A stretch of 63,728 nucleotides of DNA, the filler included, from Rhabdomonas costata (Eukaryota), in NCBI GenBank assembly GCA_019059605.1. It is 24 parts of 24 records of this genome, joined end to end, with 100 filler letters (N's around TTAATTAATTAA, not from the genome) between each part and the next. Parts side by side here need not be neighbours in the genome. Positions count along the whole stretch, not along the records: positions 13,321 to 15,873 come from JAHMHO010002858.1; 23 more parts are not named here. One strand, given 5' to 3'. The notes under the pieces are model-generated. The model did not search any database. It saw nothing but the letters and a program-made list of their open reading frames with translations, and was not told the origin of the DNA. Positions 1-63,728 of this stretch are shown piece after piece (within the stretch, counting starts at the first letter, position 1; each line of letters begins with the position of its first letter). The translations under genes were made by a program, and so were the position numbers.

Positions 1-98
1 GGAAGTACTTTGACTTTCTCTCCGACAGATAGGATGGTGAGCTGATGTTCTGTTTGTGGGATGTGGGGTAGAGCGAATACCAACTGGGACGTCCGTAG

Positions 99-2243
<2,145 letters not shown>

Positions 2244-2561
2244 GTCAGCTTTGTGTGGATGTGTATACTTGGCTTATTCATCCTGTATGTGGATTTGCAA
2301 TGGTAGGGTTTCTCAATTGTCAATTGAGCTTTGTGTCGACGTGTCCTTCTTCCCTCATCCAATGGGTGCTGTGATTGCTCCCGTTGATAATGGTTTTTAA
2401 TTCCCAGTAGCTACTGGGAGTATCGCTTTTGTTGAAAAGTTTGTGTTGTCTTTCGCTACTTCAACTCCGAGACATCCTTCCTCCCACTACCACTTCTTTT
2501 TAACAGAGCTCTCCTCCCAAGCTGGACTTTGGAATGTACTACGGAGCCGTTAACCCAAAAA

Positions 2562-2661
2562 NNNNNNNNNNNNNNNNNNNNNNNNNNNNNNNNNNNNNNN
2601 NNNNNTTAATTAATTAANNNNNNNNNNNNNNNNNNNNNNNNNNNNNNNNNNNNNNNNNNNN
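2562..2661. other. Artificial contig spacer (44N-TTAATTAATTAA-44N); 23 such spacers, others starting at 5246, 7901, 10561, 13221, 15874, 18533, 21192, 23856, 26516, 29175, 31846, 34505, 37163, 39821, 42480, 45138, 47793, 50450, 53102, 55759, 58416, 61072
   Basis: The same 100-nt N block with an all-frame-stop linker recurs about every 2.66 kb. Confidence 0.99.
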
Positions 2662-2712
2662 GTTAGGGTTAGGGTTAGGGTTAGGGTTAGGGTTAGGGTT
2701 AGGGTTAGGGTT
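2662..2712 (+). repeat. Telomeric-type repeat (TTAGGG)8, oriented as interstitial rather than terminal
   Basis: Eight perfect TTAGGG units (2663-2710) at the contig's left end, on the + strand, reading into unique sequence. Confidence 0.95.
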
Positions 2713-4936
2713 GCCCTCTTACTCCCTGAGCGACCAAGAACCTCGGAAATGCCCAGAGCTAAAAAATTCAAAGGTACCACTCTTGTGCGGTTGCATCAAA
2801 CGCGAACGCATGTGAAGCCGAAATTTAAGGCGGCAGAGGCAATCCAAGCCAACGGCTCATGCACACGCACACAGGTGGACAAATGCAGTAGAACTATGGG
2901 GTAGGGAGAAAGGCCTCTTGCTCCCAGCTTAAGGGATGTGCCGCGCACGATGTCAGAAGTGAGTTTCTAACCACAGCTGCACAACTGATGTTTCGCGAAT
3001 TAGAATGTTGTTTAATCATGCGAATATGCGCGAATTATCGCGCTTATTCTCACAATGTATAAAAATCAATCAATATGATTATGAATGTAATGCCTTCGTC
3101 AAAGGTGGTTAATCCGCGTGTTAGAATTAGGTATTAAGGCGAAAAAAAAGACTGCTTTAGTCAAGAGAGAGCAAGACCGCCAGGATTACCCACTTCACAC
3201 CATTGAATACCCCTGTACGTCAAAAAAACCGTAATGTCGTTAACAATTTTTCATTGGATGCGCAGACAACACCCAGGTGGAACGGAAAATCCACAGAAAG
3301 GAAAAAAAGCCCTCCCAAACACCACGTCGGTTGGTTCGGCGTCCCGCAGGCCCGCATTGGCCGTGAGCTGCCTCAGGGCCCTCTCGCGAGCCCAGAAGTC
3401 GCCGGGGGCAAATCGGGACAGGTCGGGCTGCACCCGCCGAATCCGGTGGAAGGTAAATGGAGAACTCACGCCTCTCTGCTGCGCCGCACACCAAGGCTCA
3501 TCAGAAACGTAAAGGAAACAATGTACAGCTTGAGAGGAAAGCCGCGAACGAGATGAGCGTCCTCCAACACAAACCCGAGAGCCAATTGCGTGAACCACTG
3601 CACGTGCTTTGAAGAGCCGAGAGGCCCGAATGTACCAAAAAAAACAAACACTCGCAAATTTCTCGTTGCAGTTGGCGCACAGTAAAAGGAAAAATGCGTG
3701 GTGGAAGCGGTGCGGAATAACCCCCCACCCCTCCTCGTTTTCGGTGCACAACACAGCAATGCTCAAGTTATAACAATTTTTAAGTGCAAATCTTATTATT
3801 TATGAATGCATCTGTGGCTATTTTTACGAATTATGCGTGGGTGAATTGGGTGCCGTTTTTTTAAACTAGAAAAACGCCTGTGCTTCCAAAAATTGCCCCA
3901 CAAGGCATTTGAAGGAAACTGTACATACTGATGCGCAATTTCTTCACGGTTGTGCCTGATTGACATGTGCATGGGAAGCTCCCAATTTTGAGATGAAAGG
4001 TGCCTCTGATTTCGAGGGAATTTTATCGCATCGTCGATCCTTTTGAAAGGCCCAATCATTCTGCGCTGTACCCAGCAAAAAAAACATGCAGTGTTTAGGT
4101 TTCAATGCCTCCGCACGTCTTGACCTCGCAGTTTTGACCAAGATTGAAAACCACTTTGACAACCGCTTTACAAAGAAAAGGCGACTCGCATCGATACTAA
4201 GAGCAGGCAACGACGAGGACGGGGGCTCGGTATCAGCGGCTTCAGTCACCACTCCACACTCCACACTACCTGCAGGCGCCAGGCTCACCTGTGCGAAAAC
4301 CAATTTTGACCCTCTCAACTCAAGGTAGCAGCGCAGTTTGCTATTTGCATCCGGCGATGAGTCGAAAGGGTTGAACCTCAATTCAACACAAGCACCATCT
4401 ACAAACACAGTGTAAAACAAAAAAAAAAGCACGACATTGTTCGCGCCGCCCAGCCAGCACGTCTGAAAAAATGGTCCGCGGACACGAACACACCGACTCT
4501 GCGGTCCCGCGGGTCCACATGAGGGAGGATCACAGCAAACAACGTCACTTCGCCCAGCAGAAGGCTGGCAACCCCCCTTCGTCTCGAGTCATAAAACAAC
4601 GCCATTCGGAGGGGCATCCTTGACCTTGGGTTGGTGGGAACATTTGCCACCGGCAACTATTCACAACTGACATAGCACGCTTCTCCAGGCAGCCCCAAGG
4701 CAGTTTACGCCCCCAACAGCCCAAGGGCTGCACAGCGGACTGACCTGATTTTTACCGTATTTGGCTACATGAGGCAAGTTACATCCCGAAACTCAGAATT
4801 TAGTATTTTACGCGTTCCAGTTGAAGTCCTGGGAACGCTATAAAATGCCGCTACGCTGGTATGTATGCATATGATATGTTGTAAACGCTTTCTGTTACTG
4901 AGGCCAAAAAGCACGTGTTCTGAGTTTACGGCGTAA

Positions 4937-5224
4937 CGTGTTATATCTACTAACATGGCATGCACTGCAAGCACTAAGCGTTGGGTAATACCTTCACCCC
5001 TAATCCAAAACAACCTAACTAGAAAGGTAAACTGTCAAAGTGCATTCTAGTTAGGTTGTTTTGGATTAGGGGTGAAGGTATTACCCAACGCTTAGTGCTT
5101 GCAGTGCATGCCGTGTTATATCTACTAACATGGCATGCACTGCAAGCACTAAGCGTTGGGTAATACCTTCACCCCTAATCCAAAACAATCTAACTAGAAT
5201 GCACTTAGACAGTTTACCTTTCTA
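4937..5224. repeat. Direct-inverted-direct triplication of a ~70-90 bp unit
   Basis: 4937-5024 is repeated directly at 5112-5199. 5020-5112 is an inverted copy of 5132-5224 with 2 mismatches. This gives 68-bp hairpin arms (4957-5024 / 5045-5112) around a 20-nt loop. Confidence 0.92.
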
Positions 5225-6759
5225 CTTACCTCCCTGTTACCCCCANNNNNNNNNNNNNNNNNNNNNNNNNNNNNNNNNNNNNNNNNNNNTTAATTAATTA
5301 ANNNNNNNNNNNNNNNNNNNNNNNNNNNNNNNNNNNNNNNNNNNNGGTTTTTTGGGGTACCGGAAACATATAAAAAAAGATAAGAAAAAACAGCAGAGGC
5401 TCTTATCCATTTTTCACTTACTTTTCTTACCTTTACGGTGCATGTTGGTTCCTTGTTTCTGCAGTTACTCCCCAGCCTCCATTGCCGCGGAGGGGTCTGA
5501 TGGCAGCACTGTTGGAGTCTCGCCTTCGCCACATCAGGGCTCCAGGACTCTGGGTGAGCCGCTGCTGGAACAGCAGCCCTGCCCAGTTCCAGAGCAGGGG
5601 TCGGAGGACCCCGGCAACCAGCAGGAGATATACCGCACGCTCTGCCAGATCGGTCGCAATGAGCAGGTGCGATGCAGTGCGGTACCACAGAGTGCGGTTG
5701 CGGACGTGCAAGCCAATCTCCCCCCTCCATACCCTTAACAACTGCTGCACAACTTTGGAGGGTGTCCGGTTGCCGGTTGTAGGGTATTGCTTTGGGCCAT
5801 TTTTTGGTTGAGGGATACCACGTCCATTTATTCCAGTGAACTGCGGACTCTCCCCTCCCCCAAGTAGGGAAACCGGGCTACAATCGGCTCTCGCCCTTCC
5901 CATCCATTCACAAAACAAACGGGTGCATCCAAATCATTTTTCGATAATTGCCGATATGAACCTGCAGGTTTGGTTTCAAGTTTCCGTTCCTCCCAAAAAT
6001 CGAAATCCGGACGTACAAGAACGGACACGCCCAGAAGTCAGCGTACGCATCAGGAGCCGGAGGGGAAGCACACTGTCCTTGGATCTCAGGGTGCATGAAG
6101 AAGAAATTTTTTCTGCTTTCAGGTAATGGCTGGCCTCGACAAGCTCTTTCGATGCATGGGCCGGCCTTGGCTGCGGACTCAGTTCGCCGAGGCGTGGACT
6201 GCCCCGATTGAGAGACACACAGCGGAGACCCCGTGAGTGGTGGTGGTCTTCTTTTCTTGTCAACCTTTTCCGCACAGGTGGTGTGCCTTTCGACGCGCTA
6301 CCTTGAAACAGAATCTTTTGCTGTACATCTTAGCAGTTGCGCAACTCTGCTTTCCTTTGTTCTTTCGGAGCTTCAGAAAGGCGCATGACTGGCTGCGGTG
6401 GAAGGAATGAAAACCGAGACTTGGACGGTGGCGATTTCTTAGACCCAAATTGTTGTGCCCTTTGCAAATGTCACCGCTGAGCAAAGCCATCTTTTTGTCA
6501 GAGTGGTGCTTGCCACGGTTTGAAGAACTTTGCCCGAACTATTGTCTTAAATGAACGATGAACAATTTTCATTGAATTCGTACAAAAAAGACTGACAAAC
6601 GTTATGCAGGCGGACACATAAGGCACGAAACATGTCTGGCGCGAAAAGGGGAAACGTGGAAAGGCACTTCTCTTGCCCCCTTGAGGAGTTTTTTTTAGAG
6701 ACACAGCACCACAAAGGAAGGCACCGGGAGAGACGAGGGAAGGGCGATGGACAAACAAA

Positions 6760-6785
6760 CACACACACACACACACACACACACG
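6760..6785. repeat. (CA)n microsatellite
   Basis: Direct inspection. Confidence 0.9.
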
Positions 6786-8125
6786 TGGCTACTGCACCGT
6801 CTTGGCTCCTGGTTCCCGCCGGGGGAGCAGCCCCAGCGGATTCCCGTGCGGAGCGGGGTCCGTGAGACGAAGTAAACCGGCTTATGAGGGTACGGTGGCA
6901 CCTCATCTCTGCTGCGCTACCTTGGTGTTGCGTTCTCAAAGTCTCCAAAATGTCACGAGGCAGGCCTAGCTTCATTTTCGGTTAATGGAAAAGCAAAGAA
7001 TGTGAGGCTACACCGTTCTTTGCTGAAAACTTTCAAACGCTTGATTTTTACAAGTTTTAGCACTCCGTTGGCTCAAAATTGATGAGGTTACCGGCCGCAA
7101 AGACAAAATTTCGCGCACGATTTTTTTGACCCTTTTGTTAATCCCTGCCTTTTTTTTCAAAGGTTAGTTAATCTTACAAACATGTACAAAATTTCCAATG
7201 GTTTTTCTAAGGCGCGTTCTGGAAAACTTGTGCTGTTTTATTAGCTTCTTCTTTTTATTGAATGAAAGCATCTCGCTGCGTAATTGGATTACTGATTTGA
7301 GAAATTGCGCAACCTTCACAGCATACCCCTTGCTGCGGTGCCCCCCTTAGTAGGCGGTTGTTGGTTTACATTCACGAAAACGGCCAGCATCCAACACCGC
7401 CAGGTTTCCTATCACACGCCGTCTGTCCGCCGAGCCTCTTACGTGCCTTCTGCCTCTTGCGGGTGGTCGTGGCTCTGCTTTTGGCAGCCTGTATTCGGAC
7501 TTCGCTCAGCGGACTAAGTGGGCGGTAAACCGTCGTGGAACCACCAAGTACGAGGCTAAGTTTATCCCAATCCCGCTGTGGCTTCCTCTCTTCGTGCGCT
7601 GCGGTCTGTACCCGCCGCTTGGGCTATATCTTTGGTTTCTGGCGTCGGGCTCTCCGGCTCCGCTTTCCTGCTATAGGTTGGGGCGGGGCTCGCCAGCTGA
7701 GGCGGGGAAGTGTAACGGCTCAGCATACGTAGGAAGAACGTTTTGTAGTAGAAAAATAAAAAAAAGAGACAGTTTGGTGAGCCAGACAAGATTTTCGTAG
7801 TAGCTTGGAAGCTTGGTTAGTCGCAGAAGTTGGTAAGGAGCTCAGAGGAGATCGTTTTAAAGAGCAGAGATCAGTTGAGGCTTTGAAGGTGTTCAAGAAA
7901 NNNNNNNNNNNNNNNNNNNNNNNNNNNNNNNNNNNNNNNNNNNNTTAATTAATTAANNNNNNNNNNNNNNNNNNNNNNNNNNNNNNNNNNNNNNNNNNNN
8001 GTTGTTGTTTACTGTTTACTGTGTTTTGCAGGGCAGCTCCTTTCTAAAATGAATGGATGGACAGACATTGATTCTCTTGCGGCACAAACAGTTGGGTGTT
8101 GCACAAATGTGAGGGGCCAACAGAC

Positions 8126-8581
8126 CTTTTGCCACGGTGATGGTGCACCCGGGAGTGACCTTCACAGTTACGCCCTCCGGGATGAACACGTTCTCAGTGA
8201 TTTTGTACTGAGGCTGTGTGATGTCGAAGTTCCACTTCTTGCCCTCGTCACCCCCCGCTGAGAAGCCTGAAAAACAGAAGCGAAGGATTCAGAAGGGAAA
8301 ACACCGAGGGTAATCAAATCAGACTACCCACTATTGCTTGACCGCATCTGAGTACAAAAGGACGCAAGGAATGTTGGACTTGCAGCCATTCGCACACTGG
8401 AGCCTGGAGCCGGAGCAAAAAAGCAGTGAAAGATAAAAGCTGCGCTGACATTGCGAGATGGGCAAGCAGCAATACCAGGGCCGATGGGCATCACTGGGGG
8501 GCGGTAAGGTTTGCCCCCTTGTCCAGCAACCAGGGCAAAGAGGAAAAGAAAGAATGCACCCTTAAGTGGGGCGGTCGCCAT
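8126..8581 (-). CDS. Secreted/surface protein, N-terminal part; exons 8581-8476 and 8266-8126
   Basis: Signal peptide MATAPLKGAFFLFLFALVAG. A phase-1 GT-AG intron joins it to FSAGGDEGKKWNFDITQPQYKITENVFIPEGVTVKVTPGCTITVAK, which resembles the 'PY.I..nV.v..GvTL.I.PG' motif of beta-helix-rich surface proteins. Confidence 0.6.
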
Positions 8582-9763
8582 TGCAATGAAACAAAAGGAA
8601 ATGCCTGCAGAATAACAAGGAAAACAGTTTCAGGTTCTCCCATTTCACCCTTCCAGCCGTCGACCGACCGACTCATTCACCGATTACCGTTCAAAACTAT
8701 GACCTTCTTGACCTTCCTTTCCATTGAAAAATGATGGCAGAAATCCGAGAAATCCTCTGAAATGAGGGCTCGATTGCCGATTTCCCTGTTCTTATTACTT
8801 ATTCGTTATTGCAAAACGGGGGGAAAAACGACGAGAAACCTTGATGACTCGTTCAGCTCGATTACAGTTCCGAGGAGAAAGACGGTGTTAATTATCTCCA
8901 ACTGCGAACGTCCAAGTTCATTCACGGAGACATGTCCGTGGTGCACCCTCTGCACCATTCCGCTTATGCAGCGGAGCGCACGCCAGCAGCGAGAGGCCTC
9001 GAAGCTCACGAGGGCACCCGGTGCAAGGGGCCCCGAAGCGAAGTGGTGAATTCGTAGGCTTGCCCGCAAACAGAGCATGCGCCTTGGTGAACCCTTGAAG
9101 CCCGTCTCCAAGAGACTGTGGAAGCGCCTTTCGGGCGCGGTGGCCAAAGGAACGGCGCGAGTGCTTCTTCAGGGCTTCACAGGTCAGTGAGTGAAGCGGC
9201 TTAAGGGTCAGTAGTTCCCCCTCCTTGTTGTGGTGTTGAACTCATCGTCCCATTGCTCTTTGGCCTCTTTATCTCTTTATATACCTTCTCTTTCTTGTGT
9301 AGCGTGGCTCGTCCTCAAGCGGACGGGCTATCTTGTCAAAAGGTTGTGTGTTGCACCTCGCCGTCTTGGGTTTGGAGGGACCGCTTTTGCAAGTTCTAAT
9401 AGTGTTCTGGGGGTGAGTTGGCCTTGTGTGTTAGCCTTTTGCTGTCCACAGTGGGTCTCCTTGCGTTTCATGCAAAAGCTGTGTTTCGGGACAAAAGACC
9501 CCAGGCCTGCTTCGGCTTGGCCCTCAGCGTCAATATGGTTATAAAAGCTGTTTGGTGCTGACTCCTGCTACTGCAAGAACTGTTGTGCCGCTGTGCTGTA
9601 AAAAATACTTCCGGTTTCGATTATCAAAAAGATGTTTCTTTCAAAAATATAAGTAATTTCCGGAGCTTATGCTGTGAAACTCAACTATCCCCTTCTCAAT
9701 GAGGTCCCCCATAATGTGCAAATGTGCAAATACATTGGTCCCCCCTCTCTGCACCCCTGTCAG

Positions 9764-10033
9764 CGAACTACTTCCAGCACGTGTACGGCCAGGGTGCTCC
9801 GATCCCCGAGCTGCGGGTGTACTCCCGGCTTCACGAGCGCTGCGGGTTGCACGCGCGGTGGCTCTCGGAGTACGCCCTGCTGCACGCTCAGGCCCTAGCC
9901 AGCCCGCACACTCATTCTTTTCTGCGGTACCTGTGCGAGCGTGGCTGTCACGGCCACGGGGACCGCAGCCTGGCAGTGCTCTCGGTGTTCATGATGGCCG
10001 TGCTCACCAAGCGGGCCTTTCTGTTGCACTCTG
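9764..10033 (+). CDS. Internal exon, putative fucosyltransferase-like glycosyltransferase
   Basis: AG/GT-bounded phase-1/phase-1 270-nt exon: ..FLRYLCERGCHGHGDRSLAVLSVFMMAVLTKRAFLL. This resembles the 'C.G.GDR...l...f..A.lt.R.fl' motif of FUT-like enzymes. Confidence 0.4.
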
Positions 10034-10660
10034 GTGTGGTGATGTGACATGCGCAAATTGTGGGTTGTGCCTGCTCAAGGGGGATGCTGCATGAAAAGTG
10101 AAGGGTGGGCTTCCAATGGCTTGAGAACAAAACCACAAGTACAGGTGTTCGGGAAGCGTCTGGGGTGCGGCACCACAAACAATTTACAAGGAACACAACT
10201 ACATGCGCTGCGTGGGGTCACCGAAGAAATTTACAAGAAGGAACGCGAGAAGAAATAGAACCGTAAAACAGTGCGATTAACGAAACAAAAGAAGGGCACT
10301 GTGTACAATTCTAAACTGAAAATTGCATTCGTCAGAAAAGCCAACCGACAATAAACCAGGGTGGGGGGCAGGGAAGGAAGAAGGAGGGGCGGAAATCCAT
10401 CCTCACCGTCCTGACCAACGACATGCAGCACGGCCAGCTTGATGCCGCCGTCGCCGTCACCCGGCGCGAGGATGCCCATCTGGAGGTGTTCTGCCTGGGC
10501 GTCGATCACACGCAAAGCGGCTATTACTATGCGGGCGCTTCGCGTGTGATCAACACCCCCNNNNNNNNNNNNNNNNNNNNNNNNNNNNNNNNNNNNNNNN
10601 NNNNTTAATTAATTAANNNNNNNNNNNNNNNNNNNNNNNNNNNNNNNNNNNNNNNNNNNN

Positions 10661-10909
10661 GGTTTCGCCAGCTTTGAAGACGACGACGCTGCTGCTCGGG
10701 CAATTCTCCTGAACGGCAAGGAGCTGCACGGAAAGGCACTCAGAATTAGCCTGTCTCAAGGCAGACAGGGAACTCAGGCCATCTTTGCGACGGACTACGT
10801 TTCCAAGGAAGGCTTTGTGTTTTCCGACGTTATCGTGAACCCTGACTCTAACCCGGAGGTGACTTCTCGAGAGCTTCTCTCCTCTAGAGACGCTCAGTTG
10901 TCGCCTTAA
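10661..10909 (+). CDS. RRM-domain RNA-binding protein, C-terminal fragment
   Basis: GFASFEDDDAAARAILLNGKELHGKALRISLS (RNP1 remnant, helix 2, LNG.EL.GK.LRI strand), open to TAA at 10907-10909. Confidence 0.75.
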   Translation, partial: GFASFEDDDAAARAILLNGKELHGKALRISLSQGRQGTQAIFATDYVSKEGFVFSDVIVNPDSNPEVTSRELLSSRDAQLSP

Positions 10910-10987
10910 GGCTGCTTGGTGGTTGTTGTGCATTCTCAAAGGAAAAGGGATATAGCAGGGCTGGGAAAAGTGCAACCTGCAAAAAAA

Positions 10988-11086
10988 AAAACGGGAAAAG
11001 CCTGAGCTCTGCGCTTCCTCATAACTTGGCAGAAATAATTAATATGCTTAGTTGTGAGGAAGCAGAGCTCAGGCTTTTCCGGTTTT
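10988..11086. repeat. Long imperfect hairpin downstream of the RRM gene
   Basis: GGAAAAGCCTGAGCTCTGCGCTTCCTCATAACT pairs with AGTTGTGAGGAAGCAGAGCTCAGGCTTTTCC around an AT-rich loop. Confidence 0.8.
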
Positions 11087-11495
11087 CGACGTCGGCTTCA
11101 TCTCATGTGTTTCATATTATTCACCGCATGTCCCTGATTCCAATTTCACCCTCGGAGGAGTAGGGGGGGTTCAGATATTCCGGAAACCGCGCTTCAGCCT
11201 CCAAACCCGAAAAGTACGTAAGCTAATCCTGGATTTGACAAGCAGGTCAATAGTGAAACTTAAGTGATTTTCTGAGCAGTCCCCTTTGTGCTGAAATTGG
11301 AAAAGTGCTGATTCATCAATGTTTGCATTCACACGGTGATGCACGGAATACAAAATCCTTTTGGTAGGTACTTGTTTTGGCTCTGTTTTCCTGCGGATTT
11401 GAGTTTCAACAGCATTTGAACCCTCTTCTGATATATGTATCACCAAAAAATCGGGCTGTGGGAAGATTTTCCGTTTCGTTTTGTTTTGTTTCAAG

Positions 11496-12968
11496 GACTA
11501 CGAGACCTACTTGATGAAACTGGCAGTGGAGAATGGTATTCCTGAGGCGATGATACGAGATTGCATGACGCCCAATCACCTGCCAAAGGTGGAGAAGATC
11601 GGTGCGTGGACCGTCCTCATCCTACGGCACACCCGTGGGGACGTGGTCCGGGACCCTAAAGTGATGCACACCATGCCCTCGCTGACCCACAGGCTGGTAC
11701 TGTTAATCTCGGAGCGCAGGGTTATCACCATCCGGAGGGTTGGGGCGTTGGATGACTTTCCAGAGGTGGCGAACCTGGTGAAAACTTGGGACGGCTCAGC
11801 GGCCATGAATGGTGTGGTGTTGTAGTTTCTGGACGACGTGGCAACGTCTTTTCATGACTTCCTCGCAGACGATATGCAGGTTTATGGCTTTGGGTTTCTT
11901 TATCTTTCTGTATCCCTTTAACCTTGTAATTGGCAAACCGCAGAAATGCGAGGGGTCCACATTGCCCTTCTTGTCATGGCCCGTCGACTCCCTCCCCCCT
12001 CCCCCGTGGAGGAGGGCCACCTCGAAGACTCCATCTTCGAGCGGGCGAGTGCATACACAACCTTTATTGCAAGGTTCTGCTAGGCATTATATATACTAGC
12101 AATAAACTAGAAGCACGAAGCAAGGGTGAAATGCATGGTGTTCTTGTAATGTCCTGGAATGGGAAGGCGTTTCAGTTGTGTGAAGTGTTCAGCCGGAACT
12201 GGCTGGGGGTGCTCTCGTTGCGGGGTGACCTCGAGCTGCCGGTGCGGGTGCGGAAGTGGGGGCAGCTGCTTCTCCTCCCAAATGGAATGGAGTTTAACAA
12301 CCGAAGCTGAACGGCGCTTATTGGAACAGGAGGATCAACGTTTCCTGTGTGGTAACGTGAGGACTGAAGCGTGCTACCTCGTTTCCTCCTCGTCCCCGTG
12401 GTCCACGAGACTATTGAACTCATTATCGTTGTCCGTTGTCCGATCCACAGTTGGCCCTTGGAGCGGCAACCCCTTTTTTGCTCTCCGTTAGGAGCTGGAG
12501 CAGCACGAGACCTTAGTGGATCTCCACATCACCAACGCGAAGCACACCCCCAGCACAGACATGGACCTTGTCTGGCGGCTCTACAAGATGCAGCGCCGGG
12601 TCACTGTGCACCGCCGCCTGATTGTGCTTACCAATGCCGTGGTGACCCAGTACACGGGCCAGGACCCTTTCTTCCAAAGGACTCGGGACAGCCTGCAGTC
12701 TGCGTTATACAACGTGGAGAACCTATACGAGAACATCAACAACCTGCTGAGCTTGCACCTCGCCCTTGTGGACAACCGCACCAACCAGTTCCTTTACGTG
12801 CTGACCTCGTTCAGTGTGGTATTCATCCCTATGACCTTCCTTGTGGGGTTTTTCGGGCAGAACTTCCACCTTCCAGAGTACGATTGGTCCCCGCACATCG
12901 CCCACGGCCTTCCTGTTGCTGTGCTTCTTGCCACGGTGTCGTGGCTGAAGATGAAGAAGTTTCTTTGA
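11496..12968 (+). CDS. CorA-family divalent cation transporter, partial; exons 11496-11879 and 12492-12968; in-frame TAG at 11823-11825
   Basis: N-domain motifs ..RDCMTPNHLPKVE.. and VITIRR, a coiled-coil stalk, NRTNQFLYVLTSFSVVFIPMTFLVGFFGQNF, a second TM helix and a basic tail ending at TGA. The phase-0 intron joins DDMQ|ELEQHE. Confidence 0.85.
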
Positions 12969-13372
12969 GTCTGGGCTGCTTTTGGCGAATTTTCGCTGGT
13001 GGAGGTTCTCACAGGAAAGAATGGAGGCGAGAATGCTGTTTATTGTCGATTCATTTTTTCTCTGTTTTGTTCGTCAGTGTATTATTTTTGCTGCCTGCAT
13101 TGGATCGGCCTGTAATTAAATTGGGTCGATTTTAGCCAGGTGGTGTTTTGACTTCGTATCACTCCACCCTCCTCACCCCTTTTGGCTGTAAATTCAGTTT
13201 TTTTTGTCGTTTTTTTGTCGNNNNNNNNNNNNNNNNNNNNNNNNNNNNNNNNNNNNNNNNNNNNTTAATTAATTAANNNNNNNNNNNNNNNNNNNNNNNN
13301 NNNNNNNNNNNNNNNNNNNNTTGTTGTTGTATAATTCGTCAAAGCTATCCTGTGTGGGCACTAGGCCGATGA

Positions 13373-15690
13373 CAACCGCCGCGTTGAAGGGGTGAGGCAC
13401 AAAGGCTCGGGAGGTATTGCTTGGGTTGTACTGCGCCTGTGTGTAGTTGACTCGGGGCTGGAAGCGGAAGCTCGTCGCAAAAGTCGAAAGGAAGCCCGGC
13501 GCGGGGGACTGGAAGAACGAGTTCATGACAAGGTTGGCTCCCAGACCCGATTCGTAAACCACAACAGGAATGTTGCAGCTTTGCTTGTCAAAGGGGTAGT
13601 GCCTGAAGTTCATCGAGCACGACAGAGTTCCCGTGATCCTCCGATACAGGATGCTCGTCGGAGGGTACGTTGAAAACGATGTGTCGTTGATACTCCCGTA
13701 GGTCATGAGAATGAACATCTCGTTCACCCCAGCTGAGGTTTCATCGGCCTAGTGCCCACACAGGATAGCTTTGACGAATTATGCAACAAGAGAAAACGTA
13801 AGAACCTCCATCAGCACCCTACACACGTCATTCAGATGAGAGCCATGTTTGGGGAACACGCAGGCGCGTGAGGGCAACAAGACTGCCACGAGTAAAAGTG
13901 GGACTTACCCCAGCACCGCTGTTTTGCGTGCGTCTGCAGCACCAGCCGTGCAGGTGCAGTGCCATTCAAAGCCTCGGTAACCCAAGCAATACGGTTTGGA
14001 ACAACCAAAAACTCAAATAAGCACAAGACATTCACATCCCGACATCGGTCATGAAAAAGGGTGAACGAAAGGGGAGGTCAGGAGGCTCTTGGAAAAAAGG
14101 CAACAATAAAGCATTGTTTGGTGCAAGGACACAGGGGTCAATTTTGAGGGGCACCTTCCCAGAAAATCCGAGAAAACCCCATTTGGAAGTCACGATATTC
14201 AGTATCAGGGTACGCTACCAGACAAGAATTATTGGGTAATATAGGTCAAAGTGAGAACTCCGTCAGCTAAAAAAACATCCATGGAAAAACGCCCCTTTTG
14301 AACTGTTAGGCAGCGGAAAACCGAGGTTTGTAGCCACACTTTGCTCTATAAGTCCGAAATCATGAACTTTAATGTACAGCGAACAAATTCTCTCCTTTGA
14401 GATGACGTGGGCAATATGATGTGACGCGGGTCACACCAAAGGGACATAGTTTTGTAAAAGGTTCACGGGACATCCAAAGAAAAAATCTCAGTAAATCCTA
14501 CGTCTGAAAAGGGCTGAAGAAACTGAAACGAAAACTCCAATCAGCTGCATTTTCCTTGACAACAACACATGCATTTATGCCGCGTTTACTTTTTACCGAC
14601 TGTTGTTGTGGGGATAAGCGTGATGAATAATCACGCTGTTACGGAACGTCAACATGCATTTCGCAGCAAAAGCTCTCTCACGAAATCTCGGCTACGCGGG
14701 CAATGTGAAGTTCTTGCTGGTGACCCGTGAACAGCATTGTCTTTGGTCAAGGAAAGAAAATGGTTGCGTCCCCACCTGAACAATCTGCCGCATCGTCGGG
14801 AACAACAGGTTTGGGTACCACATCTTATGCGGCAGCGCTGTGGGAAACCACAGCGAGAGTTGGTAGTCTGGAAAATTGTAGTCGATCGCATAATCGTCCT
14901 GCCATATTGCGTACACCTCCATGTCCACACTGAACTGCTGTGCTGACTGCTGAAGGGCGTAAACTCGATTCAGCACAACCGCGATGGTGAGATTGGCTTC
15001 CCCCGAAGTGAGAACTGCAGCTGTAAGAGAAACCGTATGCAAATGGAGTGCAGCAAGGCCTGCCAAGAGTATATAAACATAAGCAAAAAAAGATGAGCAA
15101 TGAGAAGGCTCTGTTGCGTTGGTGAGTGAGAAAAAATGCGTGAAAAAAGATACGAGCCTCAGCTTATCCTTTTTGTTACCTGCTATTTTCTTATCTTTTG
15201 GCGTATCTTTTGAACTGAGAGCCATCCTGGGTAAAGTACGAGGTATGTGGTGACTGCACTGTTCTGGTGGGTGGATGTGGTGATGGATGTGTGCACGCTA
15301 CTTCAAGCCGACCAAAGAAGTATTCTGGTGAGTTGCAGAGGCTTCAAAAAAAGACGAGAGGCCCCACATATCCTTGTTTACACACCGTTTTGATGTTTAC
15401 GATAGTGATGCTTCTCGCAAAGTTGCGAAGCTCGAAAAACGCACCCCCACCACCCCCACCAAAGAAAAGAACTGGAGAACGGAAAGCAACTGAGGCATAC
15501 GAGGAATCGATGCGTCGTAATCCCACTCCGCCAGATACTTTTCGAATAAAGTTTGGGTGGACTCAACAGCTGAGGCTTTTCTGAATGAGTGCTTCCGAAG
15601 TGCTTCCTGGGCTCGTTCCAAAACCAGCTCAGGGGACGCGTTACAAAACACGACAAACAGCAACAACGCGCTCAAAGTCACGCGCATCAT
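13373..15690 (-). CDS. Pentameric ligand-gated ion channel (Cys-loop receptor) subunit, extracellular domain; exons 15690-15501, 15020-14776, 13933-13909, 13732-~13373
   Basis: Signal peptide MMRVTLSALLLFVVFCNA, N-terminal helix LFEKYLAEWDYDASIPP, FSVDMEVYAIWQD, loop A MWYPNLLF and Cys-loop CSMNFRHYPFDKQSC (C-x13-C with YPFD). All three introns are GT-AG with consistent phases (1, 0, 1). The TM domain lies beyond the contig end. Confidence 0.88.
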
Positions 15691-18600
15691 TGTGGAGAAG
15701 AGCACAAAAGAAACAAGCACTAAATGAGCAGTTCGCACTTCGCGGAAGCAGGAGGATGCGAGCCAGAGGACGTTGACTCACAATGGATGAACTGACGAAC
15801 CTGCTGCCGCGTTTTTGCTTTTCTGGCACCATTTTGGCTCCTTCCGGAGCTGAATTCAGAGTCCCCACACCACNNNNNNNNNNNNNNNNNNNNNNNNNNN
15901 NNNNNNNNNNNNNNNNNTTAATTAATTAANNNNNNNNNNNNNNNNNNNNNNNNNNNNNNNNNNNNNNNNNNNNTCGGCGGGCCACGCCACTACGGCTCCC
16001 CAGATGGTGCGTTGCGCGGGGGTCAGGGGGCGCCGCGCCAGAGTGGCAGATGAGGCTGGTGGCACTCGCAACGCCAGCATCACAATGTCGCCGTCATTGG
16101 CGACCTTGGCCAACACGACCAGGGATTCCGTATGGCCAAACCAGGGTGGCGGAGGATACTCGGATGCGAAAAGCCATGGCCGCGCAAAGACGCCACGGAC
16201 CCCGCCCAATTCCTAATTGCCTTCACTGCCATGGACGTGGGCAGGTCCACACAAACCCTCAAAAGAGGTCACCATGACCTTGAATCCTGCGGAGCTGTGC
16301 AAGTGCCTGGACGCATACGTTATACGTCATAAACATTATTGTGATCTGCCGCATTTACCAGAGTGGACAAGGCTTTATGCCCAAAAGTTTGCGCAGAGAG
16401 GCGATTCTGAGTGCGCCGGGTGATGTAAACCTCAACACAGATCCGCGTCAGACCGTTCAGAGTTCGCGCCTGTAATTCAGAAATGTAGGTATGCAGCCAC
16501 TCGTTACGTAAACTGGTAGCCGGCGGAATTGCGCACGGATTTTCAGCGTGAAGCAGCGACTTGGAGGAAGGCATCAGCCCAGCGTGGAGGAGAGACTGCA
16601 GTGGTAGAATGGTGGAAAGCCTCCAGAGCGGGGTCATATGGGGTCACAAAAGCCAACATCCGCAGAAACACGCACCAGGGCACCACAATCTGAGAGGAGG
16701 GTGGCCAGCGCCGGTTGGGCGGCGAGCAAGAACCAGTCGGAAGCCGCTTCGATGGCCTCCAGGGGAATGGTGAACAGCACCACCACCGCCTCAACAACGC
16801 GATCCTGCCGGCTCAGCTCCAGCTCAACCATGTTTTTGAGCATGTAGAGATGATCAGGCAGCGCAATCAGGTGGCGCAGAAGGGCGCCCCGACCATAGGC
16901 CGACCCCAAGCATAAGTGGCGGCCTTGACATCACATTGGGATGATAATTTCTACAGCGTCGGAAAATATTACATGTTCTGACATGAATGCTATTAATTTC
17001 TGAGAGGTTCACACTTTCTTGATGAATTCTAGATAAACTTGATGTGATTAAAAGTGCTGTAACTCTGGCGGAATGCAAGAACTAATGCTAAAGGTTGGTG
17101 GCCTTGTTGGAAACGTGAGGCCTGGACATCAACCAAGTTGGATACCACGCTGAACTTCTGTGGTTGCCGAAGCCGATTGAAGTATCTATAACAGATGTAC
17201 ATTGCAATAAGTTTCTGCCTTTTCGTGCATAACAGAAGCGATTATAATCAGTAAATTTGCCTGAGGTATGAAGAAGAAGTCCCGTTTGTCGTCTTGTCTT
17301 TTCGTGCGCTTGCGCGTGTAAAAACTCAAACCCAACCACTCACACTTTAGAATGGCTAGCTGGAAGCACATCTAAATTGATAAGTGATTATAAAAATTAT
17401 AAAAATAAAGCTAGTTACGAGTGCATATTCTTTTAATTCCTAATGTAATCTTACCTTAAATTTCAAAACAGTATTGAAAAGTAGCTGACATAATTTCTTC
17501 GAATATAACTTTTTTAATACCCCGGCATGTTAAACTAAACACACTTCCTACACTTAAGAAAATGAAGCAATTAGCATAGACCAAATCAGTCAGTTACCTG
17601 ATTCTGGATGTGGACACCTTAAGCCAGAACACAAAAATAGCAGTCAATGCCATGGCCAAGAAGCAGTTCGAGAATACCAGCGACATGTTACAGCACGCGC
17701 GGTTATCGTGTGTAAATACGCGCGGTTTTCGTTTCAAGTACTGGGGCCCTTTAGCACAAAAATGCAGGAGGGGCTGCTATATACGCACAAGCAGCATGTT
17801 TTGCGTGCTTTCACGTTTCAATGGCCTAGCCAAACTCGACCAAAAGCAGCTTAGGATAAACGAACTTGCGGGGAGAAGAACCGAATTTACAAGCTTGCGG
17901 AGGCACCTCATGGCAGGGAAAGTTTCCGTGCGCGCTTGGTTTCCTTCCAAAACTCTGTAAAAAGCGCTTTGGCACGGATCGAAAACCCGGCAGGGTAATC
18001 CTAACGGATCGAGAAACAAGGAAGTAAGATCGACACATCGGCCAAAATGTTAGGGAAAGATAAACCCAATCAGTTCCGGGCAAGATTTCGACCACCGGGC
18101 ATGCGCGAGAAAGGCGGTATCTCTGTGGACACGTGTTCCGCCCGAAAGTAAAGGTCAATGACCGCCTGAAGATGCAACGATCAAAACAAAACCAGGCGAG
18201 GTGAGAAAACCAGGCTTCAACAAAGCACACCGCCGCCGAAAAAAACGGAGCGCTACACAGAAGGCGGGAAAAGACAACGGGCACAAGCTGGGAAACTGCA
18301 CAAAACAAAAGAAGCAACAACGGGAAGTAAACAGCGCGCAAGCAGAATGCTGCAGACAAGAACGGGCGCCAGAGTGTCTGGCCAGGGACAGCGCTTCCGG
18401 TTCACGGGAAACTTCGCATTTTGTTTTGAATTTTTGTAGTGCTTTTCTATCCGCCGAAATGGTCATCCATGGCTGGGAATAATAATGCGTCTTGATGCCT
18501 CCATTTCGGCGGATAGAAAAGCACCACAAAAANNNNNNNNNNNNNNNNNNNNNNNNNNNNNNNNNNNNNNNNNNNNTTAATTAATTAANNNNNNNNNNNN

Positions 18601-18802
18601 NNNNNNNNNNNNNNNNNNNNNNNNNNNNNNNNGGGGTGGGGGCAGAAGTAGCGGTTGCACGGAGCTCACTCAACTTACTGAGGGACCTTATTTATACCTC
18701 ACTGTTGTTGGGGCCGATCAATTCTTAAGGCAGCTCCATAAAAACCGTTACAACCACGCCATAACAACAGTGAGGTGCAAATAAGGTCCGTTAGGGCCAT
18801 AC

Positions 18803-20849
18803 CGGTGCACCCGCCGAGCTTGAAGATGCCGTTGTGGCTGGAACAGGTCAGCACCGGGGGCCCGTGGTAGCCCGGCTGGCAGGACACCCCCACTGCGCAC
18901 TCGGCCGCGGTGTGTGGCCCCCCACTACAGCTGCTGCTGCCATTGGTGGTGTACGCCACGCCCAAGTCACTGGGCAGCCAGCAGGTATTCGCTGCGAGGG
19001 GTGAGGGATCCAAGAAAAGCCATCCCCAACGGATCGCAGCAAAAAAAATACTGCTTAGGGGTCTGCCCCTGGTTCTTACTGGCTACTAATACCAAAACAA
19101 CGCCACGGCCACAACCCGAAGCGGAAATTTTGTAGTATGCTTCCGCTTTCGGCTTGTTCTTTTTCGACGTCCAAATTCAGTTTCACTATTTTTTCTTTTT
19201 TTTTTCGGACGTGGGTAGTATGAATCAGTGTGGACTCTGTAGAATGCACGTCCTTTTGACGGAGAGAGATGTGCACCACGAACACATTCAAAGACACAAA
19301 ACGCGCAAAAAAAAACGGGCAGAGAAAAGATTTAGAAACATGTTACAGACTCTGCAACCTTTTTTCGCTGTCCAAAGTTGATATAGTGATGTTCAGATCG
19401 AGTACATGGCAACTGAGGTGAAGCGGGAAGTGTGCGCGCACACCCACACACTCACTATCTCACAGCTATTGCACACCACTGCACCCTATCTGAGAAAGGT
19501 CACATGTACACACATGCAGAAGCACACAGACAGACCGGTGCACCCGGAGAGGTTAAACACCCCGCCGTCGGATCCGCAACTCAGGCTGACTGCTGGCTCC
19601 CCGTGGTACCCCGCCGCACACGAAAGCGTGCGCTGCCTCAGGCAAAGCGATCCCATCGATAGCCCTCCAGCCCCGGGGCCGCACCGCCCGGTGTACCCGG
19701 CGGGCAGCGGGGAGGGAAGCACGCAAGAGTTCTCTGAGTGCACCGCGCGAAAAAAGAATAAAGACGAGCAGAACTGGAGGCGCACAAACAAAGCGGCGCT
19801 GCCCCACTTGCCAGCAGATACGCGCACATCCACAAACATCAACAGGGTGCACAGAGATACCTTGACATCCGGCCAAACGGAATGTCCCACTGAGGTCGAC
19901 TGCGCAGGTCAGGCTGACGTTGCCGTGGTACCCTGGACCACATGCCACGTGGGGCCCACACTCCGCGGCTGTGGCGGGGGGGACGGTGCAGTTGTTGGTG
20001 TCATCCGTGACCGGCGCAGAGAGGGCATACCCCACGGGCATCACCGCAGGGAACACACATCGGTTGGCTGCACGATGGAAAGGGATGTCTGTCCTGAGAA
20101 GTGTATCTTATCACTGAATCTACTAAATGCATTCATGATTGCGGGAATCCGGCGCTGGGGGTAGGGGGTAGGTACAGACACACCAGAACTGAAAAATCTG
20201 CATGGAGCGACTTGAAGGACATGCTCCACTTCCTGACTTTATCGACAATAGCACCGACCCCCCATAGCCAAGACTTCCACCAAATAAACTAAATCACCTC
20301 TTCTATTTCACAGCACAGTGGAGGAGTCCAGGTCACCCGTATCCCTCATGCGATGGACGCACGCATTGCGTTAAGCTTGTTAGACCCATTAGTCCCTGCG
20401 ACTACAGGAGTCAAATCACAGGCTTCCCAGGAAACCCATAAATTTCTGGAAATAAATCTATCAGCGATTTGAACACGCATCCGAATTAGCGACGGAAGAC
20501 TTGTGAATCCGCCGGTAAGTCCCACATCCCCTGCAGTTCCTGTCTGACCAGGACCCGAACAACACACATCTGCTCATGGAACCCATGAATTTCTGGATAT
20601 GGCTGTATCAACGACACGAAGGTGCATCTAGATTAACGAACAAAAACATTAGCAGTGGCAGCGGGGTATGCATACGACTGCATCCGGAAAGGTTGAACCG
20701 TCCCCCGTCCGTGGGGCAGGCCACGGACACGCTGCCGTGGTAGCCCAGTCCGCAAGCCACGCTGGTGCAGCCTGAGGCGGGACCAGAGCCACCACAGCGC
20801 GGGCCTGGGGCGTAGCCTCCGGGAGAATCCGGAAAGCTGCAGAGGTTAG
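18803..20849 (-). CDS. Extracellular protein of tandem 6-Cys (sushi/CCP-like) modules; exons 20849-20676, 20067-19861, 19733-19536, 18991-18803
   Basis: Each exon (174, 207, 198, 189 nt; all phase 1/phase 1) encodes one module: N-x-C-x-[LF]P..[GA]Y...C...C...C-x2-GYHG...C...G-x-F-x-L-x-GC. Confidence 0.85.
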
Positions 20850-21359
20850 CTGAGAACCACGGATAAAAAAGTGTGCGCGACAAAAAGGAAAGCGACATAC
20901 CACTCATATGCGCGTGCAGGTGTACAATTTAGTGAAGATGGCGCTAATGGCATTCGTCCAACGAAAGCAACTGTTCAGTAAAGAAAAAAGAAGAAGCAAA
21001 GAAAAGGGCAAGGCAAAGCAGAATACAGGCCAAGTCCGTGGTTCTGCTTTTCTGTGCGAGTTAATGGCCACAAAAAGACACCTGTGGGGCAGCCAGCAAC
21101 GTCGGGATCCAAGGCCGACAACAAGCGACGGGAAGTCCAGATGCTCAATTTGTTCAAGCCGTGCATCCATTGCATCAGTTGCTTAACTAGCNNNNNNNNN
21201 NNNNNNNNNNNNNNNNNNNNNNNNNNNNNNNNNNNTTAATTAATTAANNNNNNNNNNNNNNNNNNNNNNNNNNNNNNNNNNNNNNNNNNNNCATGCGGAG
21301 CCCCCCCCCCGGGCAACTTACCTCGTGTTAGGGGGTGTTGTTTTCTTCATCCTGCAGCC

Positions 21360-22298
21360 ATGTTTTCTTTATTTGACTTGGAAACTTTGTGTGGTGATGA
21401 GGAGAAGCTAGAGGCTTTCTTATGCAAGTATGGTGTTGAGAGAAAAATCTCGAAGTGTCCTTGTGGTGGAAGTTTGAGCGATTCTTGTAAGGATGGCCCT
21501 TCCTCGTATCGGAGATGTTACAAATGTCGCAAGAAGATTTATGCCAAGGCTTCTTCTCTGCTGGAAGGCTCCCATCTTACCACTAAACAATGGCTCCACC
21601 TTGCATATTTCTGGGCTCATGACTGTGCTGGTGAGCGCAGTGTATCTATGCTGGGCTTGAGCAAGCAGACTGTTGCTGTGTGGTCCCAGAGGTTCAGGGT
21701 CTGCGTTATGAACTGGGAAGCTTCGCATTCCGATTCTTTGCCCTTCGGTGGAAAGGATAAGGAGGTCGAAGCGGATGAATGTGAGATCGGCAGAAAGAGA
21801 AAGGGCCTACATGGACATGATACTGATGTAAAAGGAGACTTTCGAGGCCTCTTTGAAAGGGAAACTGGTAGGATCTTTGTGGAGGCATATGATAAGCTGA
21901 AGAAGGGTGAAGATGACCGGAGGTTTGGCCCTCCCAATGTGCACGATGTCAGGCCCTTAGTGGACATGGTGGCTTCGGGTTCAATGCTTTATACTGATGG
22001 GGCTCGTGCGTATGAGTCCATTTGCAAGGAATACGGGATGAAATGGTCTTCGGTGGACCATTCAAGTGGTGAGTTTGTTCGCAAACAGAAGCTGTGGGGG
22101 AAGGTCCGCGTGGTTTCAACCCAGGGTATCGATGGAACCTGGGGGAGGCTAAAGACCTTCCTCCGGGCCAGAGGAGGAGTCTCCCCTGACCATTTGGAGT
22201 CCAATGTTAAGGAGTTTCAGTGGCGTAGGAACCTCAGTGATGACTCTGATGTGTTCTTTGCACTGCTGCAATGTATCAAGAACGGCTGCTTCCAGTGA
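21360..22298 (+). mobile_element. Merlin (IS1595/ISXO2-like) DNA transposon transposase, intact intronless 312-aa ORF
   Basis: N-terminal Zn ribbon CPCGG..RRCYKC, an HTH-like region, and catalytic motifs VEADECEI, LYTDGARAY, VDHSSGEFV, STQGIDGTWGRLK, HLESNVKEFQWRRN. TIRs could not be established. Confidence 0.9.
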
Positions 22299-22568
22299 CT
22301 TGGTGCCCCCTTGCTGCCTTTGCCTTTGGCCGGTCAAGTAGACCTATGCCATACATATATATGATGCTGTCCCAGTTCTTCTCTTTGTGCAAATTGTTTT
22401 GGGTCGGTGGGTGACTGGTCTAAAAGTCTAAAGACCAATAAAAGTGCTCTCCCTTGTATCAGAAATTGGGTGAAATTCCGGGTGTTCACTGTTCACAACA
22501 AGATAATGGCTGACGAATTGTGTACACATGGAGGAATACTTTGCATCACCACTGGACACGCTCTTCAG

Positions 22569-23845
22569 GGGAGGCTGTCCAGAAGAAGGGGCAGGAGACC
22601 TCCGAGTTTATCGTCCTGACCTCAGGAAACTTGGAAGAGGATGGTACGACGGACGGCTCCCCGACCCGCACGTTGAACCCCGGGAACTCCTTTAACGAGG
22701 TATTTATGCTGCGCCCCATCCTGCTTGGCTGCTCAATGTGTGTGTGTGTGGGGGGGGGTATCTTCCGAAAGCGCTGCCAAACTACTGGCAGTGCAGCTTC
22801 TGAAACAGCACCTTCTGAAACAAACAAGGAAGCAAACATGCCTTTCGCTTTTTCTATTGTACTGCCTTCATGCCATGGCCGGAAGTTGTGGGGGACCCCC
22901 AGAAAAGGTTTTGTAGATGGTGCCCTGTGGCATTTCGATATGTTCCCGATAGGTGCCCACGTCCGCAGACAAAAAGGACAGCCTGTAGTACCTCACAGTT
23001 TCCTTTGTTTGGACCCACACGCCTGCAGGCCGCGCTGATCTACCGGCTGCCCGGCCCCACCACGATTACCGTCAGCTCAGCGACAGCGGAGAGGTGAAGG
23101 TCGTGGGCCGTGACAAGTTCGGCAACCATATCGACGTCTGCGACTTCAGCTCGGGAGCCCCTGTAGGGTAATTTGCACGTCAAATCAAACTCCCTTTTTG
23201 ACGTTGAGAAGCGGCTCTTAGGTAATTGATTGGTGAGGTTGGCAGGGCGAGATTTCTGAAACGGGTGGTTTTAGCCCCGAACACGCTTTGGACAGTAGGC
23301 TTCCCTAATTGCGCCGTTGTCCGTACACCCTTTTTTAGGGCCCAATGCGACGAATGCGGATTTCCCGACTCTCACATGGACATGATCCAAGAATGCTGCC
23401 CCACTGTAGTGTTCTCTTGATGTCAGTTACCGTAGCGAAGTTATGGTCACCTGTTGCAATGCGATGGTGTCTTCCGAGTGGATTTAAATCACCACCTTTT
23501 CTCTCGCCAAGGTATTTTTCGGGGAAATCCAGGAAACCGGATATTGCCATCCAACCCCTTCAAATGAAGTGCCGAAATCCAAAGAAAAGTACTCATTAGG
23601 TCACCAATAGACTATATAATCACACTGTGACAGTGCTTTGTCACTTCACTTTCCCTTTCTGATGCTGAACGCAGAGGACCAGCACCCTCACACGAAACCC
23701 CTCCTCTCCCCACCCCGCAGGGAGCTGGAGTTCCTGAATCACCACAAGTGCGTTGCGGATGTCGTGGCGAAGACCTCCGTGCGGGCAGCGCGACTGGAGC
23801 GGCGGCACTTCGAGCTGGCGATGGGCCCCGTGCTGGAGGTCTTCG
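22569..23845 (+). CDS. PKA regulatory subunit-like protein (tandem CNB domains, kinetoplastid type), partial and internally deleted; exons 22569-22699, 23029-23167, 23721-~23845
   Basis: CNB-A: GEAVQKKGQETSEFIVLTSG..TLNPGNSFNE|AALIYRLPGPTTITV. CNB-B: GEVKVVGRDKFGNHIDVCDFSSGAPVG|ELEFLNHHKCVADVVAKTSVRAARLERRHFELAMGPVLEVF. A frame jump at ~23089-23093 joins A to B. Confidence 0.82.
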
Positions 23846-23955
23846 CCACAACAACNNNNNNNNNNNNNNNNNNNNNNNNNNNNNNNNNNNNNNNNNNNNT
23901 TAATTAATTAANNNNNNNNNNNNNNNNNNNNNNNNNNNNNNNNNNNNNNNNNNNN

Positions 23956-26271
23956 AAGGGTCCAGCAGCCGGTCACGGTGCACCGGAAGGGCGGTGAGAA
24001 GCAGAAGGATCCCGCCAACCTGCCGCACCAGCTCCGGCTCTCCTGCACACCCCACAGGTGAGGCGTTGAGCGTACAAGGTGGTCGTTTGTTCTTCTTTAA
24101 GTCGTCATTATCCGAGCAGAGGATTTCAACGGGGGTTAACTGAGGTATGATTTTCTGACCGCTTTGTCCAAAGCATGGGCCGCCGTGCACTGTGCCAAGG
24201 TTGTGCCAAGGGGTGCCTGGGAACTTCCGGAGGGTTTCCAGAGCCAGCCTCGCCGCGTCCTCCTGTGCCAGGACTTGGGTGTACGGGGAGTGGCATGAGG
24301 CCAGGGCGAGACATTCCAGAATCGCACCCTGCAGCTCCCGCGCTTGGGTGTGCGAGCGCAGCACCTGCAGGGACGATAGCATGGAGTAGCGTACGATGTG
24401 GTGACTTTCTCAAGCGATGCCTATGATGCCAATGGACGAAAAGGTAAAAGCAAGAAATGAGGCAAGGGGGTAACCACTAGTTGCAGGTAAATGACATCTT
24501 GGAGACCTGACGTTCAGGGCCAAAAACAACGAATCCGCGGGTTAAAAAGTTCCGGATGGTAACGGTAGACGCCTGATTGAGAATGGCTTGGCGCTGTATG
24601 ACTCTGTTTGAGACCGTCGCTGGGCCGACAAAGCGCACCCAGGGAAGCCCCCCATCCTGGCCGATGCTCTGCCCTGTCCTCTGCCCGCGGCGGCAAAATA
24701 CCTGAAACAGCCACTTCATAGTCTGCGAGGGGAGAGGGGGCGGCAGGCCGGCGGGCAGGGGCTCCCCTCGGGCACGCGGTGGGGCAACTAGTGCCGCCCG
24801 GAGCTCCCCCACCCGCCTCAGCAGGACCTCCAGGTCCTGGTCTGTGCACCCCATGGGCGAGTACCGGTCCGAGTGTGCCGGCCGCGCCGGCGGCAGGGCT
24901 CCGCTGGCCTGGTAGAGCACCGAGGCAATGCACAAATTCTCTGCGGGGCACTCCGGGGCCACCCCGTCCGCCTCCCTGACACGCCGTGGGAGGTCAACCT
25001 GTGATTCGGAAGTAGTCGCCGCGACAGTTCCGTTGAGCTCTACCGCACTCAAGAGGGCAACAATTTCATCAGTGTGTCACCTCCCACTCAGCTACTCACC
25101 TACAACCACGGAGTAACAGATGATGGTTCACTTTTTTACTCGGCTGCTGCTGAACCCAAACCTGAAGCGTCCACTGGGAGCCTCGTGAGCGTTGCCTTCC
25201 AACTTTTCTGAATTTGCTGTCACGTCTCGTCAACCAATGATCATCAAAGCTTGGGACGGAGCCCCAAGGGGGCAGTAATTTTCAAACAAGCAGCAGCACC
25301 ATTCAACAGCCAACCAACAGAGTGGGTGTTGGATGTCGGAAGGCAGTTTGCTGATTGTCCACAAAAAATATGCAATGATAATCATTGCATCTGGAGGGAT
25401 GAGGACAACACTATGAGGAAAAGCTTCACACTTTTTTTTTGTGCGTTGGGCACATTGCACGCTGGGCGTTGCCTGGTTGACTGGTTGACTGGTTGTTGGT
25501 GACCACTGTGGACTGAGGCGCACGCGTTGTTGGCCACGGGTGCCCGCGAGAGGTGCGTTGGAGCGAACTCCGCCGTTGGGAACCGAAACCGGCTCACCGC
25601 CGAACGTTCGACATCTGGTAACCTCCCTTCTGCCCCACGGGTCCCGGGCCATTGTCGCGCAGCTGCTCTTTTCCAGCGGCTACCTGCATTGCTCCATTGC
25701 GGCTCAGGTCACTGAGACTCCACACTCCTTCCTTAGGGGCCTGGGGCCTTTTCTCGCGGGAATGACCATTTGGAAGTGTGTGTTGCTCTTCTTAGACTGA
25801 TTGCTGCTTACAATGGCGAAGCTTCGGGCAATGCGAGACGAAGCTTCTTCAGCCCCCGAGTGAAATTGCTCCCTGCAGCTCTCCTCCCTTCGGAACCAGC
25901 CGCGCACACCAAAACTGGTCAAAACAAAAAACAGACCATGCCCCGGCACTACACCTCAGGACGTCCGGTTAACTCCGGAAACCAAACCGGAGGGTTTGCG
26001 CGAGGGTAGCGTGAGAAAAGGCGGTCCTCAGTGTAGCATTCTCATTCGTAATGTCGACCATTCAATCGTGGCGTGTCTAATCGGAGCGGTATCGAAGGGA
26101 CGGGGGCTGTGCTGGAGTGGGGTCGGAGGGGCACCCGTAGGCCACTACGCCCTGCCCCAGAGGGGTGTCCTGGTGCAGCTGAAGGACGGCCAACACCTCG
26201 TCCACAACCTCCTCCAGCACCACCGCGGATTCCGCTCCAAGCTGAGCCCCACGCTGCAACTCTGCGCGCAT
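23956..26271 (-). CDS. Several exons of an unidentified helical (possibly ARM-like) protein
   Basis: GC3-rich AG/GT-bounded segments such as VLRSHTQARELQGAILECLALAS..AARLALETLRKFP and EPELVRQVGGILLLLTAL. The exon chain was not fully resolved. Confidence 0.35.
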
Positions 26272-29200
26272 TGAAAACCACTGTAGCGTTCCCGCAACCT
26301 TCGCGCTCGCCCCAGCGCTAATGCTGTGCGTGGTTTGCCCAGCTCACTCTTTCTGGACAGATTCGATGGTGCGCACACACACAACCGCAGGCACCCCCCT
26401 CAGGCAGCCCCTGTCTTCCGTTCGACCGCCACTTCCCTTTCCCCACACCAATCGACATGGCGACTCCCTCAGAAAACTTAAGCGTCAGTGCCCATTCACG
26501 GCAGGCGAAAATTGGNNNNNNNNNNNNNNNNNNNNNNNNNNNNNNNNNNNNNNNNNNNNTTAATTAATTAANNNNNNNNNNNNNNNNNNNNNNNNNNNNN
26601 NNNNNNNNNNNNNNNGTGTGGGGGGTCCTGATCCCCTGGTCGCTGATTACGCTTTATACATTCAGGAAGCCATTAAGTAGCAACTACACTAAAGTTATAT
26701 CAATGACCAGGGGATCAGGACCACCCACCCACACATCACACACAAGCAAAGAACAAAACCCAGCCATATTCAGTTGCAATGCATTCTGCATATTTCTTTT
26801 GCCCATGGAACGTTGTGCCACGCGTCACAATTAAATGTTTGGAGCGGCATTTACGGTTCGTGGAGCGGTTTAGCGGAGGATAGGCGGTTATATTTGGCGG
26901 CTTCGTCGGTAGAGATGAATCCGATACCCCGGAACCACAGCATCTTTGCGTGAGTCCGGGGTATCGTGGGGGTGGGCGTTCGTGGCAGGACCCCCTTCTC
27001 AGAATACCGTCGGTGGCATTATCATTTCTGACAAACAGTATTGCTTCATTAGGTAGCATTTGAATGAGTGGTAAGATGGGAACGGCATGCCAACGATGGG
27101 ACGGGCGCAGAAGTCGGCAAGAACATTCCGATCCAGCCTTGTTTGTCGATGAGTAAATAACGCATTGACTCCCATGACACAACGCGCCGCCAGTAGCGTG
27201 AGTTTTGATCTATTAGGGCATTTGGAAACACCTCGTCCCGAGCGGCCGCTCCGTTTCAGGCGTCGTCGTTGTCCGGCGTGGGGCGCCATTTTCCAGCCCA
27301 GGTCCCAATAGGTGGCTTTTTTCCGAGTGCCTAGGGTATTTTACCGGCATCCCGCCTAAACATTAAGGCAACTACGAAAACCAACGTGTTCTTTATCTTG
27401 GTATCCACTTGCTGACTTTCCTCTGTGTCTGGAGCAGTTACACTGACCCATTATTTGCTGGCATTTGAGGGCGGACCTACCGGCTATCAACACCGGTACC
27501 ACTACACGCAAAACATGCTGCTAGAGGCACTATGTACGTGCATGGCTACATAAACCAACAGAAACTTCAATATTGTCCCATTGTCCGTCTACAAAAGGTG
27601 TCGCGTTTATTTATGTGCTAATTTGTGACCCCTTTGCTCATGCGATTTCTTCTATACAAAACATCCTTCCTAACATAGCTTACGTTACATTTTATTCGCT
27701 TCCCCAAATGCTTCTGCAAACGCCACTACACTCCGATGCACTTTCGGCGACGACACTGGAAATACCCGCAGCTTTGGCTGTGCCAGCGTGGACGCTGTTG
27801 GTGTCACGCTAGGCTGCACACCAGCGGGTTGTGTGATATAAATGGCAGCTTCCGGGGTAAATTATTTTGGTTTATCATGTTTCCAGCCGCTGATCATTGC
27901 TTTCACACGGAACAGCAACCTTTCGTTGTGTGGCCACGGCCGGATTTACTTCACCCTGGGCACCCTGCCCAGATGGGCTGCGTTCAAACAGTGACCACAG
28001 ATCCCCCCAGGTTCCGTCAAGCGGACACTGGGGAAGAGCATAATACATGCCAACCGCCCAACGGGCGAGCCAGTGGTTGACGTCTCACAACGTGTTCTTC
28101 ACTCGGTATTTCCCGACGGGACCACCGAGACCACCGCAAACGGTGCCAGGAGCATGGAAGACACCTTTGACTGCACCATGGCGGAGCCCGTCTTCGACCC
28201 CGGTGCAACTCGGAATATTGGTAAACCGTGGTGAAATTGCTATGACTTTATTGAAATAAATGCTGGTGGTACAGCGACTTTCGGTGCCCGTTTGAGGGCT
28301 GTCCGCCGGGCATTCCATCCTCGCCAAGGGTGGCTTGGCACTGACTGGGAACCTTGCCGGACTCGGTTCAACGGATGTCGCGGTGGAGTCGATGCGGCCT
28401 CATCCTATCGAAGCGGGGTGAGGTGGGGTGGCGCATGCTCGGCCAAAGGCTCCTCTTGCCCAACCCCGCAAGTGCGTGCGCTAAGCACCGCGCTGCTGCC
28501 AGCCGACCTCACTCGAGACTTGAGAATTCATCGTCCCGCAACTGAGCTGCTTCCAGCCGTTTAACATGGCGGGCACATGCTTCAGCAAGGTTTTGCCATG
28601 AGTTTATGTGATAGCTGTGCGTGGTGCCGTTCAACCAAGGGAGCACCCGTCCAAACCGTGCGTTTCTTTGCGTTTTTTTTTGAAATTTCGATTCGGGAAG
28701 TTCGGGCTAATTGAACTACGGGCATTTGAACTCTACAGTGCGCAAGATCTGGTACTTTTGTTTGGTTGTTGGTAGTTTGTAATTAGCAGCCTCCTTAAAG
28801 GTAAGATGAACTTTTCCATTTGAAATTCACTTCTTTGAGCGTTTTTTGACCCGGTCGTCACCGAACACTTACACTCACACTCTTTACAATGCGTCTACGC
28901 CAGTCCTTCCGCAAACATACCTGGAAAGCATGCCGCAAGCCTCCCCTTCGTAAATTCAAGGACCACAGAGGCCGATCCACAATCCGAACTTGCCGGTATG
29001 TCCAGTTCGACCACCCCCATGTGTTTTTCCACTTGCGCTTAGCACTGCTCGACCTGACCGGCCAGTTTGATGACAGAGACGCCTAACAGACACAGACCGG
29101 CTTTCATTGTTTGAGAAAAATGGAGACAAAACACAACAACTACATAGCAACATGTCCATTCCAACCCCACACCCNNNNNNNNNNNNNNNNNNNNNNNNNN

Positions 29201-29422
29201 NNNNNNNNNNNNNNNNNNTTAATTAATTAANNNNNNNNNNNNNNNNNNNNNNNNNNNNNNNNNNNNNNNNNNNNGGTTGGTGGTTGGGAGGCAAGTTTTC
29301 CATGCCGGGCGTGCACGTGTTTACCCGGCGTTTTAGGCCAGTTTCAAGAATACGGAAGCACGGTCTCCGCGTTGTGCGTGTGTGTGTGTGTGTGTGTGTT
29401 TTGGAGGGTGGGTGCTCGTCAG

Positions 29423-30258
29423 GTCTGGAATGGTTCAGCGTTCAACGGTACGCTGTGCAACCTGGTCTCCTTCTTGGGAGATCTGCACGACAAGATGACC
29501 AGATTCATCAACGACCCCGCTGACGAGCCCGCAAAGAGATGTGCGGCGGGGGCAAACCCAATTGCGGGCTCCCACCCTGCAATTTCGTGTGTGCAAAATT
29601 CCTTCTGCAACTGCGGGTTGCGCAGCTGGAGTTGGGATGGCGTGTGGGACGCGCTCTTTATTTTTCTGCTCTCGGTTTGCACACAGGTACGCAGTGCAAG
29701 GTGGCCAGCAGCTGCAGTTTTACCTAGACAGCCTGCCGCTTTCCCGTATCCTTTCCGCCGTGGCTGACTCGGTATGCGCCGTCCCTGCTTCCGCGGTGTC
29801 AGCGGCGCTCCTGCAGCTTTAGCTGACCTCTCCCGCAAAGCCGCTCGCCGCAGCCTGCGGGGTCTTCCTCGTCGATGATCTCCTGCAGGGCGGTAACCGC
29901 AGAAGGCTGTTTGTGGGCATGTCCTCCGAACCTGACATGTTGCTTCGGTTTCGGTTTAGGGTGTTCTGTGTGCGTTTGCTTACCAAACGCGTGCTTAATT
30001 TGGCATCTCTTAACTTTAGCGATGAGAAGTGGGCTGTGGGCAAAATTACTGCAGATCGTTGTCAGAGACCTCATGTGCACCGTAAGGCCGGTGGTATTTC
30101 AGTTGTATGTACTCCGTTCGATCACTGGCACATTCCGCGAACAGCCCATTCACCGTTGCATCGGGAACAGCCCCTGGCAAGGGCCGGCCGCACATCTCGA
30201 CAGGATAGCTTTCGGTGAGGCCGCCCTCTTCTACCACGCGTACCCCCAACACCTTTAG
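29423..30258 (+). CDS. Exons of an unidentified protein (3' part)
   Basis: VWNGSAFNGTLCNLVSFLGDLHDKMTRFINDP.., QGGQQLQFYLDSLPLSRILSAVADS|PLAAACGVFLVDDLLQG and ..AALFYHAYPQHL*, with plausible GT-AG junctions. Confidence 0.4.
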
Positions 30259-32282
30259 CACTGGGTCGCTTGTAGGATGTTCACTCGTAATGGTTTGGCC
30301 CGCCGGCCCGGGTCACACAGAATGGTCGGCAGTATCAGAGGCTTTCAAACCCCCGTTAGTTTTTGTGATGGACTGGGGTTCTTGGCTGGAAAAACACGCA
30401 CCGTCGCAGATTCGGGGGAGGGGGTACCTTAAGGAAAGACCATACAAACCCTGAAGTTATATAAGCGTGTTTTCAACTCGCGCGCACACCCATACGTTTT
30501 CAGAAAGTAAAGAAAATATCTAATCAGTGCTCTGCCCTTTTCCCGCGGGACCGAGGCCACACGAAAGCACCACGACTCTCGTAACACCACTCCCTTCGCA
30601 TTACGGCCGAAACTTGTCGGAACCGGAACGGTTTGGACGAAGTTTTCTTGATTTTTAACTGCAACCCCCCTCTTAACAGCCGCAAAAGTCGATGAGGCGA
30701 TATGAACCTCCGGCGGCGGGGCCGCCAACACGGGCAAGTACCACGCGGGCTGTGTCGCAAAAAGAATAAAACACAGCCTGAAGCACCCCAAACGGTGCCG
30801 TGGAAGACATTGTGACCCTCGCGATGTGGAAGATCCCGGCGCAGATGCGGTTCATTCGGGACATGCAACCCCCAACCTTGTGGTACATCATGGCCGATCC
30901 TAAAGCCCCGGTCTCTGTCCAGGTCACCAAGGTGTTCCTCATTCCAGAGGAAGATAGCCAGCACATCAAGGTGTTTCCAGCGACTAGTTTCCAGAGGTTT
31001 CATACAGATTCCAGAGATCCGACATGGTGAGCGGAGACGGATCTCAGCCTCTCGTGAGACAGCTACTGGCCAAACGCTCGGTCAGGCTAGGCTACCCATC
31101 CACAGCTGGTAGAGAGAGCAGAGCAGAGTAGGGCCAGGTGAGAGACGGATGGCCGATAGAGTGACAGTGGTGGAAGACCCCGGGTGAGACAGAGAGCCAG
31201 GCCACGGGAGGCAGGCAGCATGGAAGGGGAATGCGTGCACACAACACGACTGCAGAGATTAAGGTGGTATGTTTTCGGAGTTTTTCAGAGGAAGAAGGAT
31301 GCACCCACAGTGTTTTTCCAGAGTTTTCACAGGTGAAAGAGACGAGGAGGCCGAGATTTCACAGGATTTTCACAGACAAGGCCTCAGGGGGTGCAGGCGG
31401 AGAAGACGGACAGTGTGGTGTGTTACACAGCGGCAGTTTGAAAGGTTATGGTCCCTTCTTTTGTCTATGATTTCAAATTTTACGTTAGGTGTTGAAGAAA
31501 TCCAAAAAGTCGTCAGATCGCTTGTTTTCCAGAGTGTTTTTCTCGTTATTTTCGCCTTTTGTTGTTACAGAGGTGCCCTAAAAGAACCACAGCAGAGCCG
31601 CAGGCCAGAGCCGAGCGGAGACCAGGAGGGCCATGCAGAGGTACAGAGGGCGGTGGGTTTGCAGAGCGTGAGGAATGGGGACGCTGTTGGTTACACAGGA
31701 CAGGGTGTGTGTGTGTGCAGTCGTGTGCCCCTTCCACATCCTTCGCTTTGGTTGGGAGATCGGGGAAAGGCATAAGCGGCGAGACCCGCCCAGCGGAACC
31801 CCTCCAAAAACCCAGAAGGTGTGAGCCCTAAGGCCCGACAATTCGNNNNNNNNNNNNNNNNNNNNNNNNNNNNNNNNNNNNNNNNNNNNTTAATTAATTA
31901 ANNNNNNNNNNNNNNNNNNNNNNNNNNNNNNNNNNNNNNNNNNNNTGTTTTGTGGTACACTTCTACGCTGACTTTGGGGATTTCCCCTGACAATTTCAAA
32001 GGAGCGCCAGCCCTCTTTGCGTTTTCTTTCTGGTTCTTTCAGCCCCTTTCAGCACAAGCTCCTATTTCTGACGTTTATGTGATTGTTTCACGTTTTCACA
32101 CACGCAAGCGACGGGAAGACAAGGAAACAAAGGGGTGACCTCAAGGCCGGTCCATCACCTTCTTCTTTGTAAGGAGATGGGAGGGGGAGGATGGGGTACT
32201 CACGGGGCAGCTACCAAAGAAGGGAGGGTACACACCACAACACTGCGGCAGCTGAGCATTTTTCTGTTCGTGCTGCACTCAG

Positions 32283-32494
32283 ATGCCGTGTACGCCGCGG
32301 CGGAGTCCCCGAAGGGGGAGCTTGGGGTGTACCTGCAGGGCGACGGCGACAGCCTCCCGCACCGTGCCCGGGTGCGCGCCCCGGGGTTCTTCCACCTCTC
32401 CGCGCTGCCGTACATGGTGCAGAACCTCCTGCTGCCCGACCTGGTCGCCGTGATCGGCACCATGGACATCGTGTTCGGCGAGGTCGACCGCTGA
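32283..32494 (+). CDS. NDUFS2: NADH dehydrogenase 49-kDa subunit (NDUFS2/Nad7), nuclear last exon
   Basis: After a CAG acceptor: AVYAAAESPKGELGVYLQGDGDSLPHRARVRAPGFFHLSAL..LLPDLVAVIGTMDIVFGEVDR*, the diagnostic Nad7 C-terminus, with very high GC3. Confidence 0.95.
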
Positions 32495-32679
32495 GCGCCC
32501 GGCAAGGGACCAACCCCACCCGCTCAACCCATCGCCCCACAGTCTTGTGCTGTTCAAGCGCGGGCCTTCGGGAGGTTTTTCTCTGTGTTCAGCGGATTCT
32601 CAAGTGTTCCTCTCTTTCCCCCTCTGTCTTTGATCGTCTCTTTTCACTCTCTTTGTCTCCCCTGTGGCCCGCAGATGCC

Positions 32680-32733
32680 CTTCTTCTTCTTCTTCTTCTT
32701 CTTCTTCTTCTTCTGCTGCTGCTGCTGCTGCTT
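32680..32733. repeat. Compound (CTT)n(CTG)n microsatellite downstream of NDUFS2
   Basis: Direct inspection. Confidence 0.9.
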
Positions 32734-33869
32734 CTCGCACGAGTTCTATGGAGATGCTCTTTCACGCCCTAAACATCCCCTTCCCTCCCACGTTCCTCCT
32801 TCTGCGATGCGGGGCTGCGTCGTTGGCAGGCGGGGGGAGAGAGAAAGAGGCGCGTTATGGGAGCTGGGGACTTCGGGGGTTGAGATTGGAAAAAGAGTTC
32901 TCTCCTCACCTTCAGCATCTTCTCTGTCATCTCTCTGTCCTGTGCCCCGCGCCTTCACCTGTTTTTGTTCCGCCAGCCAGCCAGCCACCCCGAGAGAGAG
33001 ACCATTTGACGATTTATATCACTCCCTTTCCGACTGTCTGTTGCCGGTGCGGCACAGCAGTGTGCTGAAGTGGGAGAGCAGGGAGGTTCTTTGTAATGTG
33101 CCGATGCGGACTGACAGTGGGGCAGTTTGAACTGCGCTGGCGTGAGCACTTACGGGTTCCTTGCATCGTTGCAATGGCATGCGAGCATCGAATGCGGTAA
33201 ACGTTCAAAAGAAAGGCTGTGATTGAGTCACTTGGAGATCTTCCCAAGAGCCGCTGCTTTCATTTCTGAACAGCGCGATTGTTTTCCGATCGTGTTCGGT
33301 GAAAGTGGTGTTATCAATGAAAAACTTCTCTTTTTCGCCGCCACCTCGAGGGCAATTTCAGCATTGAATTGGCCGCAAGTCAGCGTTTTCAACCTACCCT
33401 GCAAACCATTTCTTGAAGACGTGTGGCTGCGCTGTAGACCCGCGCCGGGCAGGAGCTGTGAGGTCAATGGAACGTTGAGCGACTTGTGCTTGCCGGCGCA
33501 GATGGGGTGAGAATCCCCGATGAGGCCATCCAGCAGTCTGTGTCGTTTTCCCCTTGCGAGTGAAATCTTTAGATCTCCCGTGAAAAAATTTAGATCTCCC
33601 ATGAAAAAAAGCAAGGCATACAATTCAGCAGCAAACATAACTGTGCATTTGGGGGACAGAGTAGGAGTAAAAACGGAAATCATACACAGCCGTAGTTTTT
33701 CGCCCTCCAGTTTGGCCCAAGGTCAGCGCGAAGTAGCAAAACACAGCTCCTCTCCTGCCTACGAGCGAAGTGGATAACTTTTGTTTCTGTTCATTTACGA
33801 TTGATTTTCACCGAATCCACGGTCTCTGTCATGCATGTGAGCTGCTCGCTCTTCTTGCAGAGAAAAAGC

Positions 33870-34262
33870 ATGCAGCCAAAATTGATGGGACTGTTTTTGG
33901 GCTATGCCGCGGGTAGTGAGCCCCCGCTGGTGGCTGTGGTGCTACTTCTCTGCTTGGCGGGCGCTCCTCAGGGCACTCTGTGCCCCGGCCCCGACTCCGG
34001 GGGCTACACCTGCTCCAATATTCCGATTAGCTTCGAGCAGGTCCCCAACGCTTTGGACATCACCGCCACCGTGCTGGCCAACAGCGTGGCCGTGGAGCAG
34101 CTTCCCTTCGGGTTCCCATTTTATGGCTCCACGTACCAGTCCGTGACTGTGGCGCTGGACGGTTACCTCACGTTTGTCACCAACGCAGGGGCGTCCGTGG
34201 GTTCGCCCCAGGCTTTGCCTACTACGGCGGTGACCAACGCGATCTTTGGATTCTGGGGCTCC
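33870..34262 (+). CDS. Secreted protein with NIDO-like domain, first exon
   Basis: Hydrophobic leader (LVAVVLLLCLAG), GPDSGGY, then LPFGFPFYGSTYQSVTVALDGYLTF..AIFGFW, matching the LPF.FPFYG..Y..v.V..nG.l.F pattern. Confidence 0.65.
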
Positions 34263-34847
34263 GTGTGCCGGCAGTGCATACCCTCCTTGCAGATCCTTGT
34301 CCTCGGAACCCCAACAAAGTTAGAATATCGATTTTGAATCGTGTGGTGTGCTTGCGAAGCCTGTGGTTTTCGGTATGGTGTGGAATTGTTGTTTGACCCC
34401 AAAAATCTCAAACTGCGTGTTCGTTGGTGCCTATGCTTAACGTACACTGCCTCCGCCATGTCACAAACTGTTCGGGCACAGCACATTAGATGCCCACCCC
34501 CACCNNNNNNNNNNNNNNNNNNNNNNNNNNNNNNNNNNNNNNNNNNNNTTAATTAATTAANNNNNNNNNNNNNNNNNNNNNNNNNNNNNNNNNNNNNNNN
34601 NNNNGTTTTTTGGGTGAAACCTTATGAACGGTCCTGAACAGTCGTTCGGCGCTAAACATTCTGCACAGGCTCTGCGGCACATCAGTCAGTTGGGCTGAAC
34701 ACTGCCTTCCTAATTCCACGATAACCGAAGCTTGAAACACGCGGAAACGGAGGGGAGGGGGCGTGAGGTCGTCCTCTCGGGAGGTGTCCTTCCCAAAAAG
34801 CTGAGGAGACTGCACCCCCACTGTCACCATGTGTTGCTCTACCGCTC

Positions 34848-36627
34848 TCAAACGCCGCAGGCTGAGGTTGTGGTGGCGGTGCCGTGGAGTACCAACCCGC
34901 CACTGTGCAGCGGAGGGGAGCGGGAGGGCTCGGAGTGCTGGGAGTCGCCCTCGTCCGGGGAAGGGAAGAAGCTGGTCCAGTTGTACGTGAAGGTTCCGCT
35001 CACAATCAGCAGGAACCCAAAGAGCTGGACCGGGCTGGACTTGGTCCACTTCTCCCCAAGGTGCCCGTCAGAGAACCTGGGAATTCCAATTGCCCCATCC
35101 CTACAGCACCGCTCACAACACAACAGCCAATGTCTAGTGATGTGTCAAACCAGGCAGGCCCGAGACATTGACTGTATTCAGCAGTACCTCGTGCGCACGT
35201 GCATTGCAAATCATCAACAGTGGCTACACAGTTCTGTCAGGGAAAAACAACTTCTTGCGCCAACCTCCGCCACGGTCGCACAAAGCAACCCCCCGCCCGC
35301 CGTGAGACCACTGTGAACCTCAAGAAAGGACTGCTGACTGACGGAAGGCAGCGTGTGTGCAAGTGTGTGCGTGTTCGAGAAGTGGTGGTAGGCAGAAGCA
35401 AGTGTGGAACCAGTAGTACAGCATCAGGTCAATGGCCCACGCGAACACCGTGCGGAGGGTCTCAAAGATTGTCTTGTGCAGCGCGCTCATGTCCTTCGTG
35501 AACACCACCCCTACACGGAAGGAATACACACACATATCCCACATAGCCCATGGAGCCCATGGACGAGGGTCGCGTGGGGATAGTGCGCCCAATGATCACA
35601 GTTATTGCTTAAGCGACATTTGTAGGATAGGCTTCACACAGACCACAGGGGTATTAGTTGCAGGTGATGAGCAGGCTACCATATCATAGTAGTCATCGTT
35701 AAGGGTACATCTGCGTTTCGGCAGGAGACACAGCACGATGCTCGGTTTGGACTGCAGCGTGCGTCGCAGTGGCGCGGTCGCTTTGGACACTTGACTCCGC
35801 ATACACCATATCACCATATCACCATATCGAAAACGACCGCTCGGATCCAGCCTGCTCTCCCGTGACTTTCTTCCACAGAAGACTTGACTTTGTCGAACAC
35901 CCACAACACAGGCCACAACAGAGCCCACACCTAACAAGGTACCCTGAACATACACCACAGTGTAGCTCAGAAGCTTGCAGGATAGGTGCAGGTTCCAGAA
36001 TAGCAGCCAAGGGTCGTAGTTCCCAACACATGGCTACAAATAGATCAAAGCTTCGCTTAGTTTCACAGGAAGGAACGTAGTGCGGGTAAACAGGACGTTT
36101 CGTAGGTCGTACGTCTTAGGGTCTTAGGGTTTTCGGTTCAGTTGTGATTGGTTGTGACGGATCGCGAGGTGGGAAGAATACAGAAAGGAGAGCTTGCCTG
36201 ACTTCACTCTCCCATGGGTTTTTTCATGGCTTGGACAAGATGAAAGCAGTTTAGGAGTACTATTGCACTCTACTCATGTGCGCAGATAAGATCTGTGACA
36301 AGTCTTGTCCTGCTTTGTTTCTTCTTCACTACTGGAATGGAAGCAAAGCGAAAGCCAGCTCACAGAGTCGTATTAGTAGGATCACCAACACGCAGACGGA
36401 TCCGCACCGAAGTAATTGTACAGCAAGGTGCTAAGCAGGTCGCTGAGCTGCACCACCACCAGGAACACGCTGTGCACCAACATGGCGGCGCTGTCCACGG
36501 TGTTCTCAAAGCTGCCCATGTCTGAGCCCGGCAGGGCCTGGCACAGCGGAAGCACCACGGCCAGACAAACCACAGTGCCGTACACCCCCTCGTAGCCCAC
36601 CACGATCAGGGCGTCCAGGTTAACGTC
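34848..36627 (-). CDS. SLC35F6-like (drug/metabolite transporter superfamily) protein, last three exons 36627-36408, 35510-35411, 35076-34848
   Basis: VVGYEGVYG..LPGSDMGSFENTVD..YNYFG|VVFTKDMSALHKTIFETLRTVFAWAIDL..W|FSDGHLGEKW..QLFGFLLIVSGTFTYN. Phases 1 and 2 are consistent and the frame ends at TGA. Confidence 0.88.
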
Positions 36628-37273
36628 CTGAGGTAAAGCCGCAAAATTTGACAACTGCCCATCTGACCTCCCGATCGGAGCTGAGCATCCCAGTCTGCTC
36701 ATATCACCCGGTGACCTCTCTTCGGGATATCGGGACCTCTTGGATCCTTATCTGCGACTCTCTACGGCTTTCGCAAATGTCGTCAGGCTTTTTTCTTTCT
36801 TGGGCTCGAGCTTCTTCTCGTAAATCTCCCTGTCCCCCATACCCTTGACCGGAAACACACACATACACACGGCTGGGTGTGAAGGGTTAACACTTGTACA
36901 GATGTACAGATACTGTCAGGTACCGAAATCGGCTCGAATCCATATCACGCTGGTATTTCTTGGGCGTAATGGTGAAGGCAACTCTGGACCCAACCCAACC
37001 AGAACTTCGCCAGCAAAACATGGGGGCCTGGATGGGGACATGAACTCCCTTTAGCCTCGAGCAGTCGCGAAACTTGAGTCGATGGCTGGCCTCTCCTTCA
37101 ACCTCACACACACTAACCTCCGAAAACTCCAGCGAAGGTAAAAAAAACAATTAAAAACCAACNNNNNNNNNNNNNNNNNNNNNNNNNNNNNNNNNNNNNN
37201 NNNNNNTTAATTAATTAANNNNNNNNNNNNNNNNNNNNNNNNNNNNNNNNNNNNNNNNNNNNTTGTTGGGGGG

Positions 37274-37598
37274 GTTAAGCGTTTAACGGTGTTAAACGGT
37301 CGAAATTTTTAACTTTGAAAAATGAGCAGGGGGCAGTATAGCTAACCCCCTTTCAGAAAAATAACGTAATATAGTGGATAATAGCCCCCGTGGTCCGAAA
37401 ATATCTTCATCAATTTTTTTGCGTTTAACTCCGTTTAACGCCATTTAACAGCAATTGTCAAATTATTGCAAGACCCCCCCCCAGTGGCACGTCCCCGTCT
37501 CATCCGTCCGCGCCGCGGGCTGGCATCTGCCCCTAACTAATGATTTCCCAGTTGATCCGCCAAAGTCCCAAGCCGTTTAACGCCGTTAAACGTTTAAC
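37274..37598. mobile_element. MITE-like non-autonomous TIR element
   Basis: 26-bp inverted repeats at 37274-37299 and 37573-37598 (24/26 match), internal copies of the GTTTAAC motif at ~37423-37449, and no ORF. Confidence 0.65.
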
Positions 37599-38120
37599 AT
37601 CCAACCCCACAAATACAATTATCCCTAAACAAATACTCAGGTATCGCATCTGGAATATCTGGAATGCACAGCACCGTGCGCTTCGAAGGGTCCCATAGCA
37701 AGTGCCCATGGCAAACAGCGTGTTCCCGTCAATCCATAGCCAGTCAGGCTACAGCCTGCCTCTGCCTGTCATGTGCCCAAAACGCACCAATTGTCGTAAT
37801 TACTGCCGGGGTCGATGTCCACTCAGGCCGTCAACAGTCAGCTATTTACCGGCCTTACCACAGGCTAAAGCAGTGATTTTATGAGGAGGATCACAATTTC
37901 CGGCTCAAGGATATTACCAATGCGTGGGTCCGCTTCATGGGGAGAGCAGTGACAGTTACGCGGGCATGTCCTCATGTCCGCGATCAAGCGTGGGCGCACG
38001 AACCGGGCCTGGGCATCTCGAAGTCTCACGATCAAGGGAATATGCGTCGATGCGTTAACACGTCACCTCTCTTCTTGGAAGTGGCGTGCGATGCACTGTT
38101 TAACTCTTTTCCTCTTTTAG

Positions 38121-38560
38121 GGACGACGCACTTCTGCGAGAAATGCCACCAGCGTCAGACGAAGGGGGAGAACTTGGCGAAGATGAAAAGTATGTCACTC
38201 ACTGGTGTCACCCGCTATTCTTTTTGTTATAAGCGCTCCGACGTGTCAAAATGCACGTGAGTCCGAGTTTAAACGAGGACACTGTATCATTGAAGCAAAT
38301 CTGAACGCGACAGTGATACAATGCGCATGCCCTTCAGACATCCTGGTGATGTGTCTATGTTTTGAGCTTGAAGAAGTATTGACTCGTGGTATGCAAATAA
38401 GATTCCTCGCAAACCTTGTTCTGTTTTCGGGCTTTTTCCCCAAGGCTTTCCGCAGTGCGGGGGGCCGGATACGTGCCCACTGAAGATCCGCCATCCCCCC
38501 AATGGCCAGGAGTACTCCCTGGGGTGTGTCATCTGCCGCAAGGTCGCGGTGAGCTTCTAA
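38121..38560 (+). CDS. MYCBP2/PHR-family (RING-Cys-relay) E3 ligase-like C-terminus; exons 38121-38189 and 38445-38560
   Basis: GTTHFCEKCHQRQ..KMK|SFPQCGGPDTCPLKIRHPPNGQEYSLGCVICRKVAVSF*. This matches the PHR C-terminal pattern GTTHFC..CH...CPL...HPP.G.E..LGC..CR. Confidence 0.85.
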
Positions 38561-41500
38561 AAGGCACTGCAACTTGTCCAGAGAATCCAGAGAATACGCT
38601 ACCACCCTTTTCTACCTCCCTCCCCGCGTTTTTTGGTTTTTTTGTGTCGCTCTGGGCCGTGTCTTGTTGACGTTTGATGAGTTCCGGAAGGATGTACAGC
38701 TGTGTGGTGCCGATCCCTGCAGTGTGCTTCTTTTCACACTGCCTCTGCTTCCCTGGTCTTCGGACGTCTAGCTCAATAATGCCCCAGCCCGCCTGTAATT
38801 CAATTCAATTTGAAAATTGGCCGCAGCTGGGGCTTATCGCTTTGCCCGTGCTTTTCTCTCTTTGTCGTGCCTCCACATTTTGTCGTGCTACGGCCCTCAT
38901 TTTCTTCCGCGTTGTACCTTGTACGTTGTCACCCGTCTTTCCTGGCAGTCCTTTGTGTGGTTGCGGATCAAGCCCCGAAATCCACTCCCCAGTGGTACCA
39001 TATTAGGACTGCCAATGGAGCATTCTGTCACCCGCCCCTTGGGTGGGCGCCCAGGTGAGCCGTGGCAGAGAGAAGCACGCTAGAGGGGAGGGAGGCTGAT
39101 GCTTTGTTTCCGGTAAGCTCCACAGCGCTTCCTGGAAACGGCCGGGCCGTGGTTGGTGGGCCTACTCTCCCCTTCTGCTCTCTCTGGCTGCCTTTGCTCT
39201 TCCTGAGATGGTTGTAGATAGTTCTCGTTTTCACTACCTACCTGTCCATTTTACCCCGTCATTCCCCTGCTTTGTGAACATCCTTGCGTCACCTTTTCCT
39301 GGTGCCGTGGTGAGTGGTTTGTTGCTGATGGATCATCGTAACAAATTTCAAGAAGCATGAGCATTGCTGGTCATCTTTCCGGATACGGCACTTGCAGAAA
39401 CATCTTCATTGCGATGATATGCCCTGGTTGGTATTTTTTAACGGTGAGGTTGTCGAATTATTGTAGGAAAAAGGTCGGCATACACCACAGGTCGCATGTC
39501 GACGTGCCCCTTTGTCGCTTCTTCTGGTTTTCTGGTCGCTCCATTTTAGGCGTTTTCGCCCCCACCTTCAATTTCTGAGAGCAAGAGAGCTCCACACGAT
39601 TTCCTTCGACAGGCGGAGTTCCGGTCAATTTGTTTGATCGGTAAACTACCACAACACGTCAAACCTTTGCATTTAGCTAACTTAGGGTCATTTTCTCGTG
39701 TCTGCGATATTTTGTTGTGTTACTCTGCACCTCGAAGGCGCGAGAGACCGGGGAATAGTCTCACCCCCTTCTGTCTCTCTCCCTGCCTCGCTTCCTCCAG
39801 GGCCATCTCATCCACGTCCTNNNNNNNNNNNNNNNNNNNNNNNNNNNNNNNNNNNNNNNNNNNNTTAATTAATTAANNNNNNNNNNNNNNNNNNNNNNNN
39901 NNNNNNNNNNNNNNNNNNNNGTTGTTGGGGTCAAGTGTTTTCACTGTTCCTCGCTCGTGTGTTATTTTTCTTTATGGAGTTTGTTTTTGTGTGTAATGTA
40001 GAGCACAGCTGGGTATGGTGTGGTAAAGGTTCTAGTGTGGTAGGGTGTGGTGCTGTATGTCGTACGTTGTGTCTGGTTACGTTTGGGTCAGAGTGGATGT
40101 TGAACAATGGTGCGCAGTGTGACTAATGTGTGAAATTCTGGTGCGTTTGGTGCGTTGTCTGTGTCGCTGGTGCTGCGTTTCGTACTTCTGTGTGGATTTG
40201 AATGTTGGATATGTGGTGCTTCTCGGTCATCTGTCTTGATTTCAGCCATTCCTATTGGTGGTGCAGCGTCAGTGCTTTCGCATTCGAGTAGCGGAGTAGC
40301 GATGTGGGTGTGAGGTGAGATGGGGGTGAAGGTGATATGATCGGTGTGTGGAATTCTCGAGTATGGTTTTGTGTTTCCGGTTCGGTATTTTGGCTAATAC
40401 TTTGCTGGGTGTGTGTGTTGCTTGTGGTTGGCCTTCTGTGGTGCTGTAGGGACTTTGGGGGTGTTGGGTGCTGGTTCTGGGCTTACAGAGTTGTGTTGTG
40501 GATATGTCTTCTATGGTCTGTGTGTTGTTGCAATATGTATGACTTGATTCTTGATGTACTACGCTCGCTTGGTTTTCCGTTTTGCCTTCCTTGCTCATAT
40601 GTTACTGTAGAAATACGGTATGTAGACAAGAATATGAGAGCTACTTTGAGCAAGTAGTAATCCGATTGCGACAACGGAACGGTGTCTTGTATCACTCAAC
40701 TACTAGGCAATGACCTTGTGGAAGTGGATGTGAGCTGGATTGAAACCACACATTGTTGCTATGTCTACCCCGCATTCATGAGTTATGGTGATGATGTCGA
40801 TGACGACACTGTGAGAGGAAGTGTGGAGCGCCACAGCATATGCACGCAACACCAGATAGGTCAACACATTGCACGGCAGGCATCTCAAGTAACAAAATTT
40901 GTGTTGGATGGGAAGTCGTGCGCCATGATCACAATGGTACTATCCAATCTACCCATAGGATGTACAATGCCATAACCACAATAACTTGTATAAAAAGCGT
41001 TTGCGTGGATACAAAACCGTGAATTTATGTTTAGAAATACTAATGTACACCAACTAGTGGAGTTTATTGAACCCACTGAGTGTACATGCCATAGCGCGTT
41101 AGCCGACACCACAAGATGCAAACAGTGTAACAATCCGAATCGGTTGATGCAACTAGCTACATTTAGTTATGGTTGCTGCTACAGCTACAACCATAGTTAC
41201 CCTTCACGTGTAGATGTACCATATTCCAACACTACTCACCCTAGTTTACCGAACCACCACAGTAGCTAATGTTACAATCACCACCACTAGTAGTAGTGAT
41301 GCTTCGTGGATCTACATGTCAAATTGATGTAGTGGCTGGTGCAACACCAACCACCACATCAAGGTAACAACAAGGTTGGACAACTGCAACCACCACTGCC
41401 ACTGCCGATGCTGACTCACCATCCACGGCGATGATGCGACACTCTGGATGGACCCACTCTCTGTACGTGAAGCTGCCAAAGTGCTGACTGACCAACTTAG

Positions 41501-43689
41501 CGAAGGAGTAGGAACATCACCTCTACAAGGCCTTTGCGGTTGACTTCACCACCAGAACAGATGCAAGGGCTACTGCTGTTACCAACTACCACACCACAAA
41601 AAGGGAAAGATGGAGTGTATGGTCATGGCAACCACAACTTATAGTGTTGACAGTGCCTGGTAGAGCAAATGATTGTGAATCGGTGCGTATTTCTTGACCT
41701 TCAAGTACACGTGGCAAGTAAGAAGGGTCGAGCAGAACTCCGGGTCAACAGTACGACCCAGAGTGCGTTTTATAGCGATATTTGCAAAAGGGGCAAATGA
41801 CATTGTGGGAGACTACAACAGGGGATTCTTCGATTGTATCGGCTGCAAAAAATGCGCCACTGGAGTCGTCACAAAAGGCCTGTCCTCCCGCCGCAAATCA
41901 GAGCAGACAGAGACAAGGGTGGTGGAGTGGTGCGAAACGCGCACCAGGCACCCGCAATGGTCGCTGAATGGGATCTTTCACAACTTTGCGTTGGAGGTAA
42001 GGGTCCATTGTTTTGATTGTCTACCGTCATTTCAGTGTGGGACTGTGCGGGAATGAACACATTGTGCATCCGAACAACCGAATGAAACATCGACCTGTGC
42101 CATTGCAGAAAATGCTCGGTGTTCCTTGTGTGTGATGCATGAACTTTGGGTTGCTGAGAAGTTTCTCCTGAGTCTTGCAATTTCGCTTGATCCAGCGGCG
42201 GCCGCCTGGAGCAGCCAACCGTCCGACGATGGTCCCAACAAGCCAACTAGCCAACTAGCCTTGAATCATAAGGTTCAATCCTCGCGATGGCGACGTTTGG
42301 GGACACAGGCTTTTGAACACACCGCCGCAGTGGTTTGATGGAAGGCAGGGACCGAACTAAAAAATAACATCCAAACCCTTTCATTATGCAAATGGGTTGC
42401 ATACAAACCAAACCAAAAATCCGCTTCAAAGCGCCGAAATCCGCAAGAACAAGCGCCGGCAAAAGCTAAAACAACCCCCNNNNNNNNNNNNNNNNNNNNN
42501 NNNNNNNNNNNNNNNNNNNNNNNTTAATTAATTAANNNNNNNNNNNNNNNNNNNNNNNNNNNNNNNNNNNNNNNNNNNNGGTGTGTGGGGTAGAGTTAAT
42601 GCACACTCATGATACGTCCTGCATTCTGTCTCTACACCAGCGTCTTTCAGTTGACATATCATGAGTGTGCATTAACTCTACTCGACAGATCAAGCACCTA
42701 GTCTGCAATGAAGTGGCAGCAATCAAATGGCCTGCCAGGAGCATATTGGAATATCCACAATGTTGGCGTTCCCTGCCCAATAGTGTGCCCATGGATGAAG
42801 CCTCAAGTTCTGCTACTTTGATTGTCCATTTATTCTGGTTCTTGTAGCGTTTATGAGTCGGAAAGGCGCTTGAGTGTTCTGGAGAGGTTACATTGTGGTG
42901 TTGGACGTGTATCCATGTGATGGACGTGGTTCTATGGTTTGGGCGTGTATCTGTGGGTGGTGTTCTGGATGTTTATCTGTTGTGTCTGTGCGGAAACGCT
43001 TCATAGTCAACAACGCCGATTTTACTTTCCCATTTCACCTGTTTTTTGACGTGTGTGATCTCTATTGATCCATGGTTTCTATGATAGAGACCTATGGGAT
43101 TGTGAGACCATGCAAGAGGCACTACATGAAGCATCTACGGACTAGTTAAATGATACCAACGTGCGTACACACAACAATTAAGCTGATATCATAAGTAAGA
43201 AGTGCAAATGTAGCGTAAGTACTACGTAGAAGGCCACTTGGAATGCTATTTGTATAATTGCGGTGGAGTAGAAAAACCGCCCTCTTCCGCATCATTTTTC
43301 CATCACATTTGCTGTAGGATCAATGTAAGCGGACGCCAGAGGAACATTAAGTAACGCTAAAACATCTGATACATGGAAGCTTTTAAAAACTACTTGAAGA
43401 CGAGGTTTACGTTGCGACATTTTTGAGTACAGCATGTTAATAAACTAAGAACTGATATAAACTTTCAGTTTTTGTGTACAAATCCACACTAGGATCCAAG
43501 ATATTCACAAATTTTGTGCTTTTTTACGACTTAACCTTGAGGTACATTTTCATTCAACGGTTGTGTACAGACATGCAGGCTTAAATGATGACTAAAAAAC
43601 TTTCGAGTTTGCAGAAAAACATTGATGCAGACTGAGAGTTCCACAGGAAATCCATAGCGCCACCAAATATCATTGTTGCTTCCATGTTA

Positions 43690-45026
43690 TACGTCAAATC
43701 TCAGCTTGGAGTGGACGTTACTTTTACCATCCACCAATACGATTTGAATCACATGGCTCCTAGAGTGCAGTGGTGGTCACTGCAAGTTTGAGGGGGCTGA
43801 GTGTGTTTTCGGCTGAATGGTGGTGGGACGCAATGACATCAGAAACATTGCTGGTGGCAATTGCGTTGCAGCCCAGGGTGTTGTTGTTTGAGGAACTTGG
43901 AGAGGCTCAAGACAACTCAGTCTTAATACGTCAAATTTCCAGGCCGACTTGCTCACTTAGCGTTATGCGCCTCGACTCACATCAAAGTCTTTGGAAGTGA
44001 AATTAACCGCCTTCCACTTTACAACCCATCTTTTAATGGCACCTTGCTTTCACAATTCTCCTGCGGAGTCCTTCGCTTGCCTGGACTAATTTTTCGTGGG
44101 GTGGTCTTGTGCCTTACATCCTCTATTTGCAAAACAAGAGGGTATTTGGGGTGAAAATATTCCGCACGCGTGCATCTAGAAATTCCAATGCTAATCTAAC
44201 TCAAAATATCTTCTAACCTCATTTCTCTTTGGATTTCTAATGAAGCAAAGGCACAGCAAACAAACCCCAACCACACAGAACGTCCACAACGTCTCCCAAG
44301 ATGCTCGAACATACAAACCATACCAAATCGTTTTGTAATATAGAAAATGAAGTGGTCACCTCCTCTTCGGTCGCTGCTCACTCCTTTTTCTATGTTCCGG
44401 GCTATCCTCCTGCTAGCTTGATGTTGCTGATCTCTCTCTTTGCTTTTTGGTGGCCTTCTTTGTGATGTGTTTTTTCTGGATGGCCTGCCATCTATCTTCT
44501 TCTGGATCCTTCTGAAAAGAAACTTGGTCAAAACTCTGCTATCAAATCTTGCTTCATGTAATAATCCGCTTCAAAACCCACACATCTTGATTTCATCAGC
44601 TTCCTGCTTCCTGCATTCACGCCATCCATCACTGCACTATTCATTGCTTGCATCCTTCGATTCCACTCTCTCATCACATTGCATATTGTTTCTCTTCTGT
44701 CATGCACCACACCTCACTACTTCCCTAGCCACATCTACGCTTGAAGTTTTTCACTTTTCATACCTACTGATATATGCCGTGTCACAAAGGCCGTTCCATT
44801 AATCCGGGAGTCCGCCTTTGCGATAAAGAAGATGCGTTCATTTCCGCAGATAGTTAAAGGCATTGTAACCTTGGGTCTCGCGGTCAATTGTGTCATCAGA
44901 AAACATACGTCTCAGATCGTGGTGATTTAGACTGGCAAAACGATCCATTTGAGGAAAGATACCAAAGTTCCGGGAAATTGCAAAAACACAGTGTGGCACA
45001 GCATAACATAAAAGGTGATCCTCCAA
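43690..45026 (-). mobile_element. Degenerate DIRS-like (tyrosine-recombinase) retroelement remnant
   Basis: PQMDRFASLNHHDLRRMFS..QGYNAFNY resembles the DIRS methyltransferase-like domain (D.FAS..N....f.S.....dAF). A frameshifted THS..AVT..RIGGW-like stretch near 43690-43810 resembles a YR C-terminus. Many stops. Confidence 0.4.
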
Positions 45027-45237
45027 ATCAGTTTTCAGTTAACTTACCGAATCATTTTCTGTACGCTACCCACTGAACGTGTAAGGCATCTCTGGGATCA
45101 ATGTGACAAGTCGCACGAAAAAAAGTGCCCATGCACTNNNNNNNNNNNNNNNNNNNNNNNNNNNNNNNNNNNNNNNNNNNNTTAATTAATTAANNNNNNN
45201 NNNNNNNNNNNNNNNNNNNNNNNNNNNNNNNNNNNNN

Positions 45238-47774
45238 CACCCGTACTGAGTTTATCAAGGTTGTGTTGATCAGTTCGTCAAGCAGTCTCAGAAGGGATCT
45301 GACTGGTTCAATAGTAGCACCTTCAGAATCCGGCGTTTGTGGTTTTTGTTACCTATGGTAATCCCAGTTTTTTTTTTAAATAGAATGTAACAGATCAAGA
45401 CAGGGCAAGCACGCACAGACGGGGTACCAATATATTGCCATCGGGACGGCGCATCCCGCAAACCTTAGTGATGAGATAATTTGCATAAACAACACTTCAC
45501 ACAAGTAAATAAGCTGACATGGTGTCCGGTGAAGTAGCACGACCAAACAGAACCAACGATGCGCTTGGAAAGGGGAGCCCGCAGAGGCGCGGTCCCTATT
45601 TATCGGGAGTAGCTCAATCAAAGCCGCTGAGCAATAGAATTAAGTGGAGTAAACATAGGATGACAAACATCCCAGTTTAACTTTCAGATGGTCTTTGCTA
45701 TGAGCTTACGTCTTGCGGAATAGCTGCTAAGGATCCCGCTGTTCATTCTGCCGATGGCGATTGGCAACCTTGTGGAGTGCAAGGTCTCCGTGGACCGCCT
45801 GACCAGCTACTTCCAACTGCGGGAGAAGGACGAGATGGATTCTGGGGACCTGAAAAGCCCTGGGGTGTGGTTGTGTGTATATGGTTGTGATGGCGGACTA
45901 TGTATGTGTGTGTGGTGTGTGTGTGTGTGTGTTCCAGCGAGGCTTGCATTGCTTTGCTGCTTGATTTGGTCCTCCCCTTCACGGTATTCCTAACCTTGCT
46001 ACGGTTGGGTTTCAGGGGTGCATTAATATCATTGTCCAGCGTGCTGTCTCTCGACTCTGAATTGATGAATGACCCCGGACCCCGTTCTTCATACGGAAGG
46101 TTTGGCACTAGCATTAGCAAGGAGTCAATGGCCGTGGGCATTTGTCGCTTAGACGTCTTTTTTGGATGACTGCGGGCGTTTTTTTTTGCAGCGGCTGTGC
46201 CCAGCAGCTGGTACTGTCTCCTCTGTGATTCAACTGAGTCGTTTCCTGCCCGACAGCTCAGTTTGGTTCCCTCTCAGTCATCTCAGTCAGGAGCATTTTT
46301 CCAAATTTATACCCCCTGCTCGACGCGCGACGTTGCTCCCGCAAGTTCTGAAGGGACTACAAGGGATCTCTGGAATTGAACTAAGCAGCATCAGCGCGAA
46401 TGCGAACGCACGAACACAAAACAGACGCATGTCCGTCAACCGATTCTCCTTTATTCGGCGTTTCACTCCCCGCAGGTTCTGCTGGGGCACTGCGCCTTTC
46501 ACTGAGGCCGCATCGCCCTCCATCCACCCTGTTTTCCAAGAAGCGTCGAATCCCGCCACCAAATATCCTGCCCAGGCGGGTCCCATTGCTATTCCAGATT
46601 CGCAATCCGCAATCCTATGGGTCTCAACCGCTGCAACCCAAGGCTTGAGGCTCGAGGCTCGTTATCGCACGAGCAGGGCTGTAGCTGCTGCGCGGATGGC
46701 TCGTGCGATTCCTCACCTGTTGGACTCTTTGTGTGCTCCTTGGCGGGGTGAAGGTATTGTTTTTTATTTCACCCTTCCTCCGTGTTCCACGCTCTGCGTC
46801 GTATTCATGCGGTGGTTTGGATATGTTTGGATGCGTTTTTCTCGGTTGGAAAGCGGTCAATACGGGTCGGGTGAATGCTTTTCTTGCCCCGAAGTTTGAA
46901 TTAAGTACACGCACGCTGAAGTATTGAAAAGCGCAGTGGTGATCTCGGCATGGAATCTGGTGAGTGTGTTGAGAGCTGTGAGGTGCCGTTTCAGCTCGGT
47001 GTCTGAGGTCCGATGCACTACATTGGTTGCACAGTGCTTTGTGCTCAGTAAGAAAGAGCTTATTTATTTCACCCCATCCATGAGCGTGGTTGCGCGCTTT
47101 CCCTCCTTCGCCTCGTTTTTCCGGGAAATATGAATTTCTTTTTGTGCCCTAAAAAGGCCAAGGACGAGCGAGTGAAGGTTGTCAATGAGGTGCTGCAGGG
47201 GGTGGGTGATCAAGATGCAGGCCTGGGAGCGGAGGTTCCAGCAGAGGCTGGCGGAGCTGCGGGGCGTGGAGATCAGACACCAGCGGCGGTACTTCATGTG
47301 TCAGGTGTTGGAGTGGGAATTTGGGTGTGCCCTGGGTGATCCATCGGTTCTACTCGAACCGTTGAGTGCAGTTGTGAAAGACAGATAGGTGTTTTTTTAA
47401 CGCTTTTACTGCAGATGCTCTCAGCTCCTTCTGCATGGAGACCCTCCCCTCCTTTGTCTTTCATAGGCTCTCAGCAGTACAGTGATGTTCACAACTCCTC
47501 TAGCGGTGGCCGTGGTTTCCTTTGCTGCCTTTGTGCTGACGGGCAATGAGCTGAGCGTGTCCCGGGCGATGATGTCCATCCTCCTGTTCGAAGTGTGTGT
47601 GTTGGGAAGGCATACCGCGTGAAGCTAGACTCCTGCACCTCCTTATTCACCCGTACTGAGTTCATCAAGGTTGTGTTGATCAGTTCGTCAAGCAGTCTCA
47701 GAAGGGATCTGACTGGTTCAATAGTAGCACCTTCAGAATCCGGCGTTTGTGGTTTTTGTTACCTATGGTAATCC
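45238..47774 (+). repeat. 127-bp direct repeat at both contig ends (45238-45364 and 47648-47774)
   Basis: Identical except one substitution (GAGTTT vs GAGTTC); period 2410 bp. Confidence 0.95.
45724..47592 (+). pseudogene. ABCC/MRP-type ABC transporter TMD1 exons in permuted order: 45724-~45864 (third), 47157-47304 (first, frameshifted), 47467-47592 (second)
   Basis: AKDERVKVVNEVLQGV-fs-VIKMQAWE..CQ|ALSSTVMFTTPLAVAVVSFAAFVL..LLFE|LLRIPLFILPMAIGNLVECKVSVDRLTSYF are classic ABCC TMD1 motifs. Exon 47157-47304 is 148 nt, about 2 nt short at ~47202-47208. Confidence 0.82.
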
Positions 47775-48399
47775 TATGGTAACAAAAAACCANNNNNNNN
47801 NNNNNNNNNNNNNNNNNNNNNNNNNNNNNNNNNNNNTTAATTAATTAANNNNNNNNNNNNNNNNNNNNNNNNNNNNNNNNNNNNNNNNNNNNTGTGTTGT
47901 TGTACGGAAGCTGAAGAGCTGAGATTGCAGTGGTTGCGGTGGGATTCGGGAGGAAGACTAGAGTGGGGAAAGAATTCACATCGGGTGGGGGCAGGAGGGG
48001 TGAGCACACTAGAGAGGTGTGGCGTGCACCGGGAAACGAAAGAAGAAAAGGGAGGTGTATGAATGCAACAATGTGAGGGCGAACGCCGAGAAGCAATAGT
48101 CTGGGGCAACAAGGGTGGCTGAAAAACGGGTAGACTACACTAGTCTGGCACAAACAATCGGGCTCCCGTGGCCGGGTCTTCCCGCAACAGCCGCCTCTCC
48201 AGCACCTCCAAGGGGCCTCGAGTCAAAGTCAGCACGCAGGTCCCCAAGGAACGGGAACGTTGGTTGGTGGCGCCGGTTCGAATTCATGCGCCACTGCCCC
48301 TTGTTCGACGACTGGTCTGACCTGCCGTCCTGCGGGGACGTCCTCCTCAGATGTGATGAAGACAAATTCAGTAAGCTGTGCTCCCACTCATCGTGGAGA

Positions 48400-50170
48400 C
48401 AGCCACGCGCTCTCGACACACTGCTGACCCAGCTCTTGTGTTTCCCTTTTACCCGACCTCTCCTTCTCTTGAGGGTGCAGGTTCCTCGTCGATAGCCCAA
48501 TGGAGGAGAGGGCGAAAACCTGGAAGTCGAGACGACTTGGCAGCAATGCTCATCATACTTGATGTGCTTGATTTGTGCCGCGCGGCCCAGCCCATATCCC
48601 AACGAATCGAACTCCGTCAACCCTGACGCACTCTGACGTCTACTGCCAGGGCTTCAGGCCCCTACCTGCAGGTCGTAGGCGACCGGCCAGCCCGATATCT
48701 CGCTGGACCTGACCCCCGCTGAGTGCTACCACGCGAGCCAGTGTGTCTGCCACGCGCTCATGGCGGGTCACGTGTGATGCACGCGGACATGTGACGGCGT
48801 AGTCTCCGTACACATCCATCCTGTCCCCGCAAGCAACAGGGTGAGGAAGGATGGGGAGGCAAAGCCTCCATTTTAAGAGCGACTGGAACAACTGGAACTC
48901 ACTCGGCTCGAAGGAGAGACAGAGAGACGGAGCGGGAGGGGCTGTAAGCCCCAACGCGGGCTTGAAATTGAAAAGATTGTCGGAAAGAAAAGACAGAGAC
49001 AGAAGAAAATCGGACCATTTCCTCTCTGCAACTGCGCCGATTCGTGGGACCACCGAAAGCAAAAATAACTATATTAATCGTTGCGGACAGTGCCAGCTTA
49101 CAGTTCTTTCTCTTATCAGTATGCAGGCCTGCAATGGGCCAAAAAGGGCCCTTGCAAGCCTGTGTGGAGGCAAAAAAAAAGGGCTCAAAGATACCCCAAA
49201 ATGGCCCTGAAATGGCCTCTAGCGTGCCTCCAAGCAAGAAGAGGCCCACTCCGGTGCCAGCATGAAGTACTCCTGGGCTCTACCCTTAGGTAGCTAAGCA
49301 GGCCCGGCCGAAAGCTTCGGCTCAGTATGCAGACCTGCAAAGGTCCAAAAAGTACACCCCGGCCCTTGAAAATTTTCCGCGTCGAAGTCGAAATCGAAAA
49401 TGCGATTAAAAGGGCCAAAATGGGATCTGGGAGGTGCCATATCTCGGCGTAGAGAAGGATTCGGAGGCCGGGAAGCGGCGAACCAACTCATCTCAGGAGC
49501 ACTACTATACCATCAAATATGAGCCCCAACCTGTCACTCTGGCTTGAGTTCTGAGGTCAATGTTGGGTCCGGGGTGCGGTCCGGTCCGGTCCGGGAGTGA
49601 CCATGGCGGATGTCACCCAGCGAGTAAGGAGAGGTTTTGGGTTTTGGGCCGAAGTAAGTGGCCTACTCCCCCCCCCCCATTTCCGATGAGGCCCCCGACG
49701 ATTGGTGAGGTTCCCGACGCCAGCTGAAGAAGCTAGATAGGCCCACCTGGTAGACCTCCAAAACAGCGATAAGAGAAAGAACTGTAACAAGGAGTAATAA
49801 CTATACTTAGTGTAAACATGTTTTCGATGGATCCACCATCCTCCTTTTTGTGGGCCTATGGTGGTAAGCCCGGCAGGATCTCTTTTATCTGGCTTATAAT
49901 ATAATTCAAGTCCATGCCAAAAACGCCTTCACTTCATTCCGTACACACGCTCACTTACCACCGTTCTCGTACAAGCCATGCCTCCCGCACTGCTGGCCCC
50001 TCTCTCACTTCGGCATGAACACTTCACTGACGCTTTCTCCGACCCCAACGTAGGCGCATAAACCCACACCGACGTCGGCCACCTCATTCACGCTTCTCGT
50101 GGCGTTATCTCGCCACTGGGCCTGGACCTGCGCGTCAACACACAACGAGAGCCTGTGGGTCTCAGTGTTT
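48400..50170 (-). mobile_element. Degenerate CRE-like non-LTR retrotransposon 3' region (CCHC + restriction-like endonuclease), interrupted by a ~1.1 kb insert
   Basis: LTAPPAPSLCLSFEPSEF..LKWRLCLP..CGDRMDVYGDYAVTCP..TRHERVADTLAR..GGQVQRD..RLRPA, then K..KY...C and FQVFALSSIG in shifted frames. An upstream piece, RLSLCVDAQVQAQW, lies near 50110-50160. Confidence 0.7.
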
Positions 50171-52196
50171 ATCATTTTTCCAAAACAACTCTCTTTTGCG
50201 GGTTTCGACTGTTTCGTGTTTGTTTCATTTCTCCGAGCCTTGCGTCCCGTCTCTTCTCCTTACCCCTCCACCAGTTAGAGAGTCGAAGTGCTCGAGTGGC
50301 TCTAGCACTTTGTTGATGGCACACTCCTCACGGCTCAGTAGGTTCCAGCACCGAGTCGTAGTACAATCCCTGTGGGCTCTCAATGGGCGGACCTGAAACA
50401 AAGATATTTACGTCCCATGATCACCCCGAGGTGGCCTCCATAGCTTCGTNNNNNNNNNNNNNNNNNNNNNNNNNNNNNNNNNNNNNNNNNNNNTTAATTA
50501 ATTAANNNNNNNNNNNNNNNNNNNNNNNNNNNNNNNNNNNNNNNNNNNNGTTGTTGTGGTACCGGCTTTGCCCTTTTCTTCGGCAGCCGTGCTTTTTTCC
50601 TGCTCCTGGTGCGCGTGGCCCGTAGAGATACTTGCTGTATAGTTGGGCTGCAGGGGTTATGGTGTTTGAGCATGAGTTTTTGCCTGCGTGGTGTGGTCAC
50701 TGTCGCGTCGCTCTCATCTCTACAACCTCGGAACTTCGAATTGTTGCAGGACAAACCGCGCTTTCTCGTTCCACATCCGCTGTTCACCTCTGAGGTGTGT
50801 ATCCCCTTTCCCCCACACACACACACACACGCACTCACTCACACATCGGCATTTTTTCCTAGGTTCCACGCATGAATTATGTTGCAGAAAAACGCAGACG
50901 GAAACCGAAATGGAGGCCGAACGCCGTTGAGCGGTAGTGATAGGCTGTGTTGAGGGTAAGTTCTCTGCTGGGGCTCAATTTTGGCAAAATCGGCGTGAGC
51001 GTAGTCCTTTTCTGTTTTTGTACCTTTCTGCACGTCGTTAATGTGGGCGAATACAGCAGCGGTACTCAACTGCAGGTTACAGGATCAGGTCAGAGCACAG
51101 CATTGGTTGGTTCCATTGCAGCAGCCTGCCAAAAACCAAAGTAACATCGGCACCGTTTCCTTCAGATGTGGAGGTTGTTTCTTCTTTGATAATCACTTGC
51201 AAATTTTCGAACCATTTGTGCGTCTTCGGTTGCAGTGGGGTAAATGCAGGCTCTCTTCTTTACTTATGCGCAGGATATGAACTCTCCTGCGCAGCTGGTG
51301 GCCCGCCAGGTGCACTGTGGGTTGGCTTCTGCGCTGTGCACGTCTTAATTAACTCTTTTTTACATGTAATTTTTGCTCTGGGGATAGCCAGCGCACATCG
51401 GAGTGGGGGTGGGGAGGGTGGGCAGCTGTGCAGTCGGCATTTCAGCGCTGGGTACGAAGTGAATCCAAAGAGAGGAAAGCCCGCTCCGCCAAATCAGATT
51501 CGAGAAATGGGCACAAACCGGCAGGTATCTATTGGGGAGGCTTGACCTGCAAATAGCCCATTGGGTTCGAACGGAAAATATATGAAAGAGCTGTCAGCTG
51601 TTTCTGGGGCTCGCGTCTCTGTTGTTTAGCCCCGCTCGCTGCTCTCTGAGGCCGAGTCGGCCTCCTTCGCGTCCTCCGCGCGGCCCTCAGCGGCGTGCTC
51701 CTCCCGCTCCGAGGGCCCATCCCAGGTGTGGGAACACCCACCACATGCGCCCAAAATACACAACCTCGATGTGCCTTGTTGGTTTGTTCTCGCGTCCCCT
51801 TCCCCCCTTCTATTCCCGTCGCCTCCGCGCCCATGCAGTGTTTTTGACTTCGTGGTTTCTTGATTTTTTCAGACGGTGGGGAAACCCTTATTTCTTTGTT
51901 CGCGCGGTGCAGGGCTCGCCAGTGACCTCTGTCACCCTGTCCAGTCTCTCATCAACGCCCCAGACAGTCGCAACGCCCACCTCAAAGACGCTGGTACACA
52001 CTGCAGAGAGTGAGTGGGTGGGAAGAAATGGGTGTGTTGCTTTGCAACTTGGCTTGGCGCGGACTTCTGACCTTTACCGTTTCTCTTCATATCCTCCGTT
52101 GAGGGTAGCTAACCTTTTTGCTCGTTGGGTTGTCCTCGTGTCACAGCGGAAATCATCAGCCTACGCCGGAAGCTATCCTCGGGACCTTTCCAAGGT

Positions 52197-52278
52197 GCGT
52201 GTTTGCGTGTTTGCGTGTTTGCGTGTTTGCGTGTTTGCGTGTTTGCGTGTGCGTGTGCGTGTGCGCGTGTGCGTGTGT
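52197..52278. repeat. (GCGTGTTT)n / (GCGTGT)n minisatellite right after a putative splice donor
   Basis: Direct inspection. Confidence 0.85.
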
Positions 52279-54895
52279 ACGCGCGTGCGGGGGGTAGTAG
52301 CAGGCGAGATTTCAACGAGCTTGCAAAGACCGCACTACTGTTGCTATCCACTGTGAAGGTATTCCATGGATCTCTCCACCCAATAGGAAAGCTGAAGGAA
52401 TTGAATGGGTTGTCATTCGTTTGACGGGAGACGTACAGTATTTTGCTCCGAACCTGCTTATCAAGCGCCCCTCTCCACACACACACACCAAGTCCTGCAG
52501 TGTCGTTCAAGTGGTATGAATTTGTATGGATGCTTGTGGCAGTTTTTGGTCAAACTCTTCTGCGTCTGCTCCGCGAACCAACACGAAAGATTCTGGGTTC
52601 AGTCAGGACAACCACCTGACGTTGCATCAGGGTTTACGGTCCGCGGGTTACATTATTGAAGGCAGTGACGTCACAATGCATTTTTTTGGCAGCACGAACG
52701 GACTTGGGTTTGTGTGGGGCTGCTTCAGGCCACGGGTTCGGGCGTCCCACGTGCTATTCCTTCGGCCCCATCCCTCCCAACCCCTGTCCCGCGCTGCACG
52801 GAAGTGCCGGCCCCAACCGTGGTGTGATTGTGTAGGGTCTGCGTTTGTGCATATGGTTTCTTTGAAGGAGGGTAGGCATCGCGGTTCGGGTGACTTCCGG
52901 ACGGTTGGGTCAAATATGTTAGCTCCACTGGCACCTCCTCCTTTGTCCCGGGTGAGATTAGTTTGTCGCAAGGATACCAGTTCGTATGGAGCCGCCAGGA
53001 GATCTGACCACCTCTCCTAATGCTGAAGTCCGAAGCAGTCGAGCGAGCAAGAAGCTGGGACAACCGTTGCGGCCGCATGCACGTCGATTCACAGCAGGAA
53101 ANNNNNNNNNNNNNNNNNNNNNNNNNNNNNNNNNNNNNNNNNNNNTTAATTAATTAANNNNNNNNNNNNNNNNNNNNNNNNNNNNNNNNNNNNNNNNNNN
53201 NTGTGGGTTGGTCACTGGTCTGTGTTTTTGAAGTGGAGCAGCTACTTCCGTGATGAGAGCGTGGTACCTGCTCTGGGCGATCTGCTCCGGTGCCGAGTGC
53301 GCTGTAGGCTGGGATAAACAAGAACGAGGAACGATTTGCACGGCGGCGATCGCAGTTCAGAAGAGAACTCGTCAGATTCAAAGCATCAAGAAAAAGGAGG
53401 CAAATAAGGCTGAAAAGTTGGGTGGGAGAGCTGCCCACAACCACGACGTGCACTCGTGTGCTCCATCAATGCCCTGTGTCCACTTAGGTATAATGGGGTG
53501 CACCGTCACAGTCTGTTTCAGTGGTGTTCCGTAGTTCTCGCGAATTGTTACAACCGCAATTCGTCAACGTGCAGGCACACGGGGCTTGCAAGTAGCCTGT
53601 GTGCAGCCTTCTGGGAAATCTTTGTCGAAAGTGCTTCAAAGCAGCAGTAGATATGCAAGTATCAGTGATATCAGTAGTATCAGTTCTATGGTTAATGGAG
53701 GTGTGTTGTGCTGTGACAACTTGTGTGTCAGGTCCTTATGGAGCGGGAGGGGTAGGGGGGATTGGGGGATTGGATTTAGCTTCGGATTGATGATGAGGAG
53801 AAGTCCGCCCCCGCTGCCTCGGTGCTGGAAGTGGGCCTGCCCTCGTCGCCCTCCCTGCGGCTGTTCGCCCGAGTGGTGCGGCCCAAGTGGTGGGAGCAGC
53901 GTGGCACGGGAAAGCCGTAGTCCCCCGCAAGGGAACAGTGATATCAGGGAGGGAATAAGGGGAAGCGAGTGCTGAATTACCTGTTGCACTTGCAGTGTGT
54001 GAGCGGGCGCACACTCGCGTTCATATACACCGGCACCACATCCAGGCCGAATCAGGAAGGCTTGAGAGTGGGTTGTGAAGGGATGGGTGAAGTGAGGGTG
54101 TGGTCCTGGTGTACTAGTAGCTCTGATCTTTGGCGACTGCTGTGAGCTCGATGAGCTCCGGCGGTAGGGGTCTTCTACAGCGTCGACCACATCGATTGAA
54201 TAGTTTTCCGTACTGCTGTGGTTCAAGAGAAAGGATGCTTCTCTTGGCTTATTTTTTTCTCCTCGGTGAGGGATTCCCCCCCCCTCCTCGTCCCATCACC
54301 CACCAAAATGGTGCGCGAACGACACGCTGAAATTGCTTTGTGAACGAGGACATATTTCGAGGTGGAGGTTTTCATAAATGAAGGGCGTTATGCTCAAAGG
54401 GAAAAGGAAGCGGGGCGTGCCTCGGCCTCCCGAGTAACATGTCTGTGCACGGGCGTGAGAGGCCAAGTGGAAAGTTCGACACTATGCCACCGGCGAAATT
54501 ATTTGAGCCCCAGTATACCTCGTTCTGATGATTCTATTCCAATGGTATGCCACGCAGAACTTGGAAACCACGAAACCACACAAAGCAAAACACGAAAGAG
54601 CGCAAATTTTTTGCAAATACGAAGCACGGCAGTGCCCGCAGAGTTCTTTTCTCTAATGACACTTCTCACTCTGATTCAACAGCTTTGATACTTATGCAAC
54701 ACAAAAACAGAGAACGAAAGACCATGTGATGAAACCTGGTCTGGATACGCCAACCAAATACTGCGGTTCCAGGTGTTTCCAGGCGACTGTTCGTGTCACG
54801 TGTGGTGAGGAGGCCAGTTGAGCGTAGCGTGCGTTTTCTTTTCTTTCTCGGGAGTTTTCCAGTATCTTTTGTAGCTCTCCCTTAGCGAGGGAGAA

Positions 54896-55351
54896 ATGTT
54901 CGAGCACCAGATCTCCCTGCTGATTTACTACGTTTTTGGAAATGTCTACGTCGCTCTGCCCGTGTTGGCTGCCGTGCTGTTGGGGGCCTACTTGGGGCTT
55001 TTCCGGGAGGTCAACGTGACGGAGGAGGTACCGCACACCTTGCTCGCGGGCAGTGTTTGCACACTGCTTTTTCATGCCCATTGCCCATGTCTTTGGCCAG
55101 AAATGTGCAACCCTCCATGACCGCATGCTTTATGGACTGCTTAAGTTGTTTCACATGCTGCATCCTTCTAAGAATTTGGGTTATTTCTGTACTCTCAGCC
55201 GCTTTTTCGTTGCTGCTACTTTTCGTGTCTTTGCGAAAGGTTTTTCCTGGGTGCACCATCTGCTACAAGTTCAAGCGGGGCTCATACCGCCGCGATGTTC
55301 ACCCGCTATTCCAGCAAATTGCGGAGCTGGTCGCTGATGCACTCACCAGTG
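54896..55351 (+). CDS. TEX264-like membrane-anchored GyrI-like protein, first two exons 54896-55027 and 55240-55351
   Basis: N-terminal TM segment, then AYLGLFREVNVTEE|VFPGCTICYKFKRGSYRRDVHPLFQQI, similar to the TEX264 pattern Y.GL...V.V.......YK...G.Y.....LF. Phase-0 GT-AG intron. Confidence 0.6.
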
Positions 55352-58300
55352 GTGCGTGTGTATTCCCACACGTGAAGCCCTCAATTTCACATCCGTTCTT
55401 GTTTTGTGCTGCTCCTCCTCGCACTTCTTTTTCCTTTTCTAATGGTATTCTTTTGTTGCATGGGATGCAGATTGAGGCAACGAGACGTCTGCGGTGCACT
55501 GAATCCACCGGCAGAATTTCTTTGGGTCACCACACAGAACGCGGCAACTTCTTCATTAAAACTCTCTAAACTCTAATCGTGTCATGACACCACTATCACT
55601 GCATTTTTTTTTGCCTTAATGGACGCGTTACCATCGTTTAAACTCTTTGAAGCATGATGTTGAGCTTCCCTTCCCAACCCCAGTGTTTTATCGTAAACCT
55701 GGAGAATCCTTGCCTTTTTTAAGAGCTTTTGACGATCAGCTGAAAAACAAAACACCACNNNNNNNNNNNNNNNNNNNNNNNNNNNNNNNNNNNNNNNNNN
55801 NNTTAATTAATTAANNNNNNNNNNNNNNNNNNNNNNNNNNNNNNNNNNNNNNNNNNNNGAAGGGTCAATTTTTTTCACCCCGACTTTCGGTGGATAGCAC
55901 CTGTGGGCTCGCTTTGGGGTTTGTTAGCGCTGAAGCATGGCTGCGGCCAAGTCCGGTTCGCGCGCTTGCGTGTGCGGAAAAGTAATCATGCGCTTCAGAA
56001 AGAAGAAAGAAAGAAGGGAAATGGGGGGCGGGGACGAACGATTGTGGTAGCAAGAGCAGGAAAGTAGGGAAGCAGCGAGCCAGCAGCGGAACAATCCTGC
56101 AACCGACGGAAGCAACGCAATGTCACAAAGGTTTCTTTCCCCGGTCACACGCACAAGAAATATACAAGTGGTCACCTTGTTATCCCACCCAACCTCGTTC
56201 CTTTCACTCAACCGTCACCGCCTCAAGGCGGGAGCAAAAATTCCCTGTCCCGCCATTCGCCATCACCGTTGCCCCTTAGCTGGCCCATATGGGCAACAAC
56301 ACAACCCATCTCCTTCCCCTTCGGCAGGCAGTTCTCACCAGAAGGCGGAACACCAGGATGGCGAGGTTCGCGAGCGGACCAAGATCTTGGCTGCTACAAA
56401 CGGAACCCGGAGGGGACACTCGGTGCACTGCTGCCGTGAACTTCAATAGATTCGTCCAGAGCCTTTCACTGAATTCTTTTTTCCTTTCAAGAAGCTTTGA
56501 TCCAAGCAATATTCTTCTGTCTCGTTGAAACCCAAAGGGCCGGTGTTGGAAAACTGCCAATAGGTCCGGGTCACGCGAGATGGGTACCCTGGTTACCCTG
56601 GAATGAACACCAACATGCGGCTGCGGCTCCAATTTGCTCTCGTGTCTCGTGTGCCGGCCTCACGCCGCCCAGCTCAGGCAGGGGTCCCGGGCACGTTGGG
56701 GTGTCAATCCGATGGAATAAAGAACAAGTGAAACATGTGTTGTTACTCCGCCCCAATTTCCCACCAAACCAATGGGGGCCGGGAAGGAAGGATACCGCGC
56801 CACCCACCCATCAAGGTTGTTTTCTCCCTCCTCCCTCGTCCCTCCTCAGCTGGGGTTCCAACAGACCGCCACTGGAGGTGGACAACGTTCCAGGATGTCT
56901 TGAGCTACCACGCGCTCTCCTGCTCCGATCTGCATAAGCATGTAAGGCACAACTAGCGTCAACAAGTCACCGTTCAAAACATTCAAAATGAACGGCTGTG
57001 AGTCTGTCATTGGTCTCCTCTTTCCTGTGCTTCCGTGCTTCTCTGGTGCCGAATTCTTCAACCATCCCGTTTTTGCCCCATCCCCCACTCATACAGTAGT
57101 TTGCTTTCCTCCTTAGATATTTCTCTCTCTCTCTCTCACGTATTCCTTCTTGTGAATTGTTTATGCTCCGCGCCAACTTCCATTCACTATCAACTGTCAC
57201 TCCTTTGCCGCACACGCTCTGAGTCATGCTTCGGTTATAGGCCCCCCACCCCCCCAAATCTAATGAAGGTAAAAAATTTTGAGACAAGAAATTCACACTA
57301 GGACCGCCAGGGGTTTCGCTTTTGCTCAAGGGAGCTGAGTGTTACTTCAGGTTCAACACAATCGCGGTTCAGGTAAACATTCAAATCTCTAAAAGTAATG
57401 CGACGCACCCGATCACCAGAACAATCTAGTTTCTGTTTGAAGAGAAAGTAACACTGTGAACACTGCCCATTTTCACCCGTTGTTGGGTAGGGGTTGAACC
57501 CCATGAGGCTGTGCGCGATACTTGCGTGCTTCCGTTGCAAGGTATGTTTAAATTACAGGCGCATTGAAACATATCCTAATAAGAGGGGATTGAATATTGA
57601 ATATTGAACGCTCAATCAATGGAAATCTAACAAAATATTTTGATAAGCTTTTCTTAATTTTTAGGTATATTTATTTTCTTTTCCTTCCTCCGTTTTCCTT
57701 TTCACCCCTTATGTGGGGATACGTTTGAGGGAGGTGGGTTTTTGTTCAGAAATCACACTGTGGTATGCACGCTGGTTGTCTGCTTTGGTTTCTTCGTCCA
57801 ATCAATCTTAAAGAAATTCCGTCTTTCTTTTTAATTCATTCAGTGCATGCGCCACCTTGCTCGTGTTTTTCAGAGTTGTTTTGACCATGCTCGCAGTTAA
57901 GGACCGGGGGGGGGGGGGGTGACGAAACAAAGCGAGCTCTCAAAAGAAAAAGAAAAAAGAACTAGTTGAGGGAAAATGCTGGAAGCTGCTACTTTCGGGC
58001 GAGAAGCAACTGGCGGGATAGTGTCGGTGAACCATTGTTCACAACCCAAGTAGTTCAACCACTCGACGCTCAGGCACAACCCAACGGGAAGAGCCGTTCT
58101 AGAGACGCACACGCACACGCACACGCACACCGAGGGGCTGCAGCACCGCTAGCAGCAGCAGATGCAGGGGCTTCCGGGTGGGTCCTGCTCATCGCCAACC
58201 TCACGCACGACCGCACGCAGACGCCGCCTTTTCACCCGCGATCCCTTCCGGGAGTGGCAGCCGGCGTACAGAAGTCGGCACAGGCTTCGTCGAGGAGCAA

Positions 58301-58801
58301 GCCGTTGACTACCGATTCAAGAACACAGGGCCGTCTCTCAGGAACGCCCTTGTGGTGGGAACGGCGCCCCCAAGGAAAGGAAAGCAAAGCCAATCACCCT
58401 CAAAGCCCAACCACCNNNNNNNNNNNNNNNNNNNNNNNNNNNNNNNNNNNNNNNNNNNNTTAATTAATTAANNNNNNNNNNNNNNNNNNNNNNNNNNNNN
58501 NNNNNNNNNNNNNNNGTTTTTTTTTGACGTCCTGAGCTTAAGTTTTCGGCCGGGGTTGCTCAGCATTCCTAAAGGCATAGCGCTTCATGCTATGAGGGGG
58601 CCGGAGCGCTTCAATTTTTAACTGCCCTGATTTGTGGGCCGCGTTGCGGTTTTATCAGCTGGCCTGGCAATAATGGAAATTTATGTTAGTTGACACACTT
58701 CCAGTTTCCCAAGTATCCCAAGTATGTGTGGGTATGTGTTTTCCGCGCAGCGCACACGCACAGTGCCCCCTCTTTCTCCCCTTTCTGCCTTCTCTCCTCA
58801 G

Positions 58802-60364
58802 TGCGGGACTTGACGGGAATGTCCGTGTCCACGACGTGCGGGAGCAGTCCCCGGTCACCGTGTACTCCGCAGACTGTTCGGCGTGCTACTGCCTCGCGGT
58901 GAAGCCCTGTGAGGTTTTTATGTCTCCCCCGCCCCTCTTTGGACACCGGCCATTTCCACTGCCATGGCTCAGGTGCGATTGCCTTTTCCTCTCCTTCACG
59001 TGCTTCTGTCCAGATGATTCAGACGATATAAATGCAAAACGCACGACGAGGCAGATCAGATTGTTTCACCTTACTATTCTCTCACTTCTGTCTCCGAGGC
59101 ATTAAGGCCACAAGCAACCACGAGCAGAAAAGCCCCTTCAACCTTCCCATAGGCTGCTACCTACCATGGTCGAAGGCTCAGGCTTATTACAAAGGTCCAT
59201 AAAACACCTTGCCATTTGCCTGTAAAACGAGGCGAAAAGCCGAGAAATTGCCCGTCCCCCCCTGGGTCCGGCAGGCAGCTGAAGCCGCAAAACGGCTCCT
59301 AAAGCGCTTTTTTAGATCGCAGACTCGGCATGGAGCATGCGTTGCACCTCCGTCCCCCTCATCCATTCTCACTCAGCAAGCGGAGTACATTGTTACGGGG
59401 CACACTGACAACAAGCTCCGGCTTTGGGACACCCGCACCAAGGGCAAGGCCCAGACCTTTATTGGACACAAGGGGTGGATCTACGACGTGTGCTGGAACA
59501 GCCTCTTCACGGAGAGCACGGTGTGTCAGTGCATGGTTGATGCGCCTGTGCACTGAGAAGGGGGGATGCCCTCTGATTCATCACACGAACGCACAAAGGC
59601 TCACTGACTCCCCGGAGAAGCCATTCATTTGTTTGTTCGTTCGTTTCTCCATCCATCCTTCCTTCCTTCCTTCTGAAGCCCCTTCCCAGGACAACTTCAA
59701 ACTTAATCTTCGATTTGAGAAATGGCAAGAGGATTTTCATTTGAGTGAGAGAGCTGTAAATGTGGGTGTCAGGTCACCAGGTAGAAGTTTTGTAGGTGGG
59801 GGAAATGACACACAGTGCAGGCATGTTTATGGCTCCAGCGAGTGTCGAAATAGACACGAGCATCTCTGAAATCTGGCATCCCGCATGAAGTGCCGCGATG
59901 TCATGCGGTTTTTTGCCCTTACCCCCAGCTCTTTCCATTCAGATTGCCATATTTCGTGCGTTTTGCGTAGTGTTTTACTCATAAATTGCGCTGGCTGTGT
60001 CCAAATTTGAGTAGGTGATGGTGTAGGGAATTGGGAATTTGAGCGGGAGTGAAGACGTGCTCGAACCCTCGCACGCACATGCGTACTCACTCACTTACTC
60101 ACTCACTCACACACACGTTCAAGCACTCTTCCTATCTGTCTCTCGCAGTACGGGTTTTCGTCAGCCTCGGAGGATGGAGTGATCAGCATTTGGGACATCC
60201 GGGGCTCCTACCCTTTGGGGCAGGTCCACCACCACAAGGATGGAGTGCTGGCCTTGGGGTGGCTGGGCCGCGGGGTGCTTCTGTCGGGCTCCAAGGACTG
60301 CACTGTCCGCAGCTGCGTGCTGAACACCCTCACCAACCGCTGGCAGACCGCCTCGTCGGTGTAG
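58802..60364 (+). CDS. WD40-repeat protein, WDR12/Ytm1-like, last exons 58802-58908, 59381-59520, 60149-60364
   Basis: SAGLDGNVRVHDV..|IVTGHTDNKLRLWDTR..FIGHKGWIYDVCW..|FSSASEDGVISIWDIRGSYPL..HKDGVLALGW..LSGSKDCTV. Phases are consistent and the frame ends at TAG. Confidence 0.85.
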
Positions 60365-63300
60365 CGGCGGCTGGACGTTCCGGCCGGCCAACGGATGGGG
60401 AGGCTGGGTTGGTTGGTACTTAGGAAACAGAACACAATGTGCCGTTTTGATAGCCCCTTCTGCCAATCCTTCATGATGACATTTGGGACATGGCCATCAG
60501 GTGATGTGCGGAAAGGGGAGCGGAGGGGAGGGGAAGGGCACGTTGGACTGCTCATTCGATGAGCTCAGAACTAGCAGATTCTCGTGTACTGTGCAAGCCT
60601 GCACCGATCCGGTTTCTGATATGGTGTGGTTCCGGTTTGAGCATCCATTCCATGCTGCACGAGGTAGACCCCTTTCTACATGCACCCAAAACTGAACATG
60701 GCCTTACACCTCTATTCTGTTGAAACCAGTGGTGGCGCAACAACGTCTAAAAAAAACTATGGGGAATCGACCCCAAAGTAGTGCACAATACGATGGAGCG
60801 GGATCTCATTAAATCCGACGTTCCATAAAAAATCGCTGTTTTGGATTTGTGGATTTCAAATTGGAAACGCTCAGGCTACGTGCTACGCTTGAGACATGGG
60901 TGATCAACAAAAAAGACTCCGCGAAAAATATCAATCCTTATTCTGCTCCCGAACGGCACCTCTTTCAGCCGACAAAAAATCAATAGAATCGAGCAAATAC
61001 GAATCGCACCGAGGCAGTGATGCGGAATTTGCGGTCTCTTTCACTTGCTGTACTTGTGCACAACCTAAGAGNNNNNNNNNNNNNNNNNNNNNNNNNNNNN
61101 NNNNNNNNNNNNNNNTTAATTAATTAANNNNNNNNNNNNNNNNNNNNNNNNNNNNNNNNNNNNNNNNNNNNGGGTGTTGGTCATTAAAAGAGAAGCGGAA
61201 GTTGACCGAACAGATTTAGATGATAAGGAGTTCCAGTCATTCAGTTAGAATGAAGTTCTGGACTAAGAATATTGTGTAACCATGTGGGAGTCTTGGTGAA
61301 AGTAGTGCATGACAGTGTTTTTGCGATAATGACGCAGTGGAAAGAGGTTGTGAACACAAATGGGATTTTTCTTTGGTATCACCAGAAACAAAGAGCAAAA
61401 TGTGACTTCTTCAGTATAAAAAATACTTGCACATGAAAAAAGCAGCAAAGTGTGTCATAAGCAGTCATTTTCTGTCCAATTTCTACACAAAAGAACTGTA
61501 CAAAATAATTTAACCACTTTTCACGCCAGTGTTGTATCCTGATCACATCCACCTCCTCAAGGAGTGGTATAAGATTGCTCGAAGGATATTATGCTTTTCT
61601 GTCTTACCGCTCAGTGGCACTGCGGCCGGTACGAACAACCCGCTGGTGTCCGTCAAACCCACTGTCCATAATCGTCCACTGCTGCGAGGAAAGACTCCAG
61701 CATGTGTAGAGCTGGTCTTTACATGCGTAGGGGACGTACCTGTGGTGGCAGCGTGATTTCTCAAAGAAGACTGCATTATAGATTGAGTTACACAGCTCAC
61801 TGAACAACTGCGATCAAATAGCACCAACACCATACCAGCTGACCAAGCATTATTCAGGGCACATAGTAGCTGCCATTGTTTCAGCTCCGATGCGGTGGAT
61901 GCGATTTTCAAATGGTAGGCTCCAACACAGCCTCTGCATCTTTATGTGCTCTCTAATAAGTAAATACTGCTCCTCCGAAACCTCATCAGTCTCTCTAACG
62001 AAGGGTAGGTACCACACTGCAGCAACAGAGCACAAGCCAAATCTCTCATCCGTTTGCAGCACTACATCTGCTGCCAGCTTCGGCATATGTCATATGACCT
62101 TGGGACCTCGGAACCCAAGACGGAAGCGCCACAAATCTGCATGGTCCCAATAGATTGCAAGTGATGGCTGCTGGGCAAAGAATCGACTCGGCAAAAGGAG
62201 TTTTCTACCAGAAAACCACAGTCTCCTCCACAGTGACAGCAAATTGCGGTTCCAGACGAACAAATGGCAGTCCAATTAGCACGGGTTTTAGATGGAAATG
62301 CCACAGGTCAGGAGAATCAATGTGGATATACCGTGGACTCCTAATTATCCAGAATATACCAAGGAGACTCAAAGGTAATACAATTGTTAAGATAACGTTC
62401 TAGAGATGACTAAAAATAGAATGACGAGTGGTTGAATCTGTTCAAAACCCTTCACAAGAAGGTTCTGGGAAGTCCAGATGTTCCTGCTAGGTGCTGTGCA
62501 GCCACACGGTGTGGTAGAAGACGCTTATTGAGACTTGATGCTAAAAACACTTCACGGATAGCACTCTAAGCCTATTTTAAGTCAGAAAAAAGAGGAAACG
62601 TTATACTATGTTGTTTTTGTAGATGCATATCACAGGATGTTGGCAACACGCAGAAAGGAATAATAAGTTTCTAAGTGACGTTAATGTATAGGATGGGTAC
62701 AGAGGTTTGCTTGCACGCAAATCATCCATGGAGTTTAATCACGTTGATTTCAAGAAATGTTTTTGACATAAGTCTCAAGTGTTTCCAGTTACACCAAATC
62801 TGAATGACAATTATTGGTTTCCTCTTTTGTGTTAAATTGCAGTTAGGATGTGTCTGATATGAGGCAAGATCTATTTTTCATATGGGGAGTTGATACCCAC
62901 ACAATGTGTCTGAAGAAGTTGAGGTGGTTGTTTAACAAGGCAATGTAAATGGAGATTGGAAAAGTTTGAGAAGATAAGGAGCCTGAGAGTGTGGGTGTGT
63001 AGCAGGATGATCTTCAGGATGATCTTGGATGAGGAGCATTTGATACCATTTGTTTCTTGAGAGTGATTTATTCCATTTTCGCAAATGCTGGCTATTTATC
63101 CAGAAGAGGTCTTCATATCATAGGAGTCTTTATGCGCAGTGGAAGTTTGGGTTAAAGATTAGAGTGTGGTGTCGTTGTATGTGAGCAAGTGCGCGATAAT
63201 CAAGCTTTGTGTGTGTGGTTGTCGAGCATAGTGGAGTGGTATGTGTAAAGAGTGCATTTGAGCAATTCGTTGCAAGCTAATATCAAAATATCAATAAATT

Positions 63301-63728
63301 AAGCAGTTTTATGTCAAGAGTAAATTTTGGAGATGAATTTGAGTAATGCAGTGGATCAGACGTTAAACGAGAGCGAGAAATCAAGACCAGAATTGATTGA
63401 GGAGTTTGAATAATAGCAAGACTACTTTGGCGCTGTGATGTCCATGTTCTACTCAATGTATGCGCTTGGCAATGCAGATTATGACAGTTGGTGAATGGAC
63501 AGCGCATACTGAGTTTTGTGACGGAAGATGAAAGCGAAAAGATATAATAAGATATAATTGTATATAACGCTAACTGTAACTAAGTCTCTAACCATCGTGG
63601 CCAGCGAAGTATCTTAAACTATTTTCCCTCGTGCTTTTTTTGTACGACGCAGGGACATGTGCTACTGAATCAGAACATATGATCTCCAGTGACCGACACG
63701 TTTAATAGGAGATATGAACCAAAACCCC

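Follow-up and report, generated by a model that had tools for sequence, protein, structure and literature searches.

We have identified the 5' part of a spliced eukaryotic gene whose product is supported, at the level of sequence, as the extracellular domain (ECD) of a true Cys-loop pLGIC, the type that carries a disulfide. We think it probable that this gene is nuclear and encodes one Cys-loop pLGIC subunit, from the putative signal peptide to most of the ligand-binding beta-sandwich, and that its owner is most likely a Euglena-related protist. The window, by which we mean the whole stretch of 63,728 nt that was analysed, consists of 24 contigs, each about 2.55 kb long and separate from the others, joined via artificial linkers of the form N44-TTAATTAATTAA-N44, and the gene lies on one of them (Table 1).

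Table 1. Positions of the gene, its flanking repeat and a reference exon, counted along the window
Feature	Position	Strand	Remarks
pLGIC-bearing contig	13321..15873		2,553 bases; no physical link to window neighbours (linker map)
Exon 1	15501-15690	-	ATG 15690-15688; signal-peptide-like N-terminus; N-terminal helix region ending in Y-D-x-x-x-P; donor GTATGC at 15500
Exon 2	14776-15020	-	beta1 to loop A; W-x-D and WYPNLLF (14820-14800); acceptor TTACAG at 15021; donor GTGGGG at 14775
Putative micro-exon, 25 nt	13909-13933	-	in phase; borders CTGCAG and GTAAGT; phase-1 link from exon 2 to last exon
Inverted repeat, arm 2, 49 nt	13741..13789		within intron, 9 nt upstream of last-exon acceptor
Last visible exon	13373 (about) to 13732	-	beta5' to beta10; Cys-loop, loops B, F and C; acceptor CCTCAG at 13733
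Cys-loop CSMNFRHYPFDKQSC	13575-13619	-	two Cys with exactly 13 residues between; Y-P-F-D core
Inverted repeat, arm 1, 49 nt	13324..13372		contig end; reverse complement of intron sequence directly upstream of last exon
NDUFS2 exon	32282-32491		on another contig of the window; AG acceptor and stop codon

We regard the domain as a Cys-loop pLGIC ECD because of collinear Pfam matches, tblastn matches to an environmental relative (P0011), and profile scores set against shuffled controls. The Pfam scan with PF02931 (Neur_chan_LBD), which the first-pass annotation had named as a check on its proposal of an animal-style Cys-loop receptor, matched two exons collinearly: exon 2 over profile positions 26-89 (E 0.0032) and the last visible exon over positions 117-142 (E 1.1e-5). 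Taken singly, neither match reaches the 26-bit cut-off, the two scores being 25.4 and 17.4 bits. An independent LBD profile, derived from 5 unrelated LBD proteins, assigned scores of 60.3-69.9 bits to three alternative spliced models; 500 shuffles reached 4.4 bits at most. With P0011 as the query, tblastn returned the last exon at E 2e-13 (56% identity), exon 2 at E 1e-7 and a weak collinear match in exon 1. An LBD of the pLGIC superfamily is thus recognisable in the predicted protein. The PROSITE-type Cys-loop signature consists of two Cys 13 residues apart around [FY]-P-x-D; the last exon carries this signature, the disulfide is predicted, and both Cys (C38 and C52) and the P, F and D of the loop are invariant in alignment A3. 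An ATG and the sequence features on which the first-pass annotation had built its proposal, namely the hydrophobic signal-like N-terminus, W-x-D, WYPNLLF and the exact C-x13-C, are all present on the minus strand. The AlphaFold prediction for the last exon, from an 8-row alignment, had a mean pLDDT of 39.7, too low for use.

In exon 1, inspection of the sequence shows a hydrophobic N-terminus and a Y-D-x-x-x-P motif, and the segment aligns with helix 48-65 in the AlphaFold model of a second environmental relative, P0018, a model whose mean pLDDT is just 58. The blastp alignments to P0011 and P0018 start at model residues 41-44, inside exon 1, and cross the junction between exons 1 and 2. Exon 2 could also begin at 15014, by way of a second acceptor, CTGCAG, placed 6 nt further downstream; the start at 15020 scores better by 5.4 bits against P0011 and by 7.7 bits against P0018. 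The connection from exon 2 to the last exon can be drawn in several ways. The earlier proposal of four exons splicing in phase holds for the collinear exons and their order, and is unconfirmed for the use of the 25-nt micro-exon. The 1,043-nt gap contains 67 AG..GT candidates that are in phase and free of stops, this micro-exon among them, and four candidates (10, 25, 64 and 103 nt, starting at 13918, 13933, 13972 and 14011), again including it, have the donor GTAAGT at 13908 in common. Homology scores fail to separate these candidates. Joining exon 2 directly to an acceptor at GAG|ATG gives the top generic-profile score (69.9 bits) and loses the (A/S)-G-V motif common to P0011 and P0018, and extending exon 2 to a T|GTTCAC donor produces the longest loop of the models compared.

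At its downstream end, the gene runs into a fold-back repeat. The two arms are 98% complementary, lie 368 nt apart and occur in just 2 copies in the window, where 0 are expected by chance; their mismatches gather at the extreme contig end, a distribution that fits an end artefact. The 49-nt fold-back is probably an artefact of assembly or amplification, and translation past 13373 is therefore untrustworthy. The repeat cuts the last-exon frame at about this position, a few residues short of the pre-M1 arginine of the homologues. Since the contig stops in the fold-back just before M1, no transmembrane domain is seen: none was found on the contig or elsewhere in the window, and tblastn with P0018 matched only the two ECD exons (E <= 1e-6), the rest having E > 2.

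The same repeat raises the question of whether we are looking at a pseudogene fragment, dead or partial as a gene copy, that was truncated or rearranged and lost its 3' end at a real inverted duplication. The repeat brackets the last exon and homology is lost right at its arm, the transmembrane part is absent from the window, and exon 2 reaches the last exon without an unambiguous canonical connection, all of which such a copy would explain. We nevertheless judge it very unlikely, as the three homologous exons are all stop-free and the family-defining residues are all intact, including both Cys, Y-P-F-D and W-x-D. The GC3 of the exons exceeds the overall GC of their own contig, as for coding sequence under selection, the clustering of repeat mismatches fits an end artefact, and a whole intron-rich gene is not expected within 2.5 kb.

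The relatives of the predicted protein help to place the gene and to suggest what the contig lacks. In a collection of 5.8 billion clusters, those closest to it are P0001 and P0018, two clusters of environmental proteins with 27-29% identity. The spliced model aligned by blastp to P0011 at E 1.5e-27 (29% over 245 columns) and to P0018 at E 2.3e-25 (28% over 230 columns), and both of these relatives pass the LBD cut-off of 26 bits (34.8 and 37.9 bits, respectively). P0018 is a full-length protein of 438 aa with four predicted transmembrane helices and a very short M3-M4 loop; its match to Neur_chan_memb is sub-threshold (23.7 bits versus 28.1), and its AlphaFold model shows four long C-terminal helices at low confidence (mean pLDDT 58, pTM 0.51). 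Foldseek on this low-confidence model placed glycine receptors first (E 8e-14, TMt 0.60), a result that we take as supportive only. Against solved structures, P0018 matched a pH-gated chloride channel at E 8e-15 and GlyR alpha1 at E 1.5e-13. By comparison with this closest full-length relative, we expect that the missing 3' exons of the window gene would encode M1-M4.

Alternatively, the product could be secreted and soluble, a ligand-binding protein of the AChBP type that lacks a channel domain. On the contig, nothing of the protein is seen beyond a putative signal peptide and an ECD, and the members of the P0001 cluster that reach the C-terminus (6 of 6) stop at one point, not far past the pre-M1 basic residues. 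An ORF that reads on into intron sequence at M1 would explain this common ending equally well, P0018 runs on into its four predicted helices, and soluble AChBP-type proteins are known only in a few animals; we consider a soluble product extremely unlikely and favour a channel subunit. Further searches for homologues gave 0 significant hits among 63 candidates with the last exon as query at 'longer' lengths, nothing beyond its own cluster with P0011 as query, and 0 confirmed among 195 and 69 pattern matches when metagenome contigs were scanned with alignment A2 and then with P0018. Separately, the clusters nearest to P0011 in a protein atlas were LBD proteins from animals and, in one case, from a haptophyte; they serve as leads only.

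Among known receptors, sequence comparison places the window ECD closest to the anion-selective branch (GABA-A, glycine and pH-gated chloride receptors). A phmmer search of the PDB with the last exon gave GABA-A beta3 as the best match (E 3e-4), and the 60 matches listed comprise 50 anion-selective animal receptors, 9 GLIC variants and 1 nicotinic-type subunit; among these listed matches, E falls below 1e-3 in the first 29 only, all of them GABA-A beta. The signature of the anion-selective branch is of the P-A-R type at the cytoplasmic end of M2. M2 is absent from the window, and the PAR-type evidence comes from the relative P0018 only, in which the start of M2 reads PARV and aligns to the PARV of the pH-gated chloride channel.

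Nicotinic alpha subunits are characterised by a loop-B Trp and a vicinal Cys-Cys; the last exon has no loop-B Trp, and its sole two Cys are the Cys-loop pair, which argues against a nicotinic alpha-type subunit, with which the gene shares the superfamily and the Cys-loop spacing. The first-pass annotation had read the missing Trp and Cys-Cys as a sign that the ligand may be new. This reading was not supported, as both are features of nicotinic alpha subunits. Among solved structures, the closest are those of GABA-A beta, GlyR and pH-gated chloride channels, and in the alignment with GABA-A beta3 both proteins have Tyr at the loop-B position. The Tyr is not conserved in P0011 or P0018, so it permits no statement about the ligand.

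The source of the gene must be judged on an isolated contig. An exon of NDUFS2 on another contig has Euglena gracilis (8iuf_S2) as its best PDB match, at 101 bits and 48/69 identical residues (70%, hand count), against 77 bits and 40/69 identical residues (hand count) for mammals. This exon fits the first-pass description of the organism as a probable euglenid, an assignment that would stand on one marker, on 1 of 24 contigs and not on the pLGIC contig itself; with only 70% identity to E. gracilis, the organism is therefore not that species. The protein atlas gave only bacterial fragment clusters for a CorA exon elsewhere in the window, which is uninformative for taxon.

We accordingly weighed whether the contig might carry the real gene of another eukaryote in the sample, be it prey, a co-cultured protist or some other contaminant. 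The contig is 1 of 24 unlinked ones, it bears no taxon marker, and a shared-repeat test found no repeats in common with the other 23; its exons have GC3 values of 0.59, 0.68 and 0.75, at or below the low edge of the 0.73-0.96 found in the 8 other cellular exons measured, and its sole relatives are environmental sequences of unnamed taxon. Set against these points, its composition is mid-range for the window (rank 12, 10 and 10 of 24 for 2-, 3- and 4-mers), as are its CpG and TpA ratios, and its layout of long GT-AG introns and short exons resembles that of the MAPK and NDUFS2 contigs. Both environmental clusters encode the entire ECD in a single uninterrupted ORF, whereas the window gene is intron-rich, so the contig does not simply derive from their organism. 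Nor is the product a typical animal receptor: its best match among 1.84 billion representatives has 39% identity (E 3.5e-7), with none above 39%, and this great distance makes ordinary animal contamination unlikely, as the first-pass annotation had concluded. The ground it gave for that conclusion, a splice style matching the rest of the window, is a weak one because the window consists of 24 unlinked contigs, in which all introns seen are plain GT-AG. Taken together, we consider a contaminant origin unlikely and prefer as owner the Euglena-related protist that appears to be the source of the remaining assembly. Rfam gave 0 matches in the whole window, and 6 further ORFs on the pLGIC contig (5 on the plus strand and 1 in another minus-strand frame) had no Pfam match near any family cut-off.

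If the gene does encode a channel subunit, we would expect five subunits to assemble in the plasma membrane, where a small agonist (or pH) would act at the subunit interfaces, through loops A-C and D-F. The Cys-loop would then pass movement to the M2-M3 linker, and a probably chloride-permeable pore would open. Such a channel could let chemical cues from outside act on membrane potential and on flagellar or cell-shape behaviour. We know of no biological role for any protist Cys-loop receptor. Since motility and taxis are easily scored in euglenids, the function of a protist pLGIC would be testable there.

Cys-loop receptors were long seen as an animal invention, and a handful of protist examples since 2016 suggest a much older origin. 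Metazoan-like Cys-loop receptors have been reported in four protist species (Jaiteh, Taly & Henin 2016, PMC4795631), so the kind of protein described here is not new and only the lineage may be; of the first-pass claim of a true Cys-loop channel in Discoba, the Cys-loop ECD stands and the novelty of kind does not. The text of that paper names Stramenopiles, Chlorophyta, Opisthokonta, Alveolata and Emiliania, and contains no instance of the words 'Euglenozoa', 'Excavata' or 'Naegleria'. The gene is possibly the first Cys-loop pLGIC in Euglenozoa. Our more specific proposal, that it is the first disulfide-bearing anionic-type pLGIC of Euglenozoa/Discoba and forms, with the P0001 and P0018 clusters, a small and highly divergent clade confined to protists, is a serious but tentative one. 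If true, it would place the GABA/glycine-receptor branch in another eukaryotic supergroup, arguing for a long pre-animal age or for moves between protists, and a free-living flagellate would possess a fast chemosensory chloride channel that is so far unexplored. A Euglena-like member would thus strengthen the scenario of early origin or protist-to-protist transfer for the anion-selective branch and widen the known range of protist Cys-loop channels. At present we have only part of the gene, on a contig that is linked to no other, and its value is that of a lead.

Compared with known systems, the window gene resembles the protist anionic-type Cys-loop pLGICs, as described in the text of PMC4795631, in its probable unicellular-eukaryote source, its C-x13-C loop and its metazoan-like ECD motifs. 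That text also mentions a three-residue signature; in the comparison with the protist clade, the anion-type signature at the M2 start belongs to the relative P0018. With prokaryotic GLIC and ELIC, the gene has the superfamily and the ECD fold in common, the GLIC variants being weak PDB matches (E 0.06-0.36). Prokaryotic pLGICs lack both the Cys pair and an N-terminal helix (in part after PMC4795631), whereas the window gene has both Cys, a putative signal peptide, the helix-region motif and spliceosomal introns. The animal anion-selective receptors (GABA-A beta, GlyR, the insect pH-gated chloride channel and GluCl) share its Cys-loop and the Y/F-P-x-D core, at an identity of about 20-35% over short stretches only. 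It differs from them as a probable protist gene in which no transmembrane domain is seen, in a longer insert from loop A to beta6, and in loop A itself, which reads W-Y-P-N-L-L-F in the window and W-x-P-D-x-F-F in the anionic-type matches P0003, P0008 and P0009.

Matches to an independent domain profile and in Pfam, phmmer and tblastn searches establish that the extracellular domain of the gene on the pLGIC contig is real, and thus bear out the Cys-loop receptor domain proposed in the first-pass annotation. Against a test profile of five ligand-binding domain (LBD) proteins from outside the P0001 cluster of environmental sequences, three alternative spliced models scored 60.3, 60.9 and 69.9 bits, whereas the best of 500 shuffles reached 4.4 bits; the last visible exon also contains CSMNFRHYPFDKQSC (13619-13575), in which exactly 13 residues separate two cysteines. 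The Pfam family Neur_chan_LBD (PF02931) matched exon 2 (E 0.0032, profile 26-89) and then, collinearly, the last exon (E 1.1e-5, profile 117-142), each match lying singly below the 26-bit cut-off; for exon 1 by itself Pfam gave no match. An exhaustive phmmer search of the last exon against 1.84 billion representative proteins returned only 10 matches at E <= 0.001, led by P0001 (E 3.5e-7, 39% identity), and seven of the eight matches scanned with Pfam (P0002 and P0007 were outside the scan) were Neur_chan_LBD proteins. P0004 was rejected as a relative, being an unrelated multi-domain protein by Pfam scan.

The contig's protein is very divergent, its sole above-chance relatives being two unnamed environmental clusters. 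P0001 leads a cluster of eight environmental sequences, the longest of which, P0011 (294 aa), carries the whole extracellular domain in one ORF and clears the Pfam LBD cut-off (34.8 bits over profile 5-215). When P0011 was searched against the contig with tblastn, it matched the last exon (E 2e-13, 56% identity over 41 residues) and exon 2 (E 1e-7), with a collinear weak match to exon 1 (E 6.4) amid many chance-level matches; its alignment to the spliced product (about 245 columns, E 1.5e-27, 29% identity) begins within exon 1 and spans the exon 1/2 junction. A profile search with the P0001 cluster and the window's exon recovered P0018 (E 6e-56), a full-length, single-member cluster of 438 aa named "hypothetical protein" at its source, to which the spliced model aligns at E 2.3e-25 and 28% identity. 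In Pfam, P0018 scores 37.9 bits for the LBD and 23.7 bits for Neur_chan_memb, under the 28.1 cut-off of the latter, and its low-confidence AlphaFold model (mean pLDDT 58, pTM 0.51) has a helix at the N terminus, a beta domain and four long helices. Foldseek on that low-confidence model placed glycine receptors best (E 8e-14, TMt 0.60) and GABA-A receptors next.

Coordinates of the pLGIC gene fragment and of other features in the window
Feature	Position	Strand	Details
pLGIC exon 1	ATG at 15690; donor GTATGC at 15500	-	Signal-peptide-like start, then helix-region motif
pLGIC exon 2	Acceptor 15021/15020 (TTACAG), or 6 nt on (CTGCAG, start 15014); donor GTGGGG at 14775	-	
Last pLGIC exon	Starts after CCTCAG at 13732	-	Carries the Cys-loop
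49-nt inverted repeat	13324-13372 vs 13741-13789		98% complementary; brackets last exon; one arm at contig end
Linkers	2562-2661, 5246-5345, ... 61072-61171		100 bases, N44-TTAATTAATTAA-N44
MAPK-like protein kinase, two exons	972-1082, 1998-2249	+	Intron ~900 nt, GT-AG borders
GT37-like (XG_FTase, xyloglucan fucosyltransferase) exon	9757-10044	+	E 2.3e-7, above cut-off
CorA-like Mg2+ transporter, two exons	11403-11825, 12492-12968	+	E 1.5e-5, 2.2e-22
ISXO2/IS1595-type DDE transposase	21294-22298	+	Intact 334-aa ORF; E 4.7e-8
NDUFS2 terminal exon	32282-32491	+	Pfam Complex1_49kDa E 2e-22; AG acceptor, stop codon; GC3 0.96
WD40-repeat exons	59380-59553, 60128-60361	+	Pfam WD40

The first 20 or so residues of exon 1 comprise one Arg, a 13-residue hydrophobic core and then small residues, the helix-region motif that follows ends in Y-D-x-x-x-P, and exon 2 contains W-x-D and WYPNLLF. 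For exon 2, the start at 15020 outscores that at 15014 by 5.4 bits against P0011 and 7.7 bits against P0018, and gives the homologues' spacing from the Y-D motif to the first strand. Some connector is needed downstream, because the acceptor at 13733/13732 takes one upstream base and the strong donor of exon 2 leaves none. That acceptor is favoured over a direct join to an inner GAG/ATG acceptor, since the (A/S)-G-V motif with which it opens the last exon is common to P0011 and P0018. The 25-nt micro-exon of the first-pass annotation (13933-13909) supplies the connecting base, in phase and with good borders, but its 5' border is one of several: the 1,043-nt interval between exon 2 and the last exon contains 67 AG..GT candidates that keep the phase and lack stops, and four of these, 10, 25, 64 and 103 nt long, use the sole GTAAGT donor, at 13908. 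The segment concerned is a loop, and alignment and profile scores do not separate the gene models; by hand count, only the 10-nt candidate among these four matches the spacing of both homologues from a conserved Arg after loop A to (A/S)-G-V. The connector is thus likely to be a short exon in phase 1 whose 3' end lies at 13909, with several candidates for its 5' border.

Homology to P0011 and P0018 ends at an arm of the inverted repeat, a few residues ahead of their pre-M1 basic residues, and no transmembrane exon was found on the contig or anywhere else in the window. The two arms are the only copies of the 49-nt repeat in the window and their mismatches sit at the very contig end; the repeat probably arose as an artefact, by fold-back during assembly or amplification, but it may instead be a real inverted duplication, in which case the arms would pair in the pre-mRNA around the last pLGIC exon.

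Comparison with solved structures points to the anionic branch. Among the 60 PDB matches listed for the last exon, 50 are anion-selective animal receptors, nine are GLIC variants and one is nicotinic-type, with E < 1e-3 only for the top 29, every one of them a GABA-A beta subunit. The best solved relative of P0018 by sequence is a pH-gated chloride channel (E 8e-15), whose PARV aligns to the PARV at the start of M2 in P0018, followed by GlyR alpha1 and GABA-A subunits. We conclude that the contig holds a real, intron-rich gene fragment for a pLGIC subunit of the Cys-loop type, closest to the anionic-type branch. The first-pass annotation had taken the missing loop-B Trp and vicinal Cys pair as signs that the ligand may be new; their absence is expected outside nicotinic alpha subunits, and it does not indicate an exotic ligand, because the Tyr of V-V-V-Y in the last exon pairs with the Tyr ending I-E-S-Y in GABA-A beta3, which we take to be the agonist-contacting Tyr of loop B. 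The V-V-V-Y Tyr is not kept in P0011 or P0018.

The window does not represent a single molecule: its 63,728 bases are 24 pieces of 2,552-2,584 bases each, and arguments from neighbouring genes in these concatenated contigs are therefore invalid. The gene fragment lies wholly on one piece (13321-15873, GC 0.487), and the six other ORFs tested on that piece, across both strands, gave no Pfam family match near any cut-off. The remaining contigs hold spliced genes of eukaryotic type, the MAPK-like exons showing the assembly's architecture of long introns and short exons. The sole taxon marker found in the window is the NDUFS2 exon, for which 8iuf_S2 was best by 24 bits (101 bits) among 52 solved complex-I-type sequences, with identity of 48/69 (about 70%) against 40/69 for the mammalian protein by hand count. 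According to the excerpted text of PMC10884005, 8IUF is the Euglena gracilis supercomplex and the mitochondrial genome of that species codes for just seven proteins, consistent with a nuclear location of NDUFS2; an identity of 70% shows that the source is not E. gracilis itself. An NDUFS2 gene that is nuclear, contains an intron and is closest to that of Euglena fits a euglenid. Evidence from the pLGIC contig itself is indirect: its composition is mid-range (rank 12, 10 and 10 of 24 for 2-, 3- and 4-mers), it has no repeats in common with other contigs of the window, and GC3 is 0.59-0.75 in its exons, 0.73-0.96 in eight other cellular exons measured and 0.53 in the transposase. We consider it quite likely that the contig belongs to the host of the assembly, and the gene's owner is probably a Euglena-related protist. 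As a fragment on an unlinked contig, with its transmembrane half missing and a small exon of candidate status, the gene amounts to no more than a good lead.

A protist Cys-loop pLGIC is of a known kind, and it is the lineage that may be new. In the excerpted text of Jaiteh, Taly and Henin 2016 (PMC4795631), protist pLGICs are described in 22 genera, with a bona fide Cys-loop in four protist species, which group with animal receptors in cationic-type and anionic-type clades; the text names Stramenopiles, Chlorophyta, Opisthokonta, Alveolata and Emiliania, and the words "Euglenozoa", "Excavata" and "Naegleria" are absent from that text. Kinetoplastid genomes fall outside the 2016 inventory according to passages of a 2022 paper (PMC9366347), and those of a 2024 diatom survey (PMC11085791) give the same picture as that inventory. 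Within the titles and abstract openings returned by a full-text literature search, nothing on topic concerned a Cys-loop or ligand-gated ion channel in Euglena or Euglenozoa.

Several other features of the window merit description. Since its GC3 lies below that of the cellular exons, the transposase ORF may be a mobile element within the eukaryotic assembly. In the C-terminal CorA-like exon, the loop behind the first TM helix reads G-Q-N, the signature of the CorA family being G-M-N, and XG_FTase/GT37 is mainly a plant family. Two short ORF pieces (45739-45933 and 47203-47340, plus strand) resemble an ABCC-type ABC transporter by eye and have no Pfam match. The only sequence common to different contigs is a 50-nt stretch (1283-1332 and 49243-49291; 88% identity, E 4e-10), which may be a dispersed repeat.
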